Part shown: piece after piece, positions 1-64,000 of the stretch
How the letters are laid out: each line of letters starts with the position of its first letter
How positions within the stretch are numbered: position 1 is the stretch's first letter
From: Vitrella brassicaformis CCMP3155
Taxonomy: Eukaryota > Protista > Chromerida
Direction of reading: 5' to 3'
DNA: 64,000 nucleotides
NCBI GenBank assembly: GCA_001179505.1
Contig: CDMY01000236.1
Span: 1 to 64,000 of the forward strand
Program-made: the position numbers and the translations under genes
The notes under the pieces: model-generated
What the model was told of the DNA's origin: nothing
What the model saw: only the letters and a program-made list of their open reading frames with translations
The model's database searches: none

Positions 1-990
1 CTGCCCAGCACCGCCCGGATGGCCCCCACCTCAATCGGATCACCGAGACTCGTTCCCGTACCGTGCGTCTCGATATAAGACACAGCAGCGGGACTGACGC
101 CTCCCTGCGTCAGAGCTCGAGACAAAACTTCTTGCTGGGCGGGCCCATTGGGAGCAGTGAGGCTGGCGCTTCGGCCGTCATGGTTGACAGCGCCGCCCAG
201 CACCGTTCCGAAAGACACGAGGGACTCGTTTGCGGCGAAGGTCGACGGGTGACAGAAGAGCACGGCGCCACATCCCTCCCCACGTGCGAATCCGTCAGCA
301 CTTTTGTCGAATGTCTTGCATCTCGAGTCGCGGGAGAGCATGCGGGCTTTGGAGAAGGCAATGAATGGCATAGGAGAGAGCATCAGGTTGACGCCGCCGA
401 CCAGCGCAGCAGGGCATGCCTGGGCGGTGATGTTCTTGAGGGCGACTTCCATGGCCACGAGGGACGAGGAGCACGCCGTGTCGACAGTCAGACTGGGGCC
501 GCGCAGGCCAAAGACGTACGACAGGCGATTCGACACGATGCTGTTGGCTGAGCCAGTGCCGACATAGGCACTGCGGCCACGGTCGAGTGACTGCACCAGA
601 GCCCCCCAGTCATTGTTGCAGCAGCCGATGAAGACGCCCACTTGCTGGCCGGGCAGCGACTCTGCCCTCAGGCCAGCGACGTACATGGCCTCATAGCCGA
701 CCTCAAGCATGACGCGCTGCTGGGGGTCCATGGTGAGGATCTCTGCCGGGCCGATCTTGAAGAAGGTGTTGTCGAACATGTCGGCCGAGTCCATGAAGCC
801 TCCCTCACGAGCATAGCTGCAGCCGGTGGCGTCGGGGTCGGCCATGTCCAGGACGGCCTCCATGTTCCACCGTGACAGGGGCACTTCACCCATGCAATCT
901 GTCCGCCTCATCATCATCTCCCAGAAGCCAGACGGGCTGCTCACTCCCCCAGGATAGCGACAGGCCACACCCACCACCACTGCCTTCTCA
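1..990 (-). other. PKS module 4 ketosynthase (truncated by window edge)
   Basis: VVGVACRYPGG, MDPQQRVMLEV, LTVDTACSSSLVA, YIETHGTGTSLGDPIEVGAI. Confidence 0.92.
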
Positions 991-3900
991 CGCCCAGACA
1001 CACCATCCACTCCCGTTCTCTCGGGGCCTGGCGGTGCTGCGCCGAACAGCATCGCCTCGCCGTCCTCTGCCTCGGCTGTGGCGTCACCCGTGGAGGTGTC
1101 CATCTGCTGTACGATGAAGTCGATAATTGCGCGCAAAGTGGGGTAGTCGAAGAGGGTGGTGGCAGGCAGCTTGATACCGAGCCGTGCGGATAGGTCGTTG
1201 CGGAACTCGATAGCGCCCAAGGAGTCGATGCCGAGCTCTTGGAGGGGCGATTCGAGAGGCGGTGCAGTGACGTCCACCACTCCGCGCCCCAACGCTTCAG
1301 ACGCCGACTCGACAACCACAGACTGGATGTACGACCGGAGTTGGGAGGAACTCAAGCCACTGAGAATCGCCTTTGTAAGTCGTGGTGTCTGATCTGCCGT
1401 GCGGGGCGTCCTCTCCGCCGATTGACTGGTTCGCTGCACCCTCAAGACATGTCGGGACCCTGGCAGAGGCGACTCGCTCAAAAAGGACACGTGCAGCGCT
1501 TCAGTCAGGAAGCTGGCGTCCACTTCAAACAGCGAGGCATCCCACCGAACGAGAGACGATCCACGAGAGGGCTTGGCCTTGAGGGTGCGGCTGAGTGCTT
1601 CGACCAGAGGCAACGAGGGAACAGTGTGGGGTTCTCCGGCTGTCTTGACCAATGCCTCGAGGGTGACGACGGTCAACTCAGGAGCTGGATCTTGCGCCAG
1701 TACGATTTCCACCAAGCATCGGGCCCGGGTCAGCTGCTGTTCCTTCTGCTCGTCTTCTGCCGATAGCGCACTCACGACGCACAGACACCGAGCGATGGCT
1801 GGCCTCTCCGTCTCGGCCAAGGCTTCAGGCCACGACATCTCTCCACATCGGATGGTGCGATGCTCTCCATCATATCTCAGCCTCATGGTGGTCAAGCGGA
1901 TGCCGTCAGACAGGTCAGTCGCCCATGCGGCCAGATCGGCAGGAGGTGACCACGACGCGACGACAAGACTCTCGCATCCCTGCTGGATGAGGGCCTGAGC
2001 TGCTGGCAGGGCAACGGGCTCCACGTCACCGCACACCAAGACGCACTGATCCCTCAGGGAGGCCACACAACTTGTGGATGGCATGGGCCTCGGCACTGTG
2101 GTGATGTGGCTGTCAGCGGCGTTGCGGACGACGAAGACAGTCTGGTGAAAGAAGATGCCTTTGTTGGGGGTGATGTACTCGAGTACGAGTCCCGTGTCAT
2201 CGAAGGCCCTTTGCCAGCCAGACTGTGGCAGGAGGGGACCGTCGTGCCGGAGGTCGGAGTCGGTGAACCGCCACCACCCCTCTAGCAACCCGAAGGTCGT
2301 CTGGTAGAACCAGATGTGCAGCGTCAACTCGGATATGATCAGAATGCCACCGGGCTTCAGCGACGCCTTGAGGTTGCGGAGCGTCGCCCGAAGGTCCTGG
2401 GTTGCGTGCAGCACGTTGACGGCAATGGCCATGTCGAAGGCGCCTTGGCCAAACCCGCTGTGACGAGGGTCCTTCTCAATGTTGAAGATGGAGTACTCGA
2501 CGTTAGGGTAGTTGGCGAAGCGCTTGGCGGCATTGCGCAAGAAGTACTCGCCCAAATCAGTGAAGAAGTACTTTGTGCGGCTGGGATCCAGCCTGGGCAG
2601 GATGCGGGAGGTCGTGGCACCAGTGCCAGCCCCCACCTCACATATGTGCATTCGCTGTGCGCCCCTCGACAGCTCATGCCTGCACACGAGGTCAGCGATC
2701 TCCATGACGAGGCCGTTGCTGAACTGTGATGGGATGGCGTCTTGGTAGATAGCAGTGGTAAGGTCCATGGACCCCTCAGGGAACATAAGCTCCACTGCAT
2801 CGACGCCACCCTTCAAGGCTTCAACCAGGTAAGGAGCACATGCCTGCGCGACGCTCGCCTCCGCCGCCACCTCCTCGACTAAGCTGTTGAGTGGCGAAGT
2901 GCTGAGACTCACGGGCGGACCACCGTCAACGTCTGATGCGTCCAGCATGTCGACGAGGCTTCGGTAGAGCCTGAGGTGGTGTGGATGGACCACGTCAGCT
3001 TCCCGGACTGCATCGATTGCCGACTGGCAGTATGCACGGCACACTCTCTCCATTTGCGTAAATCCATCGGACCATCGCTGCGCCTCATCCGACTCCATGG
3101 CACCTTTGATAAAGGCAGACAGATGCTCACTCAGACACAGGGAAGCCGACTCATCCAGAGCACCAAAGGCGGGAGAAAGACCACGACCAAGTCCAACGAC
3201 AACGATCTCATCACTGTCCGGTGCTCCCCTGGTGCTCTCGAGCGCAGCTGACAGGCGGCTGGCGTCTTCCGCGTCCACTTGGCGTATCGTTAAACGAGCA
3301 TCTGCCGTGTCGCTGTCAAGCAGCTTGCGGAGCCCATGTGTGTCTGCAGCTGCTTGCCGTGCGAGACCCCTCCTTAAGGCTTCAAGACGGCCCACGATTG
3401 GTGGCCAGTTGGTGGTCTCTGGTGTCGTCTCGGCAGGGTCGATGCGCTTGAGAAGGCGTGCTTCCGTCACAGCCGTGTTGGCCCTGATGTCTTGTTGTGC
3501 GGCATCCTCAAGCCATCCCGCCACTTTGTCGCCCACCTTGAGGTGTGAGACGCCATGTCCGACCTCGGCAACAACGCCGCCACATGCCAAGGGACCGTCT
3601 TGTGCTTGTCCGGAGGGTGGAAGGGCTAGGGCATGGACGCACAGTTTCACTTGGCAGGGTGACGGTGACAGGGCTGGTGTGCTGTGGTCTGGCACCGGAT
3701 CCATTCCCCACTGGACGCGCACTGCCTTGCTCACGGCCGCCTTTGTGTCCGACAGAAGCACGGCTGGGGACAGGTCGACGGACACAGGGATGTCCTTGAG
3801 TGAACGATACTCACGCGGCGCCAACAGAGTGCCGTCCCGATAGGCCCACGCCGCATCAGACCCAGCGGGCCCATCTTGCGCCTTGGATGTCATCATGCCG

Positions 3901-6900
3901 ATGACCGTGCGAGTGGCTGAGGCGGTCGCTTCGAGGGATGGTGGGGCTCCGATGAGATCCAGGGAACGAACGGTGCACTTGGTTGGGTCTTCAGCACTCT
4001 CGAGGCTCTTGAAGGTCAGCAAGGAGTCGTAGGACGGCTCATCACCGTCAGGCCTGTCGACCAACACCAGAACCCCCACAGGCGTGTCGACACACGCAGA
4101 GCTGAGCACTTCGATGGAAGTCCGGAGGTCTTCGCTCTGCAGCTGTGCAGCAAGTTGCGGCTGCGTGCAACACCGATGTACCAGGACAACCCCTCCCGGT
4201 GTGTTAGGGAGACGCCTCGCTGCGTCTGCAAGTGCCTCCACGCTCGAACACACCTCCACGTGGGGCCCGCAGAGAGCTTCATGGAGCTCTGCAGCCCCGC
4301 CAGTCAGGAGAATCGCCACACTCTCCAAAGCCGTCTGCATGGCCTCGCCGCTAATGTCGCAATCGTCCAGGGGGACCCAGCTCTCCTCAAACAGAGTGGT
4401 GCGAGACGAGGAAGGCGCCCCAGGTGCCTTGGACCTGGCCCCTTTGACTTTGACGCGGTCGTAGAAAGGCGTGTGGGCGATCCAGCGGAGGTACGTCTCG
4501 AACCGAATGGGCTGGCAGCAGACGACGTCAACGGTGGATATGTGAGTCTGGACGGCCCACAGGCTGCGGAGGCCGAGGTCGTTGGTGACGCCCCCCCATC
4601 CCATCCTATCGAGCTGGTACTGCCCCACTATCTGGGCCGCCTTGCCCTGCTCTGTCCACACGCCCCACTGAATGCTGGTGGCTGCCAGGCCTAGCGATCG
4701 TCGGTATGTGGTCAGACCGTCCAGGCAGGCGTTGGCAGCCGCATGGTTGGACTGGCCGAAGTTGCCCAGGATCCCAGCAACCGACGAAAAGACCAGGAAC
4801 GTGTCGGCCTGCACCTCCCTCTCAATCAGTAGGTCGTGGAGCGCCCAGGCGCTCTGCACTTTGGGGCCGTAGACATCTGCTATGGTCTCGAGCGTCTGAC
4901 TGCCGATGGCTGCGTCGCTCAATGTGCCGGCAGCATGAATGATCGACTTGGGCACCAGACCCTCCGATTGGACTTGCATGAGGAGGGCGCGGCACTCCTC
5001 AATGGAGCTCACGTCACACTTGGCCGGCCGCAGAGTGATGGACGAGCCCTCCGTGGCTTGGGCGCTCTGCATAATGGTCGTGAGGCGGTGCCATTCCTTG
5101 CTCTCCTTCATCTCCTGAGTAGGCTGGCCTCGTCGCGACACGAGGATGATGTTCCTGGCGCCGTGCTCAATCAGCCAGGCAGCGACCACCAGACCCAGGC
5201 CGCCAAGGCCGCCAGTGATGACATATGCATAGCGGGAAGAAGAAATAGTCTCCGACTGTCCCTCTATGGCCTCATACATGGGAGCGGATGGCATGGTGAG
5301 GACAATCTTGCCGATGTGGACCGCCCGCTGCATGAAGGTGAAGGCCGCCGACCCGCCTTGCCGCTCGTCGCTGAGATCGAATGAGTGGATGGGAGGAGGT
5401 GTGAGCTGGTCCGTCTGGATCATGGAGTTGATGCGGTTCAGCATGCCGCGGAACCACACTGGGTCTTCACTGATCATCATGTCGAGTGCAACAGCTTCGT
5501 AGTTGACGTCTGCCCGCTCTTGAGCCATCTTGTCCCGGCTCCAGATGCCTCGCTTTCCGATCTCAAGGAACCATCCACCCGGACGGATCAGCGCCAGAGA
5601 GAAGGTGATGAACTGACCGCTGAGGCAGTTCAAGACGGCGTCCAGCCGCCCCTCGTCTCCCAGGAACGATTGCATGTCCGTCTGAAATCGTTGCGGGTCT
5701 CGTGAGCTTGTGATATACTGGACCCCCAGGTGTCGCAGGAGGGTCCTCTTGCGGTCGCTGCCTGCCGTGGCGTAGACGATGGCTCCTGCCCTGATGCAGT
5801 GCTGCACGGCAGTCAAGCCGACTCCGCCAGTCGCAGCGTGGATCAGCACCCGGTGGCCAGCCTTGACGTGGGCGACGTCTCGAAGGCAGACCTCCACAGT
5901 GCCGATGATGATGGGCAGCCCAGCAGCTGCAGCGAAGGATATGTTGGGCGGCTTGAGGGCGACTGGTCCAGCGGCTCCGGTGGTGACGTACGTCTTGAGG
6001 CACCCACTGATGACACCGTACACCTCATCCCCCACTTTGAAGGAGGTGGTTTTATCGCCGGCAATGCGTGTGACCGTCCCACTGCACTCTCCACCGGCAT
6101 CAACCGACACTCTTTCAGCAGACGCACAGGCGCCGAGCACCAGCAGGAGGTCGCGAAAGTTGAGACCCGCGGCCCTCACGCGAATCTCCATCTCTCCGGG
6201 GGCCAGCTCTCTCCGCTCACCAGGCTCCTGAGGACGGAGCTTCATCATGCTCTTGAGCGATCCTCGGCCGGACAGCTCCAGCTCAACGGGACCTCGCGCA
6301 ACCAGGGAGCTCTTGATCAGTCGAAGCGCATAGACGACGTCGGCTCGCACGGCCAGTTCCGGCTCCCCATGGGCTGTGAGCCGCGAGGAGTTGGCCGCAA
6401 ACGTCATGAGCTGGTCTTGCCAGGTCGCCGCGCCTGCTCTGTCAAGGTCCACAGTGACAAGGTGAGTAGCGTCTTGGCGCTCGAGCCTGGCGCTTCGCAG
6501 CATGCCCCAGATACCCGCATGGACGGGTCGACACTCCATACTGGCGTCACGGGCCCGCACCCTGTGAATGCTCGACGTGAAGAACACGGCAGTTGTCTCG
6601 TCTGGCGGCCGCGAATCGGCAAGGAGTGCCGCCACCACTTGCATGGCCCCGAACAGAGTGTGCTGCGCATCGACCTCGCAGCTCAGCCCAAGCAGGCACA
6701 TGATCGTATCCCCTCGTCCCTCCGCCAGCAAGGTGGCGACATCCTTCTTGATACCAGCTGGGGCCGACCCATCGCACCACACAACACCGGCAGCTGGGGC
6801 TTTCAGGCCCCTCTCAACGGCAGCCACGAGGGCCTCCTGGGATCGCTCGGCCACAATGATCGGCCGCAGGTCTTGCTCAGTCGTCGCATCCGCCTCCAAT

Positions 6901-9900
6901 GTGAGATGCGGGATCCACCTGGTCTCCCAAAAGTCACCGTCCATTTGCACGATCGACACACTCTTGCTCCCGAGCGACAGCTCCCTCAGACGAAGCTTCT
7001 CGATGGATGCCACCTCCATACCTACGAATCAAGTGGGCACACGGACGCAGGCAGACAGACAGACAGACATGATCACGTGACGGCGTCCGAATGGCACACC
7101 GGCCCGTGTGTGCGTACCCGTAGATCCGTCCGTTGACTCGTATATGGAGATGTCGACAGTGATAGTGGACGATGTGGTCTCGACGACCTTAACGTGCGAC
7201 CACAGCTCCCTGCCCTGCAGCACCGTCCCGGACCGAATGCGCGCCCGTCCAATGGTGAAGGGCACCATAGCCTTGGTTGAATCGCCGTTGCGGTCCACAA
7301 CACATGCTGCAGCCTGCAGCGCCCCATCCAGCACCCTCGGTGACGAGTGGAGGAATCGCTCGTAGGACGTCAGTGAGTGGTCCCCCTTGATGAGCCCTAT
7401 AGCTTCTGACTTGCCCCTGTAGGCCTCCCGGATCGTCTGGTAGGTCGGCCCGTAGCAAAGACCGGCATCCCGCAGCCGGCGATACATGTCATCCGTCTTG
7501 ACCACACGGTCGCAGCGAGAGCGGATCTCAGCGATGTTGGTGGTCTCGCTGGGCATGGAGACCCCCATCGCCTTGGCCCAAATGCGGCCAGTCACGTGCA
7601 CCAGCTGCTCGTGATCGTCTGACCCCTTTCGGCTGCCGATCCTGAACCCAGCATTGTCGAGCAGCGTGCATGCTATCGTCTGCGGGCTGTCAGATCCGCT
7701 GCTGGCGAGGACGAGGGGCGCCTCGAAGCCGACATCCTCCATGGTGACAATATATGACGACCGCATGGCTGCCTTTGGGCCCTTTGGTGCTGCCCTCAGG
7801 TGCTGGTCAAGTGCTGCACTCATGGCGATCTCCAGGTGTCCCGCAGCGGGCCAGATAAGCTGGTTGGCCACGACGTGATCCGCCACCAGCTGCCTCACAG
7901 GGTTGTCGATCCGTGACTCGAACGACACCACCGAGTCGTCCTCCTTTCCAGCATCCTTGTTGAGCCTCCTGGCGATGAGTGGATGCCGCAGCTCGGGCCA
8001 CACGAACGACTGGCGGTGGGTGAAGAGCTCGCTGCCACTGTGCACCGTCACATGGGTCTGGCGGGCTGCATCGACCTCCTTGACCAACTCGACAAAGCCC
8101 GTGGAGCCCTCCTCTGCAGAGCTGCATCCTACCCACCGCTTGGATGCCGACGCCGGGCCTGTCAGGCACTGCTTGGCCATGGTGAGCAAGACAGGCTTGG
8201 GGCCGATCTCAACGAATATGCTGCCGCCCGAGCGTTCCGCTGCTTGGATAGCGCTGGCGAAGCGGACGGGTCTGAGGATGTGTGAGGCCCAGTAGTTGCC
8301 GTTGAGGAGGGTGCTCGTGGCCATTTCCCCGGTCACCGTCGAGTAGAAGTGGCAGTGGGGCGGGCCGAACGAAGTGTCCTCGACGATGCGGCCGAATGGC
8401 TCCTTGATGCCCATCATGAGGTTCGAGTGGAAGGCATGGGACACTGTCAGGTACTTGCAGGCTCGGGCAACTCCCAGGATCTCCATGGCCTGCCTGACAG
8501 CCTCGTCTCGTCCCGACAGCACCACGCTCCGCGGACCATTGACGGCCGCGATGCTCACCAGCTCAGCAGTGGACCGTGGGAGCTGGCCAAGCGCCGCCTC
8601 CACCTCTTCCTCACTTTTACGGATGGCAACCATCACGCCACCGTCACGAGGCAAGTCACTCATGAGCCGTGACCGCTCGGCGACGAGGCGAAGGGCCCCC
8701 TCGAGCGTCAGAACTCCCGCAGTGACTGCAGCGACGTATTCGCCGAGGCTGTGGCCAATGACTGCGTCGGGCGTGATGCCGTGTGCCTTCCAGAGCTCTG
8801 CCATGGCATACTCGTACGTGAAGAGGGCCGGCTGGGCGTAGCGGGTGTCATCGACGTCGGCGCTGCCGTCGAAGATAATCTCCTTGATCGAGTAGCCCTC
8901 GTACGCCTTGAGGTACACATCACAGCGGTCGAATGCCTGCCGGAAGGCATCCTCAGCCTCGTATAGCGTCTTGCCCATGCCGGCGCTCTGCGACCCCTGG
9001 CCAGTAAAGAGGAAGACGACCCCTGCCTGCTGCTGACGAGGGGGGGCCTCCTGGGAGCTGCGCTGCTTCTCCACCAGTGTCGACAATGCATCAGCGTCAC
9101 CCTCCGAGCAGCACACCGATGCGTTGGTACCTCCAAAGCCGAAGGAGCTCACTGTAGCCGTGAGCGCCCCCTCAGCTGAGAGGGCGATGGGCTGAGTGGG
9201 AAAGATGACAGGGAAGTCTCCCGGCTCAATGTGGTGATTGAGCCTCTCCAGGTGGAGATTGCCCGGCGCTTGACGGTTCATGAGCACCAGGAGGATCTTG
9301 ATGAGGCCCGAGATGCCTGCTGCACCCTCGAGGTGTCCGATGTTGGTCTTGAGGGCTCCGAGGACCAGAGGCGACTCGACGCTCCTGTCGCTTCCGTAGA
9401 CGGCCATGATGGAGTTGAACTCTATGGGGTCACCAAGGGAGGTGCCCGTGCCGTGACACTCCACCATCGACACATCCGACGGCACCTTGTTAGCGTAGGC
9501 CAGGGCCGTCTCGAGGCACCGCTGTTGGGCCGGGCCGTTGGGGGCCGTCAAGCTGACGCTCCTCCCATCCTGGTTGACGGCACTGCCTTGCACGGTGGCG
9601 AAGACCTTGAGGTCTCCTTGCCTCGCCTTGTCCATCGTATGCAGCACCACCACACCGCACCCCTCCCCCCTCGCGTACCCATCGGCACTGTCGTCGAATG
9701 TGCGGCACCGGCCGTGCGGTGAGAGCATGCGGGCCTTGGAGAAGAGGATGAAGGGCAGCGGCGACGTCATGACCTGCACACCTCCGACCAATGCGCCGTC
9801 GCAGCGTCCGTCGCGGAGGGAGTGGAATGCGATGTCGATGGCGACGAGGGATGAGGAGCAGGCCGTGTCGACGCTGATGCTGGGGCCCTTGAGCCCTAGC

Positions 9901-12900
9901 ACAAATGAAATGCGATTGGATATGATGGATGATGCGATGGCTGTGCCCGTGTAGGGGGTCGGGACGCTCTCTTCTCGGCTGGTCAGCAGGGCCCAGTCGT
10001 TGGTGCAGCACCCCACGAACACACCCATGTCGGTGCCTCGCACGTGCTTCAGAGTCAGACCGGCGCAGTCCAGGGCACTGGCTGAGGTCTCGAGGATAAT
10101 CCGCTGCTCTGGATTCATTATGGTGGCCTCTTGCGGCGTAATGCCGAAGAAGGAGGCGTCGAAGAGATCGATGTGGTCCATGAAGCCTCCCTCTTTGACG
10201 TAGTAGGACCGTCCATTCAACTCGACGTTGGGGTCGTAGAGGCCCTCAACATCCCAGCGCATCTGAGGCATCTCAACAATGCAGTCCCTCTTGCCCATCA
10301 TCATGTCCCAGAAGGCCAGTGGGCCGTCCACACCGCCGGGCAGACGACAGGACAAGCCAACGACAGCGATGCTTCGCGCCCTCCGTAGGACGGTCCGGGG
10401 CGTGGCCTCGATGATGGCCTCCATCCTCGTCTTGGGCTCTCGCTCATCGCCTAGGGTGTCGGTCACGTAGGTGATGATGTCTTCGAGGGTCGGGTAGTCG
10501 AACAGGGCTGTGGCGGGGAGGCTGATGCCCACCCTCCTGGCCAAACTGTTGCGGAACTCGACAGCCCCCAAGGAGTCGATGCCCAGGTCCGAAAAGGGCA
10601 CATCCATGGGCTGCTTGCCGTCAACGCCCAACACCTCACGGGCAGTCTCAAGCGTCAGGTGCTCAACCATCTCCCGACGCCTGGCACCACTCAAGCTGCG
10701 CAGCCAGTTCTGCACGTCACGGCTTTGATGGGCTGCTTTTGCACCATCAAACTGCACAGCCTTGACGCGGGAGAAGAGGTTGTCGTAGTGCTGGCCCGAG
10801 AAGGTGCTGAGAAGGAGAGTCGTGTCAAGTGGCTGGGCCGTCACGACACCGCCGGCAGGGTGGGCGAGGAGGGAATCGAGCAGACGGAGGGCCAGCTCGT
10901 TGGAGATGGGCGGGATGCCCGCGGCCTTCATCTTGTCCATACTGCCCGCCACTGTTGCCATGCCTTGATCCGACCACGGACCCCACTGGATGCTCACCGA
11001 AGGACGCTGAACGGACCAACACGACACACACGAGACAGACAGACAGACAGACAGGCATGAGCTTCAGGCGAATGACTAACACACCCGTCACGGTCCTGCT
11101 CACTCACCTCTGACGATTGTCGATAGTCGACTAGTGCGTCCACACAGGCATTAGCAGCACTGTAGTTGCTCTGGCCTACGTTGCCCAACAGGCTCGTGAT
11201 TGACGAGAAAGCCACAAAGCGTTCGAAAGGCGACTTCAGCTGTTGTTCCACGCGGTGGATGTTCCACGCTGCCATAGCCTTGCCGACGTATGTGGTGCGC
11301 ATGGTGTCGGGTGTCTGCTGGGCGAGTGGGGCGTCCCTGAGCGCGCCGGCGGCGTGGAAGACGTGTGAGATCCGAAGGCCTTCCTGCTCCAGGCCCGTCA
11401 TGACCTCAAGCACACTGGTCTCGATTCCGACGTCGCAACTCATGGCCCTCACAGTTGTCCTGGACTGCTGCAGCCGTGTCCATCGGTCCATCGCCGACTC
11501 GTCGGGCGCACCTCGCCGTGAGAGGAGAAGGATGTGGTGCGCGCCTTGCTCGACCAGCCACTCGGCCACCACCAGGCCCAGCGCGCCTGTGCCGCCCGTG
11601 ATGACGTGCACGCCCCGCTGGCCCACCACAGATGCATCCGTGGCCGTGTCGACGGGGCTGGGGATGTTGACGATGACCTTGCCGATGTGCTGGGCTTGCT
11701 GCATGAAGCGGAATGCCGCTGTGAGGCCGGTGGTCTTGTCGCTGCTGTAGATGTCGAAGTTGCAGAGAGGGATTGGCTGGATGCGCTGCCCCTCTGCCAG
11801 AGTGCTGATCTCGTCCAGGAGCTGGCCAAACCACTGGGGGCGGTCCCCGATCATGTGGTCAAGGGCCACTACCGCGTACTGCACGTCGGGCCGCACACTC
11901 TCCATGTGCTCCTCGGTCCAGATGCCTCGTTTGCCCAGCTCGACGAAGCGGCCGTTGTGCTCTAAGAACTCCAGTGAGGCCGGGATGTAGTCGTCGATGA
12001 GGGAGTTGAGCACCACGGTGGCGAGACCTCCACTGGCAGTGAGGCTCTGCATCTCCTGCTTGAACTGTGAAGCGTCACGTGACGTTGCGATGAATGCGAT
12101 GCCCATCTCCCGAAGGAAGTCTTGCTTCTTGGCCGATCCCGCTGTGGCAATCACGTCCGCCCCCACTCGTCTGCAGTACTGGATGGCGGCGAGCCCCACT
12201 CCACCAGTGGCCGCATGAATCAACACACGGTCGCCCCGGACCACCTTAGCCGCGTCACGCAAAGAATACTCGACCGTGGCGAAGACGCTGGGCAGCGAGG
12301 CGGCAGCGCTGAAGGACCAGCCGGACGGCATGCGAGCCAGAGTCCACTCGCTCGTCGTCGCGTAGGTCTTGAGGCACCCAGGGGAGACGCCGTAGACGCT
12401 GTCACCCACCTTGAACCGCCCGTCTGTGTGGTGGGCGGTGCTGACCCGGACCACCGTCCCCGAACAGTCGCCCCCGGGTGGTCCAGGGTCACCGGGATAC
12501 AGCCCCATGACATTGAGGACGTCACGGAAGTTCAGACCGATGGCACGGATCCGAACCTCCACTTGGTCAGCCGACAGGTCGGCGGCGCGGGCCTCTTGTG
12601 GCATCGGCTGGAGGAAGAGGTTGGAGATGGCCCCTCGCTCGGACATGACCACCTGGATAGGGCCCCTCTGCCGGATCCTGCTCGCCCGTATCCTCGGGAT
12701 GAGAGTGCTGCCCTGCCGCCCACACACTTCCATCTCGTCTGACTGCTGAAGCAGGTCCGGCAGGGATTCTCTCGTCAGCTCATCGACGTCGACACATGCG
12801 ATGCTGTTCGACACGCCCGTTTCCATCTCACACTCGAGGCGAGCAGACCGCGCGAGGCCCCACAAGCCGCCATGGACAGGCAAGCCGTCGAAGCTCGTCG

Positions 12901-15900
12901 CGGCGCCGATCTGTTTGCGGGTCAGCAGCACGACGCGGGGCATCTGACGCTGAGCCCTGTGCACAGTGAGGGCGGTCTGCAGGAGCTTGACAGCTCCACA
13001 GATAACTGCAATGGGGTCAGTGGCATAGGCGTCGTTGACGGCTGCAGCGTAGACGATCTGAGATGCCGTATGCGCCGACAGCAGTGATTCAGAAACCTCA
13101 TCCGCAGCCGCAAATGTAGTTCCCTCTCCCAGTGCCCCCGTGAAGATGCGTTGCTGGTCATCTGACGCACCGACCACCAGCGTGTCAGCGGCAGTGGCCT
13201 TGTCGGTCTCCCCGCCTGACGGAACCCATTCGATCTCCCACAGGGAGGGCAGCGCTGCCTCTGTCTTGTTTGGCCTTCTTGAGAAGTCGACCTCCCTCAG
13301 CTGGAGGCCGCTCATGTGCAGGGCAAGATGGCCGCTTGCCGTCCTCAGGGTGACGTCCACCTGCGCCCCTGTCCCCTCTCGCGTTTTGAGGAAGAGATGA
13401 GCCCAGAGCTCTGTCACACCCACGCACGACCGCGGCCGTCTCCCATACGTCATCCTCCGAACGCCCACAGGCACCATGGCCTTGGTGAACGGTGCCCCTT
13501 CCTGTGTGGCCTGCTGCAGCAGCATGGCTGCCCCGTGCATGGCGCCGTCCACCAGGGCAGGGTGGTAGCCGAACCCCTTCTCGAAGTCCTGGAGCTTGGC
13601 CACGCTGACACGCACAAGGGCCTCACCCGCTCCCATCCGGACGCTCTGCAGCGTCTGGAATCGGGGGCCGTACTCCAGGCCGATCTTTTTGAGAGATGCG
13701 TAGAGGTCCTCCGATGCGGCAGATGATCCCTCGAGCGGTTCGGGGAGCCGCTTCTGCAGCGTTGCCAGCCAGTCTTCCTCATCGATCGCCGGGCTGCCCG
13801 CCGTCGGTGTGTGGCCCTCCCAGGGGATCGCGCGCGCCGTCACGTGTGTGTGGTGTGGTTGGGGCTGGTCGCCGCTGTCACCGCTCTCCTGACTCCACAG
13901 AGTGGTCACTCCTTCTTCGTCAATGGTGCACCCGAACACAGGCCGTTGGTCGCTTGCTGTGTCGATTGTCATGGGGACCTCAAAGCTGACGTCTTCGCAG
14001 ACGAGCTCCTGGTTCTCCACCGGCACATTCTTCTTCTGCCACTGAAGCATGGCAATGCCCAGAGCGTCGAGATAGGCAGCGGCCGGGACGACGGCCATGC
14101 CTTGCACAACATGGTCACCGAAGAGGGCCAGGGCGCTGCGGGAGAGGGTGCGGGTCGACTCCAGCTCATCCCCCTCCGATGCGTCCTTGCCGACGAGGGG
14201 ATGCGGCACGTCCACCCAGGGAAATGCACGCCGGGTGAATGTCACAGGGGGCCGCACGTCGCTGCCGTCCGACCCCTCCAGGATCACGTGCGCATTGGTG
14301 CCGCCGAAGCCGAAAGAGGAGACACCTCCGTATATGGCCCCGTTGTTGTCTGCCAGCCTCACAGGCTCCGAGGGGAAGACTATGGGGACGTCGCTGACTG
14401 CGATGTGGGGGTTGAGGGCCGAGAAGTGGAGGTTGGGCGGGGCGGTCTTGTTGCGCAACACAAGAATGACCTTGAGCAGGCCGGCGATGCCCGCCGCCCC
14501 CTCCAAGTGGCCGATGTTGGTCTTGAGTGCGCCCATGACGAGTGGTCTGTGTGAGGTCCTGCCCCTGCCCAGCACCGCCCGGATGGCCCCCACCTCAATC
14601 GGATCACCGAGACTCGTTCCCGTACCGTGCGTCTCGATGTAGCCGAGCGCATCATACGATATGCCTGAATAAAGCCAGCGACAACACACAGCCAGCAGAA
14701 GGGAAAGAGGTGTGATCGACCAGCATGGCATGCCTCATTCATTCATCTCTCTGTCTTCTGTCTGACTGCCTGACTGACTGACAGACTGACTGACTGACNN
14801 NNNNNNNNNNNNNNNNNNNNNNNNNNNNNNNNNNNNNNNNNNNNNNNNNNNNNNNNNNNNNNNNNNNNNNNNNNNNNNNNNNNNNNNNNNNNNNNNNNNN
14901 NNNNNNNNNNNNNNNNNNNNNNNNNNNNNNNNNNNNNNNNNNNNNNNNNNNNNNNNNNNNNNNNNNNNNNNNNNNNNNNNNNNNNNNNNNNNNNNNNNNN
15001 NNNNNNNNNNNNNNNNNNNNNNNNNNNNNNNNNNNNNNNNNNNNNNNNNNNNNNNNNNNNNNNNNNNNNNNNNNNNNNNNNNNNNNNNNNNNNNNNNNGA
15101 GCCTGACGCCCAGCTCTGAGGGAAGGAGGAAGGGAGGGAGGGACACAAGAGAGAGAGAGAAGAAGAGAGAGAGACGATGAGCATCCATTCATGCAAGGAG
15201 TCGTTGGTGCAGGCTTACTGTTGGACAAGGCGTTGCGGAACTCGACGGCTCCCAGCGAGTCGATGCCCAGCTCCTGCAACGGCGCGTCGAGAGATGGTAT
15301 CTCCGATGCTCCCAGCACTTCCAAGGCCGCCTGCGTCACTGTCTCGTTGACAAATGTTCGGATCTCTTCTTTCGTCAGTCCTTGCAGGTTGGGACCGTCG
15401 CTTGTGCGATTCGCACTTGTGGAGACGCCAAGGGCGACGTTGGAGAAGAATGGGGGTGTGGCAAGGCCATCATGCCGTGCTGAGACGAAGACCGGCCAGT
15501 GCACAGCTTGACAAGCCACAACTGGCGTCAGATTGCTCCGGAGGACGTCACCGAGGACTCGCAGCCCAAGATCATTCGTGACACCGGAGAGCCCCACCTT
15601 TCTGAGACGTTTGCTAAGGCCGGCAGCCATTCCCTGGTCCGTCCAGGGGCCCCACTGGATGGATACGCCGCTCAAGCCGCGGCAACGACGATGTACTGCG
15701 AGGCCATCCAAGCAAGCGTTGGCCGCCGCGTAATTGGTTTGTCCGAAGTTGCCCCACAAGGACGCGACGGAAGAGAACAAGACGAACGCATCGAGCCCGT
15801 CGTCTGCGTGCGCGGCAGCTCCTCTCCTCGCCATCATGGTGTGATGGAGGTGCCACGCTCCGTCAACCTTGGGCTTGAAGACGGCTTCCACGCCTTCCCT

Positions 15901-18900
15901 GGTCTGGCTCTCTAGAGTGGCGTCAACGAGCACTCCAGCAGCATGAATGACGGCCTTGACGGGAGGCAGTCCCTCCTCGTCCAGTTCCCTCACAAGCCTT
16001 TGGCACTCGGAAATGTCGCCCACGTCACAAGCGAAAGGCACAACCCCGCCAACAGCCACCAGTCTCTTCCACAGAGGACTCCGCTCCGAGTCAGTACTTG
16101 GTTTGCCCTTTCGAGAGGCGAGCACCATCGTCTTGGCGCCCTCAGAAACAAGCCAGTTGGCAACAACGAGACCGAGGCCCCCGAGGCCTCCTGTCACAAG
16201 GAAGGTGCCCTGCTGAGGCTCCCCAAAGGAGGTCGGAACCTTTAGGACGACTTTCCCCAAGTGTGCGGCTCGCTGCATGAAGCGGAAGGCTGCCAGTCCG
16301 CCTGTTCTGTGATCTTCGCTCGTCATGTCGAAGGAATGGAAGGGCGGAGATGTGATGAAGCCTTCCTCAATGAGGGAATGTATCCGCCGAAGCATCCCTC
16401 CCAGCCATTGCGGGTCGCTCTCCACCATGTGGTCGATAGCGATGGCCTCGTAAGTCACATCGGGACGACAGCGACGCATCTGGGCGGGACTGTAGATGCC
16501 GCGCTTCCCCAGCTCCATGAACCGGCCACCGTGGCCAAGCAGCCGAAGCGACGCCTCGAGCATCGCACCAGGCAGCGAGTTGAGGACAACGTCCACCTTG
16601 CTGCCATCCAGGAATGTGTCCATGTCACTCTCGAAAACGGCGGCGTCGCGTGAGCTCGTGACAAACTCTACCCCAAGGGAGTGGACGAAAGCTCTCTTGT
16701 GAGAACTTCCGACTGTTCCGTACACAGTCGCTCCGACTTGTCTGCAGAACTGGACGGCGGCGAATCCCACGCCTCCGGATGCGGCATGGATGAGCACGCG
16801 ATCTCCGCTCCGCACTTGAGCGATATCACGCAGTGCCACCTCGACGGTGATACTGACAGCAGGAATGCTGGCTGCCGCGGTGAAATCGAGGCCAGCAGGC
16901 TTCCGCACGAGGAAGTCGCAGGGCGTCTTGACGAAAGTTTGGAAGCAGCCCGGCGCAATGCCAAAGACGTCATCTCCGACCTTGAGTGTTGCCTCTGTGT
17001 CGGAGCCCAGTGTCACCACAGTTCCCGAAACGTCCAGTCCAGGTGCTCCTGAATACACATCACACATGAATCAGGACAGACAGATGATGAGGGAATGAGG
17101 GAGGCGTTTTGCGTATTTCGAGTGGCCATTTCGTGATTACCTGGATTTCCCGGGTAGAGACCCATGACGTTGATCACATCTCGGAAGTTCAAGGCGGCGG
17201 CTCTGACGCGAAGAATGCACTCGTTGGGAAGAAGGGCACTGGTATCGCTCGTGGTAAGAAATGGGTAGGGACTGGGGCGCAGCTTCAGGTTCGCGATGGC
17301 CCCGCGCTCGGTCATGTGTAGCTCCCGTGCGCCTCCCACAGCCAATGCACTCCGCGCCAGACGAGCTCCGAGGATCTCGCCGCCTCGAAGAGCCATCTCT
17401 GGCTCCAGGTGCTCTTCCATCGCAACTGCCGGCTCCAGCTGCTCCACGACGGACAGGGTAGAGGATGGATCCAGGTCGATACAAGAGATTGGCACTGCCG
17501 CTCCAATCAGGGGCTCAAGCTCAACGCGGGCCGTCCTTGCCGCGCCCCAGATGGCGCTTTGTGACACCGCCGCAGCTGTTGCCAGCCCCTGCTGACCCAA
17601 GGGTACTGACCCGCGGGAAAGGAGGTACAAGGGCGGCAGGCGACCTCGCGATGATCCTTCCCCTCCGGAGGGTAGGGGAGAGCCTCGTGCCAATTTCCCG
17701 TAGGCCTGCACGACAATCAGCGCCTCGCAAGCCAGCTCCGTGCTCTCCACAACTTCAGCAAGGGCTCCGAGGTACACGACGGCGCTCCAGATGTCTCGCT
17801 GCAGCAAATGGCCCAGCCCCTCGGCGCCACGACTCCTCAATTCCTCCGACGTGACAGACTCAGGCACACGCCCTTTGTCAGCCCAGGCCCTTGCGGTGTC
17901 GTGTAGACTACCTGCCGTGCCGCCCAGCAGGAGGATGCTCAACGGTCCAGTATGGTGAATGTCGTCCACCTCGGGCAGCTGGAGATTGTCCAGTTTGACC
18001 CAGTCGACATCCCATAGCAGCTCGCGGGGGATCTTGACAGCATCCACCTGCGTATCCACCTGACGAGCCGACACCTGGTCGAGGTGCGCGATGCACCGCT
18101 TGTCGCTGTCGAAGAGGTGTACAGAGTAGGTGACGTGTGCGGGCTCTGTCCCAGACGCGGACTCTGAACACACAACAGGCAGATCAGGCAGGTGTTCTCT
18201 CGCCATCCGTGCAGCCTCCTTACGTCGCAGCGAGTCCAATATGATGTGTCCCCAGACAGAGTCACTTTCGCGGAGCGGTGACATCGCTCTTATCGAGATG
18301 GACTCCACAGCATAGGGCACCAGAGGGTTGCGAAGCTTCGGCACCTCGCCTTTTCCGTCCAGCACGAAGAGTGCAGCTGCCGACTGGAGGGCTCCGTCGA
18401 GGATGGCAGGGTGCACTCCGAACCCCTGCTCGAATTCCTCCCAGGCCCCTGTGCCGCCCGCTCGTAGCTCGACCAGGACCTCACCGTAAGAGGACTCGCC
18501 ACCGGATGACTCGCCAGGCAATACGTACACTTGGCGTACAGTCTGGAATCGGGGGCCATAATTCAGTCCAGCACCAGCCAGGCACCCGTAAAGAACCGAT
18601 GGCTCTACACGTCTGACGTCTGCCGCTTCTGCCTGCTCTAACAGGTCCTTCAGGCTGACGGTGCCGATCTCGAGTCTCTCGACGTGACGCAGGACACTTC
18701 GCGCGTGTACTCGCGCGTCACCGTCGCCCTCGTCTTCGTCTGATTCGTCCATGTGAGACGATATCGCGAGCTCGATGTCCTGCTGCGAGCCGGACTGTCC
18801 ACTCACTTCAAGCGTTGGCAACTCGCTCGAAGCCGAAAGGATAAGGGGCTGCTGGAACTCGACTCCATCGAGCAGCATGACTCCTGCCTGTGCCAGAGCA

Positions 18901-19665
18901 GCGGTTGCCGATGCCGTGAAGATTTCGATGAAGCCCGCTGCCGGCATGATGGGGCGCCCGGATACGGCATGGTCTTCGAGTAGTTGACCGACATCGCGTC
19001 TGAGACGTCCGACTGCTCGCCATCTGCTCTTGCCCATGTTGTGGACACGGAGTGTGAAGGGGTTGAGTGGCGGCTTCCAAGGGAATGAAGAGTGCCCCCA
19101 TGTCGGCAGGGGAACAGCAGGCAGTTGGCCGCCATCTGCTTTCACTTCCATGACGATGTGGGCGTTGGCGCCACCGAAGCCAAAGGAGCTGACGCCGCCT
19201 ATGAAGGTAGAGCTTTGATCATCCGACGGGACCAGGGGCGTGGCTTCACAGGGGTAGATGGCGTGGAAATCCTCATCCATGTCAATGTGGGGGTTTAGCA
19301 CCCTCAGGTGCAGGTTGGGCGTCGACACACCGTGGTGTAGCGTCAGCAGCAGCTTGATGAACCCCGATATGCCGGATGAACCTTCCAGATGGCCGATGTT
19401 GGTCTTGAGTGCGCCCATGACGAGTGGTCTGTGTGAGGTCCTGCCCCTGCCCAGCACCGCCCGGATGGCCCCCACCTCAATCGGATCACCGAGACTCGTT
19501 CCCGTACCGTGCGTCTCGATGTAGCCGAGCGCATCATACGATATGCCTGAATAAAGCCAGCGACAACACACAGCCAGCAGAAGGGAAAGAGGTGTGATCG
19601 ACCAGCATGGCATGCCTCATTCATTCATCTCTCTGTCTTCTGTCTGACTGCCTGACTGACTGACA

Positions 19666-19696
<31 letters not shown>

Positions 19697-22600
19697 CTGC
19701 ATCCTCGATGGCCTCAGCGAGAACTTGCTCCTGCGCAGGGCCGCTTGGAGCAGTGAGGCTAGCAGCGCGGCCACCATGGTTCACTGCTGAGCCGCGAATC
19801 CGCGCCAGTGGCTGTGCGTCGGTTACTCCTTCACTGTCGCTCTGTGCTGCCGCCTTGAGTACGATGGCAGCGCACCCTTCACCTCTCACATATCCATCAG
19901 CCGTGGCGTCGAAGGTCTTGCACCTCGCGTCCCTCGCCATCATGCCGGCACGGCAGAAGGCGGCCGTCACCTTGGGCGACATCATGAGGTTGACGCCCGA
20001 GGCCACTGCAGCCGAGCAGATGCCCTTCTGCAGGTACTTGACGGCGACGTCGACGGCCACGAGGGAGGACGAGCAGGCCGTGTCGAGTGTGAGGCTGGGG
20101 CCCTGGATGCCGAGCAAGTAGGACGATCGGTTGGCGATGATGGATGGCGCATTGGAGGTGGCCGAGTAGCTGCTGACGGAAGCAGCTGTTGCGTCCATGA
20201 TGTAGGACCACTCGTTGCAGCAGCACCCCACAAAGACACCGATGCGCTGCCTCACCAGAGCTGCCCGCTCGAAGCCCGCCTCGTGCAGCGCGCTGTAGCT
20301 GACCTCCAGCAGGAGACGCTGCTGTGGGTCCATGGTCCTCGCCTCGCTCTCGGCGATCTTAAAGAAGGACGAGTCGAAGAGCTCTGCGTCCCGAATGAAG
20401 CCTCCCTCCTTGATATGCATCTTGGTCTCGCCCCTCGCCTCGGGATTGGGGTCGTACCACTCGTCCGCATCCCACCGCGTCGGCGGCACCTCCACAATCG
20501 CATCATGACCTCCCACCACCATGCGCCACATGTCGCCAAGGCTCTCCACGTCACCCGGCAGTCGACACGCAGCGCCCATCACAAGCACCGATCCAGCTGA
20601 TGCATCCGGTGCATCGGAGACCCTCTGCAGGGTCCTCGATGACGACAGAAATGCCGACGAGTTGGTCATGAGTTCCACCAGATGGTCGCAGATGGCGCTG
20701 AGGGTGGGGTGGTTGAAGATGAGCGTCGTTTCCAGGTTGGGCAGGTTCAGACGGCTTGCAACCAGATCAGTGAACTCCACGGCGCCGATCGAGTCCACGC
20801 CCAGCTCAAGCAAGGAGGCGTCCATCTCAGGCACACGACCGTCGCCGAGAACGGCCTCAGCGCTTTCAATCAGCACTCTCAGCACCTCCTCGCGATCGAC
20901 GGCTGTCGGGGGCTGCTGCTGCTGGGGTGGGGAGTCTGGGGGCCGCGGGGACTTGACCTCTGCGATGGAAGGGGTCGGCAGTCGCGTGGACGTGTCCACA
21001 GGAGCAGGTGGGCCCACGACCGCCCGAGGCTCCTTGACGCGAGATGCTTGTGCCTCGGATGACGTGAGGCGTGCCACCTCGCTCATGTTGACTGTAAGCA
21101 GGACGCCTGCCTGCTCGCCGCTCTCGATCAGGCTCTTGGTCTTCTGTCGCTGTATCTTGCCACTGGTGGTCTTGAGGATGCTCCTGGGCTTGAGCAGAGA
21201 CACACGGTGGACAGGGATGCCCAGTTTGGACGTGACGCTGCCGCCGATCTGCTGTGCGAGTGCCTTGAGCACCTCCTCCTCACAGACCCGGCGATCTTGG
21301 CCCAGACCCAGACGCCGCCCCAGCCATCCCAAAGAGGTGCGCTGCGGCCTGGAGGGGTCGGCCATGCAGCTGTCGACACGCTCGGCGAGCTTCTCGGGCT
21401 TGATCTCGACGGCAACGCCGATCGTTTCGTTGCCGTCGGCCTCCATGGCGAATGCGGCTGTGGAGCCTGGTCGGACCACATCGATGTGTGACTCGATCTC
21501 CTCCTCCACATCCTGCAACCAGCGACACGACACACAGAAGGCAAGGCAACACAGCACAGCACACACACGTGACACACAGGTCAGTCAGTCAGTCAGTCAT
21601 GTGAAGGATGGTCGTGGGTAGCTGGCTAGGTAGGTATGCACCTGTGGGTAGTAGTTGCGTCCCCTGATGACGATCATGTCTTTGATTCTGCCGGCGATGA
21701 AGAGCTCCCCCTGATACATGAAGCCCCTGTCGCCGGTCTTCATGAAGGAGAGGCCCTCGGTCTCCTCGTCAAGCTCCGGTGAGCCGTCACCATCCCTCCT
21801 CGGCGCCAGCTGCGCATGGAAGATCTCTTGGGTGACCGCCTGCTGCTCGAAGTATCCCATGGCGGTGCTGCCAGACTTGACCCACACCTCGCCCACACGG
21901 CAGTCGGGCAAGGGACGTCTCGTCTCGGGATCTACTATCACAACTGATAGACACAACACAACACACGACACGACCCAGCCACACAGACAGAAGGAAAGAA
22001 GCGATGAGAGCCAGTCCGTGGTGTCTGTCTGTCCCTCCCCCTGTCTGTCTGTCTCTCTGTCTCTCTGTGTCTGTGGTGGTGGTGTGGGTAGATACCAGCG
22101 ACTCCTGCGTATGGGACGCCGCAGCCGACGAGCCGCCTGAAGCCGTCTGACTCGTCCTGGCTGCTCTTGCCATCCTCCCGCAACCCCCGCCACTGGTCGC
22201 GAACCTCAATGATGCCCTGATTGACACACACATCCAGTACGCGTAATCATCATTATGAGCGGTGAGTCAAGCGATCACGCCCCCCGCCCCCCCCTGTCTG
22301 CCTACCGATTCTGTCATTCTGTCGATGTTGACTTCCAGGACCAGCGGCAGGGTCGTCGAGGTCTTGCGGCCCGTCACAAACAGAGTGTTCTCAGCGAGGC
22401 CGTACGCCGGCAGAAAAGCACTGCGGCGGAGACCTCGAGGCTCAAATTTCTGCCGTATGAATGAATGACACACACACGCAGTGAGATGAATGAACCAACA
22501 GTGCGACGCGATGGGACGGTGAGTGGCTGACTTACCTTGATGAATCGTTCGACAGTGGTGTATCTGATGGGCTCAGCGCCACAAAGGAAGCCCACGACCT

Positions 22601-23896
22601 TGCTGAGGTCGAGCTTCCGCCACACGTCGTCAGGCATTTTCCGCGCAACGAGCTCGAAGCCGAAATTCGGCGACGCGCAGCCGACGGCCTCGTACTTGGT
22701 CATGCACTCGAGCCACAGGTGTGGCTTGCGGATGAAGTCCAGGGGCGACATGGCGTAGATCGTCTGCCCGAAGAACAGAGGCGCCAACAGAAACCCTATC
22801 AGACCTGCAAGGCAACGCAACGCAACGCAACACAACACAACACACACGCACAGACACACATTTGGGCCAGTCGCATCGCATCGCGTAAGTTCCCCGTCCC
22901 TCCCTCCAGTCAGTCAGTCATTGTCCATCTGTGTATCCATCCGTACGTACCCATGTCGTGGTAGACGGGCAGCCAGGAGAACATCCTCATTTCGTGGCCG
23001 AGTGCCCTCCATGAGATGGCCTCGCGGGCCTTGAAGAACTCGTGAAACTGATGGTAGGGGTAGTCGGTTATCGTCATGCTGCACGAGGGGTCCTCGCCCC
23101 TCAAGTCGAAGCCGAACACCGAGGCGCACAGATGGAAGTTGTGCACCAGGTTGCCGTGGGACACCATCACGCCCTTGGGATGACTCGTCGACCCGCTCGT
23201 GAACTGCAGGAATGCCAGGTCATTCGACCGCAGTGAGGGGGGGCTGAACGACGAAGACGCGGTTGCCGCGTCGGTCGACCGCCGACCGATGGTGTCAGTG
23301 GTGGTCCATCTGATGGACTTCCATGTGGGATCTGATGCCGCCGCTGCCGTCCAGCTGAGCGCCTGGACGATGCGGTGATACATGCTGTTGGTGAGGGTGG
23401 CCTTGGCCTCGGTGGTGGCGGCAATCTTGCTCAGCCGGGGGATGTCGGTGGCCGCCTTGTTGGGGTCCGGCGGGTAGACGGGGACGGCCACGATGCCCGC
23501 ATAGAGGCAGCCGATGAAGGCCACGGGGAAGTCCACACCCGGCGGGTAACACAGCACCGCCCGGTCCCCAACCGCCAGGCCAATTGAGTGCGTCAGATGA
23601 TGCGCGATGACCTTGGCCCGCTCGTGCAGCTCGCCAAAGGTCAGCTTGCTGGCCACCTTGCCGTCACTGCCGAGCCAGTTGAGTGCGGGTTTGTCTGGCC
23701 GCTCCTCGGCCAGCTCGTCCAAGCAGGCGTAGATGGCATGCTGGCCTCTCCGCCGCTTGCAGTAGAACCGGAACAGATCGCTGGCCGACGCGGGCGCCAC
23801 TCCCAAATCATCTTCCCCATCCCACGGCGACTCACACGACTCGCTCCGCCGCCTGCCCGGGCGGTGAGCCGTCGACTGGCTGTGCTGCGGATCCAT
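1..23896 (-). CDS. Giant multi-exon modular type I polyketide synthase (5' part; continues beyond position 1)
   Basis: Exons joined manually at GT-AG sites, all in frame: 23896-22951, 22804-22536, 22449-22306, 22216-22096, 21943-21642, 21512-19697, 19546-17141, 17048-15219, [gap], 14664-11108, 11006-7118, 7021-<1. The last exon is an open frame with no stop before the window edge, so it is absent from the ORF track. It shows KS (DTACSSS, HGTGT, KTNIGHLE), AT (GQGSQ, GHSLG, HAFHS), DH, ER (LIHAAxGGVG), KR and ACP (LGxDSxGA) motifs. Confidence 0.95.
1110..10380 (-). other. PKS module 3: KS-AT(malonyl)-DH-pseudoKR-ER-KR(Y->H)-pseudoKR'-ER remnant-cMT-KR remnant-ACP
   Basis: AT GHSLGEY/HAFHS; DH VADHVVANQLIWPAAGH; ER LIHAATGGVG; KR ITGGLGGLG...GQSNHAAAN; MT EVGAGTG; ACP LGIDSLGAIEF. 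Translated manually from 7021 downward. Confidence 0.88.
2130..2800 (-). other. SAM-dependent C-methyltransferase domain of the PKS
   Basis: ICEVGAGTGATT, YFFTDLG, FDMAIAVNVLHATQDL...LKPGGILIISE, FGLLEGWWRF are classic PKS cMT motifs. Confidence 0.92.
10460..14664 (-). other. PKS module 2: (KS, partial)-DH-(pseudoKR)-ER-KR-ACP, no AT
   Basis: KS C-terminal half (HGTGT, KTNIGHLE, SSFGFGGTNAH) leads directly to DH (LFGDHVVQGMAVVPAAAY; HPALVDGAMH). ER LIHAATGGVG; KR ITGGTGALG/GQSNYSAAN; ACP LGIDSLGAVEF. Confidence 0.9.
14508..14798. repeat. 291-nt perfect direct repeat (copy 1), KS exon plus intron
   Basis: Identical to 19390-19680; the sub-block 14565-14638 is also identical to 1-74. Confidence 0.9.
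14799..15098. other. Assembly gap (exactly 300 N, placeholder)
   Basis: Must hide the end of ACP1 and the N-terminal ~300 aa of KS2, i.e. more than 300 nt. Confidence 0.95.
15219..20590 (-). other. PKS module 1: KS-DH-(pseudoKR)-ER-KR-ACP, no AT
   Basis: KS end (SSFGFGGANAH) is followed within about 55 aa by DH (LLEDHAVSGRPIMPAAG; HPAILDGALQ). ER LIHAASGGVG; KR VTGGLGGLG/GQTNYAAAN; ACP LGIDSLGAVEF cut by an intron at 15218. Confidence 0.9.
19390..19680. repeat. 291-nt perfect direct repeat (copy 2)
   Basis: Identical to 14508-14798, including 134 nt of intron. Confidence 0.9.
20670..20890 (-). other. PKS loading ACP
   Basis: LLELGVDSIGAVEF...LIFNHPTLSAICDHL. Confidence 0.9.
21080..23800 (-). 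other. PKS loading domain: fatty acyl-AMP ligase (FAAL)-type adenylation domain
   Basis: Motifs LAFLQFTSGSTSHPKGVMVSHGNL, FSWLPVYHDMGLIG, FLPAYGLAENTLFV, GEVWVKSGSTAMGYF, MKTGDRGF, GRIKDMIVIRGRNYYPQDVEEEI, LKTTSGKIQRQ. Confidence 0.9.
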
Positions 23897-24137
23897 AGAT
23901 AACGAGATGACCGATTGACTGACTCACCACGCCGAGGACTGCACGATGAGCTGATCTCACACTCCTCCCTCCTCCCTTCCCTTAATTATGCTGCGCCGCA
24001 CACCATCTGCACAGCCGGAGAGATCCGCTATCGTCAGTCAGTCGGCGACCTGCAAGTCTGACAGAGATGCAGCACCGCAACACAGCCGCCTGGAGATTCA
24101 CTTCTCCCGCTCGTCGATCTGACGCTAACGAAGTATC

Positions 24138-24160
24138 AAGCTCGCAATTTCTGCGAGCTT
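24138..24160. promoter_or_regulatory. Palindromic pair of the AAGCTCGCA(G) motif between divergent PKS and ankyrin genes
   Basis: AAGCTCGCA-atttc-TGCGAGCTT; the same 10-mer occurs at 26166, 31064, 31076, 42589 and 49937. Confidence 0.45.
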
Positions 24161-24440
24161 AGACTTTCGATGTTCACTCTCTCTTCCAGGCTTTCCAATG
24201 TTCACTCTCTACTTCCTCTAACACATACATCTGGTCAAATTGGATGCATCTGCGTCCTTCTCCCGTTGGATGCCCTTGGCGTAGGTTCGTCAACGTGACT
24301 GGCTCATTGGAGGTCACGGCGTCTGGAGCCCTTTGTCAGCGCCCAATTATCAGGTACAGCAGGGCGGCACATCACACCAAGTGTGATAGCAACTGACCAT
24401 ATGTTGTGTGTGACTCTGCTGTGCGCAGGACTCGAGCACC

Positions 24441-25883
24441 ATGTCGGCCTCTTCATCAGCCGGGCAGGAGCCACAGCCACCACAGCAGCAGGAGATGAAG
24501 ATAGAGAAGGTGGAGGCCCGCTTCCCGCCCAACACCAACAGTGCGACCAAGCGGCTCGTCCAGGGCATCATGCGCCGCACAATCACACCTGACGGCGTCC
24601 GGCAGCTCGTCCGCAAGGGGGCCAACCCTGCCGTCTGCATCGACCTCATCGACCTGGATGATCATGAGGAGTATCGGCTGCGTGTGTGTCTGCTGTCATT
24701 GGCCATCGACGACTGGAGCACTCCCACGGCACTCGAGGCCTTCATAGCTGTGGACCACAGCGGTGCACGGCTGGCGCTGCCGCTGTGGCCATCGCGTGGG
24801 ACGCAAGCGGCCATCCTGTCGGCTCTCATCCAGGAGGGCGTCGGGCTCAATGGGCCACCCAAGCCATCATCACCCACGCACGTCGAGACCACCAGGATCA
24901 CCATTGATGCATCAGCACGTCCTGGACGGATCACCAACGCTATGGCTCCCATCGAGGTGGCGGTGTGGGCAGGCAATGTGACGGCGGTCAAGACCCTCGT
25001 GGCCAACGGGGCGGCTCTGCAGCAAGGGCGGCCGCTGGCCTCCCTGCGAGATGGAGTGCGTTCCAGCGAGCAGTACGAGGCGGCCCTGATGGCCATCTAC
25101 ACCTACCTCGTCAAGCTCGACCCCTCCCTCTCCACCGAGGCGACGGCCAGTGACTGGAATGTCATCCATTCGGCAGCCAGTGCCGGTCCCATCTACTCGG
25201 AGGCCTTCATCCGCAGCTACCTGCAGCTGATGATGGACAACGGCGCCAGCATCACGGCCGCACAGCAGCCGCCGATGTTTCAGCCCCTGCATCGAGCAGC
25301 GTCCTCTTCGTCCCATCACGTCATCGAGTGGCTATGTCAACACCTCAGCCCCGCAGACATCAACACAGCCAGAGGGGGAGGAGTCCACCGGACGGCTTTG
25401 GGCATCGCTGCCCGCAGGGTCGCCCTCTGGCAGAGTCGACCCCCGTCCGAGCAGCGTGATGAGATGGTCAGCGGGATGCAGCGGGCCATCCGCACGCTGC
25501 TGACATCAGGAGCAGCCATCGACATGGTGCAGACGCCACAGCAGCTGCCACCCAACGCCGGGCAGATCTACCGAGCGGCGCACGGTGTGGTGTTGGCCGA
25601 GTACCTCACCGTGCTCAACGACGAGCTGCCGCAGGCCGTCATGGACGGCGTCAACGGCGCCCTCAGCCCCCAGCGTGACGCAGCCAACATGCTGACGCGG
25701 CTGCTGCCCCTCGCCCGCCCCTCCCCACCCGCCAACCCCACTGAGCCATCCACTGCTGCTGCAGCACATGCCCCTGCTGCCCCCTCCCCCTTCGCCATCA
25801 CGGATGCGACGGCCCAGGTGGCCTGGAAGATCGGCGCCTTTTTGCACGAGCCAGAGGCCGTCGACACACGGCGGGGGACATAG
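24441..25883 (+). pseudogene. Ankyrin-repeat protein, N-terminal part, truncated by transposon insertion
   Basis: Intronless 480-aa ORF with ankyrin-like repeats (APIEVAVWAGNVTAVKTLVANGA; QPLHRAASSSSHHVIEWL). The stop codon lies inside the element's left TIR. Confidence 0.85.
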
Positions 25884-28759
25884 AGTGAAAGGACATATTG
25901 TAAAAATCGATCGAATGAAGGCGATTTTTTCAAATTTTCAGCCATCATGTGGGAAGAACTGATCGAAATCGAAGCCAAAATCCAGCGGACTTTTTGAATC
26001 ACGCCTTAAAAGCTGATCGAAATCGGGCCTGGCCGAGGGCATGCGAAGTTTTTTTTTCAGTGCAACGCTGCATTCACGTTGTTAGGTGGCGGAGCTTGTG
26101 ATGTTCTTGCCACTGTGCTTCGAACATGAATGATATCCATCGCCAGATGCGAGCTGCAGAGACTGAAGCTCGCAGGTGGCAGCTTCATAGAAGTGTAGAT
26201 CTGTCGCCCCCCTTGTTTGATTCTTCGCTCCCACGCCATGGGCAAACAACAGAAAGGAAAGGGAGCGAAGAGGCGCGCTGCCAGCCCACCTGCCAATGAT
26301 GACGAGGAGAAGGAGGAGAAGAAGCACAAGATGGCATCGCAGAAGGATGAGGATGTGCCGATGACGGCACGCGAGGAACATCAAAAACTCAAGAAGTGGA
26401 CGTGGAGTCCAGAGATCTACGACTACGAACGGCGGAGGATGACCCCCGCGTTTGCGCAGAGGCAGGGGCCATTCACGTGGAGGGGGGGGGGGAGTGGATT
26501 GACTGCGCCTGCGGCCAGCCACTGTTGCAAGACGGGTCTGAAAGGCGGCATCGGGCAGCTCAACGATAGGCGTTCGGCCCACCAGAGGTCCGCGAGTTGA
26601 ATGCCCACAAGACATGGCGGCTGAAGCAGAGAAGGTATGCGGCCACTGAGCAGCACGTGGGTTGGGTGTCTGCACGTTCTTTCTCTCTGTGTATTACCCT
26701 TCTCAGGCTCGACAGGAGCGTCAGCAGAGGCGGGCCGGGGGCGAGGACGTGCCATCCCCCAGCCGCGCGGACGAGAGGGCGAGGATCGAAGAGGAGATCC
26801 GCTCCGAGCGTCCCCCACCCAAGCCCGCACCAGCTGCCTGTCAGCTCATCTCTGGTTTCTTCAGCAAAGGCAATAGCGGTACGCACGGACAAACCAACAT
26901 GGCACAGACACCAACAGTGACTAATGTGTTTGGTTCTGCTGGTGTATCTGTTGGTATGCAGTTAAGTCAAAGGGTAGACGTCACAGCCACCGTCCTCTTC
27001 TTCACGGGTCTGCGGTGCATGTCGTACATGACGCGAAAGGTGCGTGCATGTGTGCATTGCTGTGTTGCTGATTTGTGTGCGAAGGGATGTGTGCGTGTGT
27101 GTGTGTTTGTGTGTGTGTCTGTGTGTGATGCAGGACTTCAGCCCAGGCCTGTGCGTGGTGCTGTGTGGCGTGGCGTTCAGCATCCTGACGCGTGTGCAGG
27201 GCCTGCACGAGATCACCCTCGTCAACACCGTCATGTGTCTGGTGTCCAACATGTTCATCATCGTCCGCGATGACATCACCAACCCTGACCACGCCACCAC
27301 GATGGGCCTGGAGTTGCAGTTCGGATACCTGCGGCCGATCATGAACAGCAAGGGTTTAGGGTTAAGGGTTCATGTCCATCTACTTCCCCTGTTCATTCGC
27401 GACGACTTGCTTACAGGTGAGAATACGACGCACATCCACAGAGACAGATAGACAGACAGACAGACAGACAGGCTGATACCCCCACACGCATGTGCATCCA
27501 TCCATCCATCCATCCATCCATTTGTCGTGTCTGTGGCTATGTGTGTGCACAGGGAAGACGAAGTCGTATTTCGGTAACGAGAAGCTCTGTAGTTCAGAAA
27601 ATGGTCAGCTGCAACACAGGGCACATGTGCAACACAGACACATGCATTGTGCACAGAGTCGCCTCCACTCATGTGTGTGTGTGGTTCTTTTGTTAGTTGC
27701 GTGAGGTTGGTGAGGAGCGGGCGACGCCCCTTGTGCTGGCCACCTTCTCCAGGAAGTGGAAGAAGAACAGGGGAGGCGGGTGTGCCGGAAAATGGGAGCA
27801 GCTGCATCCGATGAAGGTGCCATCCGAGAACGAGATTCTGGCTCAGGTCAAGGCCAACGACAACACACCCGTCGGCAGCCAGGTCACCGAGTATCGTGCC
27901 CTTGTCACACTGCCACCCACCATCCATCACAACACGACACCACACGCGACACCCACACATTCTTGCATTCATCCATCGTCGATGTTTGCCTTGTCTGTTT
28001 CGTTGACGTGCAGGGTGGAGCTGACTCGGCTGCAGCACCGGTCCGTCTACGAGCCAGTGACGACAGGCGAGTCCAGCAGCTGGTGTTGTATGTGCCGTGC
28101 GCCGACTTTGCGATTGTCGACTCAGTCGGCTGGGAGGGCTTTGACTCGGACGCGGCCACATTGGTAGGGCATGAACACGGACCAGACACGTCAAGCGTTA
28201 ATGTCTGCTTCCTTGCCGTTCTGGATGTGTCTACGGCCTCAGGATGATTGACTAGCTCCGTCCTTCCACTTTGCAGGACTAGATGGGAGACTGGATGGGG
28301 TCCGTATGAGTGGCTGTGTGGCTGACTGTGTGGTGGGCCGTCTGTCTGTCTGTCTGTCTCTGGATGGATGGATGGATGCATAGCCGCAGACACGACATAT
28401 GAATGGATGGATGGATGGACGTGTGTGTGGGGGTATCTGTCTGTCTGTCTGTGTGTCTGTGTGTCTGTGACTTGTTGATAGTCATAGTTGATAGCAGCTG
28501 GGAGGGAAGACTCACAATCGCATATGATTCACCGCACTGCTTCAAGAACACATGTCTCACGTCCCCCCAATCCATAGAACTACCCAGACAGGCTACATCG
28601 GCACTCACGAGGCTATCTACAATCATACTTGAAAAGTGGATCGAAATCGAAAGGCTTCGGCAGGGATGGAGGATGATAGTAAGAGATCGATCGAATCGAA
28701 AGGCTCACAGACATATTATATGATACCTCTTTCGATTCCTCTCTATGTCCCCCGCCGTG
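25867..28759. mobile_element. 2893-bp TIR DNA transposon of unclassified superfamily, probably non-autonomous
   Basis: Perfect 19-bp TIRs CACGGCGGGGGACATAGAG (25867-25885) and CTCTATGTCCCCCGCCGTG (28741-28759), flanked by TCGACA at 25861-25866 and 28760-28765. An alternative reading is a 20-bp TIR with a 4-bp CGAC duplication. Removing the element restores the host ORF. Confidence 0.92.
26238..28247 (+). pseudogene. Degenerate intron-containing gene inside the transposon (possible transposase relic)
   Basis: Charged/basic N-terminus, CAC..H motif, poly-G frameshift and in-frame stop in exon 1, and a later exon ...TTMGLELQFGYLR. The frames cannot be joined into one intact product. Confidence 0.45.
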
Positions 28760-28765
28760 TCGACA

Positions 28766-29130
28766 CCATCACCCTCGGGCAGCCCGTGTTGGCCAACCGC
28801 ATCAAGAGGGCCATGCAGCACTTCGTCAAGTGCGCAGCCACCAAGACGGCCGGCAATCAGGAGGTCATCGGCCCCATGGCCAATGTGGGCGGCCGGGTGG
28901 TGCGGGTGCCCCTCCAGTGCTTCGCCATCAGAGAGGGGACGAGTGTGCGCCGGTTGGGTCTGCGTGAGGTGGTGCACAGGGCTCGGCTGGACGAGGCGGC
29001 CCGGTATGGGCTGACTGGTGTGGTCAAGGGCTTCAAGAGCCACCTAGGGAATGACGACTGTCAGCTCGGTTGGGGTCAGTTGGGGTGGGTCAATGAGATC
29101 GGCCTATTCCAGCCGCTGGGCATCAACTAG
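28766..29130 (+). pseudogene. Ankyrin-repeat gene, C-terminal part after the transposon
   Basis: In frame with 24441-25866 once the element and one TSD are removed (...HEPEAVDTITLGQPVLANRIKRAMQHF...); 1791 nt, 596 aa. Confidence 0.88.
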
Positions 29131-29694
29131 CCGGCCGAGGGCACCATCATGGTGTAGCAGACAGGGAGAGTGAGAGAAAGAGAGGGGAGGGATGGGATGG
29201 GATGCATAGGCAGGTGATGCCTATCGCTGTTTACAGTAGTGCTGCCATGCGTAGGTAGAGTGAGTGTGACGGTCTCAGAGAGGCCAGGCCGTGTGTGCAT
29301 GTCTACTATGTGATTAGTCAGTATGTGTGTTCAGTCAGTCAGTCAGTCAGCCGATGCCATGCGGCGCACTCACTGTCATGGCATGTGACTGTAGTTTAGT
29401 AGCTCCCCACCCGCTCGTGCGTGTTTCTGACACGAGTGCTGTGTGGTGTGACATGTCTCTGCGATTGACGTCTCTTGCCCGGCTGCTACACAGCCAAGCT
29501 CACTCTTATCCCAACCCTCACCGTGTCAGCCACAGCTACAGCCAAGAAGAAAGCTTGGTTGCAGAATCGTTCAATCCACTCATAAATGCACCACTACGTC
29601 TTCACTCCCTCATTTGCAGTGACACCAATCCAAGCCGAAAACATATGCACATATACCATAGCGTTCATCTCAGACAGACCTGTCAAGCTCACGA

Positions 29695-30780
29695 CTAGCT
29701 GACTACGCAGCACTTCTCCATCTCTATGAGCTCGAATGACCGCAGCAACCGCCGGAGCGAAGGCATCGTCACGGGAAAGCACTCGTCCATCCGTGCCTCA
29801 TAATCAGCAGCGGAACGTGCAGGCGACTCGGTCGTGATCAGGTGCATGCTGCCACCCGAGATCAACAGCCAAGCGGCGACAGTGTCGCCTGGTCGAAAGC
29901 CGCTCACAACCACAAGATGCAGGGCAGTTGGATTTGCAGCATTTAGATCCCCGCCGTCTTCCAAACAGTCGACCGCGATGCCCAGCTGCTCCGGGATGTC
30001 GTCTGTGATCAGCGACCGATACCGCTCACCCGTCTCGTCGATCTGTGCATTAAAAATGACCGGGTGCTGATGGGTCCAGTCGAAACAGATGTTGTGCAGC
30101 AGATACGACGAGAAAGTGCGGTACAACCCTCCACCCGCGCGGATGACCGGATCTCCTCTCTTGTAGCCCTCAGCGTAGGGGTGGCCGCCCGGCAGCTCAC
30201 CCAAAGGCACCACGTCAAAAGTGTGGTAGTGGGTGCCGATCCAGTAGTCGCCGCCATCGGCCTGGTCCACAGGCTCCACAGCCAGGGAATCTCCTCGGAA
30301 TGTCAGTTGGTGGCCGATCGCCCTGAGGATGGCCATTGCAAATGGCAATCTGCGGAAGCCCCACACGCTGTTGGGCACCGAGAGCACCAGCGGCAGGTCG
30401 GTGGCGGCATTGGCCATCCCATGGATGGCCGCTAGTCTGATGAACTGCCCGATAAACCGCCACCCATCAATGCCCTGCCCAAAGAAGTAGACGGTCTTGA
30501 AGGCCCCCTCCAGGTCACTGACGGTCAAAAATAAGGCATCCTGCAGGCCCCGACGGCTCAACGTCTCCTCTATATGCTGCTGGACGAGCCTCAGCATCGT
30601 GTCCACATCATCAGGGGAGCCATCGGTGATCTGTGAGTGGAGAGTGTGGCGCTGCCGGCTGTCTGTCGACATGGCCATGGCAGCGGCCTTCTTGATTGTG
30701 AGCGTGAGGAGGGATGGGAGGGGAGGAGGGCCCGGGGGCTCGCGATTGACATGCTGAGCGGGATGAGGCCGGGACGCCAT
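29695..30780 (-). CDS. Intronless hypothetical protein (361 aa)
   Basis: Long ORF with natural globular composition and coding-like codon use; no recognised domain. Confidence 0.7.
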   Translation of the reverse strand: MASRPHPAQHVNREPPGPPPLPSLLTLTIKKAAAMAMSTDSRQRHTLHSQITDGSPDDVDTMLRLVQQHIEETLSRRGLQDALFLTVSDLEGAFKTVYFFGQGIDGWRFIGQFIRLAAIHGMANAATDLPLVLSVPNSVWGFRRLPFAMAILRAIGHQLTFRGDSLAVEPVDQADGGDYWIGTHYHTFDVVPLGELPGGHPYAEGYKRGDPVIRAGGGLYRTFSSYLLHNICFDWTHQHPVIFNAQIDETGERYRSLITDDIPEQLGIAVDCLEDGGDLNAANPTALHLVVVSGFRPGDTVAAWLLISGGSMHLITTESPARSAADYEARMDECFPVTMPSLRRLLRSFELIEMEKCCVVS

Positions 30781-32194
30781 CAGACTCCCAACTGAGGGCC
30801 TGCGGGCACCACAGACGAAAAGAAGCCGGTAATTGGTCTATTTTCCTCTTCTTCTCTTGGTGTTTCTCCCCACCTTCGATGGATCAGTGCTCTGAAGCTT
30901 CAGAGAGAAGAAATACGCCTGCACAATGCCATCCGAGCCATAAATGCATGTGGAGACGAAAACAAGTCACAAACGCATCTGTGCTGGTATTCTTGCTCAC
31001 CAAATGTCGTTCAATCCCCCTTTTCCTTCTCCCTTTCGCCGGCCTTTCGCCTTTCCTTTCTCGAAGCTCGCAGCTAAGCTCGCAGACGGGAAGGGGAAGA
31101 AAAGGAAAAAAGGACCCGAGCGGCGTCCACGCACTCAGTATGAACGGCTACCTGCGGTCTTTTCGCATCTGCGCTGGTAACCGTCCACGGAAAGATCTGC
31201 AGTGACTGCGTTATCTGCAGCCACGTGTGCGTGCGTGTGTGTGTGTGTGTGTGCATCAGCTGCAGCATGATCCCGCTGCTGCATGAACCTGCGCGACGGG
31301 GCCGCAGTAAGGGCAGCAGAAGCCGGCTCCGAGTCAGCGGGCGGGAACATAGGGAGAGGGAGACAGTCAGTCGTGGCCGCATGAGGACGGCGGCGCTAGA
31401 GAAATGGGCCATGACAGACTGATGCTGTGCTGATGTGTTTCTCAAAGTGAGGGATTCATTTGGAGGGTTGCATAAGGGCCGACCGGGGCAGTCTGTCTGT
31501 GTGGTTGTATGCTGCTCGGGGCTCCTAAGTGCTGTGCAGTCGGTTTTGTGTTGCGTGAGGGGCAGTAGCTCAATCTAGTCTCATTCTAGTCTCCATTTAG
31601 TCTCATATTTCATAGATACATACCTGTCAGCCGTTTGAGTCCCTTGCCTTGCCTGTCTTGCCTGAACAAGGCGTTGCTGGTCTTTATCCCTTCCCTGTCC
31701 CTTCCTTCTTTGCTGTGTGAGTGTGCGTGGGTGTGTGTTGGGCTGACCCCTTTTCGTGTACGCACAGTACGTGATGGACATGTGTGTGCACATGGCCTTC
31801 ATGGTGTGGGCTCGTCTTTGTCTTTAACGAGCGTCCCGTCGCAGTGTGTCTATTGTGGACGACGATTTCTGCTGGCCAATTGCTGCTGGCCGTGCTTGAG
31901 GCTGTTCATGCCTGCCTGCCTGCCTGCCTGCCGTGTAGCGATTGGTGTGTGTGTTGGCTGGTCCCTCCCTCCCTGTTTCTCGCCAATCAATCGCGGCGAT
32001 CTGAGGGAGGGAGGGAGGGAGGTACAATCAAGTAGCTACGGACAGGCTGTGCCTGTTGATGGACGATGGTCTGCTGTGACGCACATCGAGTTTCGTCTGT
32101 CATTGATTCACGTGTCCCCCACGACCGTCACAAAACCCAACCCGAGTGCACACGCCCGACACTTAGGGAAGCAAGCAGTCCCCGTACCTACCCC

Positions 32195-33380
32195 CTACGA
32201 CATGAAAGCGGCCAAGCGCACAACCCACTTGCCCCAGCTCTCGTCCCCCCTGCCACCCATTCTGTCCTTTTCGATGGCCACCGAAGACGTCAGCTGCTGG
32301 CGGGTGTGTAGCTCCTGGGCAGCCGTGAAGCGCGGCAGGTGCATCACATCGCGCTCGTCGAGAGGCCCATGCGCCCATGGGACGCGCACCGGGGGAAGGG
32401 TGTGTGGGGGAGGATAGGTGGTGGCGTATGTCAGCACGGCCCGGCTGGCCGTGGGGATCTTGCGACGAAACACACCACTCCCACCTTGCTGCAGGCAGAC
32501 ACAGAAAGATATCAATAAATGAACAGCGGGGCTGTCAATGCATTCATTCTTTACCGGCTGCTCTTTCACATTCGCCCGCGCCTTCGTGTCCTTCGTCTCG
32601 CCCTTCCTTGGCCCGCAGAAGAAGCCCCAGAACGAGCTGGGCTGCTTGGTCCCTTTGGCTTTCATGCTCCTCTCTGTCTGCAGCTTCTTCGCATGCACCT
32701 CTTCCATAGCCGCCTGGCCCTCCTTCATCGCCCTGTCGGGTTTCTTCGTTTCTCTCGTATCTTCAGTGTTCGCTCCCCGCCTGATGTCCTCCTTCTCGTC
32801 CTTCCTGGGTGCAGAGAAGAATCCCCAGAGTGAGCCGGGCCGGTCGGGCGGGTTGGTCCCTTTGGCTCTGCCTCGCTGGCGTATGAGCAGCGGCTCGCGG
32901 TACGGAAACCCTGAGCCGACATCCTCGTGGGTGGCACCCTTGATCTCAGTGCATGCCCTCCTGAGGCCCTCAGTGGCAACGGTGGTCACCCTGATGTCGT
33001 CAAATGCACCGCCTTTGCGGGGACAGGCGACAGCGGCTCCAGCTGCTGAAGACGTCTGCGGGTGCCGTGTCTCTCGGTGCGCCATGGTTTTCTTGTGCTC
33101 CGCCATCGAGAGTGGCGCTATGGTGCGGTGCTGGTAGTCCCTCAGGCTTTGGCTGTCCAGCTGCGCGAGGTGCGGGCAGTCCTCTTGGAGGATCTCGTCC
33201 ATCAGCTCATCCCCCAACACCTTGATTCGAAGACAAAGGAGAGAGAGCAACACGATCATGCGGGGACGCTCGCCTCGTTCCTGTGCCACCCATGCATTGT
33301 TCATTCCTGTGCCTCTCACCATTCGTGGCGGGAGGTATGTGCCCAGATTCTCATTAGCGACGCCAGAACCGGGATGACCA
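32195..33380. repeat. Diverged inverted duplicate of 37686-39363
   Basis: Long near-identical stretches with substitutions and indels (e.g. QEDCPHLAQLDSQSLRDYQHR on both strands), including the introns. Confidence 0.9.
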
Positions 33381-36300
33381 TCGGCTGCTCGAGCACTCGT
33401 CACTTTGATGTCGTCAAATGCACCGCCTTGGCCACACACAGCGTCGAACACTTTCCCAGTGCTGCACCAAACGCCACACACATGCGATCAATGCACATAT
33501 ACTTCTCTGGCCCCATTGATTTGCTGTGTGGTCATTAGCTTACTGTCCGCTGCCGACTTCCTCGCCCATCTGGTAGATGTCATTGATATCGGCGGCCGAC
33601 TGGATCAATGAATGCTCACTGCGATGCGGCTGAGGCACCAGCCCCCAAACCTGACCCCCATTGGCGGTCGGAGAGTCGCCTACACTGCCTGGTGAGGGGT
33701 AGGGCTGGGGAGGGGGGCAGCTACACATGTCAGCGGGGTCGGTGACGTCCGTGCCCTCACGGTCCCCCTCAGCGATGGTCTCGAGACCTCCGGCGCCGAA
33801 GCCCTTCTGCTCCCGCAGCCGATAGCCCCTCTGCCGCCCATCAGTCAGTGTCCCGGATGAGGGCGATGGCCTCAACCATTCCTGAGCCGTCTTGTCCGAG
33901 CGATTACAGGGCTGCGAAGCTCGGTCTGCATTGTTCTCTGGCTGCTGGTGTGCACTGACGACGCTGCCGTCACCAGCAGTCGGACTCCCCAAACCACACG
34001 CTAGAGACAGCGAGACAAAGAAATAGGAGAGAGACACACACAAAGAGAGGCGAAGCTGACTGACTTCAGCGGTCACTCTGTCTGTGTCTGTGTTGGGGCG
34101 TTGTGGGAGCCTACCCTGCTGTTGTTGGATGTGCGGTGTGCTGCTGAAGTTGGCCACATTGGGCGGGCCAGTCAGGTTGCGCTCTGCACACAACATAATA
34201 TGTAACACATCACATGACAGATACAGAATCATCTCTGGTGGTCTGGTGTGATGGGGTGGGGTGGCGTACCTGACATACCAGCAGTCCCGCCAGCCAGGTG
34301 GGTGGGGCTCAGCGGCTGGCTCCCATCCGCCGCCCTCTCCCCTCCCACAACGTCCTCACACCCACGGAAATCCCCCCATCCGTCGTCCTCATCACTAGCT
34401 TCGACTACCACCTCGTCGGGCCCGGCGTCATGCAAATCGTTGTGTGGGCTGGCCTTGGGAGGATGGGAGGGCTGGGGAGGGTGGCAGCTACACAGCCGAG
34501 CGGGGTCGGTGACGTCCGTGCCCTCACGGCCCCCCTCAGCGATGGTCTCGAGACCTCCGGCGCCGAAGCCCTTCTGCTCCCGCAGCCGATAGCCCCTCTG
34601 CCGCCCATCTGTCAGTGTCCCGGGTGAGGGCGATGACGCCAGCGATTCCTGAGCCGTCTTGTTGGAGCGATTAGAGCGCTTCAAAGCTCGGTCTGCATTG
34701 TGGTCCGGCTGCTGGTGTGCACTGACGACGCCGTCACCAACAGTCGGACTCCCCAAAACCACAACATATGGGTTGTCCACGGGGGAGCTCTCGGGGGGCG
34801 ACATGGTTGGCCCAAACCACGGGTGATCCAACGCCTCTTGAGCTGACACAACACACACATCACACATGCATGACAGACACCGGAAATGTCTCGCAAGGTA
34901 CCCAGGTGGGAGAGCTCCTGTCTCTGTGCGATCTACCTGAGGACAGTCTGTCGTTGGGGTAGTAGGTGAGGAGGCGGCTGACGAGGTCGGTGGCCGCCGG
35001 GAAACGCTGCACCACGGCATCCTCGAACTTGACACCCTGACACACGCGCGGGCAGACGAATCCGTTGTGTGTGTATAGGGCGTCCCTCTCGTACTCATTC
35101 ATTCTTACCTGTCTGAGGACCCTTCGCACTTCCCGGTTGCTTTTGCAGTTGGACACGTCAAAGGGGAAATGGCCGTCGATCAACACATAGCTGAATGAGA
35201 TGAGCACACACACAGAGAGGGGGGCGAGATATGGATGGTCTGATTGGATCGGTATCTCGATGTCTCTCGCAGTTTACTTACAGGATGACGCCGCATCCCC
35301 AGAGGTCTGACGCCTGGGTGTACTGACCCTTGTAACACTCAGGCGCCTGCACACACACACACAGCCAGCCACAGACAGACATCTTCCCCACTGTCTGCCC
35401 GTTGCTGCTGTCTTGCCTTCCTTGTTGGTTGCGTACCATGTACTCTCTTGTGCCGACTACAGAGATCTCTCCCTCCTTCTCGACGGTCTTGGGGGAGTCG
35501 GCTCGGTCGATGAACATGCACATATCGAAGTCCAGGAGCACCACCTGGCCTCCATTCCGAGGCCGGTCCTGGAATATCACATTGTCAAGCTTGATATCAC
35601 GATGCAGAAGCTGACAGATCAACGCACACATCCACAAATCACACATACGGAGAGATGGAGGAGTGAGCTCGGTGGGGGGAGGGAGACACGTGCAGGTGGG
35701 CCACCCATCCCTCCCTTCATTGCCCCACCCACTTACCCTATGCTCATGCAGGTGTCGGACAGCAGCGAGTATGTTCTTCATGATCCGCTTGCAGTCCGCT
35801 TCCGGGATGCCGCCCGGCTCGAACGACAGCACAAACTCGACCAGGTCGGGCCCCTTGCACTTCTCCATGACAATGTAGAAGTGCTCGGGGTCCTCCAACA
35901 CCTCACGGATCTTGACCAGGTTGGGGTGGCCGCGCCGAACTATGAAGTCGTAGATGTCGCGGAAGTACGACTCGTTCGCAACCAACCTGGATGGACAGAA
36001 TGAGAGACGCAATCAGAGAGAGCGTATGTGTCCAGGGAGATGGATGTTGCACGGGTGTGTGTGTGTGTGTTGGTGGCGTGTACTTCTGCCGTGTCTTGTG
36101 GATGCACTTGATGGCGTGCTGCTGGTTGGTCCGCCGGCACACGGCGTCAAACACCACCGCAGTGCTGCACCATACCAAACAGCACACACACACCACACAT
36201 CATCGGTGTCTCGCCCCCTGCTGTGCTGGGCTGTGCTGTGCTGTGCACTATGTGCTCATTAGCTTACTATCCGCTGCCGAGTTTCTCGTTCATCTGGTAG

Positions 36301-36863
36301 ATGTCGTTGATGTCGGCAACCGACTGGATCAGGGTCGGCTCCCTGCGATATGGCTGAGGCACCAGCCCCCCGGCCTGACCCCCATTGGTCATGCTGCTAG
36401 CAGTGCTCGTCGGCGAGTCGCCTGCGCTTCCTGGCGAGGGGGAGGGCGGGGGAGGGGGGTAGCGCGGCACTGGCGGCACGCTGAACGGATGGGACATGTG
36501 CGGGGGGACGGTGGTGGGGATGCCAGAGGGGTGGGCGAAGGACTGTGGCTCAGACGGTTGGAAGGAGGACGACGGCTGCTGTTGGTGCTGTTGGTGGGAG
36601 GGAGCCGGGTGTGAGCTGGATCTTGGGGTGCTGGTCTGCATGGGCGCAGGTCCGTTTGGCGCGAAGGGTCCGCCCTGGGCTCCGCCTGCCGCTAAAGTGA
36701 GTGGAGAGGGAGACGGTGGGCTGCGGGACATGTTGGTGTTGTGCGAGTTATTGTGGCTGGGTCCTGAGCTGCTCCCTGATCCACTCGAGGCTCCTCCACT
36801 ACCATGCGGGACGGCTGCCTGACTTGGGCCGACCTGACGCGATGACGGGGCGGATGTGGCCAT
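32195..36863 (-). CDS. CAMK-like Ser/Thr kinase (DFD motif) with long chimeric C-terminal extension
   Basis: Spliced motifs LGSGYTAVV, HAIKCIHK, HPNLVKI, HRDIKLDN, LLDFDMC, GTREYMAPE, DLWGCGVIL, ALDHPWF. The kinase part (36863 to ~34800) is secure. In-phase junctions at 34278/34001, 33543/33462 and 33319/33221 extend it to the stop at 32195. Confidence 0.75.
33731..33996. repeat. Diverged direct duplicate of 34500-34762 (kinase tail exon)
   Basis: Both encode GTLTDGRQRGYRLREQKGFGAGGLETIAEG. Confidence 0.9.
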
Positions 36864-37645
36864 GCAGCGGCAATCAACCGATCAAGCAACTTCCAATCAC
36901 CTGAGGGAAGGCACCGGAGAACACAACAGACAGACAGACAGACAGACAGCCACAGACACAGACACACACCCGCAGCATGCAAGAGAAGAAGGAGTGAGAC
37001 CGCTAAGCGCTGCGCTCTCCCTCACCAAATTGTGTCTATTACATCCATATGGTTACCAGCGATATCTCAGTGTGTATCCGAGCTCAGTCAGAAGGTGCCG
37101 ATGATCCGATACCGTCCGCAGCGGCCAGATGGCAGTCTGCACTGGCCGAGAGGCAGAACCGAAGCAAGGTGACGGCAAAACTCCAAATCCTCAGCTCCTT
37201 GGCCCTCGAGGGTTATTCAGCAGCAGCGAAGGGACGAGCAGACACGCCGGTTGGTCCTCAGAGCGGAATGCGTGTGTTGACAGCTGATCCGGCAGACGAG
37301 ACGAGAGTACACAGACGATCAGATTTTATTTGCATGCCAGGGGCGCCGGCCCGCGCTGCCTCGCCGAGGTCTTTCAGAAGCAGCGGAGCATAAGACGGAG
37401 GGCTGGAAGGGATGAGCCCCCAGTGAGCTGCCCTCCTTTCTTGTCGTCTTCAGCTCATCGGATCAGATGCACACGGCCGGCATGCCCCTTCTTTGTCTGC
37501 GTATCTGCTGTCGTTTCAGCGCGCATCCGAGGCCCCACGAAGGAATGGGGGCAGACGGCCCGCGCTTTTCCTCCGGGACTTCCGCGGCGTGGTGGACGCC
37601 GGTCCTGCTGCCGTGGTATCCAATCAGAGATCGAATCATCCAATC

Positions 37646-39363
37646 ATGTATCCAAAGACCGACAAGGCACGGAGTCCGACTCATCGAGGTCATCCCGGCC
37701 CTGGCGTCGCTGATGAGAATCTTGGCACATATCTCCCGCCACGAATGGTAAGAGGCATAGGAACAAGGCGAGCGTCCCGCATGATCGCGTTGCTCTCTCT
37801 CCTTTGTCTTTGAATCAAGGTGTTGGGGGATGAGCTGATGGATGAGATCCTCCAAGAGGACTGCCCGCACCTCGCGCAGCTGGACAGCCAAAGCCTGAGG
37901 GACTACCAGCACCGCACCATAGCGCCACATTCAATGGCGGAGCACAAGCAAACCATGGCGCACGGCGAGACACGACACCCGCAGACATCTTCAGCAGCTG
38001 AGGCCGCTCTCGCCTATCCTCGCAAAGGCGGTGCATTTGATGACATCAAGGTGACAACTGTTGCCACTGAGGGTGGTCTGAAGACATGCACTGACCACGA
38101 GGATGTCGGCTCAGGGTATCCGTACCGCGAGCCGCTGCACACGAGCACACAGCGAGGCAGAGCCAAAGGGACCAACCCGCCCGACCGGCCCGGCTCACTC
38201 TGGGGATTCTTCTCTGCACCCAGGAAGGACGAGAAGATGACGGACATCAGGCGGGGAGCGAAGACTGAAGATACGAAAGACACGAAGAAACCCGACAGGG
38301 CGATGAAAGAGCCCCAGGCGGCCACGAAGGAGGTGCATGCGAAGAAGCTGCAGACAGAGAGGAGCATGAAAGCCAAAGAGTCGTCAAAGAAGTCCATTGG
38401 CGCTGAGAAGAAGGCGCGTCCGGTGGAGATGGAGCAGGTGTTGGAGCAGGTGCTGATGAATGTTTGGGTGGACGCCGATGAGGATGTCGAGCGATTTCTT
38501 CTCGACGCCCAGGCACTGGGGGCAACAGGCCAGCGAGTGCGAGACACCGAGTGCTATCACTGGACGACTGGTTCGGATTGGGCCAAAGGAAGGGAGACGG
38601 TGGAGAAAAAGAGCACCCAGCTGAGACACATGGAAAGGGACTTGCAGACATCAGGCGGAGCAAGCGAAGTGGTGGGCAATGCATGCGCGACGCTCCTTAC
38701 TACTCATTGTGCTTCTCTATTGATTACTTGCCTGTATGTCTCTCTCTGTCTGCCTGCAGCAAGGCGGCAGTGGTGTGTTTCGTCGCAAGATCCCCACAGC
38801 CAACCCAGCCGTCCTCACCTACGCCACCACCTACCCTCCCCCACACGCCCTTCCCCCGGTGCGCGTCCCATGGGCGCATGAGCCTCTCGACGAGCGCGAT
38901 GTGATGCACCTGCCGCGCTTCACGGCTGCCCAGGAGCTACACACCCGGCAGCTGACGTCTTCGGTTACCCACAGCCCCACCCANNNNNNNNNNNNNNNNN
39001 NNNNNNNNNNNNNNNNNNNNNNNNNNNNNNNNNNNNNNNNNNNNNNNNNNNNNNNNNNNNNNNNNNNNNNNNNNNNNNNNNNNNNNNNNNNNNNNNNNNN
39101 NNNNNNNNNNNNNNNNNNNNNNNNNNNNNNNNNNNNNNNNNNNNNNNNNNNNNNNNNNNNNNNNNNNNNNNNNNNNNNNNNNNNNNNNNNNNNNNNNNNN
39201 NNNNNNNNNNNNNNNNNNNNNNNNNNNNNNNNNNNNNNNNNNNNNNNNNNNNNNNNNNNNNNNNNNNNNNNNNNNNNNNNNNNAGAACGGTGAGACGGGC
39301 AGCAAGGAAGAGGGTCGCACGACGGATAGTTGGGTTGTGCAGTTGGCCGAGTTCATGTCATAA
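37646..39363 (+). CDS. Hypothetical Lys-rich protein (donor of the kinase tail), spans a gap
   Basis: Exons MYPKTDK...LPPRM | VLGDELMDEILQEDC... | QGGSGVFRRK...[gap]...WVVQLAEFMS*; homologous to 32195-33380 in inverted orientation. Confidence 0.65.
38984..39283. other. Assembly gap (300 N)
   Basis: N run. Confidence 0.95.
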
Positions 39364-39889
39364 GAGACTACATACCTGCCTGAGCTTTGGACGCGTATGT
39401 GTTTTGTGATGGTTGTGGGTGGGTGACGTGACCCACTGCCATGGCACCCACACATTCAATGAGCTCAGATGTGTAAGAGTCACACTCACAAATACACGGC
39501 CATCAAAGTCGCTCCACGCATTCAGCCGCCGAGCTTTCCCTCTCCACCTCTTCTTTCTATCTACAGCTACAGCTACAGCCGTTAGGAAGTAGCCTGGCCG
39601 CCATCCGCGCTGGATGGCGCCTTCCTTCACCACTCCATGAAGTATGAGTCACCTGCGACGTGACACGCAGACCGAACAAGAGACAAAGAGACTCGGCAAG
39701 AGGTCATCTCGTTGACCCGTGTTGAACAGTCCAGCCCCACTCACTCACTCACTCACCCACGCACTCACCGGTGTGCTGCTGGTCTGGTGCTGGGCGTGTC
39801 GCATTACCGCCTCCCCTGCCCCCGAATGCAAAACTCCACAGGTCGGCTGGAAGCCGAGAGGAATCCAGTGGGTCCTCCCAAGCCCGACC

Positions 39890-40240
39890 TTGCCGCATCT
39901 TCTTGCGGCAGGGCTCATAAGTCAGCTGGCCGTGTGCCTGCCTCCTGGTCATGGAGCACCTTCCCGGGTTTCCGTCAGCAATCTCGATACCGTCGAAACG
40001 TGCCTGACGCACGCCGGTGTGTGCTGTCGTGGACGTCAGCTCTGAGGGCGCTGCGCTCCGCGCTGTGCTCCACTCGGTATCTTCGCTCTGGCTGCGATGG
40101 CTCTGTGCGTCGTCAACATCCATCGGCATCAAGAGAGGTGACCGAGAGCGGGGCTCCATCTCAGGTTGGCGGTCGCGAACTTGCGGCGGCAACTGCGGCA
40201 AGGAGCCAGACAATGGGAGATGGAATGGCTGGCCTGCATC
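39890..40240 (-). CDS. Possible exon of an unknown low-complexity protein
   Basis: AG-bounded open stretch GQPFHLPLSGSLPQ...KKMRQ with a GT donor; the rest of the gene is unresolved. Confidence 0.3.
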
Positions 40241-41163
40241 CAACACAGAGGAAACGCACAGGCGTGAACGACATTCATTGGCTGAGTTCGTCACACCGAG
40301 TGTACCACGCGTCTGACGATATAGCCGTTGCTGTGAGTCCTGGTGCGCTGACGCGTCAAACTGCGATGGATGACTCTGTCGGCACATCCCGATTAAGCAG
40401 ACAGAACAGAGGGAGAGCCTTTTTCCGCAGAGAGAACGCAAGCTCAAAGGCGATCCATCTCCGCCGCCAAGGCGCTGTCGAGTGTGTTGATGTGTGTGTT
40501 GATACAAGAGTTCCACCAGACGAATAACCACAGTGATTTCAGTGCGATCATCCATGTGTTCACAGTAGTGACACGCCGGAGAGAGGGGGTCATTGAATGA
40601 CAACTCCTCGACAGTGAGACTCGATGCACAAGTGTGAATGAGATCAATCGATTCAATAAACCAGGTCATCAACAAACCTGGTTCATTGAATCGCTGGATG
40701 GCATACACACTTGTGCATCCTCGAGACCACACCGGCGGCTGCACATGACAGTGAGACGAGGGAGGGACAACTGACTCTCCGACCGAGCACACGAAGAGAC
40801 AACGGGCCACGAGTGGATGGGCATAATGTATTCCCAACACACCAGCCTGCGACAGCATCGCAGAATGCAGCAGCAGCACACATACATACATACACGCATA
40901 CAGCGAATGAATGAATGACCTACCACCTCTCTCTCGATCGAAAAACTAGCACGCCTCATCTGTCTCTCTGTCTGTCATGAGTCGGCCTGACTGACTGACG
41001 CTGACTGACTCCGCATGGACCAATGCACTCGTGTGCATACACACATACACGCAAAGATGGGGCTGAAAAATTCTCGCACAGCGCCCCCCCCCAGCAGAGC
41101 ACAGCGTGCACACACACCACACCTCACTGCACAAATACGCCCCGAGTCAGATACGCACGTCAG

Positions 41164-42477
41164 TCAGTCGAGAGCCGAGAAGCTGTCCGAGAACCTCTGT
41201 GAGGGCGGGGTGTCCTTGCCCGGAGTGATCTCGACGCCAAGCTCCTCGCCAAGCTTCTTCAGGTCGGACGTGATCTGAGCAACACACACATAAGCACCTG
41301 TCACATGCTGGCGTTGCACTGCATGCAGCATGTTTGTGTGTCTACCTACCTGTGACACGTCAGCGTTCTTGGGCACCAGCACCGACACGGACGCCTCGAA
41401 AATCTAAGGACAGACAGGCCGACACCCATCACATGCACTGCAGTCACCGACGCAACGCAATCTATGATGTTGTGTTGTTATGCCTACGTCATATCCAATG
41501 TGCCCCCCTGGAAGGATCTGTGTCTTGAGGTCCTGCACGTTCAGGCTGGCCTCTGAGAGGGATGGAGAGGGGGGCAGGGCAGGCACAAGGGTGAGTGAGG
41601 GAGTGCGAGGGGCATATATTATGGGTGTGGTGTATGTGATGGCGTGCGGTCGGTGCTGCTTTGTTTGCCCACGTGTGAGGTATCCCGTGATGTTGTCGAC
41701 GAGCTGCACGTCATCGGGGCCAAACACCTTGTAGGTCTGCACCAACTGACCTGCACACACACACGCACACATCGACACAGACAGGGCAAGGTACTTACTG
41801 GTGGTGTGTTCCGTTCCACCCCTCCCTCCCTTCTCCCTCCGTGTGTGCATTCAGTCAGTGTGCACATCACACATCACACATCAATCACATCATGCCATTG
41901 CAGGCCAGGCACCTCACCTCCGAATGCGCTGTATCCGGGGTCCTGGGTCTCTTTCAGGTTGCACATGTACTCTGGCGAGGGAAACGCGGCCTTGAGCTTC
42001 TTCTCAAACTCATCCACTCGGTCCGCGTGCACACGAATGGCAGCCATGAGAGCAAAGTCGGTCCCCAACCTTATAGCACGAGTCGTACCGATGTTTCCAT
42101 CTGCAGACAGACAGACAGACAGGCCTCGTTGCGGATTGGGTGTGCAGACTTGACTGACTGACCACATGGCGTGACAACGTCGTGTGCGAAGCGATGGACC
42201 ACACCAGGCTTGTTCTCGCCAGATACACACACCTGACATGACAGACAACCAGCACAGGCACGGCACGGCACGCCCTCATCCGTTCACTCATTCACACAGC
42301 CCAGACCAGGAAGCGGAGCATACCTACCACGAGATCTGTGAATTTGGTCCCCACAAAGGAGCCATGTGATAGACACCTCACGTGTGGGGCAACAGCATGG
42401 CTGCTGGGTGACGGCAGGCCTCCCGCTCTCCTTCCCAGCGAGCCCGCGAGGCTCCGCGAGATGTGCCGCAGAGCCAT
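41164..42477 (-). CDS. GcvR-like tandem ACT-domain protein with putative mitochondrial presequence
   Basis: Spliced: MALRHISRSLAGSLGRRAGG... ; ACT1 VCVSGENKPGVVHRFAHDV..DGNIGTTRAIRLGTDFALM; ACT2 YKVFGPDDVQLVDNITGYLTQASLNVQDLKT...IFEASVSVLVPKNADVSQITSDLKKLGEELGVEI. Confidence 0.75.
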
Positions 42478-42616
42478 CCCCACTCTCGACTGCAGATCTC
42501 CTCTGGAAACACTCGCCGTTCGAAGATCGGCAGCGCTGGCAGCCTTTCTGGCAAAGCTCTGAAGCGACGGTTTCACGAGTGCCCTGGAAAGCTCGCAGGA
42601 AGAAGGTTTTCAGGAG
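42478..42616. promoter_or_regulatory. Putative bidirectional promoter (GcvR-like / CTL), contains AAGCTCGCAG
   Basis: Start codons are 139 nt apart on opposite strands; motif at 42589-42598. Confidence 0.55.
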
Positions 42617-45600
42617 ATGTATCAGTCGGTGGACAAGAAGCAGAGGATACTGTACGAGCGGTCATGCACCGACTGCTTCTGCTGCCTCCTCTTCACCGCC
42701 TTTCTCGGCGGCATGATATTCGTGGGTCAGCGGATGCATGGATGGAACACATGGATGGATGTTAGCGTTGATATGGGCGGATGCATTGCAATTGCTGCTG
42801 TGTGATGCCTGCCTGCACTGAATGTACTGTGTCCACTACCAGGGGTGATAGCGCTCCAGGAGGGAAACCCGCACCGCTTATATCGAGGATACAACTACAA
42901 TGGTAGGCGGAACGAACGAAGCCACACAGACGCATTGCAAACCCGTGGCTGCATGTGTGTGGCAGGTCGGCTGTGCGGTGAGGGCACCCTGGAGGGCCGC
43001 CCGCTGCTGTTTTGGCCCATCGCCCCGCTGGAGGTCCTCGCCAACATCACCACCACCGAGAAGTTCGTCCGGCTTGACGTTGTCAACTCCACGTCACCGC
43101 CAGACTACACACCAGGTCCTTTGATTTGACCAGCAGACCATACATACTGCCGGCAGCCGACATCCATATGGATGCACTCACTATGCATCCGTGTCACATA
43201 TTGCTGCTGCATTGCATTCATTGCCGCAGGCACTGTGTTGGGCACTTACGCCGGTTTCATTGACCCGAGCACCCCCATCTGCGTCAAGAAGTGCCCCTCT
43301 GCGTTGAATGTGGTCAACAACGACACGGTGAGGTATCCGATGCGGCACACGACGACCGGCGAGGTGGCTGAGACCGATCCCAGCAGAGACACCGTGTCCG
43401 AGACCACCACACTCACATACGTCGACACACCGGTCTATGCCACCACCAAGCTCATGCACGCTTACTGCCTCCCCACAAACGCCACGGTGGCCAAAGATCT
43501 CATCGCTAGGATCGGACTCGACTCACACACGTACCCACACACACATGGATGGATGGATGGAGGGATGGATGGATCGGCCCATGGAACATGTACCTTCCTT
43601 GGCGTGTGTGGTGTGCAGTCAGCAGTTCCAGCGCGCGATAGGCTCTCTGGAGGAGGGCTGGCCGTTCGTGCTGATCGGGGCCGTGTGTGCGCTGCTGGGC
43701 GGCTTCTTGTACCTCCTCCTGCTGTCCTGCTGTGCGGCCCCGATGGTGTGGATCGCCACCGTAATGATCCCAGTCTCCATGCTCGGTATATATGGAGAGA
43801 GAAGGAGAGAGGAGGGAGGGGAGGGGAACACAACAAATGGTGATTCATTTCTGAGTCGCTCGCGTCCTGCCTCCTGGCGTGTTTTGTCAGGTATGGGGGC
43901 CTACCTGACTTACAGCGGGTTTGTGGAGCAGAGCGATTACCTCGTCAACACATTCGGGGAGGACTCCAGCGAGTGGACCAAGTGGGTGGGCGTTGCGCTG
44001 ATGGTGGCGGGTGTGCTGTTCAGCATGCTCATATGCTGCGCATGCGACTCCATCAACATCGCCATCGGTGTCATCGAAGCGGCCGTGGAGTGTCTCTTCG
44101 ATATCCCCAAGATGCTCACGACGCCCCTCTTTGGGTTCGTCTCCCAAGGGCTGGCCTACCTCATGCTGTGCGTGGGACTCGTCTACATCGTGTCCAGGTA
44201 GCTAGGGGCAAGAGGGAGGGAGGGAGGGAGGGAGGGAGANNNNNNNNNNNNNNNNNNNNNNNNNNNNNNNNNNNNNNNNNNNNNNNNNNNNNNNNNNNNN
44301 NNNNNNNNNNNNNNNNNNNNNNNNNNNNNNNNNNNNNNNNNNNNNNNNNNNNNNNNNNNNNNNNNNNNNNNNNNNNNNNNNNNNNNNNNNNNNNNNNNNN
44401 NNNNNNNNNNNNNNNNNNNNNNNNNNNNNNNNNNNNNNNNNNNNNNNNNNNNNNNNNNNNNNNNNNNNNNNNNNNNNNNNNNNNNNNNNNNNNNNNNNNN
44501 NNNNNNNNNNNNNNNNNNNNNNNNNNNNNNNNNNNNNNNGGGAGGGAGGGAGGGAGGGGAACACAGGAGTGTGGGCGCCATGCAATATGCCTGCAGCGGC
44601 ACCATGGAGAGCAAGACCATAACCGCCCTAGGAACGGGCAGTAACGCGCCGGACGCCATTCCCATACAGGGCATTCACAGGCAATGGATGGATACCTTAA
44701 AGCTAGCTGCCTCTCGGACGGACGAGATCCGGGTCGTTCGTTTCCTGTCGTGTCCATTTGCAGGCATTTCCATTTGGACGACCGTCTGACGGGATTTGCG
44801 CTGTATTGGTTCTTTGGCGGCCTGTGGGTGGTGGAGTTCATGGCTGCCTTCTGGCAGTTCGTCGCATCATACGGGGTGGCACTCTGGTACTTCACACTGG
44901 TCAGCAAGCTAACAAAAAGAAACACAAGGACGGACGGCAAACAGGCGCTCCCATATATGGATGGGTTCGCGTGTGTGTGTGTGTGTGTGTGTGTGAATCA
45001 GCCCGAGCCGGGGAGTAATGACCGCTCTGTGTCGTGCCCCATCTACTATGGAGTGAAAGCCGCCGCGTTAGTCACCACAGTGATAAACATGAAGGCAGAG
45101 ACGCATCTGTCTACAGCATGATGCATGCATGCATCCATGTCCTTCCCTCCCTCCCTCCCTCCCTCCTTACTCAGTCTGTTCCACGTGGGCACCCTGGCCA
45201 TCGGCTCCTTCATCATCGCCACCTGCAGGAAGGAAGGGGGAAAGAAAGGGCACACACAGACGCACTTCTAGCTAGACCTGTCCAATTGGACCTGTCTGTC
45301 TCATTTGGTTGTCTTGTTGCGTAGGTTCATCAAATACTTGTTAGAGATCGTGAAGAAGCGCATCCAGTCGGCCACTGGGGGAGAGAACGGCGTCGTCTCC
45401 TGCCTCATACGGTCGGTCGGTCAGCCTGATTGATCTGATAGCCTAGCAGGGCCCTGCCCTGCACGCCGATATGATATATGTCTCTGTCTGTCTGTCTGTC
45501 TGTTGTGTGGATCGGATCCCTTCCTGTGTGTACCCATGACGTCACATGACATCCCCTGCACTGCACTGTACTGCAGGTGCATGCAGGGGTGCATATCGTG

Positions 45601-46516
45601 TTTCCAGTGGTGTGCCGAGTACGTCAACTCCAACGCATACATCGAATGCGTCATCAACTCCGTCAGGTAGGTACATATTTACCACACCGCACCACACACA
45701 CGCATTCATCCATCCATCCATCCCACGAGGGAGACAGTCGAAGGCCCCATTGTCGTTCTTTTTTTGTCAGTTTCTGCCCCGCTGCCGCCCAGGCCGTCGC
45801 CAGGCTCATCAAAGCAGCACCGGCTGTCGTCTTCCTTAACGGGTGGGTGGGTTTGCTGTGAGCGCATTGGCCAACCTCGCTGCATCGCATACACCCACCC
45901 CACCAATGCGTTATATGTGTGGAATGAATGGCTGGCAGGTTCTCCAAGATATTTTCCCTGTTGGGTGTGCTGAGCATCGGCCTGTCGACGTCGTGGGGCA
46001 TGTACGCCCTCATGACCACCGTCAAACCATTCAACGACCCTGCAGACGACTGGTAGGTACGACACGACGGTGCTGTCCCGTCCCAGCTGCTATGAGAACC
46101 ACATTACCTACGCACATCTATCTGTTGACCGTGTGTGTCTGCAGGTTTGTGGAGTCTCCCCTGGTGGTGGGTGCGTTCGTTCTGATCATTGCCCTGTCTC
46201 TCAGCAGCCTGGTGATGCTTGTCTTCGACCAAACTGCCGACACCATCTTCTACTGCTTCCTCGTCGAGCGGGACGAAAACAACTCGGAGGTATCCCTCCC
46301 TAGGGACACACCGCACACACAGAGACACGACAGACACGGTGGCGAGAACTAACTCTCTTAAGCTGGTGTGTGTGTGGATTGCATATAATGCAGGTGTATG
46401 CGCCCAACCGTCTGCGGACTCTGCTGGCGGACCAGTCTGGGAAGCAGATGCAAATCGCCCAGGAGAGAGCCGAGAACGCCAAGATGCGCGAGATGGACCG
46501 GATGACCTACATCTAG
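42617..46516 (+). CDS. Choline transporter-like protein (CTL/SLC44 family)
   Basis: ERSCTDCFCCLLF, RLYRGYNYNGRLCG, ICVKKCP, FHVGTLAIGSFII, NSNAYIECVINS, FDQTADTIFYCFLVE; multiple TM exons; one N gap inside an intron. Confidence 0.92.
44240..44539. other. Assembly gap (300 N) flanked by (GGGA)n
   Basis: N run. Confidence 0.95.
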
Positions 46517-47379
46517 GGAGGCTGGTGACCTGCCTGACAAAAGGATAGCTTGGGCAGGGGCCGGCTGGGGGGGACGGCCAATTACTTTTCCTTCGTTGAG
46601 TGCGCAGGCCCCCCCCATCTCTCTGGTTTCCTTTTCGTTCTAGTGTGGCTGTGCAGTGCATACGTTTACACGTGAGGAGGGAAGCTATATATTCAGTTGT
46701 GAACCGACCGACGTATCAGTGTGTGTCCCATCCACCACACCAATCAATCAACCAAGGCAACAATCAGCGCAGCGAGTGTGGCGCTTTCAGCGAGCGAGTG
46801 TGTAATCAATCAATCAATTGTCTTGCAGCCGGGGTCTTCGTTTGAAGCACTGCACTAGCCAGCAAGAGGGAAAAGACCCTGCCTGCCTCTCACTATCGTG
46901 ACACGAGATAGATACGTATACAAATGCACGCTAACGCTTGTCTGGCACAACGACACTGCTCGCTCGCTCGTGTGGGTTTGCCTTGCCGAGTGAGTGGGTC
47001 AGTTCTGTGGTGCGGCGGTGCCGGTGGGCAGCCATCTCACCTCACCCAGCTGCCAACAGCACAGCTAGCCGCAGCGACAAGAGCACGCCACCAGCAACGA
47101 CACGTCAGCAATAGATACACACACGGAAAAGTGGAATGCAGAACTGCCGGCTACCTAAGCCATTGTGTGGTGTGGGCGGCAAACGGATGAAAAAGCCTCT
47201 TCTATCCATGCCATGCCATGGCTGCCCCGCCCTGCCCTCCCCTCCCCTGTCTGCCACAGAACTGGTCAGCACTCAGCTCACAAAACCACACACACGACAC
47301 GACACGACAAGACACACGACACATGACACTCACACGGAAAAAACCACGACCCCATGGACCCCTTCCTTGGGTCAGTCAG

Positions 47380-49872
47380 TCATGCCGTCTTGTGCTCATC
47401 CTCCATCCTCACATAGTTGACATTGTCGGTCGTCATGTGGGTGTGGTCCACGGCAGTGGGGTACACGGCCGTGGGGTAGCAGTGCGGATCATGGTGCGAG
47501 TCCCCCCGCGAGTGGGAATGGCTGAGGAGATGCTCGTCCAGGTGCTCCACATCGACAGCGTCCATCGAGTACTCCCTTGACCGAGGCGGCCGGCCGCGTA
47601 GTGAGCTGGGCGAGGATGTGAAGGCGAGGGCATCTGGGCTGCGGGTGATCTTGGGTGATGCCTGGATGGAATCGGTCCGCGGCTTGGCGTGGGCGAGGGC
47701 GTCTGCCTCGTTGCGGGGTACCAGGACAATCAGAGGCGAGTAGACGGCCAGGGCGAAGAGGTAGATAAAGGCCGTGATCATGAACGTGTACCGACTGACA
47801 ACGACCACACCAGACCAGAGACAGACAGACAGACCGATGGATGGGTGGATTGATGGATGGAGAGGAGATGAATGCGGCTCCTGATTGACTGACAAGTGTG
47901 TGTGTGTGTGTGTGTGAAGATCTCTCTCTCACTAGTCGTGCGAGTCAGCAAGCATGCCACCAATGAAGGCGCTGCCACTCCAGGTCATCATTGTCAACGA
48001 CTCGACGGCATTCCTAATTACACCCGCACACACGCCCCGCCCCATCACGCCATCAAGACACAAACTAGTGCCCATCCTCCAACTTGCTCACCATTTCCCC
48101 CGGTGCTTGCTAGGTGTGTAGTCCATGAGGATCGACCGATCCAGCGGGTTGCAGGCGTTCTGGAATGCGCCACGGACGAGGAACAGCACGATGAGCGACG
48201 GCAGATGGTACACTTGGGACATGAGGAATAAGCAGGTGCAGCCCGCCAGCTGCCACATGAGTGATGCGTGTGCCCGGCCCATCTTGGTGCTGAGCTTCTG
48301 CGCGAGCTGCATCCACAGGCCGATGCAGGGGGGATAGATGGCCGTCAGGATGCACACGTGCATGGGGGTGAAGCTGCACACAACACCGGCATGGCACAGA
48401 CATGAGTAACTAATACCACTGACTGCAGTGCAGTGGGCGGGATTGTCTTCTCATTTCTGTCCACCCGTAGTCGTTTTTGAAGAAGAGAGGAAAGTACTTG
48501 ACTGTCATTCCCGCGCCGATGCACATGATGAAGTCACAAAAGGCCCTGCAGACACAACACAACACAACACGCAGACAGACACAATGAAGCAAGCAACAAA
48601 AAATACATGGCTGAGCGGAGCCGAGCCACCTATCTTGTCTTGTCTTGTCTGTCTGCCCTGCGCAGTGTGGTGTGTTGCTCACTCCTCACACGATATAAGG
48701 GATGCATCGCTGTGCCGGTGTGAGATTTTTGAGCAGCTCAGAGTCATCCACATCCTCCTTGTTGGCCTCCCCCGCTGCAGCAGCCGCTATTCCCTTATCT
48801 CCACTGGCCCCAGCCTCGCCATTCATGGCGACCATGTGGTTTTCATCGCTGCCTCCACCATCACCTGCACCCCCAGCCCTCTGCTTGACGCCCGCCGCAT
48901 CACTCGACATTGACGCAAATGTCGACCCCGTGGTGCCATTGCCATTCATCGAGGTGCTCGATGTCGCCTCATTGCTCTCGTTTGTTGCGGCTGCCGTGGC
49001 GCCCTTCACCCACGGCCTGGGGTGCCGATAGAAGGACGTGCATATGCAGCAGAGGGGGGCGAAGATGATGGTGCCGATGACCAGCGGGATGTGGCAGATG
49101 GACAGCGACCACTTGTCGCCAAATGCCAGGAAGAAGACACACATCATGGCCGGCCCCACCCCGAGCCACACAGTGGTGAGGATCCCCTTGTAGGTGAAGA
49201 GCTTCGAGCGCTGCCCGCGGTCGACAGAGTCGGCGAAGATGGCCTCGGATGAAGAGGAAAACAGCTCGGCAAAGACCCCCCAGAGAAGCAGGTTGAAGTA
49301 GATGAGATAGATAGAGTCGGTCAGCAGTGCGTAGGCTCCACTGACGGTAGCCACGAGGCCGATGATGCCACTGGCCTTGGCGAGCAGCGTCCTGTCCAAT
49401 CTGTCGACCAGCAGCCCCACAGGGACTGCGCAGATGAGCGACGTCAGACCGCTGATGGACTCGGCGAAGCCAACAGCTGTGTGAAGGACACAACACGGTG
49501 GGCGGGACACATCTGCCTGAGATGTTTGCACAGCACTCATTGTCTGACTGTGTGTGAATGCTTGCCTCTGTTGGCCTTGGCCTCGCCCCAGATGCTGCTC
49601 GACAGCAGATAGAGGTACGTGTCTGCAGATCATCGATGGATAACGCAAGACAAACACAACAAAACAGCGCAGCGCAGATCCTTGCCACCGTTGGTTGCTG
49701 CACTCATGGTTTTGCCACAATCAATCTTTTCCTCCTCACCGAAGATGCCTCCTTGTGCCGTGGCATAGTAGAGAGTCGACAGGGCCGACACGGCGAATGT
49801 CAGCCTGACATTGATGCGCCGGTTCTTGGCGTACAGCTCGGCGCGCGAGAACGAAGCTGCCAAAGGCAGCAT
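47380..49872 (-). CDS. Major facilitator superfamily transporter
   Basis: Motif A-like PVGLLVDRLDRT; EAIFADSVDRGQRSKLF; FLVRGAFQNACNPLDRSILMDYTPSKHRGKW; many hydrophobic helices. Confidence 0.9.
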
Positions 49873-49970
49873 CGGGACCACAAAGCAATGGGAGAGAACG
49901 CTTCGTCGCGGTTTCAAAGTGCGAGCTCAGCAACATCTGCGAGCTTAGCTCAGTGAGAAAGTTTGTGCCC
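49873..49970. promoter_or_regulatory. Putative bidirectional promoter (MFS / Rpb4), contains CTGCGAGCTT
   Basis: Start codons are 98 nt apart on opposite strands; motif at 49937-49946. Confidence 0.55.
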
Positions 49971-50706
49971 ATGGCAGCAAACAAGAAAGAGTCGGATGAA
50001 GATCAGGCCACCATCTTGACACTGGGCGAGGTCGTGGCCGTCTACAGCCTCGAGGGCAACCAAGCCAAGATCAAGGCGCCGTAAGCACGACACCGATGCT
50101 CATTCGCTGTGTGTTCACCCGTACGTATCTATCGTATCCTGGTATATACGTCTGTCTGTTTTGTGTTGATTGGTTCATGGCATGGATGACTGCAGTGCAG
50201 CCAAGCAGGCGCTCGAGTACGCCAAGGAGTTCGCCACCATCCGGAATCAGCACACAATGAATGACATGAGAGTGTAAGTAAGCCATGCATGAAGATGCCA
50301 CACACGGTATGGCAGGTGGCGCCATACTGACATACAGTGTGGTCACTTTCCTGAGGGGTGGGTGTATGTGTTGGTGTGGTGGCTATGTTGCAACTGTCAG
50401 TCACAAATTCCAGCATGGCGAGTGGCTGAACGGGCAGCTCAAGGGCCACGAGTTCGCATCTCTCGTGGACCTGCTCCCCACTGACGTCGAGCAAGCAAAG
50501 GTAAGGTAGCACCCAGAATTGGTATATACATGACAGCCGCTGGGCTCCTTACGTGGGGTGGATGGTGTGTGTGTGTGTGTGTGCGTGTGGTATGGCATCA
50601 GGCTCTGCTGCCGACTCTGAAGCGGTTCAGTGACGATGAGTTGTCGCCAGTGCTTGAAGACCTGCAGACCTATGCACAGGAGGGGGGCGGGCAGGTCGAG
50701 CAGTGA
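49971..50706 (+). CDS. RNA polymerase Rpb4/RPC17 (HRDC-like) family subunit
   Basis: Four exons in phase: ...ILTLGEVV...ALEYAKEF...HEFASLVDLLPTDVEQAKALLPTLKRFSDDELSPVLEDLQTY. Confidence 0.8.
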
Positions 50707-51077
50707 GTGAGTGAGTGATTCGATTCAGCCAGTCAGCTGGCGTTCGTTTTCAATGTACATAGACAGACAGGGAGATACGACTGCTGGCGTGCCGAACGAA
50801 CACTGACTGAGTGCAGGGCGCACAAGGTGCGGTGCGAGATGAGATATATGCCCTGTTAGTCATGTATGTCAATACTTGTCAGGCAGTCAGTTACCAATCA
50901 CCCACACAGCACAGAGAGAGGACCGACGAATCCAGACACGAATGGCCTGGAATGTATGTCGTACAGACAGCGTCAGTCAGTCAGTCCAGCACTCACTCTC
51001 TCTCACTTATCTATCGACACACCACACCCACCACCGGCCTCCCCTCCCTCGCCCTAGGTACCAATCTGATTCTTGAA

Positions 51078-53133
51078 TCAAACAAACAACCTGAGGCGTT
51101 CATCGTTTCGCCTCACTCACCTGGCCCTGCTGCTTCTGCCGTTGCCGTTGGTCTTGTGTGAGTTACGCACCGACATCTCGTGCCGGACAGACAAGAAGTC
51201 CTTCATCGACAGGCCAAGCTTCTCTGTCCGCCAGTTGCTCAGAAGTGGCTCCCTCGCCATAACAGCGGCAAGAGCTCGCGAGTCAGCTGCAGACATACAT
51301 ATGGCCATGTATGTGTTGTAGCTTAAGAGCGTCAGTTGACTGCCTGATGTGGCTTTCCTTGTTTCTTCTTACCCAGCGCATTGTGGGCGTCTGTGAAGTC
51401 ACCTCCGACAAGCCGGGCGTACAGGGCGCCAAGGCCCAAGCTGTCACCATCTACACACACACATATACACGCAAAGAGGGCAGTGAGGACAGTACGCCAA
51501 TGAATCGAGATCGGAAACGCACAATGCACTGCAATGCTCTTCACTTCCGACTTGGCCCACCTGTGAATGCGATCTCCTTCTGCCTGAGCTTCCGCGCAAA
51601 CCGCAGCGAATCGACAACCGTATGCACACCCAAACGCTGCACAGGAACGCAGGCAAGACAGCGACTGTACAGAAGTGGCGTGGCCAGCAGCCTATCCCTA
51701 TCATTCGCATACCTGTTGGACGAATGCAGGCCCACTAATGTCCCCGAATGCCTTCCTTATCGAGTTGAACAGCAGCGGCAGGTCATATGAGAAGCCACTG
51801 TGAGCCACCAGCCACACAGGAAGGCCCGGCGACGGCGAAGGACCCCCATCTCCCCATCCCTCTCCCGCCTCAACCCCCTCGTCGCCAGATTCAGCCTCCG
51901 CCTCCACTTCCCTTCGGTCACTGTCTGTGTCAGACAGGGCGCTATCCTCAGCGCTGTCATGGTCCAGCACGTTGGAAGGGCTGTATGTTAAGGCGCTGCA
52001 GTCGGCAGGGGAAGCAGTGGTGGACTCCACAGGCTCGGCTTTGTTGGTCGCAGCAGCATGGGGGTCCGCTGGTTTGGTAGAGGGCGGTGGGTCGTCGGTT
52101 GGCGATGATGACGCGCTACCGTAAGTGTGCCGCAAGGCGAGAATCCACTCTTCGAACTCGAGCAACGCCTGCTCCAGAGTCACGCCTGACGGAAAGATGA
52201 AAGGCACAGTGACAGAGATTAGCGGGTTGTGCTATCAATGAGATCTATATGTTCCCCTTACCCTCTTTCTCCAGCAGTGCGGTGTCGATGCCGGTCAGCG
52301 AGGCCACCGTGTCGTTGACGAAGACCTTCCGCCCCCCACCCTTCGTCCTCACAAACCGTCCGAATTCCCCGCCTTTGGCTCCCCTGCCGCCGTCGGTCGT
52401 GCCGTCGTCGGCGGCGCTCGCATCGTCCACGGGAATGGGTAGCCACTCGCCGTCCCGGAACAGATTCGCCACGGCAGCTATCTGGATGATATCGGCAAAG
52501 TTGGGGCTGAGGTGAGTGCCCTCCAAATCCTGGACATACATGACATGCAAGCACACGCACACAGATAGGAAAGGAAGCAGTACTGCGGTGTAGTCATATG
52601 AAGCGGCTGCGTGTCTTCTCTGCTCACCCAGAACACGCAGATGACACCACCTTCGGGAACAGCGATTTGGCAGAACTTCTCAGCAGACGTGCGGACGCCC
52701 GATGCTGATGCCGTTGAGCGAGAGGGCTCGGCAGCCAAAGAATCGTCTGGAGCTTCACGAAGCACTTGTTTTACTGCATCTCGCGACACGTTTCTGAGTA
52801 ACAAACACAGACACACACAGACCACAGTCAGGTCGTGCATCACGTCACGCACTCCTGTGTGTGTGTGTGTGACCTCTTGATGCCTTGGTTGGGGTCCTTG
52901 AAGCGCTGCCAGTCGTCTTTCCGCAGCAGCCAAAAGTCGACAAACGTCCAGTCCTGACTCACGCCGATGATCTCGGCCACTGAGCCCTTTCTCCCTTCAA
53001 AGGCGTCAGGATCCACCTCAACGATGGCACCGACCTCCAGCGAAAGAAATCTGACCTCAAGGTCGTCGGCATCAGCAAGGAGAGGTCCTGGCGGGGAGAT
53101 GAGAGGGGAAGGGGGTGCTGCAGCGGCTTCCAT
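51078..53133 (-). CDS. DEDDh (DnaQ-like) 3'-5' exonuclease with N-terminal SH3/Tudor-like segment
   Basis: ExoI FWDLEGTH..IIQIAA; ExoII VAHSGFSYDLPLL; VVDSLRFAR; ExoIII AHNALADSRAL. Confidence 0.88.
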
Positions 53134-53201
53134 TGGGTTGACGTGACGATGATGAAGCTGTTGCAGTCAGTCGCTTTTCCTGTTCTGTCGCTCTGCGCTT
53201 T

Positions 53202-53250
53202 TGAGGCTTTGGGTTTAGGGTTTGCCTCAAACCCTAAGCCCTAAGCCTCA
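53202..53250. repeat. Telomere-like (TTTAGGG/CCCTAA) imperfect inverted repeat
   Basis: TGAGGCTTTGGGTTTAGGG ... AAACCCTAAGCCCTAAGCCTCA. Confidence 0.5.
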
Positions 53251-54014
53251 TAAGCTGAGCCATGCAAAAGCTGCACTGGTTGGAATGTTTCATGTCAGCG
53301 GAGGCTCCGTTGACGTGTGCGTTCGGTGTCTCTCACCCATCCCTGCCAACTGTGAGTGGACAAAGGAGAAAGCAAAACAGAAAAGTCACCTCTACCATAC
53401 AGGACAATCGCAGATACAGACACAGACAGAGACAAGGCGGCCAGCCAGCCGGCTGCATACGGCACTGAAGAAATAACCACTCCCACCCGCACCTGCACGC
53501 AACGCTGCGCGCATTTCTTATCCCCTACCCACCACCCATCGCCCCTCGCTCATTCGCCAACCACTCACCCCATACCACACATACCACATGTGTATCAGCC
53601 ACCCACCACCGGACAATAAATACAGGACGGGCACTCAGAAGCCGATTCACCTCCCCCATACCCATCGCCGGTGCGGTGCTACCGTACATCCATCATACAC
53701 ACAAAGCCACTCGCATGATACAGACAGACAGACAGACAGGCGGGCAGCCCGGCCGGGAGGCCGCAGCGCAAGGACAGTGAAAAACGCATTCTGGCCATTA
53801 GAGATAGTCACCCACATCAGCACGCAACTCTGCGCGCATCTCCTACCTCCCACCCCTCCCCTCAACTCCTTAGCCACTGTTGAGCCATGTTGCAAGGGCA
53901 AACACCTGAAGGAACCATCGCCCCTCGCCCTCTTAACCACTCACCACACAGCTTTACCCATACCACATACATCGCCCACCCAGCAGCGAATCATACAGCC
54001 GTTCGGGAGCCGAT

Positions 54015-54855
54015 TCACCACGGGTAGTACATGTAGTCGTCCCAATGGTCGTACTCGTCGTGGAAGTCGCCGCTGTAGTTTTGGTGGCCACGATAGTAGC
54101 TGTAGGTGTATGGCGGTTCCGCCGCCGCCCCGTACTTGCGCTCGCAGTAGTTGTAGAACCTGTTGAAGTTGATCCCTCTGTCAGAGGCGACGTTGCGCAC
54201 GCGGCTCTGGCGCAGAATCCAGTCGATGTAGCCAGGATCGTTCCTGTTTTAACGATACACATATGCAGAGAGCCACGAATGCCCCATCCATCCCCCTTGA
54301 CTGGCGCTGTTTTCATCTTATCGTGCGTACCGTTCGACCCATGCGTATGTGCGGCTGAAGTGCTTGCCAAAGCCCATCTTGGTGTTGCCCTCATTGTTGG
54401 TGGGTCGGGAGCTGCTGGCACTCGTGCGTTTGGCGCTCGTGCGGCGCGCGGCTGTGCCCTTGGGCGTCTTGTTTGCTGTGGTCTTCCGGACGCCACCAGC
54501 AACTGAGAGAACACCAGCACATGCAGGACACCCCCCAACACGCAGAGTGGCAGAGTGGAAGAGTGTCATGTGGGTGTTCCGTACGTGTGAGATCATATTG
54601 GCGGCGCTTCTTGTCATCGTAGAGGGTCTCATATGCCTCGTTCACCTTCTGAAAGGCCTCTTTCGTGCCGCCCTTGTCAGGGTGTGTCTGCAACACCAAG
54701 CCAGCCAGAGGGGAAGGAGTGGCCACTGCACAGGCCATGTGGCAGCACGGTGTGGCGTACCTTCTTGCTTGTGCTGTGGTAGGCCAGGCCTTCTTGATTT
54801 GCTTCTTCGTGGCATCCTTTGAGATGCCGAGTCGCTCGTAGTGGTTCATCACCAT
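54015..54855 (-). CDS. DnaJ (J-domain) protein with C-terminal FGKH...Y.DW domain; carries a 5-bp frameshifting duplication
   Basis: NHYERLGISKDAT..IKKA, THPDKGG, FQKVNEAYETLYDDKKRRQYD; later exons MGFGKHFSRTYAWVERNDPGYIDWIL. Confidence 0.8.
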
Positions 54856-55540
54856 CCTGACGAGTCAATCGATATCCCGTCACATCTCGCCTCCAGCTTT
54901 CCCGGGAGCTTATGCAAGGTACCAAGGGTATTGCATGAAACGTAGCTGCGGCGACAAAACGACACACGCAGCTCCCCAGAGAGGAGTGTCGGCTTTCTGA
55001 AGCTTGACTTTGGTTGTGTGAGTGTGTGTGGCAGGACTGCCTGTTGCGATGCCGGTGGAAGGCGTTGGGCCTGTGCCTCACGAGGAGGACCTGTGGCTGA
55101 CTGACCTGACCGAGGACGGCATTCAAGCGACGTCCATGGCCGACTTCGGCGTGGGGTACCTCTCTGAGGCGGCTCCCCCCTCGAGAAGACCATGAAGGAG
55201 CTTGGCGCGGCAAGTACCCCGACGGCAGCATGCTGCATGCGAAGCATGTTAGTGCGAATTGAAGAAACTGCCGATGTGCATTTTTCGCGGTCGTATGGCC
55301 ACCTCGCGGAGGTCAACGTGCTAGGAATGACGGCGCTGCAGCAGATGGGCTGGTCCTCGGTGATCAGCTGGGCGAAGCAGTCGTTTGTGCTGACCGCGTT
55401 GGAGTAACAGATGATGTGCGCTGACGAACAGACTACGGCAGGGCCGGGCAGGCACAGACAAAGCCTGCCACGCGTCATGCTTTCGCCAGCTCTCTGCCTG
55501 CCTGCATCCATAGTCTGGGTCCACTACTTTACGAGCATGT

Positions 55541-56156
55541 CTACTGTCTTTTCTTGCTTTTGCTCTTCCTTGATCCGGTCGGTGGTTTCAGCATCCGCGG
55601 GTCAGGAGCCGCCGCCATCCCACGCACAAAGCTGGACCGACCCTTCTGTACCTGCACACTCACGATCATCCATGCAAACTTTGTTGAATGTCTTGCTTCC
55701 CTCACCGGTGGATTCTCCTGCTCTGTGTTAATTGGCGGCGGCAGCATCACTTCACGCACGTACAGCTCGCCACCCTGCTCGATCAGCACACCTGCATGAA
55801 TGACACCAGGCATGGACGGACGGATGCTGAGACGACGCCGTGCATTCACTCTCTGACCGTTGTAGTATCGCTGATTGATCTCCTCCCCATCGGCCGTAGT
55901 GTAGGTCGCTGCATGACACAGCAGAGCACACCAAATGCGGACGGAAAGACAGCTGCTCAGGCCTTTTTCATTCATTTACCTCTTCCGTGCCTGACGTCAT
56001 TCTCGAATGTGCCCTTCAGCACCTCGCCGGTTGGCCTGCAATGCACATTTGACATGGCCAAAAATGCGCGGCCGATTGGTTTCGCCAGTACCAAACGTAT
56101 TCGCCCTTCCCGTGCTGCAGTTGACAAGAGAGACATAGAATGACGTGTCCCGTCTG

Positions 56157-56187
<31 letters not shown>

Positions 56188-57238
56188 CCGTATTGACCCA
56201 CTTTGTAGTCGTTGTGGAACTCCCCAATGTATTTGCTCTTCGATGGAAATATGTACACCGCGTGGCCCTCCTTCTTGCCGCCGCTCCAGCTGCCCTGGTA
56301 CTTGCAGCGACCTGTGTATGTCACAAACGCCGAGACACACATGCTGTCAGGGACGGATTGATGCGCTCTAGTGGAGTTGCTTACTGCCTTGTCCGTTCCA
56401 CAGCACAGGGCGAGCAAAGAGACCGATACCGTGACGGTGGCCATTCACCCACTGCAACCAGACACGAGAGGAGCCAAACAGAAGCGTTGCCAAAGCGGCT
56501 ATCATGACTCCTTCCTAAGGCCTACCTCTCCTCGATAGCAGGCCCCGTTGGCCCATTTGTACGTCCCCTCGCCGTGGAAAACTATGAGTTGAGGTTGAAA
56601 AATAATGATTCGTACGTCCCTGACCCTGTATAGCTGATTACGAGCTATCATAACGTACCGTCTCTCCAGAAGTACCCTTCATACGAATCATTGTTTTCCA
56701 ACCTCAACGTGCCGTTGCCCTCCCTTGTGTCGTCGGCGAAGTGACCCTCAAAATTGTCTCCCTGTGTGGCTCAGTACAACACGACCATATGCAGATGTCT
56801 TGCCGTGCGTGCTCGGTGCGGTGCCTACGTTGGCGAATAGGAGTTTGCCGTCTCCATGTGCCTTGCCATTCATAAATGCCCCGAAGTAGATGTCCCCATT
56901 GGCATACTGCAGCTCTCCGTCGCCCTGGGAACATCGGCTAACAAGTGAAAAGTGGATTCTGACGGCGTCTATGCTTTCTCACCTCAGGCAGGCCCTTGTC
57001 CCACTGGCCCTGCAACAGACAAGACACTGAGTGAGGCTGTCAGTGACCTCTCGTGTGAGGGCCTTCTTCCTCGCCTCGTATGTTGCGCCGTTGACAAATT
57101 TCATGCTGCCCTGGAAGCATACCACCATACAGCAGGATGGAAAGCAATCGCGCAGATTGCTAAATGTCCTCACCTTTCCGTGTCTCTGACCATTTTCGTA
57201 CTCGCCCGTGTACTGGTCGCCTATAAATTGAGATGACA

Positions 57239-57275
<37 letters not shown>

Positions 57276-58213
57276 TTTGCTCAGCACTCACCGGCAATCC
57301 ATGAGTAGGTGCCTTCTCCGTGCCTTTCATCCTCTTTGAAGGACCTGACTATCAGTAAGACAATGCAGACACATGCAGAAAGGAGACATCATATGGATGA
57401 GCTCGTGAAAAGCGTGCACCCCTCATAGAGGTCTCCGTTGGCAAGGAACTGGATCCCGCGGCCATGTCTCTGATCGTTCCTCCACTGGCCCTCATATCTG
57501 TCTCCAGAAGCCCAGAAGTAAATCCCATCGAAGTATCGGCGGTCATCCAGCCAGCTGCCCTCAAAGCGGTCGCCATTCGTATACAGCATGTATCCATATC
57601 CCTCTTTCTTGGCTTTGTCTCCTCCCTGCTCCTTGCTGATACCCCCCTGGTACATGGAGCCGTCAGCATGGACAATGCAGCCGTATCGCACATTTGATAT
57701 GCCCTGATTCAGCTTCCGCTCGTATTGCTGTCTGGATGAGCTGTGGGCTAACACTGCAATGGCACCCTGGCAAAACAACCAATCAGAAGATCCAGGAAGA
57801 GAGAAGGTTTCAAATGTATGTATGAGAGCTCACCTCACCTGCAACCTGTCGATGAGGGCCCTACCATCCCTGGTGCCTTGCAGCGGCACCAGAGTCTTCA
57901 TCTGAGCTCTGTACGAGGAAGTGGCCATCTCCAGGAGGCTCCACTGCTTTTCCTCATCATCACCGATAGCCCTCTCCTTTGTCGGGTTGGGGAGGTTCAA
58001 AATGATGTAGGGGTTGGGACACTGGTCAAAAGAGAATCATGCCTTGCACAGATGCATGTCCTCATCCTCTCTGTGTTTGCTTGCTACCTTCGGCGCATCG
58101 AAGTCATGCTCTAGGAAGATGGATGGGATCGGTACCTCTGTCGGCAGCTGCACACTTGCGTCAGATTGAGGGGACCGCTCGGAAAGCGGAGATAAGGGCC
58201 GTTGAGAAGCCAT
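55541..58213 (-). CDS. MORN-repeat protein with N-terminal J-like (no HPD) domain
   Basis: Repeats GDRFEGSWLDDRRYFDG, GDRYEGQWRNDQRHGRG, GDQYTGEYENGQRHG, YQGSWSGGKKEGH, GEVLKGTFENDVRHGR; N-terminus NPYIILNL...SYRAQMKTLVP...AIAVLAHSSSRQQYE. Confidence 0.85.
56157..56187. repeat. (CTAT)n microsatellite; representative of the many intronic (CAGA)n, (GT)n, (TCCA)n and (GGGA)n tracts
   Basis: Direct reading. Confidence 0.9.
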
Positions 58214-58326
58214 AAACCAATGCCACAAGAGATAGCTCTCTGTTGAACCTAATTGACGGTCGTGCCCCACCGTTTCACGGAAATCGGCTTTGAGCGCGCA
58301 TACAACGCCAAAGCCATTGTGCCATC
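58214..58326. promoter_or_regulatory. Putative bidirectional promoter (MORN / eIF3i)
   Basis: Start codons are 113 nt apart on opposite strands. Confidence 0.5.
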
Positions 58327-60120
58327 ATGAGGCCGTATCTGCTGAATGGGTAAGTGCCCAAGCAGATCCACGCTGCAGGAAGGACCCATGGACATCCATT
58401 GCTGTCTGCAGGCACTCTCGCCCTCTGACGTACGTTATGTTCAACCGGGATGGAGATCTCCTGTTCACTTGCGGCAAGGTACGCTTGTGTGCAACACAGA
58501 CGCAGCGCGTCACTCGCGGGTGTCCTCCTGTGCACCGTGCGTGTGTGTTGTGTCGGTCAGGACAAGAAGGTCAACGTGTGGTACTCATCCAACGGCGAGA
58601 GGATAGGTGAGGAGGCTGAAACTGACAGATTCGCTCAAGGCGGACAGCTCTTCTCACGTCGCATGTGTACTCCAGGCACATACGACGGACACAACGGTGT
58701 GGTGTGGTGTCTGGACGTCACCTATGACTCGAAGAGGCTCATCACTGCTGGAGCAGGTACGCTGATCACAACTGCCTATGCCCAGACCATCCATCCCCAC
58801 ATCGCCTGTCTGTCTGCCAACTCATGCAGACGAGTGCTGCAAGGTGTTTGACATGGAGACCGGCGAGCAGCTGGCGGAGATCAAGGAGAAAGGTCCCTGC
58901 CGATGGGTTCAGTGGTGCCGCAAACCAAACGACCAGAACAAGGTGGTCGTCGCCCGCGACAGGTTCAGCGAGGCCAAGGGACCTGCCGCCATCAGCATAT
59001 GGAAGGTGGGCTCGTCAGCTGATGATGACAGGGACGATGAGGACGGTGCCGGGCCCAAATCCACACGTATCCTTGAGATCACAGACCTCCCCTCCAAGAC
59101 CACCACCGTGAGTGTGGGGTGCGTGGATGGGGTGTCTCATCTGAGAGCCGGACTTGGGCTTGTGTCTGTGTGTTTCAGGTTCACTGGGGTGCCTACGATG
59201 AGACCCTCGTCAGCTCGCACGAGGACGGACTGCTTGTGGTCAGCGAAGGAACGAGATCAACAAGAGGGTGATTGAGCTGACTCATCGCTCGTGAATGTGT
59301 CTTTGCTGTCTGCAGGTATGGGACGTCTTTACAGGCACCCCTGTGTGGGAGATCCAAGCACACGATGCGTAAGCTGAGGGAGGGATGAATATCGCAGCGA
59401 CAAGCCTTAGACTGATGTGTCGCTGTGTCTGCCAGGAGCATTCCCTCCATGTGCCTCAGTGAAGACCGCTATTTGTGCCTGACGGTACTTCCCAGGGAAC
59501 GAAGAGGCGACACGCGATTTATGTGCACGTGTGTGGGTGTGCTGTCACGTTTGCCTCAGGCGTGCAAGGACGCGTCCGCGAAGCTCTGGGACCTGCTCAA
59601 CAAGAAATGCGTCAAGGAGTACAAGACCGACAGAGGCCTCAACGCCTGCTCCATCTCACCAAGATACAACGCACGAGAAAACAAAAGGTACCCAACATAC
59701 GAGCCCACCCAATCATCCATCCATCCATCCATCCCATTCATCACGGCCTGTCTTGTTCACCTCTGCGTCTGTCTGTGTGCAGGTATCACATTCTGTTGGG
59801 CGGCGGTCAGTCGGCCGAGGAGGTGACGACCACGGCAGCCGGAGAGGGCAAGTTTCAGGCGCTGCTGTACCACATGGTGTTTGCCGAGGAGCTGGGGTCC
59901 GTCAAGGGCCACTTCGGGCCCATCAACACCATCGCATTCATGCCCGGCGGAGACGGATACGCATCAGGTGCGCCCGACAGGACGGACATGACGTGCGTTC
60001 GCTGAGATGCAGCGATGATGTATCTGTGTGGATGCATGTCTGTGACCAGGTGGTGAGGAGGGTTATGTTCGTCTTCATCACTTCGACGAGTCTTACTGGT
60101 CCAACAAATACTACGACTGA
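58327..60120 (+). CDS. EIF3I: Eukaryotic translation initiation factor 3 subunit I (WD40)
   Basis: [87 protein letters not shown]. Confidence 0.97.
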
Positions 60121-60422
60121 TGCTTGGTCGGGGGACTGGCCCGAGGGATGTCGCCTTCGTTGTTTGTGACAGTCAGACGACTTGGGACAAGACGCTGCAT
60201 GTGTGTAACGCGTCCATGGAGTTTAAATCGCTGTTTTATTGCATGGCATTGCTTCTCTTGGGTTGCTCGCGCGTGCAGCGGCGAGGACGCAGCCCCGGGC
60301 CAGAACACACTTGGCCAACCACCGCTCCCCCACCCTGCCCCCACAGCAGATGCGCACCAGCGTCGTGCAAAAGAGCGTGCAGGGGCCTTCGACTCGTTCC
60401 AGAAGCCACAACAGGTCCTCTG

Positions 60423-63400
60423 ATGCATCCCCTCAGCCTGAACACGCCGTTGAGCAACCGCACCAAGCAGAAGAGCCGACTGCCTGCGGGGCACAGCCTG
60501 GTGCTGTTGGCTGTGTATTGGGTGTTTGCTCTTGTTCCTCTGGTTCCTCTGGGTGCCGCTTCCTCCTGCACGGTCCCAGCGTCTTGCGCTGAGACCATCA
60601 TCGACTTCGACACGGACCAATCCGTCCAGTTTGCTTCCTTCACCACCACGACGGAGAACAGTGGGCAGGGATGGCAGCTCATGACAGAGGACAACACGGC
60701 GTGCCCATGGATAGATTCGATGAATCCCGGTGCGTGCCTTCGTGCTGGGCGAGCAGACGAACCGTACATGAGCCCCGCCCCGGTCTTCAATGAGCCGCGG
60801 GACCGGGGCGTACTTACTATTGAGCTGCAAAACAAGCGGTTCAACTTCACTGACTACCCTGGGACCTTTTCGGAGCAACGGAAGGTGTCGTTTGACTTGA
60901 GTGTCGCCACCGAGTACGCCAAAGAGAATCACGGGCGGCCGTGATGTTTGGAATGTGTTTTCTCTCTGTGCAGATATGACTACGACATGCTTGAGTTCTA
61001 TGTCAATGGTGAGTCTAAGCCAACCAGACAGAAAATGACTCACTTCCTTTTGTACCGTTCAGGCAAGGAAGTGAAGCTCAACATCTGCGGCACCGGCTAT
61101 CGCATCCCAGCCTCAGGCTGCCCCTCCGTCAGCGTCCCTCCAGATGTGCAGGACGGTGTCAACACCTGTCAGCAATGGAACGCGGTTGCGCAGAACCAGT
61201 GGTATGGATAGTGCTCGACGGTGATGGGCCGGGGGGAGAGGGGGACACACAGGTGAGTGAATGGATGAATGAATGAATGTGTCCATATCATATCAGGATC
61301 ACTGTCGAGCACTACTTGTGGTTCGATGAGGTAAAGACAGAAAAGGAGAGATGCGTCGCCATTCCGGGGGGTGCGTGTGTCGTGCCGACGTGTACAGAAC
61401 AACAAGAACGATTTCTATACATTCACGTGGGTGTTCCGGAAGGACTCGTCCATCAGCAAGTGTGAGGACATCGCCTACATCGACAACATCAAGTTTGAGG
61501 GCCTCGTGCTGGACAGTGCAGGCGACGACGGCTCATCGTCCAATGACTTCTCATTCGACATGGAAGACGGCCTCCTGCCGCCATTCCAATATGAAGAGGT
61601 TCAGTCAGCCGAGGGATGGCAAGTCGCCACCGACCGTAAGCAGAGAAAGAGTTACAAGGACTCATTGCCACCTGTTCTCGCACTGACGCTTTTCATGGGT
61701 GTCTCATCAGCACACGACTCGACCAACTTGGCCCTACGTTCCGGCCAGGAGGGGTCCGGCGACCCAGAGGACAATGCCAACGTGACGATGAAAATCGTCA
61801 AGACACTGAAGCTTGGTGGTGAGCAGCAAGTCAGCTTCCGCATCCACGTGGACACCGGTACGACGCGAAACGACGAGAGAACTTATCAAACGCTGGCAAC
61901 TGTTCTGTTGCTGACTGCTCTTCCCTCGGCACTCCTTTTTCCTCCGTCGTTTTTCTCATTCAGAGTTCCAGGATATCTTCGTATTCACTATCGACGGCAT
62001 GGAGTACTTTAGGTATGCACATGCGTTCGTCTTCTTACCACTAGTATCCATGCCTGTGTTTGACTGCGCCTATCAAGGGCTGAAGGGTACTGGCAGTGGC
62101 AGCCCGTTTTCTTTCAATTCTTCCCAACTGTCATAGTAAGTCAGCAATGGTCGATGCCCCACGAACGACACCACTCTTTTTTAAACGCACCTGTGTCACA
62201 GCCAACGGTTTTTGAGTGGACGTACTCAAAGAACGACTTTTCGAGATCGGGGCGGGACGTGGTATTCGTCGATGACATCCTGTGAGATGGCGAAAGCATA
62301 TGTCCGAGAGCGCTCTTTTGTTCACCTTTTCGTATCTGCAGGATCACTGGTCTGGCCCCATACGTGACCACGATTGCAGACGAGGGCACGACTACTGTGG
62401 CCACAGCGATGCTCAATATTACGCACAGCAACTATGACGATAACCAAAACATCAAGTGTCTCGTCCGTACTTCACAAATATCAGGTTCGCCAATCAGTAC
62501 ACATGGCCTCCATCTCTCTGACTATGTCCGCCTTTTAGGTCCAATCAAGGGCGACCACGAGTGGACATGTGAGCGTGGAGCTCGCTGCCTCATCGGAGAG
62601 GAAGACGAACCACTGCAAGGGACGAGCCTCTACAGCGCTGACAGGGTGGCACTTGCCCTGCCGGGGCTCTGCGGCTCCTACCTCGATCGTGTCGAGCGCA
62701 ACCCGGCGTATGTGGGGGCCAAGGAAGCAGACGTGATTGGCGCGCAAGACTATCTACACATGTCTTTGGTATGTGTAGATATCTCTACGACTGCGACGGC
62801 AAGATACATGACTTTGGCCTAATCTACAAGACGTGAGAGAGAAGAAGGCATCTCACGCAAACACGGAAGGATGATCTCCTCCCTGCGTTCTGTATCTCAT
62901 GCAGTGCCGGGGTTTATGACGTCTGCTGGTGTCAAGGTGAGACGGATACCAGTGCTCGTTGCCGAGACCCCGCCAATTACAACGTCAATATCGGCACACT
63001 CAATCTTACATCGGGTACAGAATGACAGACGCATCGTAATCGCTGTACCTGCTGTGTCTCCATGAGTGCAGATTCGCAACCGCCGCGAGCTGAAATCTTG
63101 TCTTTTGAGGGAGTCAGCAGTGCTATTACGTTGAAGGTCCAGCCTTCGGAGCCTTCATACGGTGCGCAAAGTCGCACTTCATCTCAATTTCTTGACATTC
63201 GTATCTTGCACCTCCTTGCCACAGTGTGGTGTCTTTTGAAGGACCAGGCCGTCGTGGACTTTCCCAGTCTCACCACCCAGCTCGCTCAATGGAAGCTCAA
63301 TACTCCTCCTGCATCCGTCGATGAAGCAACAGCAACAGCAACAACGACCGGAACAGCCGCGACAACAGCAGCCACGGGAAGCACTGTGGTCCCGTATGCT

Positions 63401-64000
63401 GGGCTGTACTTCAGCCAGCCGAAGCTCTCGCTCGATTACATCATCGACGAATACTGGACCGTCACGGCGGTCAGCGGGCCCAACACGACGTACGGCTTCC
63501 GTTCTTTGAAGGAAAATACAGCTTACCACGCATTCTGCTACGCCGGTGAGCTGACAAGGCTTCACGTGCACCGGTGAAAGCAGCGGTTGGCGGCTTTTCA
63601 GAAGACGAAGATGGCAATGCGATGACTACTGAGCGAGTGCGACTTACGCGAAGAACAGTCAAGACTGGATGTAGGAAGCTGACAATAACATTCGTTCTTC
63701 TTTTCTTATGTCTCTACGTAACTGTCACTGTTTGCAGTCTGCGGATACATCCGTATGAAGCAACTGGATTCCTTTCCCACTGAGATCGGCTGGGAGCTGA
63801 TGGATACCAACTGCTACAGAGAGCCAAACTCCTACCAATCGTACGGCAAGAAACTGACTCTGCCTTGTGAGGTCCGGAATCTGTCTTGTTGGACAGAGCT
63901 TCTGGGACCCAATGGGACGTCTGCTGTATTCCTCCAGGCACCTACACCCTGAGACTTAAGGACTCATATGGGTTCGATGTATAGCGCTTCTGTACGTTTT
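60423..64000 (+). CDS. Large multi-exon secreted/membrane protein with tandem MAM-like beta-sandwich domains (incomplete at right edge)
   Basis: Hydrophobic leader (LVLLAVYWVFALVPLVPLG), then two related units ending FTWVFRKDSSISKCEDIAYIDNIKF and FEWTYSKNDFSRSGRDVVFVDDIL, then a Cys-containing region. Confidence 0.7.

Follow-up and report, generated by a model that had tools for sequence, protein, structure and literature searches.

The question raised by this locus is why a C-methyltransferase (cMT) should lie inside a second set of reductive domains, behind a complete first set and ahead of the only ACP of a PKS module. The module is encoded in a stretch of 64,000 nucleotides from Vitrella brassicaformis CCMP3155 (contig CDMY01000236.1), here called the window. 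Chromerids are free-living close relatives of apicomplexan parasites. A published survey reports MT domains in two Vitrella and one Chromera synthases, and nothing further (PMC7464705). The module is read on the minus strand, where sequence and open reading frames place the start of an exon at base 7021, from which it runs down to the window edge. It is preceded by a 96-nt GT..AG intron (7022-7117), which contains an in-frame TGA at 7029-7031 and is flanked by open stretches that share one frame. Frame and coordinates of a preliminary description of this DNA were correct, as 7021 is the first base of the exon, and all strings quoted there, from TLFEESWVP to CVLVCGDVEPVALPAAQALIQQGC, were found in the translation. 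Residues are numbered according to the translation of 7028 to 3.

The upstream exon of the same module (7118-11063, minus strand, as all features below) encodes the preceding ACP and then KS, AT and DH, according to Pfam and motifs. The AT motifs GHSLG and HAFH are of the malonyl type, while the neighbouring modules of the gene are AT-less by Pfam; the DH motifs are HVVANQLIWP and D...Q. A complete reductive loop follows. It is composed of psiKR1, the structural half of the active KR (6219-6971, aa 20-270), starting with FWETRWIP and matching psiKR profiles in hhalign (E = 1.7e-9 and 3.7e-6), an intact ER1 (5298-6200, aa 277-577) with the motif HAATGGVG (Pfam ADH_N 277-345, ADH_zinc_N 402-577, ADH_zinc_N_2), and the intact catalytic half KR1 (4650-5228, aa 601-793) with TGGLGGLG and GQSNHAAAN (Pfam KR 601-793, E = 1.3e-52; hhalign 3e-49). 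The single ACP of the module is found at 1113-1316 (aa 1905-1972, GIDSLG; Pfam PP-binding, E = 3.5e-13, ending near position 1113) and is followed by the KS of the next module (3-986; Pfam ketoacyl-synt, 7e-81), which continues beyond the window. By Pfam bounds, 1,111 residues separate KR1 from the ACP. A post-KR tail and linker (4407-4649, aa 794-874) contains no ACP, KS or DH remnant detectable by Pfam at E ≤ 10, and a linker to the ACP (1317-1448, aa 1861-1904) has a codon LLR near 0 and is without family match. About 1,030 extra residues stand after psiKR-ER-KR and before the ACP. The multimodular type I PKS has a module KS-AT(malonyl)-DH-psiKR-ER-KR with a second cassette, psiKR'-ER'-cMT-KR', and one ACP. 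The core observation of the preliminary description, a second loop with an intact cMT, holds.

The cMT (2109-3068, aa 1321-1640) matches Pfam Methyltransf_12 (aa 1464-1563, E = 1.4e-18) and aligns with CurJ 5THY (E = 1.9e-54), DisA (2.9e-37) and AprA MT2 (1.8e-29). Both the class I SAM methyltransferase core and the PKS-specific flanks of the CurJ type are present. SAM motif I reads EVGAGTG in alignment with CurJ. The dyad residues of CurJ, reportedly H280 and E306 (Skiba et al. 2016), are matched in the alignment by His in NVLHAT and Glu in ISELT, with a spacing of 26 residues in both proteins. With the SAM motif and the His-Glu dyad conserved, the cMT is intact, as had been claimed, and is predicted to be live.

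Ahead of the cMT, aa 1113-1175 (3504-3692) form the GroES-like N-terminal lobe of an MDR-type ER. The lobe includes QVKLCVHALAL (aa 1126-1136) and GGVVAEVGHGVSHLKVGDKV (aa 1150-1169) and is supported by hhalign (E = 2e-6 to 2e-8), Pfam ADH_N (E = 0.012) and AF2 (pLDDT 79-97); sub-threshold ADH and quinone oxidoreductase matches fall on GVVAEVGHGVSHLKVGDKV. An AxxGGVG motif and a Rossmann cofactor domain are absent from aa 1113-1320. The remaining 145 aa (3069-3503, aa 1176-1320), which have the weakest codon-usage signal (LLR 0.085), gave no significant hhalign match to ER; their ancestry is uncertain, and they may belong to the ER relic, to the beginning of the cMT lid or to both. Along its best collinear path, hhalign leaves a gap of ~130 aa across the ER Rossmann subdomain. 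Because the NADPH motif is missing, the rest is not significant and the path is interrupted by this gap, aa 1113-1320 is an ER relic and not an ER, in agreement with the earlier view that only the GroES-like N-terminus is left.

The cassette begins with a putative second structural KR half, psiKR' (3699-4406, aa 875-1110), carrying TLFEESWVP (aa 878-886), VRSLDL (aa 1020-1025) and AYRDGTLLAPR (aa 1062-1072). The fold sought in aa 875-1110 was a truncated Rossmann fold devoid of a cofactor motif, reaching from a W..W.P start to an E.A.R....RL end with an ER next. The assignment draws on the order of the motifs, on features from a language model and on a structure model built with a guiding alignment, and on nothing else. 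Against psiKR profiles hhalign gave non-significant values (E = 0.15-0.63), compared with 1.7e-9 for psiKR1 in the same test, and by hmmsearch and profile scores psiKR' alone was no better than a shuffled sequence. No sequence relatives could be detected for the part of the cassette ahead of the cMT, and Pfam reported only sub-threshold matches in the regions flanking the cMT. ESM features of the stretch before the cMT are those of SpnB_Rossmann and ADH_N. In AF2, Foldseek and VIA analyses, the first half of the cassette matched KR structural halves and modifying regions of the animal FAS, fungal HR-PKS and Pks16 kind (5bp4, 9nju and 7cpx), genuine psiKR-ER sequences having been supplied to AF2 as the guiding alignment; AF2 from single sequence reached a pLDDT of 36 even on the intact cMT.

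The same domain order exists in intact form. Two unannotated, AT-less metagenomic PKSs, P0007 and P0122, contain by Pfam a complete ER, then cMT, KR and ACP. In P0122, psiKR-ER-cMT-KR-ACP is the first module, and about two dozen further modules read psiKR-cMT-KR-ACP. Profile-profile comparison of the family cassettes identified the segment before the cMT as psiKR (E = 9.5e-15) and the segment behind it as KR catalytic half (1.4e-57). The Vitrella cassette, with its cMT after psiKR/ER and directly before the KR catalytic half, shares this order across the full 1,076 residues and is collinear with P0007/P0122 (query 6-1071 versus 2-1177), the one large gap falling on the Rossmann part of the ER. 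In P0007 and P0122, however, the cassette is the only reductive loop of its module and its ER and KR motifs are intact, whereas in Vitrella it is a second loop in which ~100-130 ER residues are gone and the KR motifs are lost. In a quick tree, where this grouping is weak, the Vitrella cMT is sister to the P0007 clade (SH-aLRT 89, on a long branch of 1.32). The contig of P0007 also carries a GLTP-domain gene. A third metagenomic protein, P0133, has the order KS-flavoprotein-KR-psiKR-cMT-KR-ACPx3. Like Vitrella, it combines a KR and a psiKR-cMT-KR cassette in one module with no ACP or KS between them, and its cassette opens with the same W...W..P motif. Unlike Vitrella, it keeps the NADPH glycine motif in both KRs, is without ER or ER relic and has a flavin-dependent domain. 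No paper describing the psiKR-(ER)-cMT-KR cassette was found in the literature that could be searched. Among unannotated metagenomic PKSs the intact order is common.

We consider it fairly probable that the Vitrella module contains a P0007-like cassette behind a complete loop, decayed around a predicted-live cMT and kept as its scaffold. The region behind the cMT, KR' (1449-2066, aa 1655-1860; CVLVCGDVEPVALPAAQALIQQGC at aa 1662-1685), bears directly on this reading. BLASTP and hhalign alignments with P0007 do not stop at the cMT but extend directly into the KR catalytic half. In hhalign, CVLVCGDVEPVA...VVASWSP aligns with LISGGLGGLG...VLASRSG at a posterior of 0.8-0.9 over beta1-alphaA-beta2, high values being limited to the first 45 aa of KR'. 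CGDVEPVA stands for GGLGGLG, ASWSP for SRSG and TAGEPH for AGQxxH of real KRs, so that the aligned NADPH and catalytic places read CGDVEPVA, ASWSP and TLEALVKTAGEPHTVPS. GGxGxxG, the Arg after strand 2 and the catalytic Ser/Tyr/Asn are lacking in this alignment. KR' lacks most of the catalytic residues, along with the glycine motif for NADPH; its description as a decayed Rossmann KR fits the alignment to the KR start with the glycine motif gone.

The stretch could instead be the psiKR of a canonical cis-AT order, DH-cMT-psiKR-KR, with the catalytic half deleted and the region before the cMT representing a separate psiKR-ER relic. In alignments with the bacterial proteins P0014 and P0030, these residues of Vitrella (CVLVCGD...) fall on the opening strand and helix of the psiKR behind the bacterial cMT; the stretch reaches E = 2e-3 against bacterial psiKR profiles, and its length (~240 aa plus linker) suits either KR half. 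Catalytic-half profiles nevertheless score better (5e-4 and 1.4e-3 versus 2e-3 and 0.058; full ranges 5e-4 to 6e-3 and 2e-3 to 0.44), with the best scores, 5e-4 and 2e-3, only slightly apart. ESM features fall into KR clusters (0.87), all ten of the top ten clusters being Pfam KR family, and the SRSG and AGQxxH remnants are in register. This alternative, which needs two unrelated orphan psiKR halves and not one matched pair, appears improbable to us.

A tandem duplication of the module's psiKR-ER-KR, with a cMT later entering the second ER and replacing most of it, had also been proposed. The two loops adjoin and have identical order, and BLASTP weakly matches ER' with the ER next to it (28% over 103 aa, E = 0.05). 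ER' is, however, 25% identical to the ER of its own module, compared with 38% to the module 2 ER and 40-47% to bacterial ERs (30-47% to other ERs overall). These identities give no sign of a tandem duplication in recent times. P0007 and the first P0122 module carry psiKR-ER-cMT-KR intact, their ER being complete and ahead of the cMT. An insertion into the ER therefore need not be assumed, and the cMT in Vitrella is at the normal site of the P0007-like clade. We regard the duplication scenario as distinctly unlikely. The same description had left room for an imported unit, and this part comes close to our reading of a P0007-like cassette. Such a cassette probably arrived whole and not by duplication of the neighbouring loop, either by loss of ACP-KS-DH between two modules or by insertion; ER' would then have lost ~100-130 residues separately from the placement of the cMT.

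Mis-assembly had been named as a possible refutation. The three N-gaps of the window all lie outside 1110-7021. Independent contigs from three public DNA runs span 1300-7200, every junction included, with 100% identity, one piece (3822-4909) spanning that between KR1 and the second loop; the runs may be source data of the assembly itself. A false join between modules, a pseudogene or in-frame introns left unspliced are highly improbable: the codon signal does drop to about zero over short stretches (aa 921-980, 1101-1160 and 1201-1260), but 2,340 codons from 7021 to the window edge are free of stops, frame 0 exceeds the other frames in codon usage in every sub-region and across both relics, psiKR' scores as high as the real psiKR1 (0.187 and 0.185), and a 215-nt metatranscriptome contig with 3 differences lies unspliced on 3055-3269.

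In the cassette reading, condensation with malonate would be followed by methylation of the alpha-carbon of the beta-ketoacyl-ACP by the cMT using SAM. The upstream KR, DH and ER would next reduce the methylated chain to a 2-methyl-branched saturated unit, so that an alpha-methyl, fully reduced unit is the likely product. The dead psiKR' and KR' halves would together form a frame in which the cMT is held and linked to the ACP, and may persist because the cMT of the P0007-like clade appears to be an insertion inside the KR fold. Of the proposed methylation chassis, the dead scaffold with an intact cMT between KR1 and ACP is present and the chassis role is plausible. The chemistry itself is no undescribed route to methyl-branched lipids, since SAM-dependent alpha-methylation is standard.

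We tentatively suggest that psiKR-(ER)-cMT-KR might constitute a third class of PKS C-methylation cassette, in which the cMT occupies the ER insertion site within the KR fold and which moves as a unit; in P0133 (intact) and in Vitrella (stripped to a pseudo-KR/pseudo-ER chassis) it would have come to lie behind the reductive domains that the module already had. If so, cMT placement inside KR would stand beside placement ahead of psiKR, as in cis-AT, fungal and FAS systems, and placement behind KR, as in trans-AT systems; standard annotation is blind to it because psiKR is not called. The module would be a clear case of activity-less enzyme domains retained as the frame of a predicted-live domain, which bears on recombining megasynthase modules and points to a self-contained "methylation cartridge" that engineers could use. 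A chromerid would be expected to contain a fully reduced lipid with a methyl branch.

In trans-AT modules, KS-(DH)-KR-MT-ACP, the MT comes straight after KR. As in Vitrella it lies between an active KR and the ACP, but the Vitrella MT has psiKR/ER and KR relics of its own on either side. Animal FAS keeps an inactive MT, and LovB an inactive ER, as structural parts of the megasynthase. In animal FAS, fungal HR-PKS and Dictyostelium Pks16 (DH-MT-KRs-ER-KRc) the MT is located ahead of KRs (PMC12828403). FAS, LovB and Pks16 share with Vitrella the retention of catalytically dead domains; there the MT or ER is dead, whereas in Vitrella the MT is predicted live and it is an entire additional KR and ER that have lost activity. 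In the cis-AT CurJ-type order the cMT precedes the structural psiKR (PMC2613160). These modules, KS-AT-DH-cMT-psiKR-(ER)-KR-ACP, resemble that of Vitrella in cMT family, SAM motif, His-Glu dyad and malonyl-type AT, as well as in the expected chemistry, alpha-methylation of a beta-ketoacyl-ACP followed by reduction. The Vitrella module differs from them in the psiKR and ER relic before the cMT, in the KR catalytic-half relic behind it, and in the complete additional set of reductive domains.

The left 24 kb of the window is occupied by one large minus-strand gene, running in long open stretches and encoding a polyketide synthase (PKS). Its upstream part comprises, by Pfam, an AMP-ligase, ACP-KS, a DH without AT and ER-KR-ACP, followed by KS (C-terminal part)-DH-ER-KR and then ACP-KS-AT-DH. 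A 96-nt GT..AG intron (7117..7022) holds an in-frame TGA at 7029-7031. Because this stop falls within the intron, the exon starts exactly at 7021, the position from which the preliminary description had begun, and its frame stays open to the window edge (2,340 codons). Exons were searched individually. In the minus-strand translation of 7028 to 3, Pfam assigned an ER (aa 277-577), an active KR (aa 601-793), a methyltransferase core (aa 1464-1563), an ACP (aa 1905-1972) and the KS of the next module (from aa 2015). For the intervening residues 800-1460 and 1610-1910, Pfam returned nothing at a cut-off as lax as E 10, except for a 22-residue ADH_N match (E 0.012). The layout reported earlier, in which the active KR is followed by psiKR'-ER'-cMT-KR' before the sole ACP of the module, was confirmed, with psiKR' and KR' as putative assignments, and all sequence strings quoted in its favor were found in place. 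Here psiKR is the structural half of a KR, cMT a C-methyltransferase, and primes mark second copies.

The cMT (aa 1321-1640) matched the crystallised cMT of CurJ, a cis-AT PKS (5THY), with an E value of 1.9e-54. Conservation covers motif I (EVGAGTG) as well as the His in NVLHAT and the Glu in ISELT, whose 26-residue spacing equals that in CurJ. The domain is taken to be active.

For the stretch after the cMT (KR', aa 1655-1860), two readings were compared. BLASTP alignments with bacterial cis-AT matches continue past the cMT end into their psiKR. This differs from P0007, a metagenomic PKS of 3,128 aa on a JGI contig that also bears a GLTP-domain gene, where a real KR catalytic half lies ~30 residues after the cMT. 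In the BLASTP alignment with P0007, the query CVLVCGDVEPVALPAAQALIQQGCESLVVASWS stands opposite LISGGLGGLGLLTVRLLVKRGHQQFVLASRSG, with hhalign posteriors of 0.8-0.9. Farther along, TAGEPH falls opposite AGQMPH and a Trp opposite the WG motif, at low alignment confidence. Against catalytic-half profiles KR' gave E values of 5e-4, 1.4e-3 and 6e-3, versus 2e-3, 0.058 and 0.44 against psiKR profiles. Its ESM Atlas features pointed to KR clusters only (0.87); a PDB sequence search returned no match for the relic. We favor, short of proof, the reading as a KR catalytic half in which the NADPH motif and the catalytic residues have been lost.

P0007 has the order KS-DH-psiKR-ER-cMT-KR-ACP-TE. When this region of P0007 was used as a search seed, ENA and JGI assemblies yielded a clade of multimodular PKSs that lack ATs. 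According to domain maps, roughly two dozen modules of this clade have the order psiKR-cMT-KR-ACP; P0007 and the first module of P0122, another metagenomic PKS, have psiKR-ER-cMT-KR-ACP. A GTDB genome scan, by an insensitive method, found no close relatives of the P0007 cMT-KR. In profile-profile comparison, the segment before the clade's cMT is psiKR (E 9.5e-15) and that after it the catalytic half (1.4e-57); in this clade the cMT thus lies inserted within the KR, at or just after the point where the ER inserts. The query cassette is collinear with P0007 and P0122 (6-1071 versus 2-1177), with one large gap at the ER Rossmann subdomain. A third metagenomic PKS, P0133, has the order KS-flavoprotein-KR-psiKR-cMT-KR-ACPx3, and the psiKR-cMT-KR cassette can therefore come after another KR inside one module. 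Residues 384-2369 of P0133 form one module with a flavin-dependent oxidoreductase domain, a KR, the psiKR-cMT-KR cassette and three ACPs.

The favored inference is that the cassette came as one unit, through insertion or through the joining of two modules in which ACP-KS-DH was lost. The preliminary description had proposed that a second beta-processing unit serves as a chassis for methylation, with the cMT taking the place of most of the second ER in a doubled loop. The evidence supports the chassis idea but not the replacement: the order psiKR-ER-cMT-KR is intact in P0007 and P0122, and over ~50 columns the ER relic shares 25% identity with the ER of its own module, compared with 38% for that of module 2, 30% for that of P0007 and 40-47% for bacterial ERs. 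These identities give no sign of recent local duplication. In a quick tree, the cMT occupied a long branch as sister of the P0007 clade (SH-aLRT 89).

The strongest signal before the cMT was an ER N-terminal lobe (hhalign E 2e-6 with the whole stretch, 2e-8 with aa 1105-1179 alone). A MAFFT alignment against 50 psiKR-ER segments was collinear. It placed the psiKR landmarks in order (the W..W.P start, the central strands, VRSLDL for V.VDLD and AWAYRDGTLLAPR for E.A.R....RL), followed by the ER motifs, with the NFRDVL loop deleted; whole-cassette MAFFT alignments put the stretch out of register. In profile searches neither psiKR' nor the stretch following the ER N-lobe, each taken alone, outscored shuffled sequence; psiKR1, the module's real psiKR upstream of the active KR, reached 1.7e-9 when tested likewise. 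ESM features fell into SpnB_Rossmann and ADH_N clusters (0.89). An AF2 model of the first half, built on a psiKR-ER alignment and hence not independent of it, contained a beta/alpha domain (model residues 66-248, pLDDT 64-83) and a beta-rich lobe (290-390, pLDDT 79-97), with values <50 elsewhere. Its best Foldseek matches were PKS modifying regions (5bp4 at 2e-8, followed by MAS, 8g7w, 3slk and LovB). Single-sequence AF2 of the whole cassette, run as a control, was uninformative, since pLDDT was 36 even across the genuine cMT. No relatives were found by a word-index search with aa 830-1270 or by a JGI metagenome scan with the pre-cMT stretch, and a PDB sequence search with the first half gave only sub-threshold ADH motif matches. 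HMMER against 1.84 billion representatives, a library without the window's own protein and hence uninformative on Vitrella paralogues or Chromera orthologues, returned P0121 only. This Ig-like protein, bacterial and rich in repeats, owes its score to nine weak repeats and was treated as spurious. A decayed DH, as in the canonical DH-cMT order, was dismissed: the stretch carries the ER N-lobe signature and no HxxxGxxxxP, and the model fits KR/ER rather than a double hotdog.

In every sub-region, frame 0 was the one favored by codon-usage log-likelihood (psiKR' 0.187, psiKR1 0.185, KR' 0.151, ER' 0.085). Contigs from three public DNA runs, which may be the assembly's own source, covered 1300-7200 at 100% identity and bridged the junctions. 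All runs containing the locus were DNA, with contigs up to 225 kb. Many of these contigs stop or diverge at 7048-7069, inside the intron, which is rich in GTCT; upstream of it, the end of the DH seems to be repeated elsewhere in the genome next to other sequence, probably within paralogous modules. Joints from 6790/6829 to 7048, with 21-22-nt sides and non-canonical ends, were read as repeats. Three short contigs from a sediment metatranscriptome matched 3055-3269, 5545-5716 and 5778-5928 at 95-99% identity. As support for transcription of the locus they are weak at best, and they hint at a close environmental relative of Vitrella, possibly transcribing the gene.

Elsewhere in the synthase, the first two extension modules (17016-21584 and 10997-14734) pass directly from KS to DH without an AT, and both pieces begin at the identical KS_C profile position, 39. 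An AT occurs in the third module only (8139-9023), where GHSLG and HAFH form a malonyl signature. The DH motifs of this module are HVVANQLIWP and D...Q; the former (10040-10070 region; residues 1060-1075 of the 7032-11063 piece) has Asn in place of the Gly of HxxxGxxxxP. In the active KR, GQSNHAAAN (4731-4757) carries His where many KRs carry the Tyr of YAAAN, which is present in modules 1 and 2. Since 12 of 13 matched P0007-clade KRs and 21 of 38 matched bacterial KRs sampled share this His, it is a common variant. An in-frame stop (19617-19619) splits two same-frame stretches and probably marks a further short intron, at a conserved position. Assembly gaps of 300 N lie at 14799-15098, 38984-39283 and 44240-44539. 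The first of these breaks the PKS: on one side a truncated ACP ends at ~15223, and on the other a KS resumes at residue ~290 (14680). Most of the second KS is hidden by this gap, so that its incompleteness is a property of the assembly rather than of the gene.

In trans-AT systems the MT follows the KR. In the published order KS-AT-DH-MT-(ER)-KR-ACP, the MT precedes the psiKR, and the MT-KR linker is the structural KR half (PMC2613160). It also precedes the psiKR in the order DH+MT+KRs+ER+KRc of Dictyostelium, animal FAS and LovB (PMC12828403). Most algal trans-AT PKSs are without MT domains according to Shelest et al. (PMC4661987), and Tomcala et al. recorded MT domains in two Vitrella synthases and one from Chromera, with nothing further (PMC7464705). 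Orders such as ER-MT-KR or DH-ER-cMT-KR were not found in the literature searched. The step itself is standard SAM-dependent alpha-methylation; the cassette type that delivers it was described in no paper found, and here it appears reduced to a live cMT flanked by inactive remnants of a KR and an ER.

Follow-up and report, generated by a model that had tools for sequence, protein, structure and literature searches.

Within the 64-kb window of the Vitrella brassicaformis CCMP3155 genome (the whole stretch of DNA that was analysed), an ankyrin-like gene is interrupted by an element of 2,891 bp. The element ends in perfect terminal inverted repeats (TIRs) of 18 nt, ACGGCGGGGGACATAGAG, and is flanked by a perfect 8-bp target-site duplication (TSD), GTCGACAC. 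Between the ends lie two clusters of short subterminal repeats and the remnants of a multi-exon gene, best preserved on contig C77. The features are listed below by window position, with the basis of each row in brackets.

24441-25867, forward strand: 5' part of the ankyrin-like host gene, its last 8 bases being the left TSD copy (open reading frame, weak Pfam Ank/Ank_2)
25860-25867, no strand: left TSD copy, GTCGACAC (8-mer single in paralogues)
25868-28758, forward strand: non-autonomous element in full, 2,891 bp (empty sites in four paralogues)
25868-25885, forward strand: left 18-nt TIR, starting ACGG (compared with other copies)
25905-26025, forward strand: left cluster of ATCGAA / GATCGAAATCG motifs, candidate binding sites for the transposase (motif counts)
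26239-26640, forward strand: exon 1 remnant, N-terminal and Cys/His-rich (tblastx against the single-frame C77 ORF)
26695-26910, forward strand: exon 2 remnant (C77 homology; splice backed by the transcript-derived ORF P0025)
26959-27039, forward strand: exon remnant ending ...MSYMTRK, GT donor at 27040 (C77 homology)
27134-27352, forward strand: exon of the third catalytic region, conserved Glu in ...GLELQFGYLR (hmmsearch; 78% identical to C77)
27540-27590, forward strand: short exon remnant GKTKSYFGNEKL (C77 homology)
27700-27906, forward strand: C-terminal exon remnant (68% amino-acid identity to C77)
28003-28151, forward strand: last exon remnant, frameshifted relative to C77 near 28092 (C77 homology)
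28639-28738, forward strand: right ATCGAA cluster, four forward and one reversed (motif counts, repeat family)
28741-28758, reverse strand: right 18-nt TIR (compared with other copies)
28759-28766, no strand: right TSD copy, GTCGACAC (8-mer single in paralogues)
28767-29130, forward strand: 3' part of the host gene including the stop codon (open reading frame; contiguous with the 5' part in paralogues)

Ends, target site and host gene

The boundaries of the element were set by four paralogues of the host gene, in which the site is uninterrupted and a single copy of the 8-mer lies exactly at the junction. These paralogues are 71-85% identical over an 868-base flank query and 89-93% identical within 300 bases either side of the site. 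Among other copies of the element the base preceding ACGG varies (C, G or A), and it was therefore assigned to the flank and not to the TIR. The original prediction had described CAC...GTG ends, perfect 19-bp TIRs and a 6-bp TSD. The inverted termini are indeed perfect, but they measure 18 nt and start at ACGG, and the direct repeat is 8 bp long. A 6-bp TSD with CAC ends is ruled out by the empty sites together with the variation of the flanking base; the misreading arose because the TSD begins with G and finishes with C. Complementary end bases of a TSD can thus mimic a longer TIR with a shorter TSD, a point that is relevant to automated classification of transposable elements.

Perfect 8-bp TSDs are present at six insertions: the one in the window and those on C593/C377, C1033/C574, C19, C541 and C811. 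The duplications at the other insertions read GCCATCCC, CGCTAGTG, CTGAGTGC and TCACCAAG; CTGAGTGC occurs on C19 and again on C541, where the flanks are the same sequence in opposite orientation (a duplicate). At a seventh insertion the TSD copies agree at 7 of 8 bases. For the GCCATCCC insertion, the left flank on C593 and the right flank on C377 overlap by exactly 8 bp on an empty-site paralogue, and this insertion and the one in the window are the two verified against empty paralogous sites. Inverted termini, TSD and empty sites identify the window element as a genuine insertion of a TIR DNA transposon, as originally proposed. With neither TSD nor TIRs showing a mismatch and the host reading frame not yet closed, the insertion appears to be young, again in line with the proposal.

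When the insert is removed, the host gene reads as one frame of 596 codons through ...EPEAVD/TITLGQP... (24441-25867 joined to 28767-29127), both halves being stop-free as predicted. Intact frames of 596 and 587 aa are found in two of the empty-site paralogues. The insertion lies in an exon of this multi-copy, ankyrin-like gene. Its naming as an ankyrin gene fared less evenly: Pfam Ank scores above the cut-off (22.7 bits against 21.1) but Ank_2 scores below it (26.0 against 27.3), and the domain matches thus weakly point to an ankyrin gene.

The motif clusters expected at both subtermini are confirmed by motif counts. The GATCGAAATCG motif has exactly three sites in the window (25961, 26015 and 28639), all of them in the subtermini of the element. 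Of its ATCGAA core there are four copies in the first 150 bp, five in the last 120 bp (four forward, one reversed) and a single one in the rest of the element.

A crippled gene in a small family

The anticipated multi-copy family was recovered by a search of the genome with the TIR, which returned 19 exact sites, and by the 8-bp TSDs at other insertions. Its members are approximately four window-type copies, three to four 489-bp miniature elements (MITEs) and some relics with one end; the copies on C593/C377, C1033/C574 and C538 are gapped in the assembly. The MITE subfamily has the TIR in common over 14-18 nt and carries GTCGGTT as subterminal motif instead of ATCGAA. Contig C77 holds the only long relative, of about 5.9 kb, with one recognisable TIR. 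Relaxed TIR matching and TSD matching found no second TIR for C77, C1000, C377:9145 or C182, which are therefore treated as one-ended relics.

The multi-exon C77 gene encodes a DDE-type protein. Relative to it, the window copy misses the segments corresponding to L048 5929-4376 and 3700-2200. In the exon 1 remnant the C77 homology switches to and fro between two frames, so that three or more frameshifts are implied. The family profile matches the window copy only at positions 394-452 (hmmsearch, E 9e-15), and the third catalytic region with its Glu is the sole catalytic region kept. These defects (frameshifts and loss of two of the three catalytic regions) are common to all window-type copies. 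The P0025 ORF is 98% identical to the C593 copy with a 74-nt intron removed, and carries a frameshift and a deletion matching the window-type copies. Judged from its sequence, the window copy is a non-autonomous, internally deleted and frameshifted element; without the first two catalytic regions it could have moved only with the enzyme of another copy.

The original prediction had spoken of an active or recently active family, for which a longer autonomous partner was to be sought. C77, a relic of autonomous type, has a single recognisable TIR and an Asn at the second catalytic Asp. Taken with the damage in the window-type copies, this lends no support to an active family. A working source of transposase is currently absent from the assembly and, considering the Asn and the single end of C77, the family looks recently extinct or else reliant on an unassembled copy.

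The protein family and its predicted fold

All searches with C77 used single stop-free ORFs and not a spliced protein. Ten ORFs taken from C77 and the window copy had no Pfam match. When one C77 ORF was compared by phmmer with 1.84 billion proteins, 24 hits were returned, and the relatives, which carry no annotation, come from one alveolate transcriptome (Siedleckia) and from unnamed marine metagenome proteins. Alignment of C77 to this wider family with hhalign is strong (probability 99.6, E 2e-23; D1 region E 2e-5). The wider family shows the motifs IDxTKV, AxDG, DxNHxxK and EPxEHxFGxLR...REFTV, in which D, DG and D..H..K are invariant and E is near-invariant. C77 keeps D1, DxxH..K and E, but the invariant DG reads NN, which places Asn at the second Asp. 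Exon 1 of C77 contains a CxCx3Cx9Hx4H pattern; this N-terminal region has no Pfam THAP match, and an atlas comparison was uninformative.

Sequence comparison gave little beyond this family. No Pfam P-type domain was found in 10 family members (E up to 0.001) or, with the limit relaxed to E 1, in 25, one of which reached a non-significant 0.19. Searches of PDB sequences with two C77 ORFs (phmmer) and the family profile yielded nothing useful, and the family alignment, put to a word-index homologue search, retrieved nothing but the query. BLASTP against a full-length family member gave non-significant values for the N-terminal Cys/His region (E 7.7) and for an ITSFF motif (E 0.29). Metagenome scans for contigs carrying family relatives found none. 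Six-frame searches of the genome for PF21787 (P-like) and PF05699 (hAT) had no match; the controls were equally silent, making both searches uninformative, and the one for PF05699 is also weak across introns. Language-model features of the C77 D1 exon led to TNP-like_RNaseH_N clusters (PF21787, 0.88), which we treat as a lead only.

The link to P is structural. The match was obtained on a predicted model of a Siedleckia homologue (the transcript protein P0003, a family member), to which C77 is tied by hhalign. This AF2 model has a core pLDDT of about 85-95. Foldseek aligns it with the Drosophila P element transposase (6p5a/6pe2) at E 6e-7 and probability 1.00, and VIA-align superposes residues 5-335 on 6p5a_A 218-569 (Z 16.9, rmsd 3.5, 298 residues). 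The match spans the N-terminal part of the RNase H domain, the helical insertion domain and the C-terminal part of the P transposase. Among 48,161 representatives 6p5a_A is the only chain with Z >= 8, in a comparison that covers solved structures (Kolobok, Dada, Zisupton and Novosib being without one).

Probable placement beside P elements

The P-type fold predicted for the encoded protein family makes the element classifiable at the fold level. The ends had been judged to fit no superfamily cleanly. With the mis-parsed 6-bp TSD and CAC ends corrected, the 8-bp TSD fits both P and hAT, the fold is predicted to be that of P transposase, and five other insertions carry perfect TSDs of that same length. 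P elements are known for 8-bp TSDs, for TIRs with subterminal binding sites, and for many internally deleted non-autonomous copies (PMC7776569). The Vitrella family resembles the P element superfamily (Drosophila P; zebrafish Pdre/THAP9) in its TSD length, in TIRs that are short and perfect (18 nt, compared with 31 bp for Drosophila and 13 bp for zebrafish), in subterminal repeats (binding sites in P, candidate sites here) and in the dominance of internally deleted non-autonomous copies. Further likenesses are an RNase H domain that the model predicts to be split by an all-helical insertion domain, DxxH after the second Asp, and a multi-exon transposase gene. Unlike P, however, the Vitrella TIR is unrelated in sequence, starting ACGG, the subterminal motifs are in direct orientation at both ends, and the host is an alveolate alga. 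Taken together, we think it likely that the element is a crippled copy, moved in trans, of a divergent P-like TIR family, sitting in an ankyrin-like host gene.

The movement of such a copy may be pictured as follows. A transposase supplied in trans would bind the ATCGAA-type subterminal repeats via its N-terminal Cys/His region, pair both 18-nt ends and excise the element; joining to a target cut with an 8-bp stagger, followed by gap repair, would produce the TSD. The window copy would have kept the ends and the candidate binding-site clusters but, having lost the first two catalytic regions, would need the enzyme of another copy. For the P element itself, transposition involves a GTP cofactor and a 17-nt staggered cleavage of the donor (PMC7776569).

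The divergence from P leaves some room for another classification, namely an undescribed lineage at superfamily level, sister to P and with its own N-terminal DNA-binding domain replacing THAP. What it has in common with P would then be limited to the 8-bp stagger and an ancestral RNase H architecture of the split type. The absence of any Pfam P-domain or THAP match at any threshold tried points in this direction, as do the 14-15% identity to P in the structural alignment, the family's own set of conserved motifs and the origin of its relatives, all of them from the Siedleckia transcriptome or unnamed proteins of marine metagenomes. Nonetheless, Repbase-style superfamilies routinely take in members this divergent. 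A Z of 16.9 across all three parts of the P fold, with the next fold at Z <= 8, also counts against a separate lineage, as does the TSD, which has the P value (PMC7776569). We regard a lineage of its own as unlikely.

Membership in hAT is far less probable still. Both the TSD length and the DxxH after the second Asp would suit hAT: DxxH is found in P, hAT, Kolobok and MuDR alike, and P and hAT typically make TSDs of about 8 bp (PMC3706591). Short TIRs, a C/DxxH motif and frequent internal-deletion derivatives and MITEs are likewise found in hAT (Ac, hobo, Hermes). Its TSDs follow the pattern nTnnnnAn and its termini read YARNG. The window TSD fits this pattern, but the other TSDs do not, and the termini do not start with YARNG. 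Moreover, Hermes matches the model weakly, at Z 5.4-5.6 where P reaches 16.9 and at a Foldseek E of 0.04 where P has 6e-7, and Pfam finds no PF05699 dimerisation domain in the C77 and window ORFs.

Slightly less credible again is an explanation in which an unrelated enzyme encoded elsewhere moves the ends, the internal gene being cargo that was captured or has degenerated. It could account for the 489-bp MITEs, which have 14-18 nt of the TIR without the ATCGAA motif, and for a sole long copy (C77) with one TIR and a D-to-N change. Against it, two lineages with 23-32% divergence at the DNA level both hold the gene between their ends, with coding frames conserved, the family-profile search of the genome places it only inside these elements, and the gene family is predicted to have a DDE transposase fold. 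Transib/RAG-like elements (5-bp TSD) and CACTA (2-3 bp) were rejected, since the CAC terminus they would share is an artefact of the last base of the TSD, the true terminus is ACGG with a variable preceding base, the TSD is 8 bp, and the fold matches to Transib and RAG1 are weak (Z 4.8-7.1).

Returning to the P-like reading, the findings reveal no new transposition mechanism. An earlier survey of transposable elements in Vitrella listed no hAT sequence, assigned only 14 kb to 'other transposase' and left 64 kb of class 2 sequence unclassified (PMC4501334, supplementary file). One unclassified class 2 family of this organism now has an anatomy: its ends, an 8-bp TSD, subterminal motifs, an autonomous-type relic, a non-autonomous subfamily, a MITE subfamily and a fold-level placement beside P elements. 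In addition, a Pfam-less family of proteins of 580-1,130 residues in marine eukaryotic data probably consists of P-like transposases. More tentatively, and with the odds in our view rather against it, Vitrella, Siedleckia and the marine relatives may form an undescribed, Pfam-invisible clade with a P fold and a non-THAP head in marine alveolates, possibly including an early-branching apicomplexan. If true, this would place a lineage of cut-and-paste transposons at the base of a group in which DNA transposons are otherwise considered almost absent.

Element ends and target-site duplication

The transposon that splits the ankyrin-like host gene covers window positions 25868-28758 (2,891 bp), as defined by empty sites at paralogues of the host gene and for the C593/C377 insertion. 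Its junctions read ...GCC GTCGACAC / ACGGCGGGGGACATAGAG ... CTCTATGTCCCCCGCCGT / GTCGACAC CATC.... The original prediction of CAC...GTG ends and a 6-bp duplication (TCGACA) arose because one base of each 8-mer copy was counted into the TIR: the final C on the left and the initial G on the right. Three independent lines show that the TIR is instead 18 nt long, starting at ACGG, and that the target-site duplication (TSD) is 8 bp. When the genome was searched with the 19-mer, copies differed in the first base (C, G or A) and agreed in the following 18. Once the element start is set at ACGG, perfect 8-bp duplications appear at other insertions:

Target-site duplications at other insertions
C593-left/C377-right: GCCATCCC, perfect 8 bp
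C1033-left/C574-right: CGCTAGTG, perfect 8 bp
C19: CTGAGTGC, perfect 8 bp, recurring on C541
C811: TCACCAAG, perfect 8 bp
C757: 7 of 8 bases match

Finally, the host gene is multi-copy, and four paralogues (one on C255, three on C450; 89-93% identical near the site) are uninterrupted: left and right flanks are continuous there, with the 8-mer present once at the junction. The C593/C377 insertion provides a second empty site: on a paralogue that adjoins the related element on C77, its two flanks overlap by precisely 8 bp.

As predicted, excision restores a frame of 596 codons and both halves of the host gene are stop-free. Two of the four empty-site paralogues have intact frames (596 and 587 aa), reading ...HEPEAVDTITLGQ... 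or ...HEPEAIDTIILGQ.... The assignment as an ankyrin gene holds, though it is weak. The host gene has seven or more paralogues, at 71-85% DNA identity, some intact (596 or 587 aa) and others truncated:

Ankyrin-like paralogues
C255:71916-72786
C450, three loci
C248, two loci
C236:98570-99270, on the window's contig beyond the window

The predicted subterminal motifs are confirmed: the 64-kb window holds three occurrences of GATCGAAATCG, each in the element's subtermini, and the ATCGAA core has nine occurrences no more than about 150 bp from an end of the element, against one in the rest of it. The element also carries inverted microsatellite-like arms at 27444-27513 and 28399-28468, (AGAC)n(ATCC)n against (GGAT)n(GTCT)n. 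The arms, 70 nt long and 87% complementary, enclose the final two exon remnants and recur in the C574 and C377 copies.

Copies in the genome

The genome search for further TIR copies was successful, yielding others with 8-bp TSDs. The exact 14-nt TIR core occurs at 19 genomic sites in three groups:

Groups of sites sharing the TIR core
Window-type copies (95-99% identity with the window copy over their assembled parts): C236, C593/C377, C1033/C574, C538
489-bp MITE subfamily (mutual identity 86-94%): C19:823-1311, C541:51823-52269, C757:22744-23241, C811:17601-18088
One-ended relics: C77, C1000, C377:9145, C182, C353

Window-type copies are mostly interrupted by scaffold gaps. The MITEs share their terminal 14-18 nt with the window-type TIR and have 8-bp TSDs, whereas their subterminal repeats are GTCGGTT-type rather than ATCGAA. 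This difference points to another transposase variant that has since been lost, or to less strict recognition of the subtermini. On C19 and C541 the MITE flanks are the same but in opposite orientation, so this is one duplicated locus. A partner end was sought for four relics (C77, C1000, C377:9145, C182) and not found. No second TIR was found for the C77 relative, which is flanked by a 55-bp direct repeat (89% identical; C77:4174-4228 and 10093-10147, or 1175-1229 and 7094-7148 of the C77 stretch L048), part of a local tandem repeat with a unit of about 60 bp.

The window-type sequence of the C593 copy stops abruptly after element position 981 and that of the C1033 copy after position 86; unrelated sequence follows beside N gaps (loci L054 1497-2308 on C593 and L057 5349-5681 on C1033). 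CGACCGA-like repeats are abundant beyond the C593 exit. Nested insertions or misjoined scaffolds may explain these ends. At three loci, element copies are adjoined by members of a multi-copy ORF family (about 280-360 aa) that has no Pfam match:

ORF family adjoining element copies
Window 29695-30780, minus strand
L048 7245-8093, plus strand
C593:12-496

The C593/C377 insertion lies within one member. Fast-expanding gene-family islands may be a refuge of elements, or there may be a target preference. A published study counts only 1.5 Mb of transposable elements in Vitrella; in its supplement hAT sequence is missing, 14 kb are entered as "other transposase" and 64 kb as class 2 without further classification (PMC4501334).

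Coding content and source of the enzyme

The sole longer relative lies on C77 (L048 1232 to ~7100) and runs in the opposite orientation to the window. A succession of coding blocks is common to it and the window element (68-77% DNA, 48-78% protein identity), and the C77 gene spans 4,893 bp from the start of exon 1 to the end of the last exon. Two stretches of C77, each roughly 1.5 kb long (L048 5929-4376 and 3700-2200), have no counterpart in the window copy. Against the single open 131-codon frame of C77, exon 1 of the window copy changes frame at least three times, and a further frameshift lies near 28092. One frame change coincides with a run of about 12 G (26480-26492), where the assembly might contain a homopolymer length error; the neighbouring frameshift is also present in a transcript-derived ORF.

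That ORF, P0025 from a public protein collection in which P0001 comes from MMETSP, is 98% identical to the C593 copy with a 74-nt intron removed, so window-type elements are transcribed and spliced. Its exon-1 frame problem and its large deletion are those of the window copy. Given these common defects, the whole window-type subfamily goes back to a progenitor that was already defective, and its at least four insertions must have needed enzyme supplied in trans.

No ORF of C77 or the window element matches Pfam or PDB sequences. All C77 searches used single stop-free ORFs. With the 268-residue ORF (L048:3780-4583, minus strand), phmmer found 24 matches among 1.84 billion cluster representatives. 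With the Vitrella transcript ORF set aside, the matched proteins are 580-1,128 residues long and come from the Siedleckia nematoides transcriptome (EukProt) or from marine metagenome/ENA sets; none carries a Pfam domain. Invariant or near-invariant in both family alignments (A1, A2) are D (IDxTKV), DG (AxDGxSxD), D..H..K (DxNHxAKNxR) and E (EPxEHxFGxLR, then REFTV). Judged by these motifs, this is a DDE triad (D1, D2, E) with DxxH, a motif listed for hAT, Kolobok, P and MuDR (PMC3706591).

The C77 match to the family profile is collinear and made up of four stop-free pieces that lie in different frames. Gaps of about 80 nt, as short introns would give, separate three of them; between the first two pieces lie about 62 nt, too few for a clear intron.

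Matches of C77 to the family profile
D1 region: profile E 3e-6, hhalign 2e-5
D2 region: E 0.005 and 0.04, two short ORFs
DxxH through E and REFTV: E 2e-34, hhalign probability 99.6, E 2e-23

The window copy matches profile positions 394-452 only, the E region. At the second catalytic motif of C77 the family-invariant DG is NN, so that C77 as assembled lacks the second catalytic Asp. A six-frame genome search with the profile found C77 and the window only, and two C77 exons found C77, C236 and C593 only.

Divergence among window-type copies is 1-5%. Together with the perfect TIRs and TSD and the open host frame, this argues for fairly recent movement. Yet an enzyme source is absent among assembled copies: D1 and D2 are missing from the window-type copies, and C77 combines a D-to-N change with a single end. 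An intact copy could be hidden in scaffold gaps.

Fold and relation to P elements

The AlphaFold2 model of P0003, a Siedleckia member of the family, was built from a 25-sequence alignment (mean pLDDT 71.5; about 85-95 over residues 10-330).

Structural matches of the P0003 model
Drosophila P element transposase (6pe2_A / 6p5a_A): Foldseek E 6e-7, probability 1.00; VIA-align Z 16.9, rmsd 3.5 over 298 residues
Hermes (hAT): Foldseek E 0.04; Z 5.4-5.6
Transib: Foldseek E 0.1; Z 4.8-6.9
ISCth4: Foldseek E 0.11; Z 6.9-8.0
RAG1: Foldseek E 0.18; Z 5.6-7.1

The P match aligns model residues 5-335 with chain residues 218-569, covering both split RNase H halves and the helical insertion domain. A Foldseek-independent search against representatives (48,161 chains) again gave P transposase as the single outlier. 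A language-model look-up with the C77 D1 exon returned TNP-like_RNaseH_N clusters, at a score that provides a lead only.

The Vitrella family resembles P elements (PMC7776569) in its 8-bp TSD, in perfect TIRs accompanied by subterminal binding or repeat sites (candidates here), in the many non-autonomous copies with internal deletions and, in the model, in a predicted RNase H domain interrupted by a helical insertion domain. P elements further show GTP dependence and a 17-nt staggered donor cut (PMC7776569). In contrast, the THAP domain is absent here by sequence, the Pfam P-type domain is absent, and the TIR sequence is unlike that of P. These differences could be read as those of a separate sister lineage to P, which we consider improbable beside the features in common. 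Weighing both sets, we file the Vitrella family as a probable very divergent relative that would work like a P element, even though sequence alone would not place it there.
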